Shown here piece by piece: positions 1-64,000 of a stretch of 64,000 nucleotides of DNA (the stretch's first letter is position 1; each line of letters starts with the position of its first letter). The notes under the pieces were generated by a model, which did not search any database, was not told where the DNA came from, and saw only the letters and a list, made by a program, of their open reading frames with translations. The translations under genes were made by a program, and so were the position numbers. Location: the NCBI GenBank assembly GCA_963825865.1, contig CAWGVG010000007.1, forward strand, positions 17,209 to 81,208, written 5' to 3'. This stretch comes from an uncultured Nitrososphaeraceae archaeon (GTDB lineage Archaea > Thermoproteota > Nitrososphaeria > Nitrososphaerales > Nitrososphaeraceae).

Positions 1-11
1 CGTAGTAACAA

Positions 12-997
12 ATGGAACTAATAGATTTTCTAAAAGAACATGGCATAGTTGCAGAAGAAGCAATAAGTATTCCAGCATATAAAAGACAGGTACTTATCGC
101 AAGATGGTACCGTACAATGGGAAGAACAGACTCTGCAACGGATGACGTCATGGGACACCCTATACAGACAGCTAAGAAATGCTTTGCCAGATAACTTATA
201 TCATCAGGGAAAAAGGCTGACAAGCTTTGAACAAAATAAAGATTACGTAGTTGGAGAGTTCGAAGATGGGCATAGTGAGAGATGTGATCTGTTAGTTGGT
301 GCTGACGGTCCGAGTTCGACTGTACGTCAGGAACTGCTTCCTGACGTTTATCCAAAATATGCTGGATATGTTGCCTGGCGTGGAGTGGTAGATTAAAATA
401 AAGTGCCAATATATATCGCACAATTCTTTGCCAACAAATTCGCATTCTTTCATGGAAGAAATACTCAAATTCTCTGTTATCTAATTCCAGGGTCTGCAGG
501 TGAATTATCAGAAGGTAAGCATCGGCTCAACTGGGTTTGGTACGTCAATGTATCTGCAGGCAATAAACTGCAGTCATTGTTAACAGACAGATACGGAAAA
601 CAAAGAGAGTTTTCCGTACCACAAGGAATGGTCAGAGATGAATTTGTACAACAGCAAAAAGGATCGCAGAAAGGACTCTTCCTACGGTCTTTGGGCAGCT
701 CGTTGCACAAACCAATGAGCCTTTCATACAAACAATATACGATTTATATCTACTAGAATGGCATTTGGGAGAGTTTGTATATTAGGAGATGGCCGCATTT
801 GCTTCCTCGCCCACATACAGACTGCGGGGCTTTCCAAGGCGGCTACAAATGCTGTAGCACTTGCAAATTTTATTGCTAATTCATCCAACGTAGATGTTGT
901 TAAAGCTTTAAAGAGGTGGGAACCACATCAGATAGAACTTGGAAATAATCTCAAGTATCTGGGAATCTCTCTTGGAAATAAGTCGCAGTTTAACTAA
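12..997 (+). CDS. FAD-dependent monooxygenase (2,6-dihydroxypyridine hydroxylase/salicylate hydroxylase-like), split by frameshifts and an in-frame stop; 5' end probably outside window
   Basis: Consecutive ORFs 12..194, 142..396, 403..756, 758..997 give DLLVGADG..S.VR (DG motif), YAGYVAWRG, RLNWVWY and GRVCILGD (GD motif). Confidence 0.8.
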
Positions 998-1219
998 ATC
1001 TAATACTCTGAAACTCCAAGTTTAGGCAACTAACCCTGGCTAATTGATTTTGATTCTAGGACAATATGCCCATATCGCTAGAATCGCACACGTCAAAACC
1101 TCTGAGAAACTCTGAAATAGTGTCAATGATCCGATTATAGTGATAAGAGCAAGGCATTACGGAGAACCCGATAGTGATTGTTCTTGGAGCCGGCACGCTA
1201 ACGGTTGTTGCCTGCTTAG

Positions 1220-1456
1220 TTATCGATATTTATTTCTGAGAAGGAATTCATAGGTTGTACACTTTTGGGTATAACCACCTCTGAGCAATCGACTCAAAAC
1301 AGGCATTGTGAAATAGGTAAGTGAAGCAACTAGTATCGCAATATAAATTACAGTATTGCCAAGTAATGGCCACTGTTCTAAGAGAGGATCAAGAATAGAT
1401 CGAGATAACGAACTAATGGCATATGCAGCAATAAATACTAAAACCCAAAGTTCCAA
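1220..1456 (-). pseudogene. C-terminal membrane fragment resembling antibiotic-biosynthesis-monooxygenase-associated proteins
   Basis: Two hydrophobic helices ending LTYFTMPVLSRLL; no N-terminal domain upstream. Confidence 0.4.
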
Positions 1457-1585
1457 TAAAATTGATTAATAGTATGGGAAAAAGTTGAATTTTGTTTTGT
1501 GCGTCATGCTGCTCAGATGCATGATTATTTGTTTGAACATCAGAAAGCAGAATGGTGGTATAGTTAAGAGAAATAGTAATGTCTA

Positions 1586-1996
1586 CTACTGTAAATGTAC
1601 ATGTCCAGTTACATAAGATCTGGTGCCATTTTTACAAAATCTTATGTAACTATGATATATTGTCTGCAACTTCTTAAGCAAATCTAGGTCACTGTTCATC
1701 AGGTCAGGAGCAGGAGAAGAAGGAGAATTATTCTTACCCTTATCATCGTTGTCTATCTTCTCTAGTAGAGTATCGCAAAAGTTACCTTCTTCTATATCAA
1801 ATTTCATTGCTTCAACTAGTGCTTCTTGCATGTATTCTGAGATAGATATTTGATATGTGTTACAAATAATATTCAAAACTTCGTGTTGATCCTTTGTTAG
1901 GTTTACTTTTTCATTAATTGTAACAAGATTAGCAGGATCCTTACTGTAGGTTTTGTTGACTTTTGATGAGGGGGATGATGATGATGAGCTATTCAT
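1586..1996 (-). CDS. Hypothetical protein (possible ribbon-helix-helix/CopG-like); paralogue at ~60.8-61.1 kb
   Basis: ORF track; DNA 1790-1915 is nearly identical in reverse complement to 60830-60970 (NEKVNLTKDQHEVLNIIC.TYQISISEYMQEALVEAMKFD). Confidence 0.6.
   Translation of the reverse strand: MNSSSSSSPSSKVNKTYSKDPANLVTINEKVNLTKDQHEVLNIICNTYQISISEYMQEALVEAMKFDIEEGNFCDTLLEKIDNDDKGKNNSPSSPAPDLMNSDLDLLKKLQTIYHSYIRFCKNGTRSYVTGHVHLQ
1607..1651 (-). repeat. Palindromic site, copy 1 (13-bp arms AGTTACATAAGAT/ATCTTATGTAACT, 19-bp asymmetric spacer)
   Basis: Arms at 1607-1619 and 1639-1651; spacer is reversed relative to the copies at 4029 and 61084. Confidence 0.9.
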
Positions 1997-2235
1997 TTTT
2001 CTTCTTGTTGTTTATATTATACTAACATGAGCTATATCTTTTTTGTTTGAAACTGCTGGATTGTTTTTTCGCTTACTAATGAGGGAGTCTAGTGAATAGC
2101 TGTAATGAGACTTCGGTTTGCTTGATATTATTTTTCTTTTTTATACAATGTAGCATTAATAACATTATCAATAGTCACAAGAACTTAATTACATATCTAG
2201 TTATATATTTCATATACATTATATTTTTTAATAGC

Positions 2236-3111
2236 ATGAATAATGATATTAAAGGAGAAAGAAAAAGAGAAGAAGAAATATCATCTACCTCTCCTATTTT
2301 GAGTACGAGATATGCTCACAAAGCAGACAAAATGATACATTCTCTTGAAGGAAAGTTCATTATTGTCATAGGTGTGATTGTTGGCCTATTTATTTTTTCA
2401 TTAATAGATATCATTCAAATAAAAGGATATGTTTACATCTTGGCAGACTATGTCAATGATATCATAATAATAACACTTGAGCAATATTAATTGTTGCTTT
2501 AATATTTGTTCTGCGTTTCTGCCTGAAATCAAAAAACCTGCTTAATAATTGGGCTAATTTATTTGAGCGAAACTCCATAAGAGCAGGAATAAGTATTTCG
2601 ATGGCCAATAAAACCAAAGAAGAGCTTATATTGGCAGTATCTGAAACTATTGAACGGGTTGGCGAACCTCTACAAAACTACATATCATCATCAAAGGATA
2701 ATCTCAACCATTTTATTGATGTAACAATGAGGAATGAAAGAGAGCCTGATAACTTGCATTATGATGTGCTAGATACAGAATTATATCGTTCAAACAACAA
2801 CATCATAATCAGTATAATCAACAATAAATGAAAGCAAAAATTCTGATAACCTTAAAAGCGTGTTAAAAGAATATGGTGCAATAATAATCAAAATTGCTGA
2901 TAACAAAATAGAACGAGAATCCCTTTATCCATTTTTTGATTCACTTTCTCATTATATGTCAATAACAAAAAATGATATAGGCCTGGCTTTAATGATTGGG
3001 GAAGATGTTACACAAGATGCATATCATTTAGTAACTAATTACTCAAATAAAAACAAAAGAATTCAGAATATAATACTTGTTGAAAAACCAATATTGAACA
3101 ACCTTGGATAG
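2236..3111 (+). CDS. Membrane-anchored hypothetical protein, frameshifted; C-terminal part may be a restriction-endonuclease-like fold
   Basis: ORFs 2092..2490, 2601..2831 and 2860..3111 are colinear; N-terminal TM helices; fold call is tentative. Confidence 0.4.
2278..2306 (+). repeat. 29-bp direct repeat, copy 1
   Basis: ATATCATCTACCTCTCCTATTTTGAGTAC; one mismatch to 3542-3570. Confidence 0.85.
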
Positions 3112-3130
3112 ATCAATCATCAATGTTCAT

Positions 3131-3439
3131 TCATAGTCCATAAGATAACCTGGCAAAATCTAGAAAATCTTTGGCCCACTTAGTATATGACCTGACCCCT
3201 TTCTCTGTTGCCTGGTAACAAATTGACTTAGATGTTTTGGTTGATATTATAAAGCCATTTTTCTCTAGCAAATCCATGATAATGGATATTCTATCTGGTC
3301 TTTGCTGCTTGATTTCCCGAACCTTTGTTATAATATGATATTTAGTTACAGGCCTGTTCAAAGCATCGGTACACAAATATTCAAGGATTGAAAGCATGGT
3401 ATATTCAGAAGAAAATCGTTTCTTCTTCTCGTCAGCCAA
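3131..3439 (-). CDS. Winged helix-turn-helix transcriptional regulator
   Basis: 102 aa; ILEYL..., TKYHII, LLEKNGFI, YQATEKG pattern typical of archaeal wHTH. Confidence 0.7.
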   Translation of the reverse strand: MADEKKKRFSSEYTMLSILEYLCTDALNRPVTKYHIITKVREIKQQRPDRISIIMDLLEKNGFIISTKTSKSICYQATEKGVRSYTKWAKDFLDFARLSYGL

Positions 3440-3541
3440 CTTTATTTAAACCTTGATTATAACCTTCAAAAAAGGAAATGTGGTCTAAAATTAGTTCAAT
3501 ATACAGATGAGAGGATCAACATATATGATCACGTACGTATT

Positions 3542-3570
3542 ATATCATCTATCTCTCCTATTTTGAGTAC
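3542..3570 (+). repeat. 29-bp direct repeat, copy 2
   Basis: ATATCATCTATCTCTCCTATTTTGAGTAC. Confidence 0.85.
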
Positions 3571-3585
3571 CTAGAAGATAATCCT

Positions 3586-4038
3586 ATGCCTTTGAGTCCT
3601 CCTGTTATCAAATCAGGACCTGAAATCGCCCCTATAGATTGTCCGTTAAATCCATATCGTGATGATAATGGAACAGCACATCCACAGAATTATCGTTTAA
3701 CAGAACTTTCGTTTGAATATTCCTTGCCAAACCCCTATGACAGAAACAGTCCATTTAAACATAAAATCCATGGTTGGCTTGCTGTGCCTACTACAACAAC
3801 GTCGACTGGAAAATATCCTGCAGTGTTAGTGGTCAACGGTCATAGTGGAAGCGCATGGGTAATGATACAACCTGATGCCGGCGAAATTTATTGGTACGGA
3901 GATTCCTTTGCGCGTCGAGGATTCGTTGTATTAGCTGTAGACATATCACATCGCGGATTCATCGACGAGAGCCTAGAGGGTTCTAGGAGATGTCCACCAA
4001 GCATGCCCTATCCACCACCAGATATCATAGTTACATAA
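3586..4038 (+). pseudogene. Alpha/beta hydrolase (dienelactone hydrolase/acetylxylan esterase-like) N-terminal fragment, ending at the palindromic site
   Basis: HGWLAVP...KYPAVLVVNGHSG...FARRGFVVLAVD; no nucleophile elbow before the stop inside the repeat. Confidence 0.65.
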
Positions 4039-4073
4039 GATTTCGTAAAAATGACACCATATCTTATGTAACT
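4029..4073 (+). repeat. Palindromic site, copy 2
   Basis: Arms 4029-4041 and 4061-4073, spacer TTCGTAAAAATGACACCAT. Confidence 0.9.
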
Positions 4074-4194
4074 GGAAATAACACAACCTGCGGTAGTAGG
4101 CTTTTACTATTTCCTAACTATATTGACCATTCTGCATCATATACACATACCTACAATATCTGATTGTTATTATTGCAATCGTTCTTCAATTCCT

Positions 4195-4627
4195 TATTCT
4201 TTGGCATAATGGTTGCCAATGTATTTTTTCTTTAGTTTCTTGCTTTCAGGATCCTTCCAGTAAGCATAGTAGTATGGCCCATGTTTTTGTTCACAAATCT
4301 GCTTTCCGCATTTAACATACTCTTTTCTTATTGTTGCGTTTTCAGGTATTTCTTTGGCTCTATTAGCACAAGCAAGCTGTCTTGATTTGATTTTATTTAT
4401 GAACTTAGTTGATTTCTCAATTGCCTTGTTAGCTTTGCAAGTACTTTTTCTAATGAAGTGCGCTTGTGTCCAAAAAGAGGTTTATCCCAATCAACTAATG
4501 ATTTTCGGCTGTTCTCTTTATAGAATGATGCTAGCTCATTGAAATATGATGGAGAACTAGAGTTATCATTATTATTGTTGTTAGTAGAGATATGATGATA
4601 CCTACCTAAGCGTTTTGTATTTCTCAA
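4195..4627 (-). CDS. DUF6788-like small basic Cys/His protein, frameshifted
   Basis: Manual translation of 4195-4380: IPENATIRKEYVKCGKQICEQKHGPYYYAYWKDPESKKLKKKYIG; ORF 4397..4627 is the likely N-terminus. Confidence 0.7.
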
Positions 4628-4892
4628 ATATTCTCATTATCTAATAATTCCTATTAGGTTAGCTTTTTGTATTTCTTTCCATAATTCTTAAATTCTTATC
4701 ATGTTCAGCCCATTATATTACACGCTCATTTTATGCAATATATTCTTCGTAAAAGCCAGCTTTATGCATTTGTGCCTTCTGAAGAAAATACATATGCTTA
4801 CTACGAATTGTTTCCAAAGTATAACCTTCAAAACCCTCATAATTGAGAATGCAATTGCAAGTTTTAACGAATTGTTGTGTATCACATTTTAT

Positions 4893-6007
4893 CTATTTCT
4901 TTTTCTTGACTACTAATATGTACAGTTCTCTATTATCTGTTTTCAAAGTCCTAGGTTCTTTCAATGGATTATCAAAACTAATTGGCAAGTAACCTTTATT
5001 GATAGCACCATTCAGACAGTCATTTATCCTTGTATCCGTGTCAAAGTCTAGTGCTTCTAACTCATTGCACTTGTCTAACCATTTGTCTATAATATCAAAT
5101 GATTCCTCAAAAGATAGGTGCTTTACATTGACAAGGTATGGTGCAAGAATTCTCCAGATGCAATATTTTCTAAATCTAGGTAATGGAGTTTGCAAGAGCC
5201 TTTCAATCCAGAGTATCGATGATGAATTGCCATTTTCTGACAAAAATGTTTTAATCATTTTTTTACCCAATTTCCGTTCTTTATTATGTTCTTGGTCTAT
5301 GAGGTAAGATAGGAATTTGCTATAAAGTAAATCTATAGGTTACTTTGGTAGTACCGCTCCATTTCTGCACAATTTGAACTTGGTTATAGTTTTTAGAATT
5401 AAATGAACCAGGTATTCTTAACATGCAATTCCTAAATGACACAGTATGGTAATGTTCTGAATCTGCTTTTCCATTGGACAGATAGTATTCTGCAAACCTT
5501 AGAAATTGCTTTGAAGGTTCCGTGAAGTTTCTAAACTCTGGACATGTTTTCTAAAATAATATTTTCAGATTCTACAATAGTAGGTAAATAGAAATGGTAT
5601 CCATTGCCTGTCCAGAGTATAGTTGGTTCAAAATCTATAGAAAATATAGTTTTTATATTTGTCAAAATCTTTGCCTTAGCCAAATCTAACATTTTAATAT
5701 TGAAATTAAATTTGCCCAAGTCCAAGTCAATCATGAGAAGGCTAATTGCAAGAATTGCATTTTGAGAATGTCTATAGGCGCTAATTCTGCAGTCCAAATA
5801 GTCTGAATCCTTGTAGTAAGACATTGCTTCAAGTTTACTGTATACTGTAATCTGCCTGCCTTCGGTTAATTTCGTTGAGATAGTTCTGGGCCAAATTGAA
5901 TCTTTTTCAAAATGGCTTAAGATAAAGTCTAAACCGTCGGCAACCTGTTTTTCAGTTAAATTATGGTCAAAATTGGTGTTTTGGTGGTAGCTAATGTTAA
6001 TATCCAA
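4893..6007 (-). CDS. Archaeo-eukaryotic primase small subunit fused to a PriX-like domain, frameshifted
   Basis: AEP motifs LMIDLD and TGNGYHFY in 5531..6007; C-terminal WIERLLQTPL..FRKYCIWRILAPYLVNVK..WLDKC is PriX-like. Confidence 0.8.
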
Positions 6008-6084
6008 TCACCTGTACAGTGCATTGCTCACGAACAGAAAAAAATAAGGGGTGAGAAAGGCATGTTTGGGTTCAGATGGGCCAA

Positions 6085-6464
6085 TTAACTTGCAGCTTCT
6101 GCAAAGTACTTCGTATCTGAACCTAAACCTGTCTTCCATATTCTCTGTACCTTTACTCCTTTTTTCAGCAAAGAATTCACGGCTAGTAGAGCGCCAGTGC
6201 TAGATGCATTCCAGATTCTCTCTATGGTACTGTTAGGTTCCTTGACAAGGAACTGTACCATGGGCCAAATTTTCCCTTAGCGCCTGGGTCTACCTTCAAG
6301 ATTTCGAACACTTTGCCCGCACCTTCGAATTCCTTAGCACTTACGAACTTTGAATTCTCTGCTATGAATTCGCTGATCTTCCTAGATGCTTCTTCGTCTT
6401 CTGGAGTTATGTTTCCATTTCCATTACTTCCTGTTGATGCTTCATTCGATTTCTTACTTGTCAT
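6085..6464 (-). CDS. Putative single-stranded DNA-binding (OB-fold) protein, one frameshift near 6262
   Basis: Joined translation ...GKFGP/MVQFLVKEPNSTIERIWNASS...RIWKTGLGSDTKYFAEAAS; the G.G.DT.Y ending recalls viral SSBs; lies between PolB and primase. Confidence 0.5.
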
Positions 6465-6533
6465 TTCTTACTCATTTCACTTTTCCTATCTATGCAGATT
6501 AGCATTAACCAGCCACACCTATGTGACAGTTAT

Positions 6534-8420
6534 TCACATGGAGGTTCTTGCATCACTGTGACCATTTGTACTTTTAGACTTCTTATTTGGATTTGTGACG
6601 CCAAATTCTTTAGCTAAGATTTCAGTAGGATATCCTGCAATTTGCAAGACTTCACTAACTGTGTTCCATAGACTTTGCTTGTACCATTGAGTATCAATAT
6701 CTGAAGGATTTGTCGACCAGCTTGAACTTGTCTTCTTTAAATTAGAAACAAAGTATTCTATCAACTCGCCTTTAAATTTGCCAAGCGCTTTACCAATTGT
6801 AGCTGACTGACAGCTCTGAGATTTGTAGTCTTCTGGATTATCTCCAAGCACCTTTGATATTTTCAACAAATCTGCATTTACTATTTTGTTAGAATCTAAA
6901 TCAGACATTGCACACCTTAAGTTGGGTACAGGGTCAATATTGTATCTAACAACATTATTTACCAATTGTTTGAATGCATTATTAACAAACTGGGATCGGT
7001 CGCTCTTTTTACCTTCCATGCCAACAATGTCAAGCGTGTCTTTGTTCTTGTCGTTTAATCCATAACCTATATAGTGTTTCTTGCCCTTGCTCAGAATACA
7101 ATTAAAATATGTATTTTTAATTCCAAGTTCGATATCCAACTCTCTGTTGAATCTGTCTTGGAATTTTAAAAGAGATTCTGCATCTGGATTGTCCAAAAAT
7201 AAGGAGTCCGTATCTCCATAGATAATTTTGAAACCTAACTCTTTAGCAATACTTTGCATTTTGGAAAGTACCTGCCGACCTAGGGCTGTTACCAGTTCTG
7301 CAACTCTAGGATCATAGTAATCATATCTATTATCTCCAAAAACTCCATATCCACCATTAATTCAGAATCTTTAATGCAAGTTGCTTTGGCTTGTTTCCCA
7401 AGTCCTTTTGCTTTAATCTTTCAGCCCTGAACAATCTTAATTTCCTTGGAAAAGCACCTATCTCCTTCTGGCAAATCCAAGAATCTTTATTTACAAATTT
7501 GCAATCCTTCAGGAATTTATCATCTAAAGTAACTGATATTTTGGCATTAGGGTCATCCTTGCAACACTTACAGTTGATTGTATCGAATGAATAAATTGTA
7601 ATTTATGCCAACACTAAGGTACAAACTGGTTGCATCCACAACCACAACATTATGGTAGAAATCTTGTTTCGGTTTAAGTACCTCTGCACCTTTGTATGTT
7701 CCACTAAACGAGGTTTTGACAAGTGGCTTGCATTCTTCATTTTTTAATCATTTTATCAAATATTGCACCCCACCATGTTGATAGATTTGTTCTGCAAACA
7801 CGTTCAAAATCTAGTTCTGCTATCTGTGAGATTGCATACAATGCATCAAGAACCTCGTAGTTTTCATGCTTTGATAGTTCCATTACCAATTCAGAATCCC
7901 TAAACAGAATATTCTATCTGTTCTTCAATTGGCAAGTTTTTGAAATCTTTACCAGACAAGTTTTTGGTACTTTCCATATCCCAAAAGAACTTTCGAAACT
8001 TCGTCAAGTTTGTGGGTTCTGTAGGCGTTATTGTAAATGGTATCTTGGACCATTACCTTTCCGTAAACATTGCAGAGGTCGATATGCTTTCGGCCTTTTA
8101 TATACGGCACACCTTTCTGACTCAAAAGAGACTACAGATTTAACTTCATTTGCAATGCACCTTTTGTGCAGTATTGACAGGTCAGATTTCTCGGCACTTC
8201 CTGCATTGTTCATATGCCCTGTAGAATTCCAGCCCATAGACAAGTCATAATCTATAAGTTTGGCACTTGCATGCTTCAAAAGTCGAATTTCCGATCCTCC
8301 AAAGTCTGACCTTAGCAGCACCTTGCTTTTCCCATGACTGTCTACAAAAGAAGTACTGCTTCAAGCACTTGAGTGACTGGGTCCCATTCGAAGTCAAATG
8401 CAACGTAGTTACCTAAAGTT
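6534..8420 (-). CDS. polB: Family B DNA polymerase with 3'-5' exonuclease domain, several frameshifts
   Basis: ExoI YVAFDFEW (~8390), motif A VVVVDATSLY (~7630), motif B KQLALKIL.NGGYGVFG (~7340-7390), motif C IIYGDTDSLF, KKHYIG, GMEGKKSDR. Confidence 0.9.
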
Positions 8421-8470
8421 TCGGCTACCTCTGGCAATTTGGCCTGGTTTTGTGAAGAGAGTGAACAAAT

Positions 8471-8657
8471 ATCGACTGAACCGACTGATCGACTGACGCT
8501 AGTGATTTGAGCACGATTCTGGCCATTTTCTGCAGTCGATATGTCAGTCGATATTTGGTTTGTGTCAGATGGCATATCGACTGTAGTATCGACTGAAATA
8601 TCATTAGCGATTTGAGCACGATTCTCGGCTTTCAGTCGGTCAGTCGATATAGTCGAT
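8471..8657. repeat. Symmetric iteron-like array, putative replication origin
   Basis: Ten CGACT-core repeats (consensus ATCGACTG/CAGTCGAT) in alternating orientation, plus two identical 17-mers GATTTGAGCACGATTCT at 8504-8520 and 8609-8625. Confidence 0.8.
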
Positions 8658-8714
8658 ATATGTTCAGCCTTCTCGTAATTTTGCTTTCTGATAATTTCCT
8701 GCTGGTACAATATG

Positions 8715-10764
8715 TTATTTCGAGGAGCGGCAGAGGCAGCAATCCGAGCTATCCATATAACCATCGTGTAATCTTTTGATGGTCCATTGCTTGTTGCTAT
8801 TATCCACAGAATTCCTTTCAACTATAATTCCAACGCTACGAAGGTCGGCTTTGATAAGGTTAATCCGTCGGCTTAAGCTATTTGGTGCTTGGGGCCACAG
8901 CTTGCCATTGCTTGTCTTAATCTTCAAGTTATCTTGTGCAATTTTTGTCAATAAATCGAGCAGTTCTGTTATAGTTCCATTCCAAAGAGGTGGTACCTTG
9001 CTATCTATGAAAATCTCTATTGCCTTTCCAACGACGTCATTCTCAACTACTTCTCTAGTCTGCAGGTCTATATTCCTAAAGTAGGCTTCGATAAATTTGC
9101 CAGGTTCATATCCCATAGAGCATGACACAATCTCTCCAACTTCTGCAAAGTCTGCCATTCTAGGATACTCTCTTAATTTGAGGCCGTCGGGGTTGTCTCT
9201 CTGAAACTGCAAAACTCTGGCTAGAATGTCAAAGATGTATCCTAAAAGCTCAGGCCTTATCTCGTAGAACTTTTGCCAAATCTCTTTGAGCAAACGTTTC
9301 TTATATTTTGGAATTGGAGTATGTTCTATGATAAGTCCTCTATCAACGAGGTCCGACTTTGTAGCACCTAGGTTGATTCCATTTATTCCAATGCAATGCA
9401 TGAAATTGTATATGATATCGTCATCATTGCTATACAATTCCCTCTTGGAAAATCCACTGCCTGTTACAGCCCTGCATAGGATGTCAGATATGGATTCGTA
9501 AATTTTTGAAATGTTATCAAAGTAGCAAACGTAATTGTGCGCAAGTTTCTGTATCATGCTTTCAATACTTCTCGAGAATGCCAATGTCTTAATCAAACTT
9601 GGGTCAACTAGCATCTTGATTAGTTCTTGGAGAGTTGATTTCGCAGTTCCTTTCTCACCATATAGCATTAGTGCAGGGTGTTGGATTTCTGGATAAAACA
9701 AGGATACTATGTACACCTTGAAAAGGAGCTTGTTATCTTCAGATTCCTTTACATTTGTCAAGTCCATAAAACTGTCAAATATATCCTGTGGATATTCCTT
9801 CGAAGGATATACCTGTGGTTTTTGGTTTGATGTACCTTCTAAATATCACGGTCGCATATTCTATATTCCAACCTCTACTTGCAGTAATTCTAACAACTTG
9901 CCAATCTTCGTTAGTCAAATCGTATAAAATTGAAGTGCCCTTATTGACATCATTCTCATCGTCTATTGTTTCCTTTGCTACACGCAAATGGAGGTCTCTT
10001 TGGATTTTGCTAGAAGCGGCCTTTGCCTCAAGTATCCTAATAACGTTGTTTAGGTTTTCTGTATTTAGGGTGTCAGCATCAAGTTCTTCATCGGCACAAC
10101 CACCATCATGCAATGCTTTTTTTTCTCCATCATTTCCACCCTCATTATCAAAACATTCATCTACAGTATGTGCCTTGGACTGATTCTTCTCTTCATCATC
10201 ACTTGTATCCTTTTGAGCATTTTTACCAATGGTGAAATCATAATAAACATTACAAAGCCAGTTCTTGAACCTTGAACCTTTGATCGGTAATACTTCCAAA
10301 TGGTTGTCAATTTTGACTGCAGCATGGGGCTGTCCCAGATTATCAATAAAAAAATCTTGGCAATGCTGCTTGGCTAATTTCATCGCCAGTATTGCGGCAG
10401 CTCCTTTACCTGATAGTATCTGAATCTGGGAAGATTCTTTATGGCTTTTGCCGTTCAGTTCTTCGGCCTTGTTGTATAGTAGGTATTGCAAGTAACCGTT
10501 GCTTGCATCCATCAAGAAAAGTAATACTTTGCTAACTGCGTTTTTGGAAAGGCCAGGATACCTTAAGGCTTCCTTTTCAAATGCATCTCTTGTGTTAGTT
10601 AGCTTCTTTGGGTCTATCTGGACAACTACCATTTGCCCTCCTTTGAAATTGACATTTATAATATTGGATTGCCTAACGAATGAGGCAACTCCTAGAGCTT
10701 TAAGTTGTTCATTAACTGGTATGAAGGTAACTGTATCCTTTTTGTCCTTCTCTACCAATTTCAC
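8715..10764 (-). CDS. SF3-like helicase/ATPase with C-terminal winged-helix; frameshift near 9830; possibly fused to PolB
   Basis: Walker A GEKGTAKST, Walker B CYFDNIS, motif C IGINGI, Arg-finger DLVDR, wHTH WNGTITELL...LSRRINLIKADLRSVGI; the two ORFs join via FRRY/NQKPQVYPSKEYPQDIFDSFMDL. Confidence 0.8.
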
Positions 10765-10970
10765 AAATCACCTTCAACAATGAAAAGCCCAGTCCTAGGC
10801 TCATAACCTGTAACATGTTTACAAATGCAAGGACCAAAACCGCAGTCTTCACAAAAATAGGGTAAAGATTTATCATTGACTCGAGTATATTGATCAGGTC
10901 CTTGACTTTGACAAGCATCATAAAAGTAAACTTTATCTTTACGTTGTTGATTATTCTCTAATGTAGTCAT
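10761..10970 (-). CDS. Small Cys-rich (zinc-binding) protein
   Basis: CEDCGFGPCICKH; its stop overlaps the helicase start (coupled genes). Confidence 0.55.
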   Translation of the reverse strand: MTTLENNQQRKDKVYFYDACQSQGPDQYTRVNDKSLPYFCEDCGFGPCICKHVTGYEPRTGLFIVEGDL

Positions 10971-11214
10971 AGTAATTCAACACTTCTGTGGCTGCGCTTG
11001 CATCTGTCTGTTGGTAGGTGAGAGAAGAATTGGTTTGAGGGCCTATCTTCTTCTCAACCTCGTAACTGTGACAAGGACAAATACATCTAACAATGAATGT
11101 TTTTGTAAAATCTACGTATGAACCAGTGCAACTATCACAAGGACAGAGACACGCAGTAACAGTCGCAATTTGTCTTAAATTTTGAGCTTTTGCTTCTTTG
11201 GCCGTTTGGTCCAA
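10951..11214 (-). CDS. Small Cys-rich protein
   Basis: CLCPCDSC and CICPCH motifs. Confidence 0.55.
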   Translation of the reverse strand: MDQTAKEAKAQNLRQIATVTACLCPCDSCTGSYVDFTKTFIVRCICPCHSYEVEKKIGPQTNSSLTYQQTDASAATEVLNYYDYIRE

Positions 11215-11216
11215 AC

Positions 11217-11399
11217 TTACACGGCATCTCCGTTATGTTTGAAGAAAGTTATAGTAGTCCTGCAGTGCGAACACGTGCATACAAATTGATTCGTTCCTGT
11301 ATAAAGCCAAGAATGTCCACAGCGATGGCAAATGACTTGACGCCCTTCCTTCTGGATTATTACTATCCCTTGTATTTTTCCGGGAATAATTTTGCCCAT
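11217..11399 (-). CDS. Zinc-ribbon protein
   Basis: CHRCGHSW.Y.G...CTCSHCRT, typical of archaeal mobile-element DNA-binding proteins. Confidence 0.7.
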   Translation of the reverse strand: MGKIIPGKIQGIVIIQKEGRQVICHRCGHSWLYTGTNQFVCTCSHCRTTITFFKHNGDAV

Positions 11400-11411
11400 A
11401 CACAGTAGTTA

Positions 11412-11436
11412 TATAACACATTAGCGATATGTTATA
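11412..11436. promoter_or_regulatory. Inverted repeat in the divergent promoter region, putative operator
   Basis: TATAACACAT-tagcg-ATATGTTATA (9/10 arms) between divergent genes, overlapping TATA-like TTATATAA. Confidence 0.4.
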
Positions 11437-11460
11437 GGAGATCATTAACGGAGCATTTCA

Positions 11461-12876
11461 TTGAAAACAATCGATACTGGAAAGGACAAAAAATTTGTAG
11501 ACATAGTTTACAAATATGATGCTCTCGGACTTGGATTTAGAGAGCTACAAAGAAAGACTGGCTTCAGTAATGATGGCACTACTTCGCGGATTAAACGTCT
11601 GGTTGAATTTGGTATCTTGGAAAAAGATACACATGGGTACTATCACATAACTAAGAAGACAAAGACCAAATACGAAAATGGAACTATGGTCATACCTTCT
11701 GATATAAGGAGTGAAAAGCATAAGGATAAAAAAATAAGACGTGAAAATGCATACACAATATTAGTATCCAAAGCAGCAGGTGGGGATTATCGTTACAGAC
11801 CTACATTAAAACCACAATACGGTAATTCTTCCATGACTGATGTCAAGACAGGTAAGGATGTAAGTTATTCTGGTTATCATATTCCAGGAGTTGGACTATC
11901 AGACTTTAAAAAAATTAAAGGTCCTGCAACATTAGATAAGAGAATACATGTAGGACAATCAGAATTGTTTGCATACCCAAAAATGGATTTTACAGAATCA
12001 GAAATACAGCAATATATTTACAATCTAAAACATCGTAAATATCCAGTTCTTAAGGAGATTACAATATTTGATCACAAATTTCTTTCTTATGTATTTGATA
12101 TTGACAATGATAATCCAAATTTAATAACATTGAATCGGGAAGGTCATACTACGGAGGGTGAAGAAGGCAAACCCAAACATAGGTTAGTTGTTAAACGGGA
12201 AAAAGAAGAAGATAAACTACAATTTTATCATGATATTTTCTACAATGAAAATAGTCATCACAATGGCGTAGAGATCTGTTCAAAATTGATATTCGATATC
12301 AACAATGAAAGGACAATAAAATCATTAGGATTGTATACTCAATACAATAATGATAATAATGATTTTTCAGCCGAGATATGGCGAGAACAGCGGTACATTA
12401 TTGCAGATCCCTTATTACAGGAGTTCATTATAACATGCTGGACTATTTTAGGTTTTGTCCTTTTTAGAATGAATGAAACATATGTGTATAAACGATGGCC
12501 TAAGCACCGAGTGAGAACAGGTAACGGAATTAGAGATATGTCTATCAAAGTTGGTAAGTCATATGTCTATCACTTGTATATTAAATGGTATAAACGATTA
12601 TTTGGAACGTACAGATTTACCCAGCATAATTTCTCACAGCTTTTAGCAAGAAAAACGAATTTCGAAAAATTGGATAAAAGTACCCAAAAAGAGCAACTTA
12701 CAAATGCAGATGATTTGATAAACTCATATGATAACGGAATAAAGGAAAATTATAAAATCATTATGGGTAACAAATATGTAGCAATACGTGATAAATACAA
12801 AGATGTGGTGACAGCACTACTGGATATAGTATATCCAATGTTTCTAAGGGAACTACATGAGCAACATAAAATTTAA
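11461..12876 (+). CDS. Large protein with N-terminal winged HTH, element regulator or unknown function
   Basis: Intact 471 aa ORF; GLGFRELQRKTGFS..TTSRIKRLVEFGILEK...YHIT. Confidence 0.7.
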   Translation: MKTIDTGKDKKFVDIVYKYDALGLGFRELQRKTGFSNDGTTSRIKRLVEFGILEKDTHGYYHITKKTKTKYENGTMVIPSDIRSEKHKDKKIRRENAYTILVSKAAGGDYRYRPTLKPQYGNSSMTDVKTGKDVSYSGYHIPGVGLSDFKKIKGPATLDKRIHVGQSELFAYPKMDFTESEIQQYIYNLKHRKYPVLKEITIFDHKFLSYVFDIDNDNPNLITLNREGHTTEGEEGKPKHRLVVKREKEEDKLQFYHDIFYNENSHHNGVEICSKLIFDINNERTIKSLGLYTQYNNDNNDFSAEIWREQRYIIADPLLQEFIITCWTILGFVLFRMNETYVYKRWPKHRVRTGNGIRDMSIKVGKSYVYHLYIKWYKRLFGTYRFTQHNFSQLLARKTNFEKLDKSTQKEQLTNADDLINSYDNGIKENYKIIMGNKYVAIRDKYKDVVTALLDIVYPMFLRELHEQHKI

Positions 12877-12920
12877 TGATGACAAACTACCCGTTTTATT
12901 CTGATTGATTAGTCGTATGT

Positions 12921-12943
12921 AAGATACATAATTTATCTATCTT
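12921..12943. terminator. Hairpin between convergent genes (terminator or binding site)
   Basis: AAGATACATAA-t-TTATCTATCTT, 10/11 arms. Confidence 0.3.
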
Positions 12944-12984
12944 GTAACATATCTAAAGCCTAACGACATGGGATAATATTGGCA

Positions 12985-14263
12985 CTAGGCTTTATTATTA
13001 TTATTTAGTATACCGGATTTGTATAGCATTTGTGCTGTTTCGTTTAGCTGATTTTGGTTCGTTATACCTCCAAGTGTAGATATCAAAGTTTGTAATTGTG
13101 ACTGCATTGTATTGAATTGCTCCTTCATTGTCTTAATTTCTTCATCCTTCTCTTGTAGTTTTCCCCTAATAATGTATTCATTATCTTTACTTTTTTGTGT
13201 AAGCTCTGCAACCTGTTTTCCTAATACGACTTTGTCGTTACTAATTGTTAGTAAATCTACTGCTTTCAAATAATCTTCAAGAACTTCCTTTTCTTTAGGT
13301 TTATAATATGACGCGGATACACCAATATTATGGCCCATAGTTATCTCGACGTTAATAGGCCTCATGACCTGCTCTGCATGACTTTTATAAAACTTACGAA
13401 ATCCATGTGCAGCCTTCCATTCATGACGTTTTGCTCCTTCCTTGAGAGGTTGGCGAATCCCCTGTTCCCATAAAGCACGTTCTAAAAGTCGTTTCATACC
13501 GCTGCTTTTGAGCTTCCTTGGATTTGTTGCCAAACCCCATTTGGCTCCATAATCTACATTAGTTGTCTGCCATATATCACGCATCAACCAGGATTCTCCT
13601 GTTACCTTTTCACCATAAGATGCACGAAAGTCCATCCAATCCTTGAGTGAACTGTAAGTCTCAGGTGTGATAAAGGAATAATATTCCTCTCTGTCTCCTG
13701 CATAAACTATTAATTTAGCTGCGATAATTTCACCTGAACTATTAGTCATGGGAATTACATGCTTCCACTGTAAGTAATCCCACGAGCCTATTCTAATCCC
13801 TGATGAAACCATTGTGCAAACAATTGGTTTTATTCTCCTATCGGGATATTCAACCAACTTTTGGATTTCTTGTATTGTTGGTGCTCTGTCGTTAGCGAGC
13901 TTTTCCAGCTCTAGGTAAACCACGGGCTATTTTCTTCCAATTTAAGATTATGTCATTCATTTCACAAAATAGCTTGGTTGCTCTATAGTAATTAGGAATA
14001 GTACATTCTGATATTTCTCTCTTTTTTGACCTTTCAAGTTCATAAGATATGAAGTCTATGAGGGCCTCCTCTGCCCATTGGTAGCTCTCTTTGGCCTTGA
14101 AGAGAAATTCTTTAGCTTGCTCCTCTAAACTGCCTTCAACTCTCAAATAGTCAAGAAATATCCTAAAACGACGCGGGTATTGCCTTCTTGATTCAGCCGC
14201 TTTTAAAGCATACATAAAGACAGCAATTGGATTCTTTTGTTCTACAGCAACTGACGATGTCAA
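12985..14263 (-). CDS. Tyrosine recombinase/integrase, frameshift near 13895
   Basis: Catalytic residues SSGIRIG (R), HGFRKF (HxxR), MGH, ASYY; N-terminal core-binding domain in 13892..14263; adjacent to tRNA 3' end. Confidence 0.9.
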
Positions 14264-14320
14264 TTTCCTATTACCACTACTAATAATAAAGTGGGCTTAA
14301 ATAAAGGGACAAGATTGACG

Positions 14321-14425
14321 CGGGCTCGAAGGGATTTGAACCCTCGACCTGACGCTTAGGAGGCGTCCGCGCTATCCATTCTACGCCTATTTTTTTTTCA
14401 TACTAATAGTCTGCGCCACGAGCCC
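14321..14425 (-). tRNA. tRNA-Arg(CCT) with ~30-nt non-canonical intron in the D-arm
   Basis: Acceptor GGGCTCG/CGAGCCC-G, anticodon arm GACGC-CTCCTAA-GCGTC, T-arm GAGGGTTCAAATCCCTT; 105 nt total. Confidence 0.9.
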
Positions 14426-14635
14426 CAATATTTTGAACATTAATAGCGCCATTTTAAGTGTTTATTATGTATGTCTTTAGTAGAACAAACTCTTGTCGAA
14501 ATCAAAGTACTTCCTCACCTGTAACTCTATGAGTTCTAAAAAGTAGTTTAAATCCGCAATATACTCGATACCGGAAAGTCGTTGAGCTATCCCGAACCTA
14601 GTTTCGTCAACCACGGGAGCATAACCGTAGTTCAT

Positions 14636-14821
14636 TTATTCTGGTTCTGTCTTTGGCGAACCCATATAAGCAGATCGGCCATGGTCGATGTAATCGGAGG
14701 ATATTATTTCATCAAATATTGTTTCATTTTTGTTATTGTATGCGTCAAAGTAGCGTTGAATAATAGCCTTATTCATTTCAATTTGGGACATTATGTCGTT
14801 AGTATTCATAGGGGTGATCAC
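14636..14821 (-). pseudogene. SnoaL/ester-cyclase N-terminal fragment
   Basis: NKAIIQRYFDAYNNKN...DEIISSDYIDH. Confidence 0.6.
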
Positions 14822-14927
14822 TAAAGAAATTGTTAAATAGTTTTACTACGACATCCGGCTGCTCTTCTGCAATATAATGTCCTGAATTTGTAACTGTAAC
14901 ACCCCTGAACATTTTGAGCTAATATTT
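14820..14927 (-). repeat. Degenerate duplicate of the 3' end of the hydrolase gene (17270-17376)
   Basis: ctaaagaaattgtt...gctcttctg...cctgaatttg.aactgtaacaccc present at both loci. Confidence 0.8.
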
Positions 14928-15105
14928 CTTTTCTTTATCGCACAACATAATTGTTGCAAGTTCAGTCATGTACTCTATCCACACTGACCTGACACATAAT
15001 TAATTTTGAAACATAAAAAAAGAAAAAAGCAGGTATATGTTGACCGGCAGTCATTTGTATGTAAATGTACTGTTTTGAAGTAATACCTGTACTGTAGGAT
15101 CAACT

Positions 15106-16383
15106 CTACCAGATTGAGCCATGGCAAAGCAATGAGTTGACATGAACTGCTCGCGCTCCACCAAGCCTATTTTCCCATTTAGGCAACATGTTACTTACAC
15201 AGTTTTCGCCAACCGCATCAATGTATTTGGAGAAAATGAGCCATGGATTGTCAAAACGTCCTACTTGACTTGAAACCTTGCCAAATTGGACTTCCTGGTT
15301 TGCTCTGCCAGCTGCCTTTTCCAAATCAGAAACAAATTCCTTTTGTACTATTACATCATTTCTTGTTCCAAGTCTAGTAAGATGGCCAGCAACAATTGTG
15401 TCAAAGTCATAGTTGTTTAAGGTTATGTCATGAGCTTTGATAAAGCCTGCAGTATCTTTAGCTATTGCCAAATAAGGAAATGGAACCCATCCAGGAAATA
15501 TGACATCAACTAACATGAGTACCTTTTGTTTTGGAGCATAAATGAATATATTTCCAGCTAGATGGTTAACGCCATAGTAGTCTAACTTTAGACTTTGATT
15601 TCCAATCTGCAAGGTGTAGTTCTTGGCAAAAGTAACTGTAGGAATTGGTGGTACCATGGAAGCATTCTTGGCTACACTTTTGGCTCTTTGTAACTCAGCT
15701 GCAGTTTCTTGTTGAGCTATAAAAGTAGCATTCTTTGGGAATATCCCTGCGGCACCTATATGATCTATATGAGCATGACTGTAAATCACATAAGTAACTG
15801 GCTTGTCTGTCACTTCTGCTATGGCTTTGAGATAGTTATTGCCAATTGTTGGAGGAGCATCAACTGCTACAACACCTTTGTCTGTTACCATAAATATAGT
15901 CTGGTAAGCTCCATCAGTTAGCCAATAAAGACCACCCTTAATTTGCTGAACTAGATATCCTTTAGCAGGTATTGGAGGTCCTTTTGTTGCTTCAGGTAGT
16001 TGGATATTAGCACCAGTAGCACTACTATTACTAGACTGCTTTATTGCTTGGGATGCGAATTTAAGATATGCTGTCTCTTCATCTTCTTGAACTAGAGCAT
16101 TTGAACTTTGAATACCAATGAGCTGTTGTTGTTGTGCCATTGCAGTATGATTTTGGTTTAATACTGGTGTAAAAACAAACAATATGCTAATTGTAATAAT
16201 GCCAATCATAAGAAACGTTGTCTCAGGTATATGATGTGAGGAAGCATGGAATGTGGGTTTATCTTTCCCGACCATTACAGAATCTGGTCCTAGGTTTGTT
16301 ATAAAAGTATAGCCTTGCATTGTACCAATCACTATTATGGTTACGAATTTTTCTCGATACTCAATACGTGGCAGACTAATCAA
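15106..16383 (-). CDS. Secreted metallo-beta-lactamase-fold hydrolase; true start probably ~16210
   Basis: SHAHIDH motif, VAVDAP, AGH; signal-like hydrophobic segment ending AMAQQQQ. Confidence 0.85.
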   Translation of the reverse strand: MISLPRIEYREKFVTIIVIGTMQGYTFITNLGPDSVMVGKDKPTFHASSHHIPETTFLMIGIITISILFVFTPVLNQNHTAMAQQQQLIGIQSSNALVQEDEETAYLKFASQAIKQSSNSSATGANIQLPEATKGPPIPAKGYLVQQIKGGLYWLTDGAYQTIFMVTDKGVVAVDAPPTIGNNYLKAIAEVTDKPVTYVIYSHAHIDHIGAAGIFPKNATFIAQQETAAELQRAKSVAKNASMVPPIPTVTFAKNYTLQIGNQSLKLDYYGVNHLAGNIFIYAPKQKVLMLVDVIFPGWVPFPYLAIAKDTAGFIKAHDITLNNYDFDTIVAGHLTRLGTRNDVIVQKEFVSDLEKAAGRANQEVQFGKVSSQVGRFDNPWLIFSKYIDAVGENCVSNMLPKWENRLGGARAVHVNSLLCHGSIW

Positions 16384-16426
16384 TATTACTGCAAATACTA
16401 AATCAGATATTCAATGTTTAAGTGTC

Positions 16427-17233
16427 TTAAACACAATTACAACAACCTTTGCATATTTGGGTCATTAAGGTGTCAACAATCAAAGGCGCGCCAACGGGCA
16501 AGCTTTGTACTCCATATACCAACCGAACATGGCCGGCCTTTGGCCCAAAGATCTGAACAAACAAGTTTGACGCTCCATCCGCCACGGATGCGTGTTCAGC
16601 AAATTGCTCCGTCGTTGCCATCAGCACCGTCAACTTGAGCAGCGCTTTCAGCCGATCGAGGGGGGGCGGAGTGTCAACTATGCCAGGCGAGATTGTGTTC
16701 ACCCGAATACCGTCAGCCAGGAATTCCATCGCCAATGCGCGGTTAAACACCGGAATGGTGGACTTCGTGAGCACAGGGAGCGAAATCGCTGCGCCGGCCA
16801 ACGGCTGATCCGTCAAAACCGTCGAGATGCCTACGATATGGCCGGACTTCTGTTTGCTCATTTGCGCGGCCACTTTTTGCGTGATGAAAAAGTAACCCGC
16901 AACGTTTGTGCCAATCATCAACTCAAAGTCCGCCGGCGTATAGTCGGTGAACGGCTTATTAATGTAGATGCCCGCGTTGTTGACCAGGAGTTCAATGCGG
17001 TCAAAGTGTTTGATGGCGGCATCGGCCACTTTTATGGAGTCCTTTTTGCCAATGTCCCAGTCCACAAGAATGAGGTCGGATGAGGGTTTCAAATCTTTCG
17101 ATTTGCTGATGTTGCGCGAGTTGGCGATCACACGATAACCGTGTTGGAGCAGCGCTTGGGTGATGCCGAAGCCGATACCGCTGGAAGCGCCGGTGACAAT
17201 GGCTACTTGTTTTTCGGTGATAGTTGTATTCAT
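16427..17233 (-). pseudogene. Short-chain dehydrogenase truncated and fused to a RidA/YjgF C-terminal fragment
   Basis: TGASSGIG, NNAG, RVNTISPGIVDTP, then LKLTVLMA...HASVADGASNLFVQIFG..AGHVRLVYGVQSLPVGAPL; visibly GC-richer than the flanks. Confidence 0.75.
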
Positions 17234-17245
17234 AAGGGATAGTTC

Positions 17246-18292
17246 TCATCTAGTTTTAATGGTATTACCGCTAAAGAAATTGTTGAGTAGTTTTACTAGA
17301 AAATCTGGCTGCTCTTCTGGAATAAAATGACCTGAATTTGGAACTGTAACACCCTGAACATTTTGACCTAATATTTTCATTCCATATATGACAGTAGGCA
17401 TAGTAATATTACCTCCGAATGTTGGAATATATCCTCCTCCTAGCGCCAATACTGGCATTGTAAGCTTAGTCTTTGAATAATTCTCATTTTGAATCGCATC
17501 CTGAGGAAAAGCCCGATAGTGCTCAAATCCCGCATGCATTGCGCCTGGAACAGAATAATGGCTAACATATTCATTGATATCTGCTTGCGTTATCGCAGCT
17601 GGATTATACGCAAGATTGTGAAAGAACCATGATAAATACTTCATCTCTTTTCCTTGTACAAGGGCTTCTGGTACGTCCGGTGTTTGATGGAATATGGCCC
17701 ACCATAATGGCATTCTACCAGCAGGTGCGAAACCGGGAATCGTTAATTCCATAACTGCTAACCTCTTTACATCCGCAGGATGTGCAGCTGCATATGAATA
17801 GGTTACCTGTGTTCCGATATCATGACCCACTAGGAAAATTGTTTTAAATCCTAGCTGAGTAACTAGGTGATGTATATCCTCAGCTACGGTTTTGCCATCA
17901 TAACCAGTTGTTGGTTTTGACGAGTCTCCAAGGCCTCGCAGATCAGGCGCAACAACAGTATAGTTCTTGGCTAAAGCTGGCATTACACGATGCCATGCAT
18001 ACCATGTTTCCGGCCATCCATGTAATAAGACTACAGGGTCACCATGGCCTCCAATAACATAGTGCAATTGAATACCATTAACAGATGCCGTACGATGAGA
18101 AAATGTCATGTTAGCCATCTGAAAAGATATACCAGTAGGCTGTTGTTGTTGTTGTTGTGCCATTGCAGTATGATTTTGGTTTAATACTAATGTGCAAACA
18201 AATATGCCGGTTGTAACAATAATAATCGTAAGAAAAATTGCTGTCAAACAAAATGAGAGATAAAGCGAATAGTTGTCCTTTTTTTCATTCAT
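17246..18292 (-). CDS. Secreted alpha/beta hydrolase (epoxide hydrolase/haloacetate dehalogenase-like)
   Basis: LLHGWPET, PDLRGLGDS, GHDIG nucleophile, SGHFIPEE. Confidence 0.9.
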   Translation of the reverse strand: MNEKKDNYSLYLSFCLTAIFLTIIIVTTGIFVCTLVLNQNHTAMAQQQQQQPTGISFQMANMTFSHRTASVNGIQLHYVIGGHGDPVVLLHGWPETWYAWHRVMPALAKNYTVVAPDLRGLGDSSKPTTGYDGKTVAEDIHHLVTQLGFKTIFLVGHDIGTQVTYSYAAAHPADVKRLAVMELTIPGFAPAGRMPLWWAIFHQTPDVPEALVQGKEMKYLSWFFHNLAYNPAAITQADINEYVSHYSVPGAMHAGFEHYRAFPQDAIQNENYSKTKLTMPVLALGGGYIPTFGGNITMPTVIYGMKILGQNVQGVTVPNSGHFIPEEQPDFLVKLLNNFFSGNTIKTR

Positions 18293-18426
18293 TACGAGAT
18301 CTGTTTCACTGGCATGTAATAAGAATAGTGGTAATTGGAACTAACACGCAAAGGATCAACTTATTGATTTAGGGAAACTTGCTGTCAAAGACTAACACTA
18401 TTCTTGGGGGCTGAGCTCAGTTGAGG

Positions 18427-18900
18427 TTATAATAACAGTGACAAACTTCTTCCTTTTCTAAAGAAATCAGCTTCGACTAGTAAAATGAATTTGCGGTTAT
18501 CCAACGCTCTGTAGGCGTCTATGTGGTTCGAAGGATACGCCTCAATTCTGTTGCCATTTAGCTCCAATACCGTTTCCTTATTGGCAAAAGTTAACCCCAG
18601 CTTTCGCTCAAACAATGATTTCATTCTCTTAATCAGCATGATGGCAATGTCTATGTTAGGGCCTGTAACAATGCACATCTGTGAATTTCTATAATCGTTA
18701 TTTCTCAAGCATAGCCATGCCATAAACCGCAGAAAGAATTCTGTTACTCCTAATCCTGTTGCCTTCTTTATCCAAAGGTGCTTATCCTTGAAATCATGGT
18801 TCAGCGGATTACAAAAGTCTGGAGAAAGCAAAGCCTCATACAACAATTCTTGGTAATCGAAAATTGGCTTTTCCAATCCCTCTTTTGCCATACATGACAA
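18427..18900 (-). pseudogene. Terminase large subunit ATPase-domain fragment
   Basis: DYQE Q-motif, WIKKATGLGVTE Walker-A-like, FILLVEADFF degenerate Walker B; truncated at both ends. Confidence 0.6.
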
Positions 18901-18981
18901 CTCCTTTTATATACAACTTTTATATGATGGCAGAAATCACTCAAATGTGTCGCAACAATAATTAAAAAACTTGAATTGTTG

Positions 18982-19520
18982 TTATTTCTCCAGTTTGTTC
19001 TTCCTGTTTTTCTTCTCCTTCTTTATCTGAGCTTTCGTTCTCATCATCATAATCAGCTCTTTAGATTCTTTGTTGTCGTCTTCATTGCCACCATCAGAAG
19101 AAGAAAAAGATGACCTTTTTATTTGATCTTCTTTATCTTTATCTTTATCTTTGGACTTTCCAGATTCTGATACAGACCTTATGGCGTCATCGACTACTGT
19201 AGCATTTGTAAGCAAGTCTAGCTTCATAGAATAGCATTCTTTGGCTAATGACAAAGATTGTATCTTCTCTCTTCTGTCTTCTGCATGCTCCGAAGTATTC
19301 CATGCTTCCCTTAGAATTGCAGTCAACCCAACCAGACATTTCTGGTACTCTTCTGGCAGCCTTTCATCAATATATCTTCTGATGTTGGACTTTGCCTGCT
19401 GTCTAAGGTATGATAGGTCTCTGTTAACAGCACCATTAGATACCTGTAATGTCTGTGCTATCTCCCTCTGGCTATGTCCCTTGCTGCTTAGCTCCTGAAC
19501 TTTGTTTCTGTGCCTTGTTT
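18982..19520 (-). pseudogene. HTH protein upstream of terminase fragment, terminase small subunit-like
   Basis: RNKVQELSSKGHSQREIAQTLQVSNGAVNRDLSYLRQQAK followed by ORF 18982..19326. Confidence 0.55.
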
Positions 19521-19885
19521 ATCTTCAATTTGCAAGCTCAAGTGTTCAATTTCACCATGCTTCTTTTAATCGGCTAAACTTGTCTTTATTCGTTTTTGTA
19601 ATAGATTTAAAAATTAATACTTGCAAGATATTGATTTTCATAGTTAGGCTCCTTCAGAGTGTAGCAGTAAGCCGGAGCTGACGCTGATACTGAGGTATTA
19701 ACACTAGATTTAACTGCAGTAACCATACGCATATACGCATATACTCTTATGTAGTAGAATTACAAATTAATGGAAATGGTAAGGAACAGAACAAAACATT
19801 GGCCAACATGAAGGTAAGGATTTGGTTAATTGTAGACCTGATACATCTATGGGAACTAGATTCCTAGATCATTGCAAAAGCTAAG

Positions 19886-20074
19886 GTGTACCCACGGCGT
19901 ACAGATGACACGGGTAAATGGAAGTATGTGTCAAACCCTTATTTTATAAATTCGGAATTTTTAGAGGAAGCCATTAAGACAATGAAGGAGCACGGAGTTA
20001 GATTTGACGTTACAGGTGAGTCTAATTATTTTCCTGGCAGGACTTTTCAAATAAGATTCGAAAAGTTAAGATGA
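19886..20074 (+). CDS. Small hypothetical protein or fragment
   Basis: ORF track only. Confidence 0.3.
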   Translation: MYPRRTDDTGKWKYVSNPYFINSEFLEEAIKTMKEHGVRFDVTGESNYFPGRTFQIRFEKLR

Positions 20075-20280
20075 CTGGCAATATCCGACAAAAAGTTATT
20101 AGAACTCCGACGTTGTGGTGCCTACAATGAACCAGGGAGAATTTCACCCATTTCAATACCAAAAGGAACTTTCGTTATTTTGTGAGGAGAACATTATTCA
20201 GTTCGAAGCTTACGGCCCGTTGACCATAAGATGAATAGCCTTAATCTTTACAACTATCCAACGGTTTGTTGTGTCGGTTG

Positions 20281-20481
20281 TTATTTTGTTGTAATGAAAT
20301 TACACAGCACTTTATCCATGTCTTTTAAAACCAATTCACAATATTTGCTTGTAGTAAAACCTTCAATTGCTAAACTAACCTTCATTTGTATTTCAAGATC
20401 ATCCTCATTTTTCTTAGTAGTAGAAGTTGCTTCTGCTGCTGTTAATGTTGCTTCTAATGATTTGTTTGACCGCCTGGCCAT
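20281..20481 (-). pseudogene. Possible integrase N-terminal fragment
   Basis: KVSLAIEGFTTSKYCELVLKD resembles the N-terminus of Nitrososphaerales integrases (from memory). Confidence 0.35.
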
Positions 20482-20530
20482 AATACATGTATCCTAGTCT
20501 GGTGTACAAAAATACATTTAATAATAATTT

Positions 20531-21256
20531 CTATGGGGCATTATTATATAAGGCATATATTTTCTTCTTATATGCAATTTGGAATCCCAGATTTTTGTAA
20601 AATTGAATTAACCCTTCCTTGCTAAATGTTTGAAGAAATAGAAAACCTAAATTCTCTTGTCGAGCTACTCTCAAAGAAATTTTTATCATTCTCTTTGCTA
20701 TCCCTTGACCCCTAAAAGAGGAAAGTGTTCCTAGACAATAGAGGCCCATTAAATTATATCTATTGAATAATGCAACACATCCACCAGGAATTTTACTGTA
20801 ATTGTCATTTATATATGACACTAGTAGTGTAAGTTCTTTAAAATGTAATTTAACTACTTTTTCCACTTCAGATTTCCAATCGCGTGCGTCAAATGATTTA
20901 CAAAATACATCTATCCAAACCGGTAGCGAATGTAAGTCAATTTTTGTTACTTGAATATTATATTCATCATTTTCGAAGTTAGTCAGATCAGATTTTAACA
21001 CTTGCATTGTGTCTATGAGCGAAAATCCCCTTTTCAACAATATATTTTCTAGGTCCCTATCATTATCACTAATATACACATAACTATTCAATACTCTCTT
21101 TGAAAATATTCTAATTGTTTTCTCGATGATGGCCTCGATATCAGGACAAGCTACATTATTCAGTCTATTAAAAAAGTAATCACCTGCAAGTTTTTCATTG
21201 ATGAATAGATATCTGCACAATTCCTTATTCTGATGTGTTGTGTCCATAAAGAGCAA
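20531..21256 (-). CDS. GNAT family N-acetyltransferase
   Basis: LGTLSSFRGQGIA acetyl-CoA motif, FYKNLGF. Confidence 0.9.
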   Translation of the reverse strand: MLFMDTTHQNKELCRYLFINEKLAGDYFFNRLNNVACPDIEAIIEKTIRIFSKRVLNSYVYISDNDRDLENILLKRGFSLIDTMQVLKSDLTNFENDEYNIQVTKIDLHSLPVWIDVFCKSFDARDWKSEVEKVVKLHFKELTLLVSYINDNYSKIPGGCVALFNRYNLMGLYCLGTLSSFRGQGIAKRMIKISLRVARQENLGFLFLQTFSKEGLIQFYKNLGFQIAYKKKIYALYNNAP

Positions 21257-21716
21257 AAGTCGGATTCATTATATTCCATACTTCTTTTATTAAATTTATT
21301 GTTGTTTGTTGTGCCACTATCACCCATCGCAATAGTTATGGATTTATCTAAGAATTTAAATTTATCAACTGAAGATTAATAATTATTATCACATATTGTA
21401 ATTATGTTAGCAGAGTATGATTATGTAGCCATACCGCTATCACTCCACCGTTTAATTTAAAGGAATTAATTTTTTTTATCAGCCTTTCAGTAATTCGATA
21501 TTCTTCTATATCATTGCTAGTTGGTATCACTTATCGATATAACGATAGGATCATTTGGAATTTCATATGCAAGAGTATTTGCAATGATATTTCACCAAAA
21601 TCTAAACTTGCTATGTCGTTCAAATAATGACGAATTAAAACTATATTGTCAAATTGGATATTTACATTGTAAATTCGATAAGCTTATTTAAGATAAATCG
21701 ACTGATCCATCATAAT

Positions 21717-21942
21717 ATGTCTTCTGGTCCAGAGCTTGGCCTTGCTACTATGTATCGGGTAATTAAAAAATCAGGTGCAGAGAGAGTTAGTGATGATGCT
21801 GCCGATGAACTTCGCAAGATTCTCGAAGATGTTGCGGAGAGAATCTCCAAGCAAGCAGTTGGATTTATCAAATCATGCAGGTCGAAAAACGATAAAATCT
21901 GAAGATGTCCGTCTTGCTGCCAAGAATATATTAAAACTTTAA
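21717..21942 (+). CDS. Archaeal histone, frameshift near 21861
   Basis: MSSGPELGLATMYRVIKKSGAERVSDDAADEL...AVDLSNHAGRKTIKSEDVRLA. Confidence 0.95.
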
Positions 21943-22140
21943 TCAAATTGGTTTCCTGAAGATCGTTCTACGAAAATAAATTATAAAAAATATCTCAAAA
22001 CTGTTATATGATATACCTTCGCATTTCCTATGCTTGTAGAATGGCAAGTTAGGCGACAGAGTTATAGAAGTCAAACTGACTCATATATCAACTATTAACT
22101 TTAAATTTAGAATACTGTAAGAGTTACAGTAGTACGTTGT

Positions 22141-22230
22141 GGTGGGGTGGCAGAACGGCTATGCGTTCGCCTGCAGGAAATGAGATTTGCAGCTAGCGAA
22201 TTTACAAGGGTTCGAATCCCTTCCCCACCT
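22141..22230 (+). tRNA. tRNA-Cys(GCA) with ~18-nt canonical 37/38 intron
   Basis: GGTGGGG/CCCCACC-T acceptor, TTCGC-CTGCAG[intron]A-GCGAA, AAGGGTTCGAATCCCTT. Confidence 0.9.
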
Positions 22231-22723
22231 CACTATTATAGAATCATAATACATAAAGTCGACTCCTCTTATATACCCGAATAAAACAAAAGCTAAATGT
22301 ATAATACCTTTAGTATGTGGTAAAATTAGACGTAGGTTGTAAGATTCTTATCGATAGAAAACACCAAATATTCGTGTAGATCTATTGGTAGATATGGTTC
22401 CACTATTTTTATTGGTTATCCTTTTAATTCTTCCGAAGGGAACGGTAAGAAATGAAGGCACTTTTTTCATAATGCTAACAATTTTAATTGTACTTATCGT
22501 AGTTGCAATAGTTCTTAGAAGAAAAAGACGTGAAAATAGATAACAATAAGGGATTTGAATTGGCATTTTAAAAAAGCCTCCATGTTATATACCTTGCTCT
22601 TTTTACTTCTGGCTACCTAGAATACAAACTTGCGGACCGAGAAGCGTATCTTATACGATTAACTCGAGGTTTGAAATTAAGTAAGTTGGATGCTACTATA
22701 GTCGGTAAAATGAGCATATGCTG

Positions 22724-23288
22724 CTAAATGGCAAATCGTTCTATCTTACTAGTTTCAGTTATTTGTGACACTAGTCCTTTTATTTTATCTATATCTATTT
22801 CGAAGTAAAGACCTGTAGCTTTTGACAATTTCTTCATTGATCTTTTTAATATGGAAATACAAATATCTGATTCATCTTTTTCATCATGGACAAAGGCTGT
22901 CTGCGATTAAAATGATTCCATTCAATAGGTCTTTTTCTTCTGCATGAGAATTTTTCCATACATATTCAAGAATTTCATGAGCACTCCAATACTTTTCATC
23001 ATTAAATAAAGATCTTGCAGTTTTTATTGCCTCATCTTTATTCATGTGTTTTTCAACTATGTGTTGATATTCTGATAACGGCATAATTAACGTGAGTTTA
23101 TCGATAACATTTTCAACACTTTTATTGTCCGGAAGACTTGCATCAAATTCAATGCAGTGCTTCGATACACGTGTATCACGTACAATAATTTTTGAATCTG
23201 AAATTAAAACCCTGGCTCTCTTTAGTAATCTCGTTGCATCCTTTGGAGTGTAAGATTGATTCCTCAGATATATTATGTATCTTTGCAT
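22724..23288 (-). CDS. DUF309 domain protein, frameshift near 22900
   Basis: LFNDEKYWSAHEILEYVWK...LLNGIILIA. Confidence 0.8.
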
Positions 23289-23842
23289 GTAAAAGATCTT
23301 TCAATTAGAATATAAAAATAAACTTCTCTATTGTTAGACTAAAAGGGTATGGTTTTTATTGCAATCTAAGACAATAATATGACTAAAGCCATCCTTTTAG
23401 AGGAAGAACAATGGTTTTTCTAAATCTGTCACGATCATTCATGATAAATGTAAATCCATTTCCTGAATTGCTTGAATGAATGAACTTGGCTACAGGATAA
23501 TGGTTTTAGGATTTAATCTTCGATTTCATATAGCATAACCATCCGGATATGAGTATCAGATCTTTATTTTGATTTTTGTTCATATACATTCAAACAATTT
23601 TTGTTCTGTTGTATATATATGCTGATTCGCATCCTATACTAATTTCTGATAGTTAACTGACCAAACGTCTGAATTATCTGATTAAACTGTTGAATCATTT
23701 TAACTGTGTGAAAAGCCACCGAGCGGTATCGTTTGTTATATATATTATGGTGTTATTTTTTATTACTCTGCAATACTCTGCATTAATGTAAAAAAGGCAG
23801 ATAACATCATGAAAAAAGATTCATGTGTAGAATTCGAAGTGG

Positions 23843-24142
23843 TTGCGATTGGTATTGACAATTGATGAAAGAAAAGAGTTGGAGTCGCTTATTAAAGCGG
23901 CAATTAAAAACGTAAACATTCCAATAGATCTTGCTCGAAGGATGATGCCAACACAGGGCAATATTGAAGAATTTGCATATGGTCTCATTTCTGGAATGAT
24001 CATAGGAAACTTCATTGAACGATTTACAGATAAAAATGGTCGACAACCAGATAGAGTTGAAATGGCAGATCTATTTTTAATAATGGTAAGAAAAATGCCA
24101 TATATTCGTAAAGCTATAATGAACAAACTTGGGTCTGCTTGA
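23843..24142 (+). CDS. Conserved hypothetical protein
   Basis: Clean 99-aa helical ORF in the core block. Confidence 0.6.
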   Translation: MRLVLTIDERKELESLIKAAIKNVNIPIDLARRMMPTQGNIEEFAYGLISGMIIGNFIERFTDKNGRQPDRVEMADLFLIMVRKMPYIRKAIMNKLGSA

Positions 24143-24281
24143 GAGATTGCTGGCTGCTCATAATATATATCTTGTCAGATGGTTTTATAGTGATATCTCT
24201 ATCATTTATTTGAAACGTTGATGCATTATGATATATGAATATATACAGAGCAATTACATCTGATTTAACAGATTAGCAAAT

Positions 24282-25090
24282 TTGTCAGATCGAACTTTAC
24301 GCTAAAAACATTCACCGATAATTCATATAAAGCTATACATGAAGGAGCTTATGATTCTGAAGAGTATGATTTCAGTGGACATGAGTCTATAAGCATAAAA
24401 AAAACAATCCTTTCATGTCCTCATGCTCCTCTTATTATAGAGATAAAATCATCATCACCGTCCCGGGGAAGAATTATCAAAAGTGATGAAATCAATGTTA
24501 TCGAACAAGCATCCGTCATTGCCAGGTCAGGTGCAAGTGGGCTATCCGTTTTGACACAACCATATTTGTTTAATGGTTCTATTAAAAATTTGGCCATGAT
24601 TCGGCAGAAAGTCAAAGTTCCGCTCGCTCATGAAAGACATAACTGTCAGTGAAATTCAGATAGATGCTCGGCAAAACGAATAGGTTCTGATTGTGTGTTG
24701 CTTATCAAAACGATATTTGATCAGGATTTAGCAGAGGGTAGCATAGAAAAATTTGCAGAATATACTTACAAGAAAGGATTACAAGTTATTATTGAAGTAC
24801 ATTCCGAAAAGGAATTTGAAGAGGTCTTAAAACTTCAACAACAGACAAATTTAATTGGTATTAACAATCGTGATTTGAACAGTTTAATAACCGATATTTC
24901 TACTACTCAAAGATTGCTCAAGAAACATGACAAAGGAAAGAATATCATCATTAGCGAAAGTGGAATAAGCCAACCAGAGGAAATCCAATCTTTGAAAAAC
25001 GCAGGAGCTGATGCATTTCTGATAGGCACTAGTATTATGGAGTCAAATGACATCCTATCTAAAGTCAGAGAACTTTATCTTTCACTTTAG
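24282..25090 (+). CDS. trpC: Indole-3-glycerol phosphate synthase, frameshifted
   Basis: IEIKSSSPSRG, LSVLT, IEVH, IGINNRDL, ISESGI, FLIGTSIM; upstream of trpB. Confidence 0.9.
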
Positions 25091-25152
25091 CTCTTTTTAA
25101 TTAAATCCGAATGTCTTAATACTCCTTCAAGGTAACAATTAGATCCCTAAAT

Positions 25153-26382
25153 ATGCGGAGCAATTATCCTGTCAATGGTAGATTTGGAAAGTATGGAGGA
25201 AAGTATATTCCTGAAACTCTTGTTCCAGCTATAGAAGAGCTGGAAGTAGCATATGAAAAATACAAGGGGAATTCTGAATTTCAGAATCAACTTTCATATT
25301 ATTTAACTCAGTATGCAGGCCGTCCAACACCACTTTATCTTGCAAAAAACCTTACAGAGTACGTAGGAGGAGCAAAGATCTATCTAAAAAGAGAGGATCT
25401 TTTACACGGGGGTGCTCACAAAACAAATAATACTCTCGGCCAGGGCCTGCTGGCAAAACGCATGGGTAAAAAAAGAATTATTGCCGAAACCGGAGCTGGT
25501 CAACACGGCGTAGGAACTGCTATCGCATCGGCAGTGCTTGGCTTGAACTCCGAAATATACATGGGTTCTAAGGACGTAGAAAGACAAAAGCTAAATGTTT
25601 TTCGTATGCAGTTACTTGGTGCGAAGGTTCATACAGTTGAATCTGGAACTCAAACTCTAAAAGATGCAATTAATGATGCATTGCGTGACTGGACAACCAA
25701 TGTTCAAAATACTTATTATCTTATTGGATTTGTGGTAGGACCTCATCCTTACCCGATGATGGTAAGGGACTTTCAAAGCATAATTGGGTATGAAATAAAG
25801 CAACAGATGCAAGAATTATCCAATAATTTGCCAAATGCAATTGTAGCATGTGTAGGTGGCGGTAGCAACGCGATAGGAACATTCTACCCCTTTGTAGACG
25901 AATCTGATGTTCTGCTATATGGAGTAGAAGCAGGAGGTGAAGGTGTTAATTCTGGAAAGCATTCTGCAACATTGTCGGCCGGTTCAGAGGGAATTTTACA
26001 TGGAATGTTGACTTACCTTTTGCAAGATAGATTCGGCCAAGTAACTGATACGCATAGTATTTCTGCGGGGTTGGATTATCCTGGAGTAGGTCCGGAACAT
26101 GCATTATTAAAGGATCTTGACAGGGTAAATTATATTGATTGTATAGACGACGATGCTGTAGAAGCATTTTTAATGCTGTCTAAGCTTGAGGGTATAATTC
26201 CTGCTTTAGAACCCTCTCATGCTGTATCATACGCAATGAAACTTGCAAATAAAATGGATAAAAATGAAAATATTGTGGTTACATTATCTGGACGTGGTGA
26301 TAAGGATGTTGAGGTTGTTTTAGAATATTTGAAAATGAAGGAAAAACAGAGCGAAAAATATGGTAAAAAGCCTAGAAGGTAA
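25153..26382 (+). CDS. trpB: Tryptophan synthase beta chain
   Basis: [53 protein letters not shown]. Confidence 0.97.
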
Positions 26383-27100
26383 CAGACTAAATATGAAACT
26401 TCAAGAATTATCGAAAAAGAATGAACATGCACTGATTTGCTACGTGGTCGCAGGATATGCTGATATGACAACAACCGAAGAGATAGTCTCTTCTCTGGTT
26501 TCGGCTCCAGCCGATATAATATGCTTTGCAAAAGGGCATAGACCTGACAAATGTTTAAAAATTTTAAAAAATATTAGAAAAATTTCCCGATTTACCAATT
26601 CTTACTATGACTTATTCAAATATTTTACTAAGAGCAGGCTTTGGAAATTTTATGATACAATCAAGAGTCTGGAATTGATGGATTTATTCTTCCTGATATG
26701 GCGATTGAAGAGTCGAAGTACTATGTCGAAGAGGCATCAAAACTTGGTCTTACGATATTTCTAGTATCTCCTAATACAAGTCAATGTGGCATCTTCAGGG
26801 TTTGTATATATGGTCTCAGTCTATGGAATAACCGGAACTCGAGAATCGTTTGATTATAGTTTGGATGCAATAAAGAATATCAAACAAGTTGCCGGAACGA
26901 AAATCCCAGTAGATGTAAGATTTGGAATTAGCACCCCTTCACACATAAGGCTCATGAGTAATGCTGGCGCCGATGCAATCATAATCGGTAGCGCTATTAT
27001 CAATAAAATGAAATGTTTACTAACAAGAAAATATGCTTCAAAAATTATAATACACTTTGTCGGCTATTACAAGCAAATAGAATATAATCAATATAGGTGA
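26360..27100 (+). CDS. trpA: Tryptophan synthase alpha chain, frameshifted with an apparent internal deletion
   Basis: [41 protein letters not shown]. Confidence 0.85.
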
Positions 27101-27136
27101 CAAATTAAATATCACGACAGATAGAAGTAAGCTATT

Positions 27137-27937
27137 GTGAATGAAAAAGATTTAAAAGACCTCTTCATTAGTTCTGTTAAATCAGATCACATAGCCAATA
27201 ATCACTTTCTACCAACTTCTGCTAATATTAATAGAGATATAATAATAAAGCAGGAAGGCTATTTTAGGAACTTTGACCTCATAATTGCAATTATAGAGAA
27301 AAATAATGACTGCGATATTAAATTTGAGTCTATTGAAGCATACGATAACTATCTTAACATATTGATGAGAACTGATATGCTGGCAGAGTTTGCCAAGAGT
27401 GAAAAATGCCGAATAGATTGGATTCGGTTCTACGCCGTTGAACTCAAATCTGACAATGATGTTCTCGATGAGCGTCTGCCTCATCAAATTCTTAATGCAA
27501 TTTTGACTTTTGGAAGGTCTGTGATTGTATTGGATGAAAAGCATTGCAGAAGAGCAAAGCTACAAGGAACACTAAGATTAATTCCTGCCACTATAATAGG
27601 TTATACCGGAAAAGGTGACCACTTCGAAGTCCTTTCAGTATTTGATAGACTTCTTACAAACGCTATGTTTAATATAGAGAAAAGGAAGCTTGCCAAGCTT
27701 TTAATGGCTAATGGAATTAATAACGGAACAGACAAAATATATCGTTGTTTTGCAAATATTCAAAGGATAAATCAAAAACTTGCTTTTAACCAATTATATA
27801 ATGAAAACCTTCGCTTTATTAAGGAAGAGATAGAATTTATACAAAAGCTCGTTGATATTCCGAACTTTTCAGAAAAAAAACTGCTAGTAGATTTGATAAA
27901 GCAGACCACAAATACTAGGATTACTGATTATCTCTAA
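27137..27937 (+). CDS. Conserved hypothetical protein, PD-(D/E)xK-like motif
   Basis: FDLIIA...AVELKSDND.LDERL..QI. Confidence 0.6.
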   Translation: MNEKDLKDLFISSVKSDHIANNHFLPTSANINRDIIIKQEGYFRNFDLIIAIIEKNNDCDIKFESIEAYDNYLNILMRTDMLAEFAKSEKCRIDWIRFYAVELKSDNDVLDERLPHQILNAILTFGRSVIVLDEKHCRRAKLQGTLRLIPATIIGYTGKGDHFEVLSVFDRLLTNAMFNIEKRKLAKLLMANGINNGTDKIYRCFANIQRINQKLAFNQLYNENLRFIKEEIEFIQKLVDIPNFSEKKLLVDLIKQTTNTRITDYL

Positions 27938-28533
27938 TTTTGACGTTGAGGCTTTCAAGTGGTTTTGCCACATGCACATCAGACAATATATGTGATCTGC
28001 ACCTGTCAGAATTTGATCTATTATAGAGAAGACAGAGAGAAACATATTAATCATAAAATTATGATTATTAACTACTAATAAGGAAAAATAGCGTCTAAAA
28101 ATATTGGGTCTGTTGTAAGCGCGAATTATACTTAAACGATTAAATCGCCTTACTTGATATATTTGGTAAATGGTTTGTATTCACTTTTTTATATTCAAGA
28201 AGTCACGATCTATATTTGAACATTCATGCAATAGCCGTGTCTGTTTTTATCATGAATATGATACAGAATATGAAATAAGTCCACGCCTGTTCTGTTATAG
28301 GATATTCTTTTATTTTCACTTATGTAAGATTTATACTATCTGTTATTGTATGGATGTCCCAGTACATTAGTAAGGTGAGCCTTCTAAAGCACTGTAGCAG
28401 AATCAGTACAATCAAAGGAGGAAGATAAAACTACAAAGCAGAGTTTCATAAAAATAATCAACGTGCTTTAAAATAGCAGATAAAAATGTTATACCATGGA
28501 TTTAACCCGATATCATATTAAAAGTAAACTCTG

Positions 28534-28872
28534 TCATGAAAGAACAATCCCTGACATGTCTTTTGCAAATAGCATATTATTCAAAGTGACTTGAAATTTT
28601 GCATTATCACGTTCTATAATTACTTCAATGTCGTCAAGAGAATCTGATATATTTGCATCTTCTAATTTTTTTAAAATGACGTGAATAGACTCGTGGGAAA
28701 TTAACGCTTCTATAAACCGTTCGATATAATTAAAGTCATTTATGTTAAACTTGGCGTGATTTTTTGATTGTATAATCAACATTGTATGATCCTCATATGT
28801 GAAATATGCTGGAGATTCATCCACCGCGCAGGCTAAAGCAAATTCATTTATTGTCATGCCAGATATACACAC
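28534..28872 (-). CDS. Conserved hypothetical protein with HExxH motif
   Basis: LISHESIHVIL. Confidence 0.6.
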   Translation of the reverse strand: MCISGMTINEFALACAVDESPAYFTYEDHTMLIIQSKNHAKFNINDFNYIERFIEALISHESIHVILKKLEDANISDSLDDIEVIIERDNAKFQVTLNNMLFAKDMSGIVLS

Positions 28873-29344
28873 ACATTCTGATCAATATATAACAGATACG
28901 TCATGTCGTCTCAAAATCTGTTCGATTATAAATATTCTGTTAGCTTCTGTTGTTCATATACATGATGTATCGATTCTTATATTTGATCGATATTTTCTGT
29001 CATCAATAATAATATATAGATGTTTTAAAAGAATCAGATTTTCTCCTAGACCCTGTCAGTCGAATAAGTTAGCTATATCTAATGAAACTTTTCCCTGTTC
29101 CATTTGATTCCTTTGCCAGTTTATAGTGAATTCTTTTTTATAACTTTTGGTTATATATAATAAAGCAGATTATTGAAGGGTATGCAATTATCAGCCTGCC
29201 TCTTAACGCTATATTTTTGTATATATTCACGTGAAAAAATAGATGATAGGCCATAATAGGGATAAAATATACCTTTACTCCTGCTATATATAAGATAAAT
29301 CATTATTTTTTTGTGCGTTGCCTTTAATATTAAGAGCGGAATAT

Positions 29345-31863
29345 TCAAAGTACAAAATATTCAGCTTCTGGATGATGTACTATAATAGCGGCGGTCGATT
29401 GATCAGGGATTATTTGTCCAGATTCAGTTAACGTCATCCCTGATTTCGTTGGATCTATTATTTTCCAGACCAATTGATGTTGAGATATGTCAGGACAGCT
29501 AGGGTAACCCCAGCTATACCTAAGACCACGTTTGGTGCCGATTTTAAGCTCGTTCTTTATCCTCAAATTAATCCACTCGGCCAACGCTTCGGCAGTTTCT
29601 ACGGCCAATCCGTGCAAATAATATGCATCAGTATACATATTATCTTTGTTCCATTCATCCAGCACCTCGGTTACCTTATTACCTACTGTAACTGCCTGAA
29701 AAGCTACAATGTCATTTTCACCAAAGTAGTCTGTCAAGCATAGATGCTTTTCCTTTGAAGACCTTGGAAAATCAAAAATGACCTGTTTCTCATTATTGTG
29801 TAAATCTACTACAAGATTGCTATTCATGTTATGACATCTGAAATAGCCGTAAACTGCATTTGGCTCAAATAGCTTTTCTTTAATTATCCTTGCTTTCCAT
29901 TCTTCAAACAATTTTTCAGCTTCTTCACTTAAGCTTTCAGCACCCTTGCCACGAATTCCCCAAGAAAGCACAAAGAGCGATTTTTTGTTTATGAACTTCC
30001 ATACTTCCGTTAGATCAATTTGCTTCGGTTCTAATCTTATGAGTTTGTTGAAGTATGGTGGAATAGGTGGTGGGAATGGCTTTATACCACTATGGGGTAA
30101 CTTTGTAGCCTCGACTCTAGGAGTTTGCTTCTCACTCCACGCTTCCAGCTTCTGATGCCATTCCGAAATAAACCCTGTCCTTTCCTTAGACATTAGTGTG
30201 TTTATGATCTTTAGACCATCAAATGCGGTTTTGCAGTAAAATATGCCTGGAGTGTAAACACCACCCTCTTTTGCAATCCTGTTTATGTAGCTGCTATTAA
30301 TAGCAGCACCTCCACATAGTACAGGAATCTTCATATTGTTCTGTTTTGCATATTCTACAAAATACTGCATTTGTTTTGAAGTTGATACGAGTAACGCAGA
30401 AAGCCCCACCGCATCAGCGTCAACTTCATTAATTTTTTCAAGAATACTTTGCAGCGGAACTTGTTTGCCAAGATCATACACTGTATATCCATTGTTTATG
30501 AAAATAGTTTTTACTAGATTCTTACCTATGTCATGAACATCTCCATATACAGTAACATAGTACTAACTTGCCTTTGCTAACCCCTTCATCTCTGATCAGA
30601 TACTTTTCTAACTCACTAACCGCAGCTTTCATACACTCTGCAGATTTGAGTACAAATGGTAAAATGAGTTCACCAGCACCAAATTTGTCTCCGACTTCCT
30701 TCATTGCTGGGAGTAAAACTTCGTTTAATGTCTGTACCTGCCGCTTCATGCGCGTCTTCCTTCGTAGCTTCAAGTATTAACTTATTATTGCCATCTCTCA
30801 CTATATTGGCATTTCCTGAGACCCTATCTGATATTGCAGCTACAACGTCATCTTCTATTTGATCCTTGAGTCTATTGACAATTCTAAAGTAACACCTCTT
30901 ACTTGCTGCCCAGTTTGGATTTACCTCTATCCTTTTAACAGAACTAGCATAGGAAACCGTTTTTACACCTTCAAAGTAAGAAATTAGTTCTGCAAGTGCA
31001 TTGGAATGAGTATTGAAAATGAGATCCTCTGCATTCTTCCGCTGGACTGGATCGATGTCTATATATGGAATAATATCTTTGGCATTAATAATAACTGTAT
31101 CGAGTCCTGCTTTTATTGCATAATGTAAAAATACAGAATTGACTATTTTTCTGGCCTTTAATGGAAGGCCAAAACTAACGTTGCTTAGACCCAATGTAGT
31201 GAAGCATCCTGGAATATTTTCTTTTACCAAACGTATACCTTCAAGTGTAGCTTTTGCAGACTCTAGGAATTCTGCCTCTCCAGTAGCCAATGTAAATGTG
31301 AGAACATCGAAAATAAACTGCCACGGCTGGAGACCATATTTTTTGCCTGTTTCGAAGAGAAGCTGTGCAGTTTCTAGCTTTTCTCCGGAGGTCTTGGCCA
31401 TCCCCTTTGGTCCTATACACATTGCAATAGCAGGAGCACCATATTTTGCCATCAAAGGGGCCAGAGAGTGAAACCTGCCTCCATCGCCTTCAAGATTGAT
31501 CGAGTTTATTATTGGCTTGCCTGGGATTTGTCTTAGGACAACTTCGATCACATTAGGGTCAGTCGAATCTATAACGAGTGGAGCACTTATCTCTAAACTT
31601 AATCGCTTGACAAGTGTTTTCATAAATTCAAGTTCGTCAGAGCGTTCAGTAGTAGCCACACAGATATCAAGACAATGCGCACCATCTTCTATTTGTGTTC
31701 TAGCTAAATTTACAAGACCATCAAAATCATTATTGAGTACCATCTGCTTTGCTTTTCTAGACCCTTGAGTATTGAGGCGTTCACCAATTATGAGAGGTGG
31801 AGGCTCTTGTCTTAGATCAACTGCGTTTAATGCTGAACTGATTCTAGGCACATTCTTCTTCAT
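29345..31863 (-). CDS. metH: Cobalamin-dependent methionine synthase, pterin-, B12-binding and reactivation domains, frameshifted
   Basis: IGERLNTQGS, IDST, INSINLE, GLSNVSFG, GDVHDIGKNLV, GLSALL, RYSWGYPSCPD. Confidence 0.93.
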
Positions 31864-31927
31864 GAGATATTACTGGTCTTTTTTGATCAAATCCTATCTA
31901 ATATCTTACGGTTGTGGCTGCCTATAA

Positions 31928-32870
31928 CTAATGTTGCTGATCTAGCATTTTACGCATTTCAGCTATATGTTGAGGATTAGTTCCACAACAACCACCGATT
32001 ATACGAACACGATTATATTTTTGGATAAAATCCCTGAGTCTTTCTGCTATTTCCTGAGGCGACATTTTGTAAACTGCTTTGCCACCCTCATTTTGAGGCA
32101 TCCCTGCATTGGGCATAACTAGTATAGGTAATTCGTCTTGTTCACTTAACCATCTCACACTTGGTGTCATCTCCATTGGACCTGTCGAGCAATTCAATCC
32201 AAAAACATTGATACCCATATCACTTATGATAGTATAAGCAGCCTGAATATTAGTTCCAAGGAGCATCTTGCCATATTGATCCAGCGTAACATTAGCAATG
32301 ATTGGAACTTTCTTCCCCACTTGTTGCATAGCCTCATGACATGCCTCAATAGCCAATTTGACTTCAAGTATGTCTTGGCTTGTCTCAATCAGTAGTGCAT
32401 CAACTCCTCCTAAGAGTAACCCTTCAGCCTGTGGTGCAAATGCTTCTCTTATTTCATTAACAGATTTTTGTCCTAGATCCGGATCCGTGGAGACTTGGCA
32501 AATATCCTGTTGGACCCATAGAACCTATAACATATCGTCGCTTATCAGCAAATATATCGCAAACCTCTCTTGCAAGTTCGGCGGCTTTTTTGTTAAATTC
32601 CCTGGTTTTATCACCGTAACCATATTCATCGAGTTTGAACTTATTACTTCCGAATGTATTTGTTTCAATACAATCTGCTCCGGCTTTCAGGTAATTTATG
32701 TGAATTTGCTTGATCCATTCTGGTTTGCTAAGAATCAAACCATCGTTAAAGCCATCTTTTGTATCTGGAAAGTCCTCCAACTTTGGATTTAAACATTGGA
32801 TTTCTGTTCCCATTGCTCCGTCAAATAGAAGAATCCGATTCTGAAGTGCCTCATTAAATGATTCTGACAT
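31928..32870 (-). CDS. metH: Methionine synthase homocysteine-binding domain (split MetH N-terminal gene), frameshifted
   Basis: FDGAMGT, GADCIETNTF, GLNCSTGP, PNAGMP, IGGCCGT. Confidence 0.93.
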
Positions 32871-33162
32871 TGAAGAGTATAATTGAAACTCCTATCAGAG
32901 TATAATAGTTTTGCACTTTAACATATGTCGCTTGTCATCTAGGATGTAATTAATACCATTAAGGCAATTGTCGACTGCTGCCTGTTAATTTAACGACCTA
33001 CTTAAAGTATTATCATATGCAGTCATCTATTTTCCTTTTTAATCGGTCAAACATGCTTTTTGATTAAGACAATAATATGTACAAATACCCACATAGGTGC
33101 TATATGCTTTAGTTGTGGATACTTCATATATTATAAGTTATAATGTCTCGTTATGCTATAGT

Positions 33163-33237
33163 GGGTCCATAGTTCAGCTTGGATAGAATGGCTCCCTGCG
33201 GAGCAGTTGGTCGAGGGTTCGAATCCCTCTGGACCCG
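33163..33237 (+). tRNA. tRNA-Arg(GCG)
   Basis: GGGTCCA/TGGACCC-G acceptor, CT-GCG-GA loop, GAGGGTTCGAATCCCTC; one C-C mismatch in the anticodon stem. Confidence 0.9.
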
Positions 33238-33298
33238 CATCGTTTTTCATTCGAATCCACAATGCTTAAGAGAAAGCAACTGCATATACCAATGAAAA

Positions 33299-34415
33299 GT
33301 GTCTGGAAAAACGGTCTATAGATCGATTCTAAACGGCTTGCCTATTAAGGATCTTTATGAAAGGCGCCTAATTGGTTTTTTGAAGATGGCGAATATGACG
33401 CCTGATGAGTTTGTGAATTTAGCAAAAAAGAATCCTCTTCTTGCTGAAAGAAAAATAATATCTTTTATCTCAACACAAAACTTAAGAGCCGAAAAAGGGG
33501 AAATAACCTCAGGTACAGTTGGCAATTCTTTAAAGGCTATCAGGTTAATTTTGGAAATGAATGATGGCCTTCTTAATTGGAAAAAGGTAAGGCGAGTTCT
33601 TCCACGAGCAAGAAGGTATGCAATTGATAGAATCCCAACAGTTGAAGAAATTCGAGAAATTATAAACGCTGCAGATCAGAGAGGTACGGCTTTGACTCAT
33701 GTATTATTATCTAGTGGAGTACGAGAGGGAGCCATCGAATATTTCAAGATGAGCGATTATACACATACCGAAAGAGATGGAAGGATAGTGGCAGGACGTT
33801 TGGTAGTTTACAATGGAGAGCCAGACAGATATGTAACTTTTGTAAGCCCGGAGGCATGCCATGCTCTTGATAAATATTTAGACTTCAGAAGAGAGCATGG
33901 AGAAGAGGTGAATAGTAGTTCGCCATTATATCGTGACAAGTTTGATCCAATTAAAGGATTGTATGGTCATGGTAAGAAGGATTCCAAAGAAATAGTTATA
34001 CCCATGACTGCTCCCGCTGTAAGACAGTACTACAATAGGCTTCTTTATTCTATTGGAATTAGAAATGAAAAAAAGAAGAGACATGACTTTTCAGTCCATG
34101 GATTTAGAAAATTCTTTAAAACAAAAGCTGAACTAGGAGGCATGAAACCTATCAACGTTGAAACACTAATGGGACATCGTACCTGGTATAAGCGATTCAT
34201 ATTACAGGCCAACAGAAAAAGACCTTTTAGAGGATTATTCAAAAGTTGTAGAACATCTTGCGATAACAACGGAAAGTATATTACAAATTGAAGTCAAGGA
34301 AGAAATTAGTCAAATGCAAGAACGTGATGCTATGAACTCTGACGCCATAACCACTTTATCAGATCAGGTAGCTAAATTAATGCACGAAATACAAGTGTTG
34401 AAGCAGCAGAAATAA
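33299..34415 (+). CDS. Tyrosine recombinase/integrase, frameshift near 34180
   Basis: SSGVREGA, HGFRKFF, LMGH, then GISDSYYRP in the next frame; same family as 12985..14263 (LNWKK..R.LP...A.DR.PT..EI). Confidence 0.9.
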
Positions 34416-34435
34416 TAATAATAATTTTCTGCAAG

Positions 34436-35240
34436 TCATAATGATCTTCTGATAAACAAACTTTTGTCATACTTTGTCTTATGACACTTGCGACAATGTA
34501 GAATTTTATTATTGCTTTTAGTTGACCATGACTTGTCTAAAGGTGGCTCATAGACATGTTTACAAAGTTCTTGTTGTTTTGAGCGATCAGACATATATTC
34601 CCATTTGCTCTTTTCTCGAGCAACTACTCTCGGTACTTGAGATCTAATCTTTTCCAATTTATCACTTATGCTAGGATATGATTTAGAAAAGTCTGCCATC
34701 AATTCAGAGATAAATTCTTCTTTGAGTGTATAAAGCGGTCTGTCGTAACCAAAACTCATAAAATCTAATCCGGCTTTATCCAAAGTTATAGAACCATCAT
34801 CATTAACATTACCATACTGACTTTCCAGATGAACGGATATAGCATCTTTGAAAAGAGGCAATAAAGCAGGTCGTAAAGATGACATTGCATCATCAATCCA
34901 TCTTTGGACATTTAGATCCTTTTGTTCATCGTTTTTTGTATCGCCCATAATCCTATTAAATGGATTCATTGCTTGAATTATCAAATAAGTGATAATAGCC
35001 CCTAATTTGTTAGAGAACATAAACAACACATTTACTGAAAACATCTGCAGTTATGGTCGTACCTCTATAGGCTTTAGTAGCTGGATAATACTTTCCCTGT
35101 TTGCCCTTTCCTCTTTTGATCAGTCCTTTTCTCATCAATCTTTTCGTATAAGAGGTAAGATTCTTTCTATCAATTCCTATTATTTGTGCCAATTGTAAAT
35201 GAGCTATTCCACTATCGCCATGACCAATTATTACTTTCAT
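34436..35240 (-). CDS. Winged-HTH protein, frameshifted
   Basis: GIAHLQLAQIIGIDRKNLTSYTKRLMRKGLIKR followed by ORF 34436..35044 ending in C.H...CRKCH. Confidence 0.6.
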
Positions 35241-35415
35241 AATTTTTTCTTTTTTTTTCTCACATATTCTTCATGTGGAAGAAGATCATCCAAAGTGTCC
35301 TGACCATATTCTATCGTCCTTTTCTCTTCAAACCAGTCGTCGTTGTACAAATGGAACGTCAAATGGGGTAGTGGGCCCCTTATTATATAGTCTTGTATTA
35401 CGAATAAAATAAGAT

Positions 35416-35583
35416 ATGACTGAAAGAATAGAGATACGCAGAGTACAAGCATGTAGGGGGGAAAGGAGCCTTACCATAGTTCTTCCAAAGCTTTTCTCAG
35501 AAAAGCTGAAGATTGAAAAAGGCGATTTTTTAAAAGTACACCTGGAAGATAAGAGGTTGATAGTCGAGAAGGCTGACGTATAA
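35416..35583 (+). CDS. AbrB/MazE/SpoVT family DNA-binding protein (55 aa, below ORF-track cutoff)
   Basis: MTERIEIRRVQACRGERSLTIVLPKLFSEKLKIEKGDFLKVHLEDKRLIVEKADV. Confidence 0.85.
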   Translation: MTERIEIRRVQACRGERSLTIVLPKLFSEKLKIEKGDFLKVHLEDKRLIVEKADV

Positions 35584-35631
35584 TCAGGGTTCCTGTTACG
35601 AAATACACCAAATGAATGGAGCACAAGACCA

Positions 35632-36293
35632 ATGAGCGAATACACTGACCTTTTGAAAGAAATAGTACAAAAGCAGCGAATTTCTACCGATCAACTGCTA
35701 AGGAATACATTCCAAAGATGGACCAGGCACTCCGAACTGAAAATCCAAATCTTACACCAGAACGTTCGAGAGATAGAATTGAAAAAGACTGCATTAGTAT
35801 ATGGAGCAAAAGAACAATACTAGATGCTTTGCCTGATGAAGCTAAAGATTTAGAGAAGCAAAAAGCTGGCCAATTAAGCCAAAAGGAGGCTAATTCTGCT
35901 GCCAGTCTCTCCGGCACCATTGTCTACAGAGAAGAAACGAGAAGAAATTGTGATTGATACAGAAGGAAGATCGATTGAAGATAGCGTACCATTATCACCA
36001 CCATCCTCAGCACCATTAAACACGACGACTTTGATTTCTACTATTGACGATCCTTTACCATCATCTGACAATAATGGCAGTATATCACAAAATGACGATG
36101 ACGATGTTTGGCACTTAGCTTTCCATTAGAATATGTCTTAGATGTTGTGTTTCCGTTCCTATTTGGAAAAGATAGTAGAGAATACTCGATTTGCTTTGAG
36201 GGTGTATTTGATAGACGAACTCGTAAAGTCATTTCTGCTACTTTAGCAGGAAGAATACCACCGCGACCACAACAACAAAGTACAGTCAAGTAA
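35632..36293 (+). CDS. Hypothetical protein, frameshifted
   Basis: Colinear ORFs 35632..36293 including RDRIEKDCISIWSKRTILDALPDEAK. Confidence 0.5.
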
Positions 36294-36309
36294 AGGAGAT
36301 TATAGCAAT

Positions 36310-37087
36310 ATGATACAATTTCATGGATTTCTAAGACCCTATTTGGAATAAAGAAATGTCCAATAATAGTAGCAGTTTCAGACATCGCAAAAGAACTTGA
36401 TGAAAGCAAATCACTTATATCATAGACGAGATGTATTCAAATTACTTGAGCTAACACAGGCTGGTAAAAACTTTCGACCAGTACTCAAATACCAATAACC
36501 GTTCAACTAACAATCCAATCTGTAAGTTAGAGAACATTAGGTTTAAAGCTCTTGTATACAAAATGCCACCACCAGAGTCTTTAGATTGGAAGAAAACTCA
36601 AATGAACAACTGGGCTCAATATGGTTCCAAGGTAGACAACATCATAATACATCTAAACAGTGGAAAAGAACCAACTATTGAGTTCATTCCTTCTGCAGTT
36701 GACGGTGATGATCCATACGAACTACGTGACATGGTGCTATATGACTGTATTAAAGCAGCCGAAAAATTACAAGAGACTCTTGGAATTGAAATTGGTAGAC
36801 TTGAGCAATCTTCACGTCCAGAATACGTTGTATATGATCCTGTTGCTAAAGCATTTTCTAAATATACAGGCCAAGTAAATGTGAAAGGTGTTGGAAAGAT
36901 CAACGCTTCTAGTCCCAGACATATAGGCGAGTTTGAGTTTCATGATCCAACAGCTGCAGCTGAGTATATGGCTATGCCTAAACGTTTGTCAAATGTCGTC
37001 AAAAAAATATTGGCTTTGCTTACAGAGGAGAAACGAACAGCTCAAAATGGACTCGCAACGAGCGTCAAGAGGGTTGAATTAAAGTAG
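36310..37087 (+). CDS. HTH-containing hypothetical protein, candidate replication initiator
   Basis: VSDIAKEL..S HTH-like remnant at ~36375; ORF 36563..37087; same position as the replication module of element 1. Confidence 0.4.
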
Positions 37088-37159
37088 ATGAAAGAACGAA
37101 AAATAGATAAGTGTAACGTAACTCAAAATCCCGTCTTTCATAGTCTTAAAGAAAGGCCA

Positions 37160-37402
37160 TGCGGCATAATTGTTTCCATGTTAGAACAACCAAACTCAGA
37201 GCTAATGGACCAATATGGCATCAAGGCAATATTTCAGTTCACACAAGCAGATAGGGAACGGTTGACTAAATTGGCACAATGGGTGGATCAAAATAATATA
37301 AGGGTAAATGTAGAGAAGACGTTTTCATTAGATGAGGCTGGTAAGGCGCTTGATTACCAAAAAGACGTACATCCAAGAGGTAAAGTCGTCTTAGCAGTGT
37401 GA
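37160..37402 (+). pseudogene. Zinc-type alcohol dehydrogenase/quinone oxidoreductase C-terminal fragment
   Basis: VEKTFSLDEAGKALDYQKDVHPRGKVVL. Confidence 0.7.
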
Positions 37403-37455
37403 GAGAAATAAATTATGTAAGAACAATTATGTAAACACTTGACGCCTCGACTCCT

Positions 37456-37885
37456 TTACCGGCTATAGAAGCGTTCAGAATGATTGAACCGTGAACCGCC
37501 GTCCTGAAATAGCGAAAGTGCTTTTTGCACAGTGAACAGCCCTTTGACGTTGATCCCTAACGTTTTGTCAAAGTGCGCTTCGGTAATCGCCCCCAATGGA
37601 ACTAATTCTCCAACGCCGGCGTTTGCAAACAGAATGTCGATGCGGCCCTTCTGCGCCTTCACGGTGGCATACAACCGGTCAAGATCTGCCAGATTTGAGA
37701 CGTCACCCTGAACACCACTGACTATTTTTGCCGATCTGCTTGACTGCCGCATCAAGTTCGCTTTGGCGGCGGCCGGTGATGAAAACATATGCGCCATCTT
37801 CTGAGACGAACCGCTGTGCCGTGGCGAGGCCTATTCCGCTGCTTCCGCCTGTGATGACTGTGACTTTTCCTTCAAGCTTTTTCAT
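37456..37885 (-). pseudogene. Short-chain dehydrogenase, truncated, GC-rich
   Basis: [33 protein letters not shown]. Confidence 0.8.
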
Positions 37886-38293
37886 GATTTTTTACTCATG
37901 TTGGTAGGCTTTAAGTTTGCAAGAGTTAGTTGAGAGAGATATTTATGCTGCTATGATTAGCGACGTAGAGCATGTGCCGATGATTCGGGACGAGCTGCAT
38001 TATCTATAACTTTTAAATTCTCTAAACCAGGCTTTTCGAAAATAGCTGCCTTCATAAAAAAATGCATAGTATTTTGTGGTTTGTCATGTATATCTACCAC
38101 TGCTCTGTATACCCAAAGTAGTTGCTAGCCTCATTTTTACACTATCGTTTCTATGGGATTATAGAAAAATGGTAATACATCTTTTTTTCATGAATTCAAG
38201 ATTATCGAAAAATAACTTTATAAAAACAACAATGGGCTTGAGTGTAAGCTTTTTCTGATACGAATAACATATTAGAAGATAGTCGACTTAGGT

Positions 38294-40150
38294 GTGTTAA
38301 GAAAAAGAACGACATCTAATATTCTCTCAAAGAGGAATGTTTCTATTCTTATCATTATAGGAGCTGTTGCTTTATTGCTATCGGTCTTTTCATACCATTA
38401 TTCTTCTTTTACATCCAATAAAATAATTGATGTTGCTTTGCAAGAAATAAGATCAAATGCCAGAATTGAAGTGCATGACCTTTCACAAATTTTAACAAAC
38501 AAGTTACAAAGTACCGGGGCTCTTTTGCAAACACTTGCAGACTCTCCTGCCATACACAATAATGAATATAAAAGAGCAGATATTATTATCAATACTAGAC
38601 AAAAGGCAACAAGTGGTCTAACAGACTTTTACATGTGGCTTGATAAAAATGGTAAAATAAATTGGTTGAGCAATATCAACCAAACCACATATCAAAAAGT
38701 AACAGTGGAAGATATTTAAGCTACAGACCCTATTTTACTACACCCAAAGAGACTCATACAGAATATTATAGTAGTTTGATAGAATCAAACGATAAAGTTC
38801 CAAGGTTATACATATCTTATCCCGTACTCAATATGACAACAACAGGGAAAGGAGAACAACAAGTATTTAGTGGTGTAGTAGTTGCAGCAATTAAACTTCA
38901 AACTTTAGGAAATGTGTTGCAAAATCAATTATTTCCAGGATTTAACACCACTATAGAATTGTTAGATAGAAATGGAATAATACTCTATAGTAATACTCCT
39001 TCATTTATTGGCCCTTCATTTATTGGCCAGAACGTTTTTGGAAACAAAATGCAATCTGTATTCTCTTCCTTTTTATCTCCTCAGGCTAAGAATTCATTAA
39101 ATAACCTATTGGGGATTTCATTAGAAGGCAACACAGGTTCAGCGGATATCCTTGTTCAAGGCGAAATGAATACCATAGCTTATGAACCAGTTATACTTAA
39201 TGGCAAATATTTTTTAGCATTGTATATTAGTGCCCCGCATAACCTTGCAAGCGACGTAGGAAACTTAGTTGATCAACAAAAGAACTTTAGCATGTTTATA
39301 GTAATAATGATAGGCCTATTAGCATTTGGTATTGCACTTTTAGTTCTGTTATGGAATAAAAGATTAGAATCTACAGTAAATACAAGAACTGCAGAATTGA
39401 GAAGTGCTAATGAGCAATTAAAAGTTCATGCTAAAATGCAAAAGGAGTTTATCAATATAGCAGACTCATGAATTAAGAACTCCTATTCAACCCGTTCTTA
39501 GCCTAACTCAAATTATACGCTCTAAAATAAAAGACGTCGAGCAAGGCGAGTTACTAGATGTAGTAATCAGAAATGCAAAAAGACTACACCAACTTGCTGA
39601 AGACATACTAGATATCACAAGGATTGAAAGCCAGTCACTAAAACTAAACAAGGAGCGATTCAACTTAAATGATTTGATATCAAATGTTATGCAAGACTAT
39701 AGAAATCAGGTTGAAAAAGATCATGATAATATTAGCTTGCTATACGAATCTAAGAATGACATCATTTTTTTTGTAGAAGCAGACAGGCATAGGGTTACAC
39801 AAGTTATTTCCAATCTTCTAAACAATGCTATTAAATTCATTAAAGAGGAAGGAAAAGAAGGAGAAGGAGGAACTGTATCTGTTACCTTACAAAAGAAGAA
39901 AGAAGAAGATAATCAACAACAAGTCCTTGTTAGTGTAAAGGATAGTGGTACTGGCATACATAGTGATATTATACCAAGGCTATTTTCAAAATTTGCGACA
40001 AAATCTGAAAAAGGAACAGGATTGGGTTTGTTTATCTCTAAAAGTATTGTAGAAGCTCATGGGGGGAAGATATGGGCTGAAAATAATGTTTCTGATGGCA
40101 GTGCAGAAAAAGGAGCTACCTTTACGTTCAGCCTCCCGAACCCGAATTAG
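38294..40150 (+). CDS. Sensor histidine kinase with extracellular Cache-like domain, frameshifted
   Basis: Two TM segments; H-box EFINIA/HELRTP, N-box QVISNLLNNAIKF, DSGTGI, GTGLGL. Confidence 0.9.
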
Positions 40151-40210
40151 AAAAAGAAAAACATAAAGTTGATGATGCTGTTATTGTAAATAAGAAACAC
40201 GATAATAACA

Positions 40211-40358
40211 ATGACATTCAAAGACCTGAAGAAGAGAATAGGCAGAAGCTCTAATCAACAACAAACACAGTCTTTTGACAAATTACAGGACAAGCCATTC
40301 TGGATTTGGAAACACTGAAGAGCATAAACAAGAAGATATCAGGACAAGAGGAAAGTGA
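40211..40358 (+). pseudogene. N-terminal fragment probably from the same terminase-large-subunit family as 18427..18900
   Basis: MTFKDLKKRI...FDKLQDKPFWIW..EEHKQEDIRTRG (family recalled, not searched). Confidence 0.4.
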
Positions 40359-40584
40359 TGGTCTATTTACTACAATAAGTCAGCGATCGGATTGATTGAT
40401 TTACCAAAAATCATCTGCTACAGTGAAAGGCAATCAACTTCAGCATAGTTCGGAACACTTTGTACACATGAAAAAACCAATGTAGTCATAATTGAATAAA
40501 TGAGGCAACAGCCGCATTTTACTGGATAAACGATAAATAGAAAACTACTGTATCAAGGTTAATCATGAAGGATGATGACTGTTT

Positions 40585-41196
40585 GTGAACCAAAAATCTT
40601 CAGCTGCTACAGGAACAGTAGTATCCTTATGGCGATATCCAGTAAAGTCAATGTTGTGCGAGGAGCTCAATTCTTCATACGTAACTGAACGCGGACTCAT
40701 AGGGGATCGCACATACGCGGTGATAGACAAGCAAACTGGCAAAGTGGCTAGTGCTAAGAACCCTAGAAAATGGGGCAAGTTATTTGACTTTCGTTCTATG
40801 TTTATAGACTCACTACATGATGTAAATGACATTCCACCAGTCAGGATTACTTTCCCAGACGGCAGTAACGTTTCTTCTGATCATCAGGAGGATGATATGG
40901 ATTCTAGTTTGTCAAAGGTTTTCGATAGAGAAGTTAGGCTCATGAAAGCTAGTAGTTTTGAAAAGCCAAGCTATGAGGAGTACTGGCCTAATGTAGATGG
41001 CCTAGCACAAAGAGAGAAGGTCACAGACGAAGCTATGCCTCCCCAGACTTTCTTTGATATTGCTGTAATCCACATCTTGACTACATCTACAATCAACCGT
41101 CTGCGAGAACTCTATCCAGAGGGGCGATTTGAGGTTCGACGATTTAGGCCAAATATAGTGGTAGAGTCAGCTTCTGGAGAGAAGATTCATGGGTAG
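40585..41196 (+). CDS. MOSC domain protein, C-terminally truncated
   Basis: LWRYPVKSM, GLIGDR.YA, RRFRPNIVV. Confidence 0.85.
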   Translation: MNQKSSAATGTVVSLWRYPVKSMLCEELNSSYVTERGLIGDRTYAVIDKQTGKVASAKNPRKWGKLFDFRSMFIDSLHDVNDIPPVRITFPDGSNVSSDHQEDDMDSSLSKVFDREVRLMKASSFEKPSYEEYWPNVDGLAQREKVTDEAMPPQTFFDIAVIHILTTSTINRLRELYPEGRFEVRRFRPNIVVESASGEKIHG

Positions 41197-41619
41197 GAAA
41201 AAAGATAACAATAGGTGAATGTATTGTACTAAAGTCTGGCTTGAATGATAGCCATATAATTCTTCTACAAGCTCGCTAAGTTGGGTATCTAATTCGTAAT
41301 CCTTTTTTCTAAAGAGCAGAAACATGACATCGCCATCTCCATAACTCAGATCCAAAGTGTTAGTAACTATACAATAACTGAACTAGATTTCTCAAGTCTT
41401 CCTTTTTTTCTTAGATAATGTTACGCGGTCTGAGCAGAGTTAAAATTATAAGATTTGGATGTCCCTTAAATTCCTGCATTTTCTTTAGCTCCTCTTTATG
41501 ATATCTTGACTCAAAAGTTCAGCAGACGAAGTTAGCGTATTTGTTGCTTATCCTCCTAATATCACAAGACTTAGTTGATGATAAAAACCTAAATTGCCTA
41601 CAGACACAACCAACTCATT

Positions 41620-42036
41620 GTGAAGTTCAGAAAGATAGTTGAAACATGTATTTACTCTTCTGATTTAGAGACTATGAAGGATTTTTATGTTAATAAGATT
41701 GGACTTGAATTCATCTCAGAAGAAAAAGGAAGACATGTTTTCCTAAAGGCTGGCAAGAGTATGCTTCTAATTTTTAATCCTGAAATTACAAGAGTTGAAG
41801 GAAATAGCAGATTTCCTATTCATGGCGCAGTAACTCCTCCTGGATGTATTCATCTTGCTTTAGAGATAGAAAAAAATGATTACGACAATTCAAAAAATAT
41901 GCTGACACAAAATTATACTGCTATTGAAAAAGAGATAGTATGGGGCAACGGAAATGGGTCAATTTACTTTAGAGACCCTGCAGGCAATCTTGTAGAATTT
42001 GTAACTAAAGGAAACTGGCCAGTAGAAGATGGGTAA
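41620..42036 (+). CDS. VOC/glyoxalase family protein
   Basis: ETCIY, HLALEI, SIYFRDPAGNLVEF. Confidence 0.9.
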   Translation: MKFRKIVETCIYSSDLETMKDFYVNKIGLEFISEEKGRHVFLKAGKSMLLIFNPEITRVEGNSRFPIHGAVTPPGCIHLALEIEKNDYDNSKNMLTQNYTAIEKEIVWGNGNGSIYFRDPAGNLVEFVTKGNWPVEDG

Positions 42037-42130
42037 CAGATCTATGAAATAGTTAGTGTATCGGAGGATCATGTGAGATGATCTGAGAAGTTAAAAGTTA
42101 CACAGAAAGCTGGTCTAGAAAGGTGTATAC

Positions 42131-42607
42131 TTGTACAGGCCTACCAATGTTGGAATGATCCTTCTGATTATCAGATATGCTATAGGTAAGAGTATCATAT
42201 TATTGCAAAAAGAGAGAGACAATTACCTTAGAAAGGATTTGATGATCCTAGAGCATTTTAAATATCCTGAAATATTCATAAGAAAGACAAAGAAAGCTTA
42301 CATTAGCATAGTAACAAATTCAACATTAGAACTGGCAAAACAATCAGCCGCGTGTGGTTATAATGCTCTCAGATTGACAGTAAAAAGAAAGGGTTTGGAG
42401 ATGAATATGGCTTTTTGTAGAAAGATATTTGCTACTTGTTTGAGAAATAATGGCATTGAACAAGAGATTATAGACTTACTTCAAGGTAGAACTCCGAAAT
42501 CTGTATTTGCAAGGTATTATTACAGGCCTAATTTTGATTATGACAAAATTAGAGATGTAGTAAATTCCTTACATGATAAAATCTGCGATATTAAACCAAC
42601 TAAATAA
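42131..42607 (+). pseudogene. Integrase C-terminal fragment (SSV-like archaeal tyrosine recombinase)
   Basis: CRKIFAT.LR..GIEQEIIDLLQGRTPKSVFARYY. Confidence 0.75.
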
Positions 42608-42651
42608 TACTCGATGTATCTATGCGATTTTAGTTGTATAGGATAAGTTCA

Positions 42652-42830
42652 TTATTTATTAAGCATTTGTACATTCCCAGCCTTTTTCTTTCTAAGTATC
42701 TCCTTACCTTCTCTATTACTTGGTTTTAGCCTTAGCTGTATACCACAACATGGACAAAAATCCATCATGATATAAGTAAACTTCACATATTCTACAATAC
42801 TTTTTTGCCAGAGAAGTAATAATGGCATAG
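42652..42830 (-). pseudogene. Small zinc-finger protein remnant
   Basis: KKYCRICEVY...CPCCGIQLRLKP read manually across a frameshift. Confidence 0.5.
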
Positions 42831-43818
42831 AATAAGAAACTGTTCGCCGGACTTTGACTATAACAAGGTTAGAGTTCTAATCAAAAAACTATTATCAATA
42901 ATGACGACCAAAGTTATTCTAATACGAACAAAATAAAATAAATTGATACATAATTACAAATCTACTACACAATTAATGAGGTTATATTTAATGCAGGAGA
43001 CTAACCTTTAACACAATGGCAGATGCAACAACCTAACTGTTTAATTTAAATTTTCGATTTCTTTATAAAACTCATTCATTCTATTCAAAGATTCCTTCTG
43101 ATAGTTTACTAAATCGATTATCCATTTATAAAACCATTCTCTAATATCTTTATCTTTTCGAAGGATTGATGACATCCTTGTTTTTGGGGATAATTTCATT
43201 GAACCTGGCATTATAGAATACAGATCAATTTCCTTATTTTTTGATGTCTTTGATTCTTTATCATTTGATATTGGCTCCTTTTCTATCCATACCCCTCGTC
43301 TTGCACAGAGCCAGTATTGTCGATGCATGCTGTGACACCTGTTGTTATTGCTGGTGCCGTTATCATGTTGTTGTGGTCGTTGGTGCCATAACTACCGCCA
43401 CCGCCATCACGACCCAGTATCTCATTCGATAGCCGTGGTGGTTGTTTTTATGGCGATTCTCCTGTTGTATCCTGTCCAAGCTCTGCGGTGTATCCGGCTG
43501 CTCAAATCTTGGCGTTGCCTGTGAGTTTATAGTTGGTGTCACCGGCGTTGATGTTGCAGTGTTTCCCGGCGAATTGGTCCTGCTGTCAGAGTTCGCAGAT
43601 GAGCCCGAGTTGGCGGTGTAACCCACGTGAATATCCTTTTCAATCCCGAAGCAGACAGGGTGTTTTGTATACTTAATGCCCCAGACAAAGATGCAGTTGA
43701 AAAAAAAATCATAAAAAAATAGGAATCAGATGTGAATGGATTATACACAGGCAGCTAGTGCTTAAGCTTGGCTGAAACATACAGGAATAAGAGCGATTGC
43801 TTTTATTATAGTCGATGG

Positions 43819-45201
43819 TTATGATTCCCGTGTCTCTTTCTTACCCTTTGAGTAGTAAAGTTCGTTTAATACATCATGTAAGATTTCTTTTACATTCTCC
43901 TCTTGCAAACGCTGCTCCTCCCAATGCAACTCCTCCTCTTTTTCTGATATTCTAGAACGTTTCTGCACAAACTTCACTTGATTTTCAAGTTCTTTTTCCA
44001 TTTGCGATACTCCTATGGCCTTGAGAAGTGCCAGCTGGCTTGATGCGCTTTTGTAAAATTCTTTTCTCAGCTCAGAATCTCTAGATATATTCTTAGCCGA
44101 GGTAAAAATACCAACAAAAAGCAGGTATGCACCTAGCGGTATAAATGCCTGTGTTATAAAGCCATATGGCGGATAGACGTGATATTGTAATGGTGATATT
44201 TCAAAGGTGCCAAAGAGGATGGCCATGCCAATGGAGGAGATAAGAAGGGATTTACGAATTCTATCATCATAAACTAGTGTAGATGCAGTCCAAAAAGCCA
44301 GGCTGAATAATAGCGCTCCAACTTGCTTTGTAGCGCTAAAAATTAGAATGTAAATTATGCTATATGAGACAGGAGAGGACTGCAATAAAGAAAATAATAC
44401 ATCTCCAAAATAACCCTGTAAAGGAAAAATATAGTATATCAGAGGTATGCTCATAAGTGAAAAGTATTTTATTTTACCCATCTTGTGTCGATACTGGCTC
44501 AGAAATATCGCTGTAGCTACCCACATAAGTAAGAATGAAGACAGAGAGAGAGCGTCAAATGCTATGGATAACGATTCAGTAAATGGTAACCCACCAAAGT
44601 TTGTTACATATGAAGTAATTGGATATGATTTTACATCGGGTAACGATGCACTGGAAAGATAGGATTCAAGGTATACGAGTGATACCACAAGGTTGACTGA
44701 GGCAAGTGCAAAGGATATGGCATACAGCATGATCACATAATTCCTCTTTGAGGCTAATAACCAGCCTGCAAACAAAAAGAACAGGAACGATAGAAATATC
44801 AATGCTGAAATATGGCTGAGATACGTTTGGACCTGCAATAAAATAAGACTGTATTTGTTTAGAATGAGCATTTGAAAAATAATTATGAGTATGATGGCGA
44901 TAGTCAAGATTTGTGTAGCACTAATTATTCCATTAAAATATCTAAGACCTAGCGGTGGTGCTGGCTTGTATACATGTGTTGACATAATCTTTCTCACAGA
45001 ATTTAGCAATATTGTACTGCTTGCTACAAATATTATAGAAAAAATGACAAAAATTGCAACGTTTAACCAGGTCGGAGATTCGACTCCACTATATGAAGAA
45101 AAGTCCACAATAGTTGAATCAAAAACTACAACGGTTGTGAAAATCAATATAAAGATAAGTGAGGTCTTTTTACTCAGCGTTAAGGTGGCATAACTAATCA
45201 T
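43819..45201 (-). CDS. Polytopic membrane protein of unknown function with charged C-terminal tail
   Basis: Intact 460 aa ORF, roughly ten hydrophobic segments, YPPYG motif. Confidence 0.85.
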   Translation of the reverse strand: MISYATLTLSKKTSLIFILIFTTVVVFDSTIVDFSSYSGVESPTWLNVAIFVIFSIIFVASSTILLNSVRKIMSTHVYKPAPPLGLRYFNGIISATQILTIAIILIIIFQMLILNKYSLILLQVQTYLSHISALIFLSFLFFLFAGWLLASKRNYVIMLYAISFALASVNLVVSLVYLESYLSSASLPDVKSYPITSYVTNFGGLPFTESLSIAFDALSLSSFLLMWVATAIFLSQYRHKMGKIKYFSLMSIPLIYYIFPLQGYFGDVLFSLLQSSPVSYSIIYILIFSATKQVGALLFSLAFWTASTLVYDDRIRKSLLISSIGMAILFGTFEISPLQYHVYPPYGFITQAFIPLGAYLLFVGIFTSAKNISRDSELRKEFYKSASSQLALLKAIGVSQMEKELENQVKFVQKRSRISEKEEELHWEEQRLQEENVKEILHDVLNELYYSKGKKETRES

Positions 45202-45307
45202 TTTTTTACTTCACTTTATGAGATAGAAAGTATGTACACAAGCGTGTCTGTATGCTACTAGTTTAGGTTATCGAAAATAATAATAATATGAACATAAAAC
45301 CAAATCC

Positions 45308-46116
45308 ATGAATACCAATAGGATCCTTTGTACGATTAAGAAACGTAGTGGATCAACTTGTATCTTGGTTACATTTTTGCTTTTGTCAATTTTTTTCGCG
45401 TTTTCTGGACTGCACAGCGTATATGGAGTTGAATTGTTCTCAAAAGACGAAAAACCATTTGGCGTATCGTATGATGATTGGGTTGCTAAATATTGGAATT
45501 GGGACGTTTCATTGAATACAGATCAGTACAGACCAAAACCAGACGGATGCTTGATCAATAAATCAGATTCACTGGTTATGCTAATGGATACAACAGTGGA
45601 GGACTCCCCTCATCAGGTATGTAAGGTTTCGTCAAAGCAGGGTATCATATACCTCTGTGGATTGGAGATTGCGACACTGGAATTGATCTAATGCACATTC
45701 AGAATCCGAATGTCAATTTGGACCAACAATTAACGCAATGCGCAAGAGAAGTATACAATCTAGGAAATATAAGATCGGAGGCTAAGGTTGACGGCCTTCC
45801 TGTTGCTAAGCTTGACGTAAGAATGTCTTTGATATCCGGATCATTGGATTATAAGATAAATTCTCTAACAAACGTTACCGAATTTTACTCAAAGGGATTT
45901 AATCTTACGGTACCACCTGACACCCATGAAGCAGGTAGTAAGCCAGGAACATGGCGCTCAGGAAGTCAGGGATGGTGGGTCTTTTTGAAGCCACTCCCTC
46001 TTGGAGAACATACAATCTTTTACAATATTCGCGTCACTCCAACAGGTGCCCTCACTTCACCTGGTACTAATCCTCATTTTGCAGATATTACATACAAACT
46101 TCAGGTAGAAAAGTAA
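45308..46116 (+). CDS. Secreted Cys/Trp-containing protein, frameshift near 45650
   Basis: Signal peptide; [16 protein letters not shown]; [18 protein letters not shown]. Confidence 0.75.
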
Positions 46117-46343
46117 AAAGCGTCGTCGACATAATCCGTTATTGCGGCACATGCAAAATCGAAAAATAGCAACAAGCAATAGCCAATCAATCCCTATTAG
46201 TTAGTAAACAACTACTGTTAGCATATTCAAAACAATGTTACCAATAACCAGTAACACTATGAATATCTAAATAAGAGAAGCGAGCTCTTAGATATATCTG
46301 AACTTGCTCCTGCTTATTAATAGCTTTAATAATGTTAGCTCTA

Positions 46344-46740
46344 TTAATCCAATTCGGCACTTAGTCTTTTAATCAAATAATCTATTGAAACTGGCTTTTT
46401 GATAAAACATCCCATACTTACATTTGGATATACCTCTCTTAAAGCCTCAATATTAGATTCTCCTGCAGTCATAAAGCAAACCCTAACGTTGACATCTAAC
46501 TCTGATATCTTTTGACAAAACTCAAGACCATTCATATCAGGCATATTAATATCAATTAGCAGTAAATCGTAAAAGTTTGGCTTGAATTCTGATAATGCTG
46601 CTAAAGGGTTATTGTATGTGTATACTTGAAATCTTATTTTGTTTTCATTATCGTCCTCATAACCTTCATAATACGTTTCTAAACCTAACTTGTAGGTAAA
46701 AGTGGTATCAGCATTATCATCTACAATAAGGATTCTTTTG
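46344..46740 (-). CDS. Response regulator receiver protein
   Basis: KRILIVDD...YDLLLIDINMPDMNG...FMTA...FIKKP. Confidence 0.85.
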
Positions 46741-47117
46741 TAAAGTGGCTCCTTTGTTGTTTTTATATCGATAGTATTTGATTCGTGATTTTGTAGAGGA
46801 GGACAAACGGGAGAGGGGGTGAAAGATTGAGAATGGTAGTGCTGATTATTCTTATTATTATTAGAATCATAAAAATTGTCATTATCTGAGATTGGAGAGT
46901 AATAACAATCCTTTTTACCTTGTATAGTGGTTATGCATAGATTAGTTATTAATTGCCATCATCCCCATATTATTTTCTATATTTTACTAATCTAAGCCAA
47001 CATATATCAACTTATGTAAAGTTATAGTGACAAATCAGCAATAATAATTAGATTATCTAATAATATTCTGAGACTGAGGGGGGTCATCTGACTGAGGCTC
47101 CATTTATAAAAAAGCCA

Positions 47118-47375
47118 GTGGTAGAGGATTCTATCGAGCCAGATAAAGTAACCAATGTTGAATTCTATCAAATATACAAGAGATATTGCAGACAAAATAA
47201 ATTAGTAGTAGAATCAAAGGAGAACTTGGGCAAAATCCTGAAAAATAAACATGATTTCCAGGATGGGAGAGAGGCGTCAGGTGAACACCGAACAATTTGG
47301 AAAGGAGTTAGGTTAGCAATAGAAAAAGGAGAAAGAGAATACAATGATGATCCTGACAGTAATCCAACGCCATAG
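47118..47375 (+). pseudogene. C-terminal winged-helix fragment of a phage/plasmid primase-helicase (D5/P4-like)
   Basis: EFYQIYKRYCRQN...ENLGKILK...RTIWKGVRL. Confidence 0.55.
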
Positions 47376-48444
47376 AATACTCCAAAACAATCAATGGCTG
47401 ATGGTAAATATCAATATAGCTTTGCTAGCAACAATACCGTAAAATATATAGAGATAGCTTTTAGTCATTTTGTATTGTTATACTTTTAATTCTATATTTT
47501 TCTTGTTACTACCATAATACACTTGTTCATATTTTGCTATGAATCTCTGCTTAATACACTCAACTAAATTAATTTTATTTTGCTTATCGTTTAATTCATT
47601 GCTATTATCTTTTTTACTATGAATGCCAAGCGATTCTAATTCAGTTGACCACCAACCATCCTTTTCAGGATGTTCTTGATAGAAAATGTCGCCAAACAAT
47701 TCACATCACTCCCAAGGTCATCTGCACGCAAATATAAAAACGTTTTTTTCAGGCAAGGTTATGAATTGGTATAAATTATAGCAGTTATGGTACATTTCAG
47801 ATATCATTTTACTGGAGTTTATTACCTGTTCTGCAAAGGCGAGTGCGCCATTTTTACAAAAAAAGCTGGCTCTTTACTCTTTAATTGAATCAATACGAAA
47901 CGAGCCATTCAAATATAGTTCTTTAATTTATAATACTGATAATATCTCTTTACCTGGGACAACTCATTATCCTATATCCTATATGTATGGCGGACAACAA
48001 CGACAACAGTCCATATCATCACAAGATTACTTTACTGAGCATTACTCAGCTATGTTATTGAATGAGGCTGAAAAACTTTACAATAGACTAGTAAAAGAAA
48101 TAACAGAGGGAATTATATATGATCCACTTTTAGCAGTGGTACATCGTCAACATCACCATTCTTATCACCCTCATTTGATGGAACAACAACAAAATCCTCA
48201 TCCGCTCCTGCAAAGTCAATAGCCAGATATTAACATAACAATTATTGAGAAAAACTAGTGACATCGGGGGCATTATCTAAAATCATAACTGTATGTAGTA
48301 TTGTATGCTGGAGACATAGCCGGACATTGAAAAGCAGTTTGTAAAAAGACAAAAAAGGGCTAATAAAAGGGGATGGCTAAAACGCTTGTTGGTAAATGGT
48401 AGAGATGATGATTTGTTCAACATCTTTTAATTAATACAAAAAGA

Positions 48445-49430
48445 TTAGCATGGATTCTTGTTTATTCCCGATTTGCCATCGCTGAATCCTGCTTGATATC
48501 CGTTCTGATATCCTGTTCTGAATTCATCTGTATGCTTACCGTGTAATGAGTCGTCGAATGAGTGACCGTTTAATCCTACAGAGTCTCTGTTTCCGTCGAC
48601 ATATCCTTGTGCATATCCATTCATCATTTGGTGAACCTGTGTTGTCAATACATTCTGTAGCCGTTGGTTTTATACGTTGTAGGCTGGGCATTGTATCGAT
48701 CACATTGAGACGATTAAGCAAATCACGTGTTGTTGGTGTTTTGCATGTTGCGGTATTTGTTTGATTACTTGGTGAATTAGCATTACTAGTTGCTGCCGCA
48801 TCCTGCAGATGCGGTTGATGATCCCATACAAAATGCAGACACTTTACGTATGTTGTCCGAATTGGCTATGCGCTACCTGATGACGCCTGTGATGCGGCAC
48901 GTTATTATCTTTCCACACAGTTACGCCATTCTTGTATGTTGTGAATGAGCAGTCACCCGAGGTGCATCCTGGAGGGTATGTTAGTGCATGTCCTGCATCT
49001 ACGACTGTATTGATGCTAAAGTTCCTCCCATACATGCTAACAATATGACTAGTGATGACAGCTGACTGGTGCTACTTGCTATTGTCATGCATTTCGCCAA
49101 CTCATTTGTGCCTACTTTGGACATAATACCTACCAGCAATTGTATCGAGTATTTTACCACCTATATGACCAATTTCGGCAAAGTCAAACCGCCTGAAGTG
49201 CATACCAGTTCCTGCTCCTGCTCCAACACATGCTCCATGTTACTATTGGATTTGGTGCTGGTGTGTTGACTGGTTGTGTCTGTGGTGGTGTGGATAGACT
49301 TGTATCAGGAGTGGTTGGTTGACTGCTTGATCCAGAATTATCGCTCTCCACTTCCGGTATTACTGCTTAAATACAAGAATTCACTGCTTTCAGGTATTAG
49401 CAGTGGTGTGACGTGCCACTTTGCTCTCTA
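48445..49430 (-). pseudogene. Fragmented secreted Cys/Gly/Thr-rich protein
   Basis: Short colinear ORFs ending GYAQGYVDG...GYQNGYQAGFSDG. Confidence 0.4.
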
Positions 49431-49632
49431 TATATTTTATATACACATAGTTATACAAAGGCATTCCGAAACAACAAACTGATGGTTGGTGCCACAATAC
49501 TATCTATAGTTAATACATTTTGTATTGTTATAAAATTCTTAATTGAAATCATCATGATATGATGACAAACCATCTGTTATCAGGGTAATGCCAATTGCTA
49601 AAAAACAATCCAATAAGCAAGAGGGTTTTTGA

Positions 49633-50256
49633 GATGAACCAAAACTTAGGCCTATGCATCTTTTTTTCAAACAGTATGATCCTTAACAATGGCCAAAACC
49701 TACAGAAGGTAAGGGCACAAGAAGTCTACCTACCTGGAACAAGCAAAACAACAGCAACAGAAACAACAAATGGTACAAGACTACAGCAGCAGTAAGTTAA
49801 CCCAAACCAGTCAACTAGCAAGGAATTCTGGATAAACACAGTACACCTTGATGGAATGACAAACATAAATGCTGGCGTAAAATGTGATACTTGTCCTCAG
49901 AATACTCCAACACATCCACCAGAGAAGCCCCCTGTAAATTCGACTATACCAACTGGAGGAGGATTCAGGATAACAGAACCAAATAAAGTAGGAACTTGGG
50001 ACTTTAGATCATTTACATTCGCCCCAATCAAATAGTCGTTAACCAAGGCGATAAAGTCACACTCCATTTCATAGGCGTACAAGGTGCACACCATGTCATT
50101 GATGTCCAAGGAGTGGATACCTTTGAACTTATGAGAGGACAAATCCATACTGTATCATTCACAGCAAACAACCCTAGAACCATAACTTACATCTGCCACG
50201 TACACTTGCCTAACATGGTTGGCCAAATATTGGTGCTACCTAAAGCAGCAGTATGA
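49633..50256 (+). CDS. Cupredoxin (blue copper) protein, frameshifted and missed by the ORF track
   Basis: Manual read: FTFAPNQIVVNQGDKVTLHF..GAHH...ITYICHVHLPNMVGQILV (H, C, H, M type-1 copper ligands). Confidence 0.8.
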
Positions 50257-50581
50257 AAATGATAGGAACAGAAGCAGCAGCTACAATAACTGATACTTGT
50301 TGTGCACAGAAGATAGCACATAACAAATATCTTCCTCAATTTTTTGTTTGTAACAACAATCTCATTTACCATCATATTTCTTTATTATTACCTATAGTAG
50401 TTTAACATAATCTTCTGTCACTATGCGCTATATAGCGCATGAAACTAGTAGTAGCTTTCAATCCTGTTTGCTTGTCTACTAATGAGTTCTTTGTATGTTA
50501 GACAAGAGACTCTCCTTCTCTGGTTAGTGCTTTAATCATTATATTTGTACATACTCAATGATTTGATCTGATATTGGCTAA

Positions 50582-50923
50582 ATGGATTATGAATTAATAG
50601 ACACGCTAAAACAAGTCCTTGAGAGCAAGATTGAGAAAACAAGGAGTGACATACGTCATGAACTACACAATAAGTCATACAATGACAGCTTGCAGAACGA
50701 AATAGGTACCTTAGAATGGGTTTTAGAATATGTAGTACAAAAAAAGGTTCATATCAGTAAACTAGAAGTTATCGTTCAAGACAAAATTGCTGAATTGAAA
50801 ATAACAATGAATAAGGCCACCCACAGAGAAGTTACAGACTTTTTATTTACAAAGATCGAAACTCTGAGATGGGTTTTGTATGTTATTCACAGTATTAACA
50901 AAGGATCGCTAATAGTAGTATGA
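50582..50923 (+). CDS. Helical hypothetical protein with internal repeat
   Basis: EIGTLEWVL / KIETLRWVL duplicated motif. Confidence 0.6.
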   Translation: MDYELIDTLKQVLESKIEKTRSDIRHELHNKSYNDSLQNEIGTLEWVLEYVVQKKVHISKLEVIVQDKIAELKITMNKATHREVTDFLFTKIETLRWVLYVIHSINKGSLIVV

Positions 50924-51248
50924 TATACAAAAGAAGAAAGGGGGAAAGACGATTCTATTGAACGTGCATTCAACCGGTGGATGCTTAGACCGGTAGAGAT
51001 AACGGTACATACGTATGTAGAGAGATTACAAACCATACCAACGCATTTAGGTTGGGCGAAATATTTTGATAACACACATAATGATGAATGATAATGACTA
51101 ACTCTTTGAACGTCACTAAATCATAGCTTCACAAGATAAAGCCTTAGCCTTTTCTTTTTCTAGCATCACCTTGGAACTCCAATCTTAAACAAGGGTTCCC
51201 TATGCCGATCTTAAATGTAGAAAGGGGCGGGTTTGATTGCAAAGCTAG

Positions 51249-51878
51249 TCATTTATCTATTAAGAGAGCCATTTCAAGCCACTTCCAATAACAATCTACT
51301 TCTACAAATCCTATATCTCTTAACCATCCTAACTGTACTTCCATTGGTAACAATCTATTAGCTTTATCTTCTTTTTCTGGAGTATAGCCGATTGCTTTGA
51401 GGAATCTAGCATGCAATTCAACAGATGGTGGTGCAACATGCTCCAAATTACAAAATACTCCTGTTGGATTGATGATATCATAAATTTTTTCGTACAGTTC
51501 ATGCTTACGCTCATGTTTAAAGTGATGGATAGCAAAACTTGATACAACAGCGTCAAAATATCCTAAATCCGGCAGAGGTTGACTGAGATCATGTTCTATG
51601 ATCTTAACCCTCGAATCACCGGCAAAATGATCCCTTGCAGATTTCAGCATTGTGGGAGATACGTCTAATGCTACTGCTTCTTCTATATCTGGATAATCCG
51701 CCTTTATCAGCTTGATTAACCTTCCATCTCCTATACCTAGATCCAATACTCGTTTAGTATTTTCAGGCAGGTGATCTATCAAGACAGATTCACCCTCTGA
51801 TCTATGTGGAAGGCTATCTGCTACATTTAGATATGCAACAGCATGTTGTGGAGACCATTCCTTTGTCGAGCTGCTCAT
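51249..51878 (-). CDS. Class I SAM-dependent methyltransferase
   Basis: VLDLGIGDG, LDVSPTML, FDAVVSSFAIHH. Confidence 0.9.
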   Translation of the reverse strand: MSSSTKEWSPQHAVAYLNVADSLPHRSEGESVLIDHLPENTKRVLDLGIGDGRLIKLIKADYPDIEEAVALDVSPTMLKSARDHFAGDSRVKIIEHDLSQPLPDLGYFDAVVSSFAIHHFKHERKHELYEKIYDIINPTGVFCNLEHVAPPSVELHARFLKAIGYTPEKEDKANRLLPMEVQLGWLRDIGFVEVDCYWKWLEMALLIDK

Positions 51879-51974
51879 GATAATAAAAGTTCTTCACAGG
51901 GCATAGAAAAGCATTGTGATTCCAATCAATTCTATAGCGAAGTACATACTTGTAATGGTTATTTTATTCTTGTA

Positions 51975-52430
51975 TTATGCCATTAGCTCTTGGAGCTTTC
52001 TTGATTGCTCAATTCCCTTTGCCGGTAGATTATTAGTATTAGTGTCCAACGCACCAATCTGAACTAGAACCGATGCTTGGTCCCAATAAATATGCTCATG
52101 TGCTATTTTATTTCCTACAAATTTCATTACTACCATGTGTGGTATCTCTACATATTTTCCTGTTGGCGCTATTCCAGGAATCATATATTCGATTTCCCTG
52201 GTATGAGTAAATTTTAAAATAATCTCGTCTACAACCTGGTCTTTTCCTACAGTACGTGATATACGTTCAATTTTGGTATCGTCTGGCATCTTACCAACAA
52301 AGTGATTCCTGTAAAAGTTACACGCTATCATATCCTATACCACCTGTCATCATAGGGACGTGATGTGCATATGGTTCTCCAACCATTGTTTTCATCGTTG
52401 CATCTACATCATGGTCTTGGAATTCGTGAT
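51975..52430 (-). CDS. SnoaL-like/ester cyclase family protein, frameshifted
   Basis: RISRTVG.DQVVDE...IAPTGKYVEIP...HEHIYWDQASVLVQIG. Confidence 0.8.
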
Positions 52431-52757
52431 GTACTCATACTCTTCTGGTAATCTCGTCGTATTTTTTGATATTTTCTTTTGCTTTTTGTATTAGAAATAA
52501 TTGATCATTTCCTACAGACCCAGAATATGGTTTTGTTACTAGGTCTATAATATTAGATACAAAATACTGTCCATCGTGTCTAAAGAGTTCATATACATCT
52601 AGTGAATTTCCTGTTACGATTAACGTTGAACCTGATAACAGAGGGAAGCAGCAATAGCACTAGTAGTAATACCAATTTGAATACGGTTTATAATTAAGAA
52701 AGAGTTTGAATCATAAGCAGCACTTAAGGAACCTATTATATATCTGGGAATTGTTTT

Positions 52758-54311
52758 TTGTTTATGACTGAAGCAACAGCGGTAGATTTTTCTTCCAAAT
52801 TGCAGAAATTTGACCTTATAGTCATAGGGAGTGGTTCTGGTTTAGACGTAGCTAATGCAGCATACCAACATGGCCTTAGAGTTGCAGTTATTGAAAAGGG
52901 AAAAATGGGCGGAACTTGCCTCAATCGAGGATGTATACCATCAAAGCTACTCATCCATAGCGCTGATGTAGCTGAAACAATCAAGAGTGCACATGTTTTT
53001 GGACTAAAGGTTGAAGGATTTTCTGTTGATTTTCATACAATTGTTGAGCAAGTTAATCATATAGTAGATTTGCAATCTGAGAAAATAAGAAAATCATTTG
53101 AAGGTAAAGAAAATCCCAAACTTTTTGCAAACGAGTGCAAATTTGTTGGAGAAAAAATAATCTCCATAGAAACAGGTGGTAATAGTAGTCACCATAATAG
53201 CAGTAGCGGCAACGGATATAACGAAACAATAATGATTACCGCAGATAAAATATTGATAGCTTCAGGTACCAGGCCGAGAATTCCAGAAATTAATAGTCTT
53301 AAAGAAAGTGGTTATATCACAAGTGATGAAGCTTTGCGTCTTAACAAACAGCCCAAAGTTCTGACCATTATAGGCGGAGGATACATAGCTTGTGAACTAT
53401 CTCACTTCTTTGGTGCTCTTGGGACAAAGATCAATATTATACAAACAAGAGAGGTACTTATCCCAGATGAAGATGAGGAGATTTCAAAGAAATTCACAGA
53501 AATATTTTCAAAAAAATATAATGTTTACTTAGGCTATAAGACGACGTTTGTTTCAAAAGAAAACAACAATAACAATAATTCCAGTAAATTCCATGTAATT
53601 GCAAAAAACGCCTCTGGAAAACAAATACAGCTTGATTCAGATGAGCTTCTCATTGCAGCAGGAAGAATTCCAAATTCAGATAGGCTAAATCTTAAAAAAA
53701 CTGGTGTAAAGATAAACAAAAAGGGTTTTATCATAACAGATAGATACCTTGAAACTAATGTTAAAGGAATATTTGCATTAGGGGATGCAATCGGACGATA
53801 CTTATTCAAGCATAGTGCAAATCATGAAGCTCAATACGCTTTCTATAACATATTACATTCGGATCGTATGATTCCAATCAGCTATTATGCAATGCCACAT
53901 GCTATTTTTAGCTCACCGCAGGTTGCAGGAGTAGGATTCACTGAACAAGAGTTGGCAAAAAAGCAACAAGAAAATAATAAGCAGAATGATAATAAGAATA
54001 ATACCAAAAACATAATAGATTATCGAAAATCAGTTTATCATTATATAAATACAGCAATGGGCTTAGCAATTAAGGACCATGATGGCTTTGTAAAATTTCT
54101 TATTGGTAAAAAAGACGGAAAAATACTTGGATGCCACATTATCGGGAGTCAAGCATCAATACTTATCCATGAGGTTTTAGCAGCTATGAGAGGTTATGCT
54201 GATGATAACGGTGAGGGTACAATTGAGAATATTACAAAAAGTATCCATATTCATCCAGCTCTTTCTGAAGTGGTTGCAAGAGCGAGCAGCAGCTCCACTA
54301 GTGTTAGTTGA
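52758..54311 (+). CDS. Pyridine nucleotide-disulfide oxidoreductase (dihydrolipoamide dehydrogenase/mycothione reductase-like)
   Basis: IVIGSGSG, GGTCLNRGCIPSK, IIGGGYIA, HIHPALSE; Asn-rich insertions. Confidence 0.9.
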   Translation: MFMTEATAVDFSSKLQKFDLIVIGSGSGLDVANAAYQHGLRVAVIEKGKMGGTCLNRGCIPSKLLIHSADVAETIKSAHVFGLKVEGFSVDFHTIVEQVNHIVDLQSEKIRKSFEGKENPKLFANECKFVGEKIISIETGGNSSHHNSSSGNGYNETIMITADKILIASGTRPRIPEINSLKESGYITSDEALRLNKQPKVLTIIGGGYIACELSHFFGALGTKINIIQTREVLIPDEDEEISKKFTEIFSKKYNVYLGYKTTFVSKENNNNNNSSKFHVIAKNASGKQIQLDSDELLIAAGRIPNSDRLNLKKTGVKINKKGFIITDRYLETNVKGIFALGDAIGRYLFKHSANHEAQYAFYNILHSDRMIPISYYAMPHAIFSSPQVAGVGFTEQELAKKQQENNKQNDNKNNTKNIIDYRKSVYHYINTAMGLAIKDHDGFVKFLIGKKDGKILGCHIIGSQASILIHEVLAAMRGYADDNGEGTIENITKSIHIHPALSEVVARASSSSTSVS

Positions 54312-54953
54312 TTCTAGTATAAGGCCATCTAACTGCTGTAAAAAAGTATAAAAAATAAAACTTCATTTTTGATAATGTGAAAATAAGATAAGGACTCAGT
54401 TACAAGCATTGGATTTGTTGATTCAAAATTATCTAAAATGTTAAATGTTAATGATTCAATATACCCAAGAAAACTTAGATCATGTTGTCGCCTCATCTAG
54501 GCTAAGGTAAACTTATTCCAACCTTCACAGCAAATTAACTACCACTTTATTATCTCTGTTTGTTTTAGATCTTATTAAAAAGTATACTCGCGAATTCTAA
54601 GACTCTCATGCCGTGTGATCAGAATATCTTTCCTTTAGATACTTGAGGAAATCTGTAACGTCAATTTGTTTATAAAAGTCATATGGTTTGCCTGACAGAC
54701 CTGTGAGCTGGCCGCTTGTTTGCAATTTAGTTTTCATAATCTCGATCTGTTCATCTTCGGTCACTTGAGTTATACGCGACCGGTCACACGCTGTAAACAA
54801 ATTACACCACAGAGGCACACTATAAAATATAATCATAAAAAATCATGTCATAAAAAATAGTGCATATTACTCCTATTATGAGTTCAATTTGAAATAAGTT
54901 GGGAGCAAGTGGCAACAGATGAAAGCAGGTAGTAACAAGGAGGCAGCAGAAGG

Positions 54954-55954
54954 TTGAATCAACAACTCAAGCTGATCTGCCATCATTATAGCCTTCTATT
55001 CCTGCAATTGCTGATTTTAGATTACGCTGATAGTTGTTTACTGCAGATTTTATTTCATCGAGGTCTTCGTTTATTCCCTCTGAAAGGATTTGACTGGAAT
55101 CTAAAGGAGCTATACGATCTCAGTCAGGCTTATGAAGAAATTAAAGGTGACATTCACTTTTTTGTAAACCTGTATAGATTGATAAAGTCTGCAGGTATGA
55201 ATTCACAGCAGGTCATTAGACTTCTTACAATTGCTAGTATACATTTACCATCAGTGGAATATAGATATGAAAATCTCAAAAGAGAAGAAGCATCCTTACA
55301 AGCCGGTAATCACAATTCAGCCAGAACTCTTCAGTCTATACGCAACACATTGCAGCAATATGAGTCAGATTGTGAAGAAAAAAGACTGAAGATGACCAAG
55401 CTGCAGATACAAAAGATTGGAGCAGAGTATTGTCTTGTAAAAGTTTTCAAAACAATAATGAAACGTACCTTCAAATCAAACAGATGGTAAAAAGAGAAGT
55501 TGAAATCGCTTTTGCAAATCGTAGGCAATTATTAAGACTCACTCTTCAGTGCCTAATCGAATCTTTACGAAAAGATCCTGTCGAAGTTTTATGCACTGTA
55601 TTATAACATGTCCTCCTCTCCCTCTGCAAAATCACCAACATCGACAGCATCCAACAACAACAACAATATGATTATATACCTTTTATGAATGAACAAAATT
55701 TGCCCGTCATCGACTACAGCAACGAAGTGATTTGCGAGAAAATATTGCTAGATCAGTCTGAGGAGATTTATGACAAAATGATACAAGACCTTACAATTAA
55801 GACCGTTCCTGCTGTAGCAAGTGACAGTTATAGTGACTCATCACAATTATCATTATTGTCACGAAAGGAACTATCTGATGTACAAACTACGATTCAGATA
55901 CCTATTTTATCAACCGTGTATTATAAGTACTGGCTTTTCAATATCATCAATTAG
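54954..55954 (+). pseudogene. Fragmented coiled-coil hypothetical protein
   Basis: Colinear ORFs 54954..55490 and 55685..55954. Confidence 0.4.
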
Positions 55955-56389
55955 TTTTCTACTTGTACTTCCAAGCAATCTAGTTGTTAATGAAGATTTT
56001 CTACTGCTTGCAACCACTATTAAATCAACATTTGCATCTCCAGACATCTTAACTATTTCCCCAACTGGCTTACCTGTCTGTATTTTATATGATACTTGAC
56101 TTTTTACTCCCGCCTGTTTGCAGAATCGCATTTTCTCTTCGATCATTTGTTTTACTTCTCCTTCAACTCTGATTTCGTAGTCCTCTTTTTTTGATTTCTC
56201 AATAGCTTTTGCTTCTACTTCTCGTCCTCCTTTTTCTTTTTCTTTAGAAGTTGCCAAAACCGCAGAGTCTACGTGATCAATATTTTCAACTACATGCAGA
56301 ATTAAAATTTCAGCTCCTGACATATTAGATAAATAAATAGCATGGGTCAAGGCTTTATCAGACATTTCTGAACCGTCGTGTGGCACCAA
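55910..56389 (-). CDS. Universal stress protein
   Basis: ILVPHDGSEMSDKAL, DLIVVAS, LLGSTS, PVLII. Confidence 0.9.
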   Translation of the reverse strand: MVPHDGSEMSDKALTHAIYLSNMSGAEILILHVVENIDHVDSAVLATSKEKEKGGREVEAKAIEKSKKEDYEIRVEGEVKQMIEEKMRFCKQAGVKSQVSYKIQTGKPVGEIVKMSGDANVDLIVVASSRKSSLTTRLLGSTSRKLIDDIEKPVLIIHG

Positions 56390-56408
56390 GATCCTCTTAT
56401 ACTGAGGA

Positions 56409-56948
56409 TTAGTATAAGACGAACGAGTCTGAAGCTGAGAAGAAACAGATGATGCTCGCTATTGGATGTTCTGTTGTTATTGGATGTTCTGATATCGATT
56501 CCTCTTTTAGGGATTCTATTATCTTTGCATTTACATCATCAATGTTCAAATTATCTTTTAAATAACCAGTAAAATCACTCGGAGTAATTATGCCAAGAGG
56601 TTTGTTTATATCATTATCTTCTACGACAAGTAAATGTCTTACTTTGTTTTGTAACATTACATTAGCGGCTACTTCTACTTGTGATACAGAGTCAATAGTA
56701 ACTAATGGAGAGGATGTTATATCTTGTAATATAGTATTTTTGCTACTTGCATCATGAACACAAACCGTTCTTGATAAATCTCGTTCAGTGACTATACCTA
56801 TAGGTCTATTGTCGTTTCTGTCATCAGTAACTAGTAATGAGCTTACATTCTTGTCTCTCATTTTCTTTGCTGCCTCTTGAGCTGAACTTGATGTCGTAAT
56901 AGTCTCGAGTTTTTTAGTCATTATCTCACCAATTGTTTTTTTTGTCAT
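56409..56948 (-). CDS. CBS domain pair protein
   Basis: IGEIMTK, IGIVTERDL, VRHLLVV, LGIITPSD. Confidence 0.9.
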   Translation of the reverse strand: MTKKTIGEIMTKKLETITTSSSAQEAAKKMRDKNVSSLLVTDDRNDNRPIGIVTERDLSRTVCVHDASSKNTILQDITSSPLVTIDSVSQVEVAANVMLQNKVRHLLVVEDNDINKPLGIITPSDFTGYLKDNLNIDDVNAKIIESLKEESISEHPITTEHPIASIICFFSASDSFVLY

Positions 56949-58203
56949 GTAGCAACTAATTCAAAGCTAGAGTTTATTATCACCTATAAAGGTTGATAGT
57001 ATAGGCTGGGCTCTTCAGTTGTTTTATGTATATCATCATTATAGCTTATTAAAAATATCAGCGTCATTACCGTAACTCGACAGATAGTAATTTCAATATC
57101 AATGGAACGTTATCAGCAATTTCCAGTAGTGGTCCCTACTTCTTCTACTACGAACTTTCAAATACAGCGCAATCCAATACAGAATGCTAAAATAACCATT
57201 GTAGTGACACCGATAACTTTAGCGTTTCCGGCGTTCATTTCAATTATATGGTGAGATATGCTTTAAAGTACTCCGCAAAGAATGGCCGTATACCGCTAAA
57301 ACTTGATACATTCAAGCTAAAAAATAAGATACTCTATAATTTACTTACACGATAGGATCAATATGACATATCAATACAATTGTTGGTAATTTCAGGCACA
57401 CACCCCAAATTGGGAGCATATTGTTAATTACCAATTGCCAATCTTGACAGGCAGAATATCTTATACAATGTTGAGCCAGTTGCCTCTCATAATGCTGCCA
57501 ATTCTACGAATCAAGTACTTTTCAATGTAGTTCTTAAATTACTGTATGCTGCTTCAACGTTGTTTTTGCTGCTTTGTGTCGCTGCTTGTTTACATTTCTG
57601 GGATTAAAGAGATTTGTAATGGGGAGCGTGACAAATGGAATAGTACAGCATGCTCGTTGCCTTGTCTTACTTGTCAGATAGATATAGAACTGATGGCTTT
57701 TGCAAAACACCATAAGTATCTATATAGGTAGTCCTTTATCATCTTATTAATATGCAAACAATTGACTTGGACAATACGAGAATATATGCAGGTTGTTTTC
57801 TATTAGACGGTATATGCGTATGCTGCATCACGTAGTAATTAATTTTAGATAACCAAGTTAACCCAATATTTTAGCATTTTATGCTTGATTTCTTCTGCTC
57901 AATTTATATGAGATTTATAGCGCCCTACACGCATCATGGCCATAGTTATCACTACTACTACTATTTTCTATCGTTAATTGTATTTGCTGCTGCAAGGACT
58001 AAAGAGAAGAATGCTAGTACTGACAGTAATTATAGTAGCAGAAAATATTGTTGTTATTATTATTACTGATGATATTGTTCTTGTTGTTGTTGTTGTTGTT
58101 GTTGTATACATCAGAGCATCAATACCATAAAATAAAAAAGGAGATCGGGAGATTATTATTTTATTATTATTGCATAATGATGGTTGCTTCTCTTCTTATT
58201 GTA

Positions 58204-58572
58204 TCACTGACCCGTAGTTTGATTGCCGCCTGCTGTTTGATTCATTATTAGTCCCTTGGCATGCAATCTTAATAGATCACTTAGAATCTCTACACCCAGC
58301 AAGTTCTTTAGAGTTTCCTTTGCATCCATAGTTTGTATCTTGTCAGCTATAGCAGCAAGCACTGGATGATTTGACCTTATTTGAGTTATCTTCAATGCTA
58401 TCAGTGCCTTTGCGATTTTTGTTTGATTTTCTGACATTCCTTGCATTGTTTGATCTTCTGGAGATGTCTGTGCCATTGCAACTTTTAAAGGAATGGTCAA
58501 AACAACTGCGCTTAATGATGCCATTAACATCATTGCAATTCCAAACTTCATTTTATTGGTCGTCATATTCAA
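58204..58572 (-). CDS. Small secreted hypothetical protein
   Basis: Signal peptide ending AMAQ. Confidence 0.6.
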   Translation of the reverse strand: MNMTTNKMKFGIAMMLMASLSAVVLTIPLKVAMAQTSPEDQTMQGMSENQTKIAKALIALKITQIRSNHPVLAAIADKIQTMDAKETLKNLLGVEILSDLLRLHAKGLIMNQTAGGNQTTGQ

Positions 58573-58693
58573 AAGGCATTAGGATGTTTAGTATATTTCT
58601 ATTATGACAATAAAATATAGGTTTAATATACATAATGTTTATATATAATTTTTAAAGTAAAATATATCATAAAGTGGCTCTCTATTCCAAGTA

Positions 58694-59119
58694 ATGGTAG
58701 TAGATGATGAAATTGATATCATAACAGTCATCAAACATTTACTACAAGTAAATAATAATAATAATTTTTTTCATGTGTATGGATTTACAAATCCGTTCTT
58801 GGCATTAGAGCACTTCAAGTTAAACTACAAAGACTATGTTTTGGTTATCTCTGATATCAAGATGCGGTCCATAAATGGATTTGAATTCGTAAAGAAGGTG
58901 AGAGAAATACATGCAGGAGTCAAAGTTCTACTGATGTCGGCACTTGACATCGATAATGACTTGTTTGATTCGTTTCAAGTTTTGGCATCGTCAATTATGA
59001 TAGATGGCTTTATGCAAAAGCCGATATCTATGAGAAATCTAAATGAAATAGTTGTAAAAACTATCCTAGGATTAAAAACGATACAAGAAGGGTCCGCCGG
59101 CATCATCGCAAATTCCTGA
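58694..59119 (+). CDS. Response regulator receiver protein
   Basis: VVDDE, ISDIKM..INGFE, LMSA, QKP. Confidence 0.85.
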   Translation: MVVDDEIDIITVIKHLLQVNNNNNFFHVYGFTNPFLALEHFKLNYKDYVLVISDIKMRSINGFEFVKKVREIHAGVKVLLMSALDIDNDLFDSFQVLASSIMIDGFMQKPISMRNLNEIVVKTILGLKTIQEGSAGIIANS

Positions 59120-59346
59120 ATCACAGCCAAAACAGCAGTAGTAATAGTAGGAGCAGCCGCTACAGCACATAACCCTTTGTTATTCTTCTTAAAAGTGATT
59201 GGGAGAGATATTGAGAGAGAAAATATTCGTAAACTTTTGTAAGCTAAGAACGAAAATGCCTATCTATCCAAATACGAAAATTCATAGAATATAAAAGTCT
59301 AATATTTACGGTCATATTATTATTGTGACATGATTGCTCAAAGTAG

Positions 59347-59911
59347 CTAAGTTGTAGTATTGATACTTTGCAACAGAGTAATTATTCTAATTACTGGTTA
59401 TTGAATTTTGCTTGTTTACTGTAGATAGCCTTTGATGGTTTAGTAAATTCTATATACTTACGGTGTATGCGTAAAGAACAAAAGCTTTTAAAACTAAAGC
59501 ATCATTTACATTATCGATAAGAGAAAAGCATTATTGAAAGGATAGAACAGAATCTTTTGATTACCATTTTTCCATGTGTGAAGGAAGGATGTAAATTACA
59601 GCATGTTAGAAATTGGTTCAATCTGTTCATTGATTATCACAATAAGGGGGTGATTGATTAAGTTAACAACGCCGATAATACTTCGGTAAGATCAAGTAAT
59701 AAATTCGCACATACGGATTGAATAGATGCGTAGTTGATTCATAGAATAGAAGCATCCGAAAAAGTTATATTTTCTAGTCTAAGTTGTAGTATTGATTCTT
59801 TGCAACAGAGTAATTTCTCTAATTACTGGTTAATGAATTTTGCTTGTTTACTGTAGATAGCCTTTAATGGTTTAGTAAATTCTTTACGGTATATGCGTAA
59901 AGAACAAAAGC
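59347..59911 (+). repeat. ~135-bp imperfect direct repeat (59347-59485 and 59779-59911)
   Basis: ctaagttgtagtattgat...gcgtaaagaacaaaagc in both copies. Confidence 0.9.
59486..59673 (+). mobile_element. IS6-family transposase 3' remnant with putative right terminal inverted repeat
   Basis: LKLKHHLH..EKSIIER...CKLQHVRNWFNLFIDYHN; end reads GGCGTTGTTAACTT on the minus strand, IS6-like. Confidence 0.55.
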
Positions 59912-60092
59912 ACAAGACGAGAAGAGAAAATTAACCTATTGAAAACTGACAGGCTGTACAAGGTTGGAATGATAATTTTAACAGAACACATGAGAAGGAT
60001 AATCGATATATCTTAGATAATTGTTAAGGTAGAGAATTTGCCATTGTAGTGGATGTTATTGGTAAGATAGTTGGAGCAGTTACAGTAGTTGC

Positions 60093-60308
60093 CTAGAATA
60101 GCTTGAATTGGCCTGCTGAGACTCTAAATACAAAAGAGCGGAAAAATACTCCTGCTATTACAGGTAGTATTTTCATTATTCGTTTCAAAGTGAAACCAAC
60201 CAAAAAACCTACTATACTGCCAAAACCAATAATACTTATGATATTATGGTTTCCAGCTCTTGTTTTTGTTGCATACAATGTTGTTGTTGTTGATATTGCA
60301 AAAACCAT
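60093..60308 (-). pseudogene. FUN14-family membrane protein fragment
   Basis: IGFGSIVGFLVGFTLKRIMKILPVIAGVFF. Confidence 0.6.
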
Positions 60309-60799
60309 ATAGATTTACTACACGAAGACCATATCTCTTTCCATTTAAAACCACAAATATTGCAACTCCACAATTGAATAGAGTGGGTATCATCTATCTT
60401 ATGTCTTTCAAGTGTTAAACAGCCAGATGATTTACAATCAGGACAGGCAGCCGGTAAGATAGCACTTTTGTAAGCTGATCAACTCCGAATTGAACCAAGT
60501 TAGTGTTAAATGTTATTAACAAATCTCTTATTAATTCTTTTTATTACTTTATATTCTAATCATGTTAGGTAAGATTTTAAGTTCGTCAACTTACATTTTC
60601 TTAACAAATACTTCAGAATATCAAGGTTGAAACGTTTTGTCCTGTAATACTCAGCAATATCCTTCTTTAGGTTAGAAAATTTGGGATAGTATATTGATAT
60701 AAACAGATCATCTTTTTCCTGTTTCCAAGATTCTTCAACAGCGCTGAATCCAGGTGATCCTTTGGTAAATATTCAACTCATAATAATAATAATAATAAT

Positions 60800-61085
60800 A
60801 ACATCCTTATTTTTTCTTCCAATAAGATTGATGAAAAAGTAAACCTAACAAAGGATCAACACGAGGTTTTGAATATCATTTGTGACACATATCAAATATC
60901 TATCTCAGAATACATGCAAGAAGCACTAGTTGAAGCAATGAAGTTTGATCTAGAAGAAGGGAATTTCTGTGATGTTCTGTTAGGCAAGATAGACAGACGA
61001 GGATAAGAAAAAGAATAATAATTCTTCTTCTCCTCTTACATCAATGAATAATGAATTAGATATGCTTAAGAAGTTGCAGATATAG
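60800..61085 (+). pseudogene. Paralogue of hypothetical gene 1586..1996
   Basis: Near-identical DNA; ends DMLKKLQI. Confidence 0.75.
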
Positions 61086-61129
61086 TTACATAAGACTTCG
61101 TAAAAAATGGCACTAAATCTTATATAACC
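61084..61129 (+). repeat. Palindromic site, copy 3 (degenerate)
   Basis: AGTTACATAAGAC-ttcgtaaaaaatggcactaa-ATCTTATATAACC. Confidence 0.85.
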
Positions 61130-61199
61130 GAGCCTATATTATTCATTCTGTCATCTAGTCGCTATTTAGATATCCAGTTACTGAGCATGTTATCATTTT

Positions 61200-61430
61200 T
61201 CGATTCTTTATTTTTGGCATATGTCTACCAATTTATTTTTTCTTTAGCTTCTTATTTTCAGGATCTTTCCAATACGCATAGTAGTAAGGCCCATGTTTCT
61301 GTTAACAAAGTCGCTTTCCGCACTTAATGTATTCTTTTCTTATTGTTGCATTCTCAGGTATTGATTTAGATTCTATTAGCACAAGCAAGTTCCCTTGATT
61401 TTATTTTATCAAATAACTTCTGCAAGTTGT
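61200..61430 (-). pseudogene. DUF6788-like paralogue of 4195..4627
   Basis: IPENATIRKEYIKCGKRLC*QKHGPYYYAYWKDPENKKLKKK. Confidence 0.75.
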
Positions 61431-61445
61431 GATATTGTATCTATG

Positions 61446-61649
61446 TCAGCTCGTAACTGCTGTCTGTGTTATTTTCAGCACCTCAATAATAATAATCTCC
61501 ACCTCCTTACTTTCTCCTCCTCTTTCTGTAAGTTCGTATGGAATTGATACAGCCAGGTCTAGCACCGATTCTATGCCATCTCTCTTTAGTTTATTTATCA
61601 AATATGGTTTAACATCCAGTAAGTCCTCCAGCGGGAAATCACTTAACAT
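61446..61649 (-). pseudogene. RadA-like N-terminal helix-hairpin-helix fragment
   Basis: LEDLLDVKPYLINKLKRDGIESVLDLAVS.P.EL. Confidence 0.55.
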
Positions 61650-61872
61650 GGGACACGATCTTAGTTCTGACCTCTTGATATTGCATTCGCATTGCCTTGC
61701 ATATAAATGAGAAAGTCACTTTAAGACAGGGAGAGGTCTTGTATAAATTAAACTCGAATTTTCTACAATGTCCCTCAATTTTTAGGTCTGCAAGTTCATG
61801 TAACACAATATAAGCAATCACATCACGAGGAGACTTTAGCAAATTAACATTCGAAGATATTCCATTCGCCAC
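61639..61872 (-). pseudogene. M48/YgjP-like metallopeptidase fragment
   Basis: NVNLLKSPRDVIAYIVLHELADLKIEGH. Confidence 0.6.
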
Positions 61873-61927
61873 ATCATTAAATCTAGCCTTATAGAATTGC
61901 AGTCTAAAGAAAAAAGAAAAGATAAGA

Positions 61928-63605
61928 TCAAACTATCCTAAGTAGTTGAATACAATAAGTCGAAATCTTATTTTTTTTAGACTTTTTTCGTTGAAACTTT
62001 CCAACAATCCAACCTGAAAATCCTCCTATAAAACCTCCTCCAATAAGAGCAATTGGTCCCCCAAAATCTTTCCAAAAGGTAGCTATTTTTTGTCCAGCAT
62101 CTAATCTTTTTTGAACTTGTACTGTTAAATCGGATGTTTGATTAACCGTATTAGCTTCTGTAGAAGGTACTTTAAATCCAAGATTTACTAAGCCAGATTT
62201 ACTATATGAAGACTCTTGATATACTACTGTAGGGAAAGATGAGTTTATTGATATAGGTAGAGTTTGAGGACCAATCTCTGCATTTCCAGAGACAACTATG
62301 TTTAAAGGTATTGTAGCCAAACCAAATGGTGGTATTTGTACCAAGTTGGAATCATATTCAACATCTATCCCAGAAGTGTTTTTTATGAAAATATTTGTTA
62401 GAGATTCAAAGGCAGTATCTGATTTTAACTGCAGCTCGACCTTTTTACTCTCTTCCTGTCTTATTTCAGACGGATTGGGCAGTACCGATATTTCTAATTT
62501 CGACGGAGGGATTAAGGCCCAGGCAGTATAATCACCTACTCTATCACTCACATCAGTTGTATTTCCCTTCTTTGCAAAGAAAATTACTCTATAGTTATCA
62601 GGTGATCCTATATCATTCAAATCTACGGATAAATTAACAAATCCTTCTTCTTGCCCTCCTCTTGGGAACCTTCCAAACAAATCTGTATTATTATATCTGT
62701 ACTCTCGACTATTCTAAAAACAGCAGGTGTTGCCCATTGTTCAAATTGCTTATTCCATAATTTATCATTGTCTGTTTTATTATAATTAACAATATAGTCA
62801 ATACCTGCCAGGATACCAGTTTTATTGTTATTATCTGCATCGATATACATTCCATAAGTAACCGTATTCAGTGTACGGGGAAAAAATGTAACTATGTGGA
62901 TGATATTGCCATCATTATATGCACCATTATTATCAATATTTTGCTGTTGCCAATTGCGTGGATACAATATACTGATACCATATGTATTGTTTTGGTAAGA
63001 TGAATAATTTGAATTTACTACATTTTCATTGTGAATATTGCCAATATCAAAGGAGTTTATCATGTTTTGAATAATTGGTTTATAATAATTAGCATAATTT
63101 GTTGGGGTCGCAGTATATTTGATAATATATGCTTTCCCGTCCTTTATTGTCCATATTTCTAAAGCAATCTCAGATTCCTGTTGTATATACCTTTACCATA
63201 TGTCATTTTACCATTTGTAGTATACACGATTCTATGCGCAGGATTACCTGCCAGAATTGTATTTTCACTTGATTGGATGTGATTAACAAAAGACTCGTTT
63301 ATTTTATTGATATTTGAGTTTGTATATTTGTCCAGAGTTATATTTTTAGAACCTAGATTTTCAACCCATATCTGTATATTATTCTTATTGCATTGTGAAA
63401 GTGCATCAATATATGAAGCTCGCTCGGGTTCGCAAGCCAACCACATAGTCGCATTTAAAGTCTTTCCGTTACTAATATAATCTGCCCTTGTTATATCGAT
63501 AGAACCATCCTTTTCAAATGGATATTTCTTTGTCCAATCAATCCAGTCGTTGCGACTATCGTTAATTACTTGAACAGAAAAAGAGGGAGAAAGCAGAAGC
63601 GTCAA
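61928..63605 (-). CDS. Large secreted, C-terminally anchored protein with PsbP-like repeats, frameshifted
   Basis: YQNNTYGISILYPRNW, ITLDKYT, LAGNPAHRIVY; C-terminal TM plus basic tail. Confidence 0.6.
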
Positions 63606-64000
63606 ATCCTGTAAGTTGCGATGTTGTTAATGCGAATGTTCCTACTTCTATTACTACTACTGCTGCTGCTCGTTAAGACGGCAACTATTGCCAGAGTTGT
63701 TTTTGTGTTGTTCATAATATTCGTCATCAGCGCAATACAATGTCAATATATATATTTCTAGTTGAGGGACGTGCATGTCATTGGTATAGGATTACTGGCA
63801 ACAGTGCTGAGTAGTATATATGATAACAGCAACTAATTTGGCTGCCGGATAAGGTGACATGTAGAGGAGCAAAGGCGCGACCCCTAACTCAATAACAACA
63901 GGCATTATGATTAATTAGACAATGGGCCTACTTCGTTTTTTATAATTTTTTTTCTTATTTTCTCTATTTCATTTTTTTATTTCTTTAGAACAGGATAATG

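Follow-up and report, generated by a model that had tools for sequence, protein, structure and literature searches.

We analysed a 64-kb stretch of DNA (the window) from a soil ammonia-oxidising archaeon of the Nitrososphaeraceae that carries a mobile element of ~10–12 kb beside a tRNA gene. On its minus strand, the intron-bearing tRNA-Arg(CCT) and an integrase are followed by three small Cys-rich ORFs, then by helicase and PolB, and finally by a further small ORF and an AEP-PriX primase (Table 1); a 471-aa gene is divergent. Gene order together with Pfam and fold matches supports the central claim of a sequence-only reading of this DNA, an integrase-bearing element at tRNA-Arg(CCT) with helicase, PolB, and primase.

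Table 1. Features of the element and its surroundings (window coordinates).
Feature	Position	Strand	Basis or remark
tRNA-Arg(CCT), integration target	14321..14425	-	Rfam RF00005, 35.4 bits over 14329-14387; sequence read
Tyrosine-recombinase-type integrase	12985..14263	-	two overlapping ORFs, 13892-14263 and 12985-13923; one frame change
Divergent 471-aa gene, predicted N-terminal HTH	11461..12876	+	ORF; weak Pfam matches
Three small Cys-rich ORFs (69, 87, 60 aa)	10761..11399	-	upstream of fusion gene
Helicase-PolB gene	6534..10764	-	8 frame changes in window; one gene in relatives
Break points of fusion gene	9831, 8722-8769, 8348, ~8120, ~7960, ~7740, 7590, 7361
Small ORF after PolB	6067..6464	-	80 aa as deposited; conserved position
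Primase, AEP catalytic + PriX-like helical domain	4893..6007	-	three frames in window
Inverted repeat, right arm	4022..4135		repeat comparison
Two-gene cassette: 295-aa homologue (+), 102-aa wHTH-like (-)	2092..3439		tblastn, 33-49% and 64% identity
Inverted repeat, left arm	1547..1658		~115 nt, 82% identical to 4022-4135
Terminase-like fragment	18430-18900		phrog_2 E 9e-5; 54% identity to 482-aa TerL

The tRNA assignment is borne out by the Rfam match and by the anticodon loop, CUCCUAA; a non-canonical insertion of ~30 nt is located in the D-arm, and ARAGORN misses the gene. In a related locus, L002, the same tRNA-Arg(CCT) has a different insertion and adjoins an integrase. The two integrase ORFs of the window are collinear with this single 427-aa L002 integrase (47% and 39% identity), in line with the proposed tyrosine integrase. 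Its match to Pfam Phage_integrase (E 0.004, 17.4 bits) lies below the cut-off of 27.1; GIRIGS, HGFRKF, MGH, and SYY are visible in the sequence as putative catalytic motifs. The divergent gene is a candidate regulator or origin binder. Of the divergent wHTH gene described earlier, the ORF is present, but the HTH is a prediction: the Pfam matches are weak, and a lead comes from atlas features that resemble HTH/MarR-like clusters at 0.83. Homologues occupy the equivalent position in the loci L052 and L062. Three zinc proteins had also been described, and three Cys-rich ORFs are indeed seen; the 60-aa, zinc-ribbon-like one has copies on four other contigs (44–62% identity) and a 39% relative in the locus L050.

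Helicase and PolB had been read as consecutive genes of an operon. Both are present, but in five intact Nitrososphaeraceae relatives (L001–L005, from three MAGs) they form one gene, an uninterrupted fusion ORF of 1381–1398 aa followed in each case by an ~160-aa ORF and the primase. The window gene is collinear with a 1427-aa fusion, P0002, over residues 7–1411, and encodes an N-terminal domain of ~95 aa, a D5-like SF3 helicase that ends in a winged-helix-like segment, and, after a repetitive linker, PolB. The helicase has the Walker A motif GEKGTAKS; its predicted structure (pLDDT 87.3) matches ASFV PrimPol (8iqi_A, Foldseek E 2.3e-10) and also mpox E5, vaccinia D5, and SCCmec Cch. No PrimPol domain was found in the ~1400-aa fusion with hhalign, in which NTD residues 1–119 have no match and only residues 120–176 align (probability 98.6%), with the segment ahead of the helicase in PrimPol-helicases.

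The PolB part matches Pfam DNA_pol_B with E 1.3e-14 and corresponds to PF00136, not PF03175. Among the best 60 PDB profile rows it is closest to Sulfolobus PolB1 (1s5j, E 2.5e-60), and no phi29-type chain occurs among them; the polymerase is of the RNA/DNA-primed type. It carries YGDTDS and KKHY, with motif A reading SLYLS in the window versus SLYPS in relatives. Identity to the cellular PolBs of the order is 26–37%, and a quick ML tree (64 rows) has a branch with support 100 that splits 45 element-type PolBs from 13 cellular ones, which places this PolB in an element-specific clade. MCM+PolB modules form a sister group, and relatives of this PolB at 41–46% identity have a PrimPol domain at the N-terminus (PF09250 in P0038).

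The described primase with PriX is confirmed by a Pfam PriX match (E 3e-7), by a PDB profile match to PriX (4wyh, E 8e-13), and by the AEP-plus-PriX fold of its model (pLDDT 88), for which Foldseek returned the RepB' primase (3h20, E 1e-5), CAPP Prim-Pol, PriS, and PriX (TM-score 0.78–0.84). Across 47 sequences there is no variation at D83, D85, G127, G129, H131, D173, or H176, and the family comprises 1048 clusters, the named members of which come from Nitrososphaeraceae. The small ORF between PolB and primase is 40–46% identical (tblastn) to a 164-aa ORF of L050, and independent contigs add a C after 6260 that opens its frame to 127 aa; it has neither a Pfam match nor a PDB sequence match. 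The label 'SSB-like' given to it earlier is a feature-based lead.

The element extends probably beyond 4893, the left boundary proposed earlier, because the genes at 2092–3439 are syntenic with those that follow the primase in L001 and L003; to judge from this synteny, the cassette is probably part of the element. The element measures at least 9.5 kb and probably ~12 kb. The cassette is inverted relative to L001 and lies inside a 2.4-kb segment flanked on both sides by the ~115-nt inverted repeats. A 45-nt core of the left arm has further copies on two other contigs, C45 and C15. The 3' end of the tRNA is not directly repeated anywhere in the 64-kb window, the distal boundary was not found, and the contigs compared, which are poor at showing such joints, contain no joint between the element ends. 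Nor does the sequence bear out an internal origin: there is no origin-like repeat array, the only candidate being a 16-nt x1.9 tandem at 11400–11430 (score 41).

The same genome contains further modules, one of them adjoining tRNA-Ile. Contig C8 carries a second copy of the locus, 96–99% identical, with a different integrase (70% nucleotide identity) at the same tRNA. The five intact relatives share the gene order, and one of them, L002, the same target tRNA; adjacency of tRNA and integrase recurs in the window, L002, L052, L054, and C15. Element-type PolB (at least 40% identity) occurs, among the 150 of 211 matches listed, in at least 14 of 112 family genomes, of which G266 is marked as unpublished; none is listed in 289 genomes of other families. 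We regard the element as a cryptic integrated one whose replication module is unusual and close to self-sufficient, and as one architecture in a wider helicase+PolB(+primase) module family at Nitrososphaeraceae tRNA genes. On balance, we favor an integrated Nitrososphaeraceae element at tRNA-Arg(CCT) with its own integrase and a three-gene replication operon, in which the frame breaks are assembly errors.

Some family members may be viruses, since in the more distant relative L052, the PolB of which is 43–45% identical, a TerL gene (phrog_2 E 1.4e-26) and an HTH gene directly follow the replication genes. The element of the window could belong to a head-tailed provirus or be a satellite that one packages, the module serving as early region and the structural genes lying elsewhere or being a helper's. 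TerL and HTH fragments at 18430–19509, the best viral structural match of the primase (E 9e-9, to the primase of an uncultured archaeal virus), and strong matches of some neighbours to function-unknown PHROG families point this way. We nevertheless consider it unlikely. As had been noted for the element itself, no capsid is recognisable in the closest loci, nor is a portal or terminase. The 84 pooled neighbour proteins gave a single terminase match, and the 25 of 35 PHROG and 25 of 99 Pfam families of neighbours listed include no capsid or portal. No relative appeared among 2.9 million IMG/VR contigs, and GenBank phages yielded PolBs of at most 27% identity and one helicase match of 25%. The terminase remnant that had been noticed is real, yet four terminase Pfam models have no match on the window's contig, and the fragment lies across the tRNA from the element, in a 1.8-kb stretch missing from the C8 copy, within a gene pair that matches on 26 of 62 contigs. 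The proposed satellite of a head-tail virus gains little from it.

Every large gene is broken in the deposited sequence. The fusion gene changes frame eight times between 10752 and 6549, the primase twice, the integrase once, and the small ORF is also interrupted; the self-replication kit is therefore not 'complete' in its deposited form. The breaks are most likely assembly errors, because rpoB and rpoA' are broken in the same assembly (domain 6 in three and domain 2 in four pieces, respectively) and near-identical contigs have indels at break points. Independent contigs with 0–6 substitutions per few hundred bases differ by indels at 9831, 7590, and 6260; at least three break points are directly matched among the 12 of 46 indel rows listed. 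A single 811-nt contig has five gaps over 7499–8314, and without base 9831 two ORFs merge into an open stretch of 683 aa. A decayed remnant, that is, an old integration with pseudogenes and a lost distal att site, would fit the number of frame changes, indel sites outside homopolymers, the deviant motif A, the lack of an att repeat, the inverted 2.4-kb segment, and the partial state of many module copies elsewhere in the genome. It is improbable, however, given the similarly broken essential rpoA' and rpoB, a genome in which ORFs of at least 150 aa span only 43%, the matching indels and the merged ORF, and strong purifying selection: pN/pS is 0.06–0.10 over 0.64–0.74 in the helicase and 0.20–0.25 over 0.61–0.75 elsewhere, values that reflect long-term constraint and are silent on recent history.

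Casposons and pipolins are likewise mobile and encode a PolB of their own, and pipolins rely on a tyrosine recombinase and target tRNA sites. The element shares these traits, but that it is a self-synthesising transposon of either kind is highly improbable, and the earlier view that it is neither holds. Cas1, already reported missing from the element, has no match in the whole genome (82% complete) and in the rows listed is never on the same contig as an element-type PolB; the element is not bounded by terminal inverted repeats, and its PolB is of the PF00136, PolB1-like, primed type. A dedicated primase is present along with the helicase, so primer-independent synthesis is not needed. Just as hard to credit is an accessory operon of the host, for replication or repair, that chances to be near an integrase: although archaeal genomes carry extra PolB operons (NitGar-E5 as described in Krupovic 2019, PMC6563490), the module is patchy among the matches listed, is present at different tRNAs of one genome in several diverged copies, recurrently adjoins a tRNA and an integrase, and has a PolB apart from the cellular clade.

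For the integrated element with its own replication operon, we propose the following cycle. The tyrosine-type integrase would have placed the element downstream of tRNA-Arg(CCT), and the element may excise as a circle. A DNA-binding protein, possibly the divergent HTH gene product or the winged-helix-like end of the helicase, would open a putative origin; the hexameric helicase part would unwind DNA, the separate primase would lay primers, and the tethered PolB would extend them. Having its own helicase, primase, and tethered PolB, the element would depend little on the host replisome.

That the element constitutes a distinct class, as had been suggested, is not supported, since both thaumarchaeal PolB-bearing elements and the HelPrimPolB group are published. 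Krupovic 2019 (PMC6563490) describes thaumarchaeal CIE and ICE with PolB: ThaMY3-E2 (with MCM), NitEve-E6, and NitGar-E5. Gene content places the element among these 'cryptic integrated elements', with which, as described there, it shares the host group, a tyrosine integrase, element-specific replication genes, frequent tRNA targets with att sites that are short or escape detection, a size of ~10–20 kb, and the lack of capsid or conjugation genes; the D5-like helicase-PolB fusion and the adjacent AEP-PriX primase do not figure in the descriptions of CIE compared here. In HelPrimPolB, as characterised by Kazlauskas 2020 (PMC7544198), PolB is fused to an SF3 helicase and PrimPol. In the element, too, PolB forms the C-terminal part of a multidomain protein that includes an SF3 helicase, and the PolB relatives of 41–46% identity share the PrimPol domain, but the ~1400-aa form lacks the PrimPol domain and a separate primase gene is present instead. 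Motif C and KxY of HelPrimPolB are called profoundly divergent in that description, whereas the element PolB has YGDTDS and KKHY.

The helicase fold is that of poxvirus D5, mpox E5, and ASFV C962R (Foldseek probability 1.00, E 1e-10 to 1e-8), including Walker A, a collar region ahead of the helicase, and a DNA-binding end at the C-terminus. Identity is only 10–14%, however; in place of the N-terminal AEP domain stands the ~95-aa domain, which is unrelated to it, and a polymerase has been added. The primase, with an AEP domain followed by a helical helper in one chain, resembles RSF1010 RepB' and further AEP primases of mobile elements that have a PriCT/PriX-like helper, as described by Kazlauskas 2018 (PMC5862659); in contrast to the RepB' type, the helper domain of the element primase is specifically PriX-like by its PDB profile match.

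A genuine integrated element, whose replication module is nearly self-sufficient, occupies the DNA beside tRNA-Arg(CCT). At its centre lies what a sequence-only reading had taken for separate helicase and PolB genes; in intact relatives these are one gene. Pfam detects DNA_pol_B among the window ORFs (E 1.3e-14), PHROGs returned nothing useful for them, and longer relatives of the PolB C-terminus, several titled Nitrososphaeraceae, span 1240-1427 aa at 60-69% identity. The 1427-aa relative P0002 is collinear with window 10752-6549, in an alignment that takes in the ORFs of 329 and 350 aa, a repetitive linker, and the entire PolB. When one genome per species was scanned, five loci in three Nitrososphaeraceae MAGs proved to carry the ORF intact (1381-1398 aa), and at all five the fusion is followed by an ORF of ~160 aa and then by a primase of 290-369 aa. 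Conservation within the fusion is lowest in the linker (45-59% identity), where imperfect 28-30-nt direct repeats (window 8500-8650) encode repeated peptide motifs.

Features of the element as deposited (window positions)
Feature	Position	Strand	Remarks
Primase pieces	6007-4893	-	Pfam PriX E 3e-7
Small ORF, 80 aa as deposited		-	after PolB C-terminus
PolB-motif stretch without long ORF	8821-7260	-	then 241-aa PolB C-terminus with YGDTDS
ORFs of 329 aa and 350 aa		-	350-aa ORF with Walker A GEKGTAKS
Three small Cys-rich ORFs	10761-11399	-	
Divergent 471-aa gene	11461-12876	+	
Integrase, two overlapping ORFs	13892-14263, 12985-13923	-	both spanned by the 427-aa integrase of relative locus L002
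tRNA-Arg(CCT), loop CUCCUAA	14321-14425	-	Rfam match to core, 35.4 bits; ~30-nt insertion in D-arm

The window copy of the fusion shifts frame eight times along the P0002 alignment. We first read the element as decayed and dropped this reading after finding split rpoB/rpoA' genes and indels in near-identical contigs. Four results argue for assembly error behind the broken frames. ORFs of at least 150 aa cover 43% of the genome that holds the window (4.98 Mb, 62 contigs, 82% complete), with only one ORF above 1000 aa, and in the essential genes rpoB and rpoA' domain 6 and domain 2 are split likewise, into three and four pieces, respectively. Four public runs, all from the same study, supplied contigs that differ from the element by 0-6 substitutions per few hundred bases; in the 12 of 46 indel rows shown, they lack one base at 9831 and another at 7590 and have a C added after 6260, each coinciding with a frame change placed beforehand, and one 811-nt contig has five gaps over 7499-8314. 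With base 9831 removed, two ORFs become one open stretch of 683 aa, and the C added after 6260 extends the small ORF to 127 aa. In a codon comparison with four relatives, pN over pS is 0.06-0.10 over 0.64-0.74 in the helicase and 0.20-0.25 over 0.61-0.75 elsewhere. Against assembly error, the indel sites are not homopolymers and, in the 12 of 46 rows shown, directly match three break points only; real frameshifts in the window strain therefore keep some probability. The element is probably intact in nature. Single-base indels appear pervasive in this assembly (e.g. C44:23333-26220) and, at about one per few hundred bases, make apparent pseudogenes anywhere in it suspect.

Structure prediction for the N-terminal 677 aa of the fusion, using 60 sequences, reached pLDDT 87.3. 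Because the model's best PDB matches in Foldseek are ASFV PrimPol (8iqi_A, E 2.3e-10), mpox E5, vaccinia D5, and SCCmec Cch (probability 1.00 against 8iqi, 8wh6, 8apl, and 5dgk), the modelled helicase module is assigned as a D5-like SF3 helicase with a P-loop. The modelled helicase part closes with a helix and then a beta-hairpin. Searching the PDB by sequence with the N-terminal domain and helicase together gave no usable match. The helicase module belongs to a family of 15,688 representatives (E<=1e-3), and 6 of 10 sampled members carry an N-terminal PrimPol domain. In hhalign comparisons with PrimPol-helicases, fusion residues 120-176 align with the pre-helicase region (probability 98.6%) and residues 1-119 match nothing; it follows that a small, unrelated domain has taken the place of PrimPol in the fusion. 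The PolB profile best matches Sulfolobus PolB1 (1s5j, E 2.5e-60), followed by Thermococcales PolB and Pol alpha/delta, with no phi29-type chain among the best 60 PDB rows.

The modelled primase (pLDDT 88.1) has an AEP fold with acidic and His motifs; DxD, GxGxH, and DxxH are invariant. Foldseek matches its AEP part to RepB' primase (3h20/3h25), to the CAPP and S-2L Prim-Pol domains, and to eukaryotic/archaeal PriS (ids including 7p9j, 6zp9, and 4lim), and its C-terminal domain to PriX with TM-scores of 0.78-0.84. Profile-sequence searches by themselves did not detect the AEP domain, and hhalign against PrimPol-helicases gave a probability of 8.9%, at motif level only. The best viral structural match is an uncultured archaeal virus primase. 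The primase family comprises 1048 clusters, annotated as PriX only; PriCT domains are described as related to PriX (Kazlauskas 2018, PMC5862659). The small ORF matched nothing among families and the PDB; a language-model search returned viral hypothetical proteins and, at rank 14, a cluster with 17% phi29-type SSB members, which we treat as a lead, not a finding.

The tRNA end of the element is clear; the far end is not. ARAGORN, run on the window, did not call the tRNA-Arg, and its acceptor halves (GGGCTCG and CGAGCCC) are legible directly in the sequence. At L002 6385-6490, tRNA-Arg(CCT) exons 96-100% identical to those of the window stand directly before the 427-aa integrase. Between the two loci the insertion in the D-arm varies in both length and sequence, as expected if it is an intron. 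The integrase falls below the cut-off of PF00589 (Phage_integrase) both in the window ORF (17.4 bits) and in L002 (22.4 bits). The window integrase has an R..HxxR..H..Y residue pattern, which would mark a putative tyrosine recombinase catalytic domain.

A direct-repeat search and blastn-short found no att direct repeats of at least 10 nt above chance in the window or in relative loci L001-L005, and a search with a 22-nt pattern from the tRNA 3' end, allowing at most 3 mismatches, revealed no att site above chance. The att-repeat null is weak because thaumarchaeal element att sites can be as short as 8 bp (Krupovic 2019, PMC6563490). A search for an empty integration site found that the tRNA flank is not conserved among 30 relatives. 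None of the contigs from the four public runs joined the two ends of the element; they leave parts of 10956-11603 and 12576-13223 without cover. Genes at 2092-3439 match, in inverted orientation, the pair that trails the primase in L001/L003; inverted repeats of ~115 nt, 82% identical (1547-1658 / 4022-4135), flank the 2.4-kb segment that holds them. The core of each repeat arm is a palindrome with a 13-bp stem, and a 45-nt core also occurs on contigs C45 and C15 of the same genome. An internal origin had been proposed from the sequence; a repeat search of the element found no iteron array.

A PolB search took in 401 genomes of the order, with 150 of 211 matches listed. Among these, most are cellular PolB (816-945 aa, 28-37% identity), and PolB of at least 40% identity occurs in 14 of the 112 genomes from the family to which the window belongs (one of them, G266, unpublished) and in 0 of 289 others. 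The recurring neighbourhood runs tRNA, integrase, divergent gene, helicase and PolB (fused or not), small ORF, primase. We label the architectures A (fused, about 1400 aa), B (split, 650 + 649 aa, at L050), C (850-867 aa plus PolB plus primase, at L053-L055, one adjoining tRNA-Lys), D (giant fusions of 1709-1792 aa at L051 and L052, the latter adjoining tRNA-Pro), and E (more distant, without primase; of the 84 pooled proteins that include its upstream genes, 3 match MCM). A quick ML tree was built from 64 PolB rows after removal of 9 duplicate genes, 2 fragments below 500 aa, and L022 (from an unpublished genome). In it, a branch with support 100 splits all 45 element-type rows from 13 cellular ones; types A, C, and E each form one clade, and B lies next to A. 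The window's genome has 24 PolB Pfam matches, further modules on C15 (adjoining tRNA-Ile), C21, C3, C5, C6, C62, and C31, and 24 integrase-only places; a metagenome scan yielded only 4 short loci. On C31, an 825-aa single-frame ORF (3598-6075) joins the C-terminal half of a PolB to AEP and PriX domains, and is either a PolB-primase fusion or an assembly artefact. Proteins of 352-455 aa with a weak integrase match (phrog_216, E 5e-4) occur at L052, L054, L060, L062, L065, and on C21; they adjoin tRNA-Pro and tRNA-Lys in related elements and may be a distinct recombinase family.

The proposal of a distinct class gives way to a variation within known kinds. The element resembles a thaumarchaeal cryptic integrated element (CIE) in that its integrase adjoins a tRNA and its relatives are titled Nitrososphaeraceae, and it stands without capsid, packaging, or conjugation genes, as judged from the window ORFs and 84 pooled neighbours (Pfam, PHROGs; top 25 families each). 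Five classes of thaumarchaeal integrated elements are described, with PolB, MCM, and AEP-S3H proteins listed for CIE/ICE (Krupovic 2019, PMC6563490). Like the HelPrimPolB polymerases, named in Kazlauskas 2020 (PMC7544198) citing Kazlauskas 2016 (PMC4889955), the element fuses PolB to an SF3 helicase. HelPrimPolB has an N-terminal PrimPol domain, whereas the fusion has none: Pfam PrimPol is absent from 4 of 4 proteins of ~1400 aa and present in the 1707-aa relative P0038. The PolB of the fusion has a canonical-looking YGDTDS and KKHY; Motif C and KxY are described as divergent in HelPrimPolB. With pipolins the element shares a tyrosine-recombinase-type integrase and tRNA integration. Pfam assigns its PolB to PF00136, not PF03175, the closest solved chain is Sulfolobus PolB1, and a primase is present. 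With regard to casposons, the reported absence of Cas1 holds (PF01867, 0 matches at E<=0.01 in the 82%-complete genome), Cas1 never shares a contig with an element-type PolB among the matches listed, and no terminal inverted repeats pair the two ends, the only long inverted repeat nearby being that around the inner 2.4-kb segment. We found no account of this particular module in the published literature searched, supplements aside, and the available text of PMC11705971 holds nothing specific to it.

A virus or satellite origin finds terminase genes in its favour at two places. The remnants noticed earlier near the element are confirmed as a TerL fragment (18430-18900, the same gene as in L052) and an HTH partner (19159-19509), and the 84 pooled neighbour proteins include one terminase, a 482-aa TerL gene after the replication genes of the distant locus L052, with no capsid or portal among the families listed. 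Within the element, no terminase, portal, or HK97-type capsid was found; the window's TerL/HTH fragments stand on the far side of the tRNA. An IMG/VR scan gave no relative, and GenBank phages gave remote matches only. The TerL (phrog_2) and HTH gene family has full or partial copies on 26 of the genome's 62 contigs, fullest on C4, C59, and C48. This spread is far beyond what proviruses would explain, and the pair looks like a separate proliferating element using a terminase-like protein. The TerL and HTH fragments lie in a 1.8-kb stretch absent from contig C8, which is otherwise 96-99% identical to window 14320-28047. This second copy of the locus (C8:101693-111818 versus window 13680-28047) lacks window 14928-17270 and 18443-20273 and has, at the same tRNA-Arg(CCT), a different integrase (70% nucleotide identity); it reflects either a pair of strains binned together or a duplication of recent date.

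It is a speculative and rather unlikely reading that the one-chain helicase-polymerase with its AEP-PriX primase marks a distinct lineage of self-replicating integrative elements, some packaged by terminase-bearing relatives. The ~1400-aa protein would be a minimal leading-strand replisome in one chain, and together with the primase could copy a capsid-less element without host MCM, PolB, or PolD. Types A-D show PrimPol, helicase, and PolB repeatedly fused and split across the family; if the reading holds, they would form a natural series in which to follow the tethering of replisome parts. The element itself offers a compact setting in which to study unwinding coupled to synthesis. The PolB clade, specific to mobile elements here and neighbouring the MCM+PolB modules known from thaumarchaeal elements, bears on the debate over the frequency with which archaeal replication genes pass between elements and hosts. 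For soil ammonia-oxidising archaea, few mobile elements have been characterised and genetic tools are lacking; a small element with a helicase-polymerase fusion, a primase, and a tRNA-specific integrase is a candidate for the backbone of a shuttle or integration vector.

Elsewhere in the window, tRNA-Arg(GCG) is immediately followed by a second integrase at 33163-34291 (phrog_1, E 1.5e-9), probably marking another integrated element, and an integrase fragment occurs 8 kb beyond it (42131-42607). A metallo-beta-lactamase-fold gene is present in tandem duplicate (15106-16383 and 17246-18292, within 14821-18292), with its flanks repeated at 88% identity (14821-14904 versus 17271-17354).
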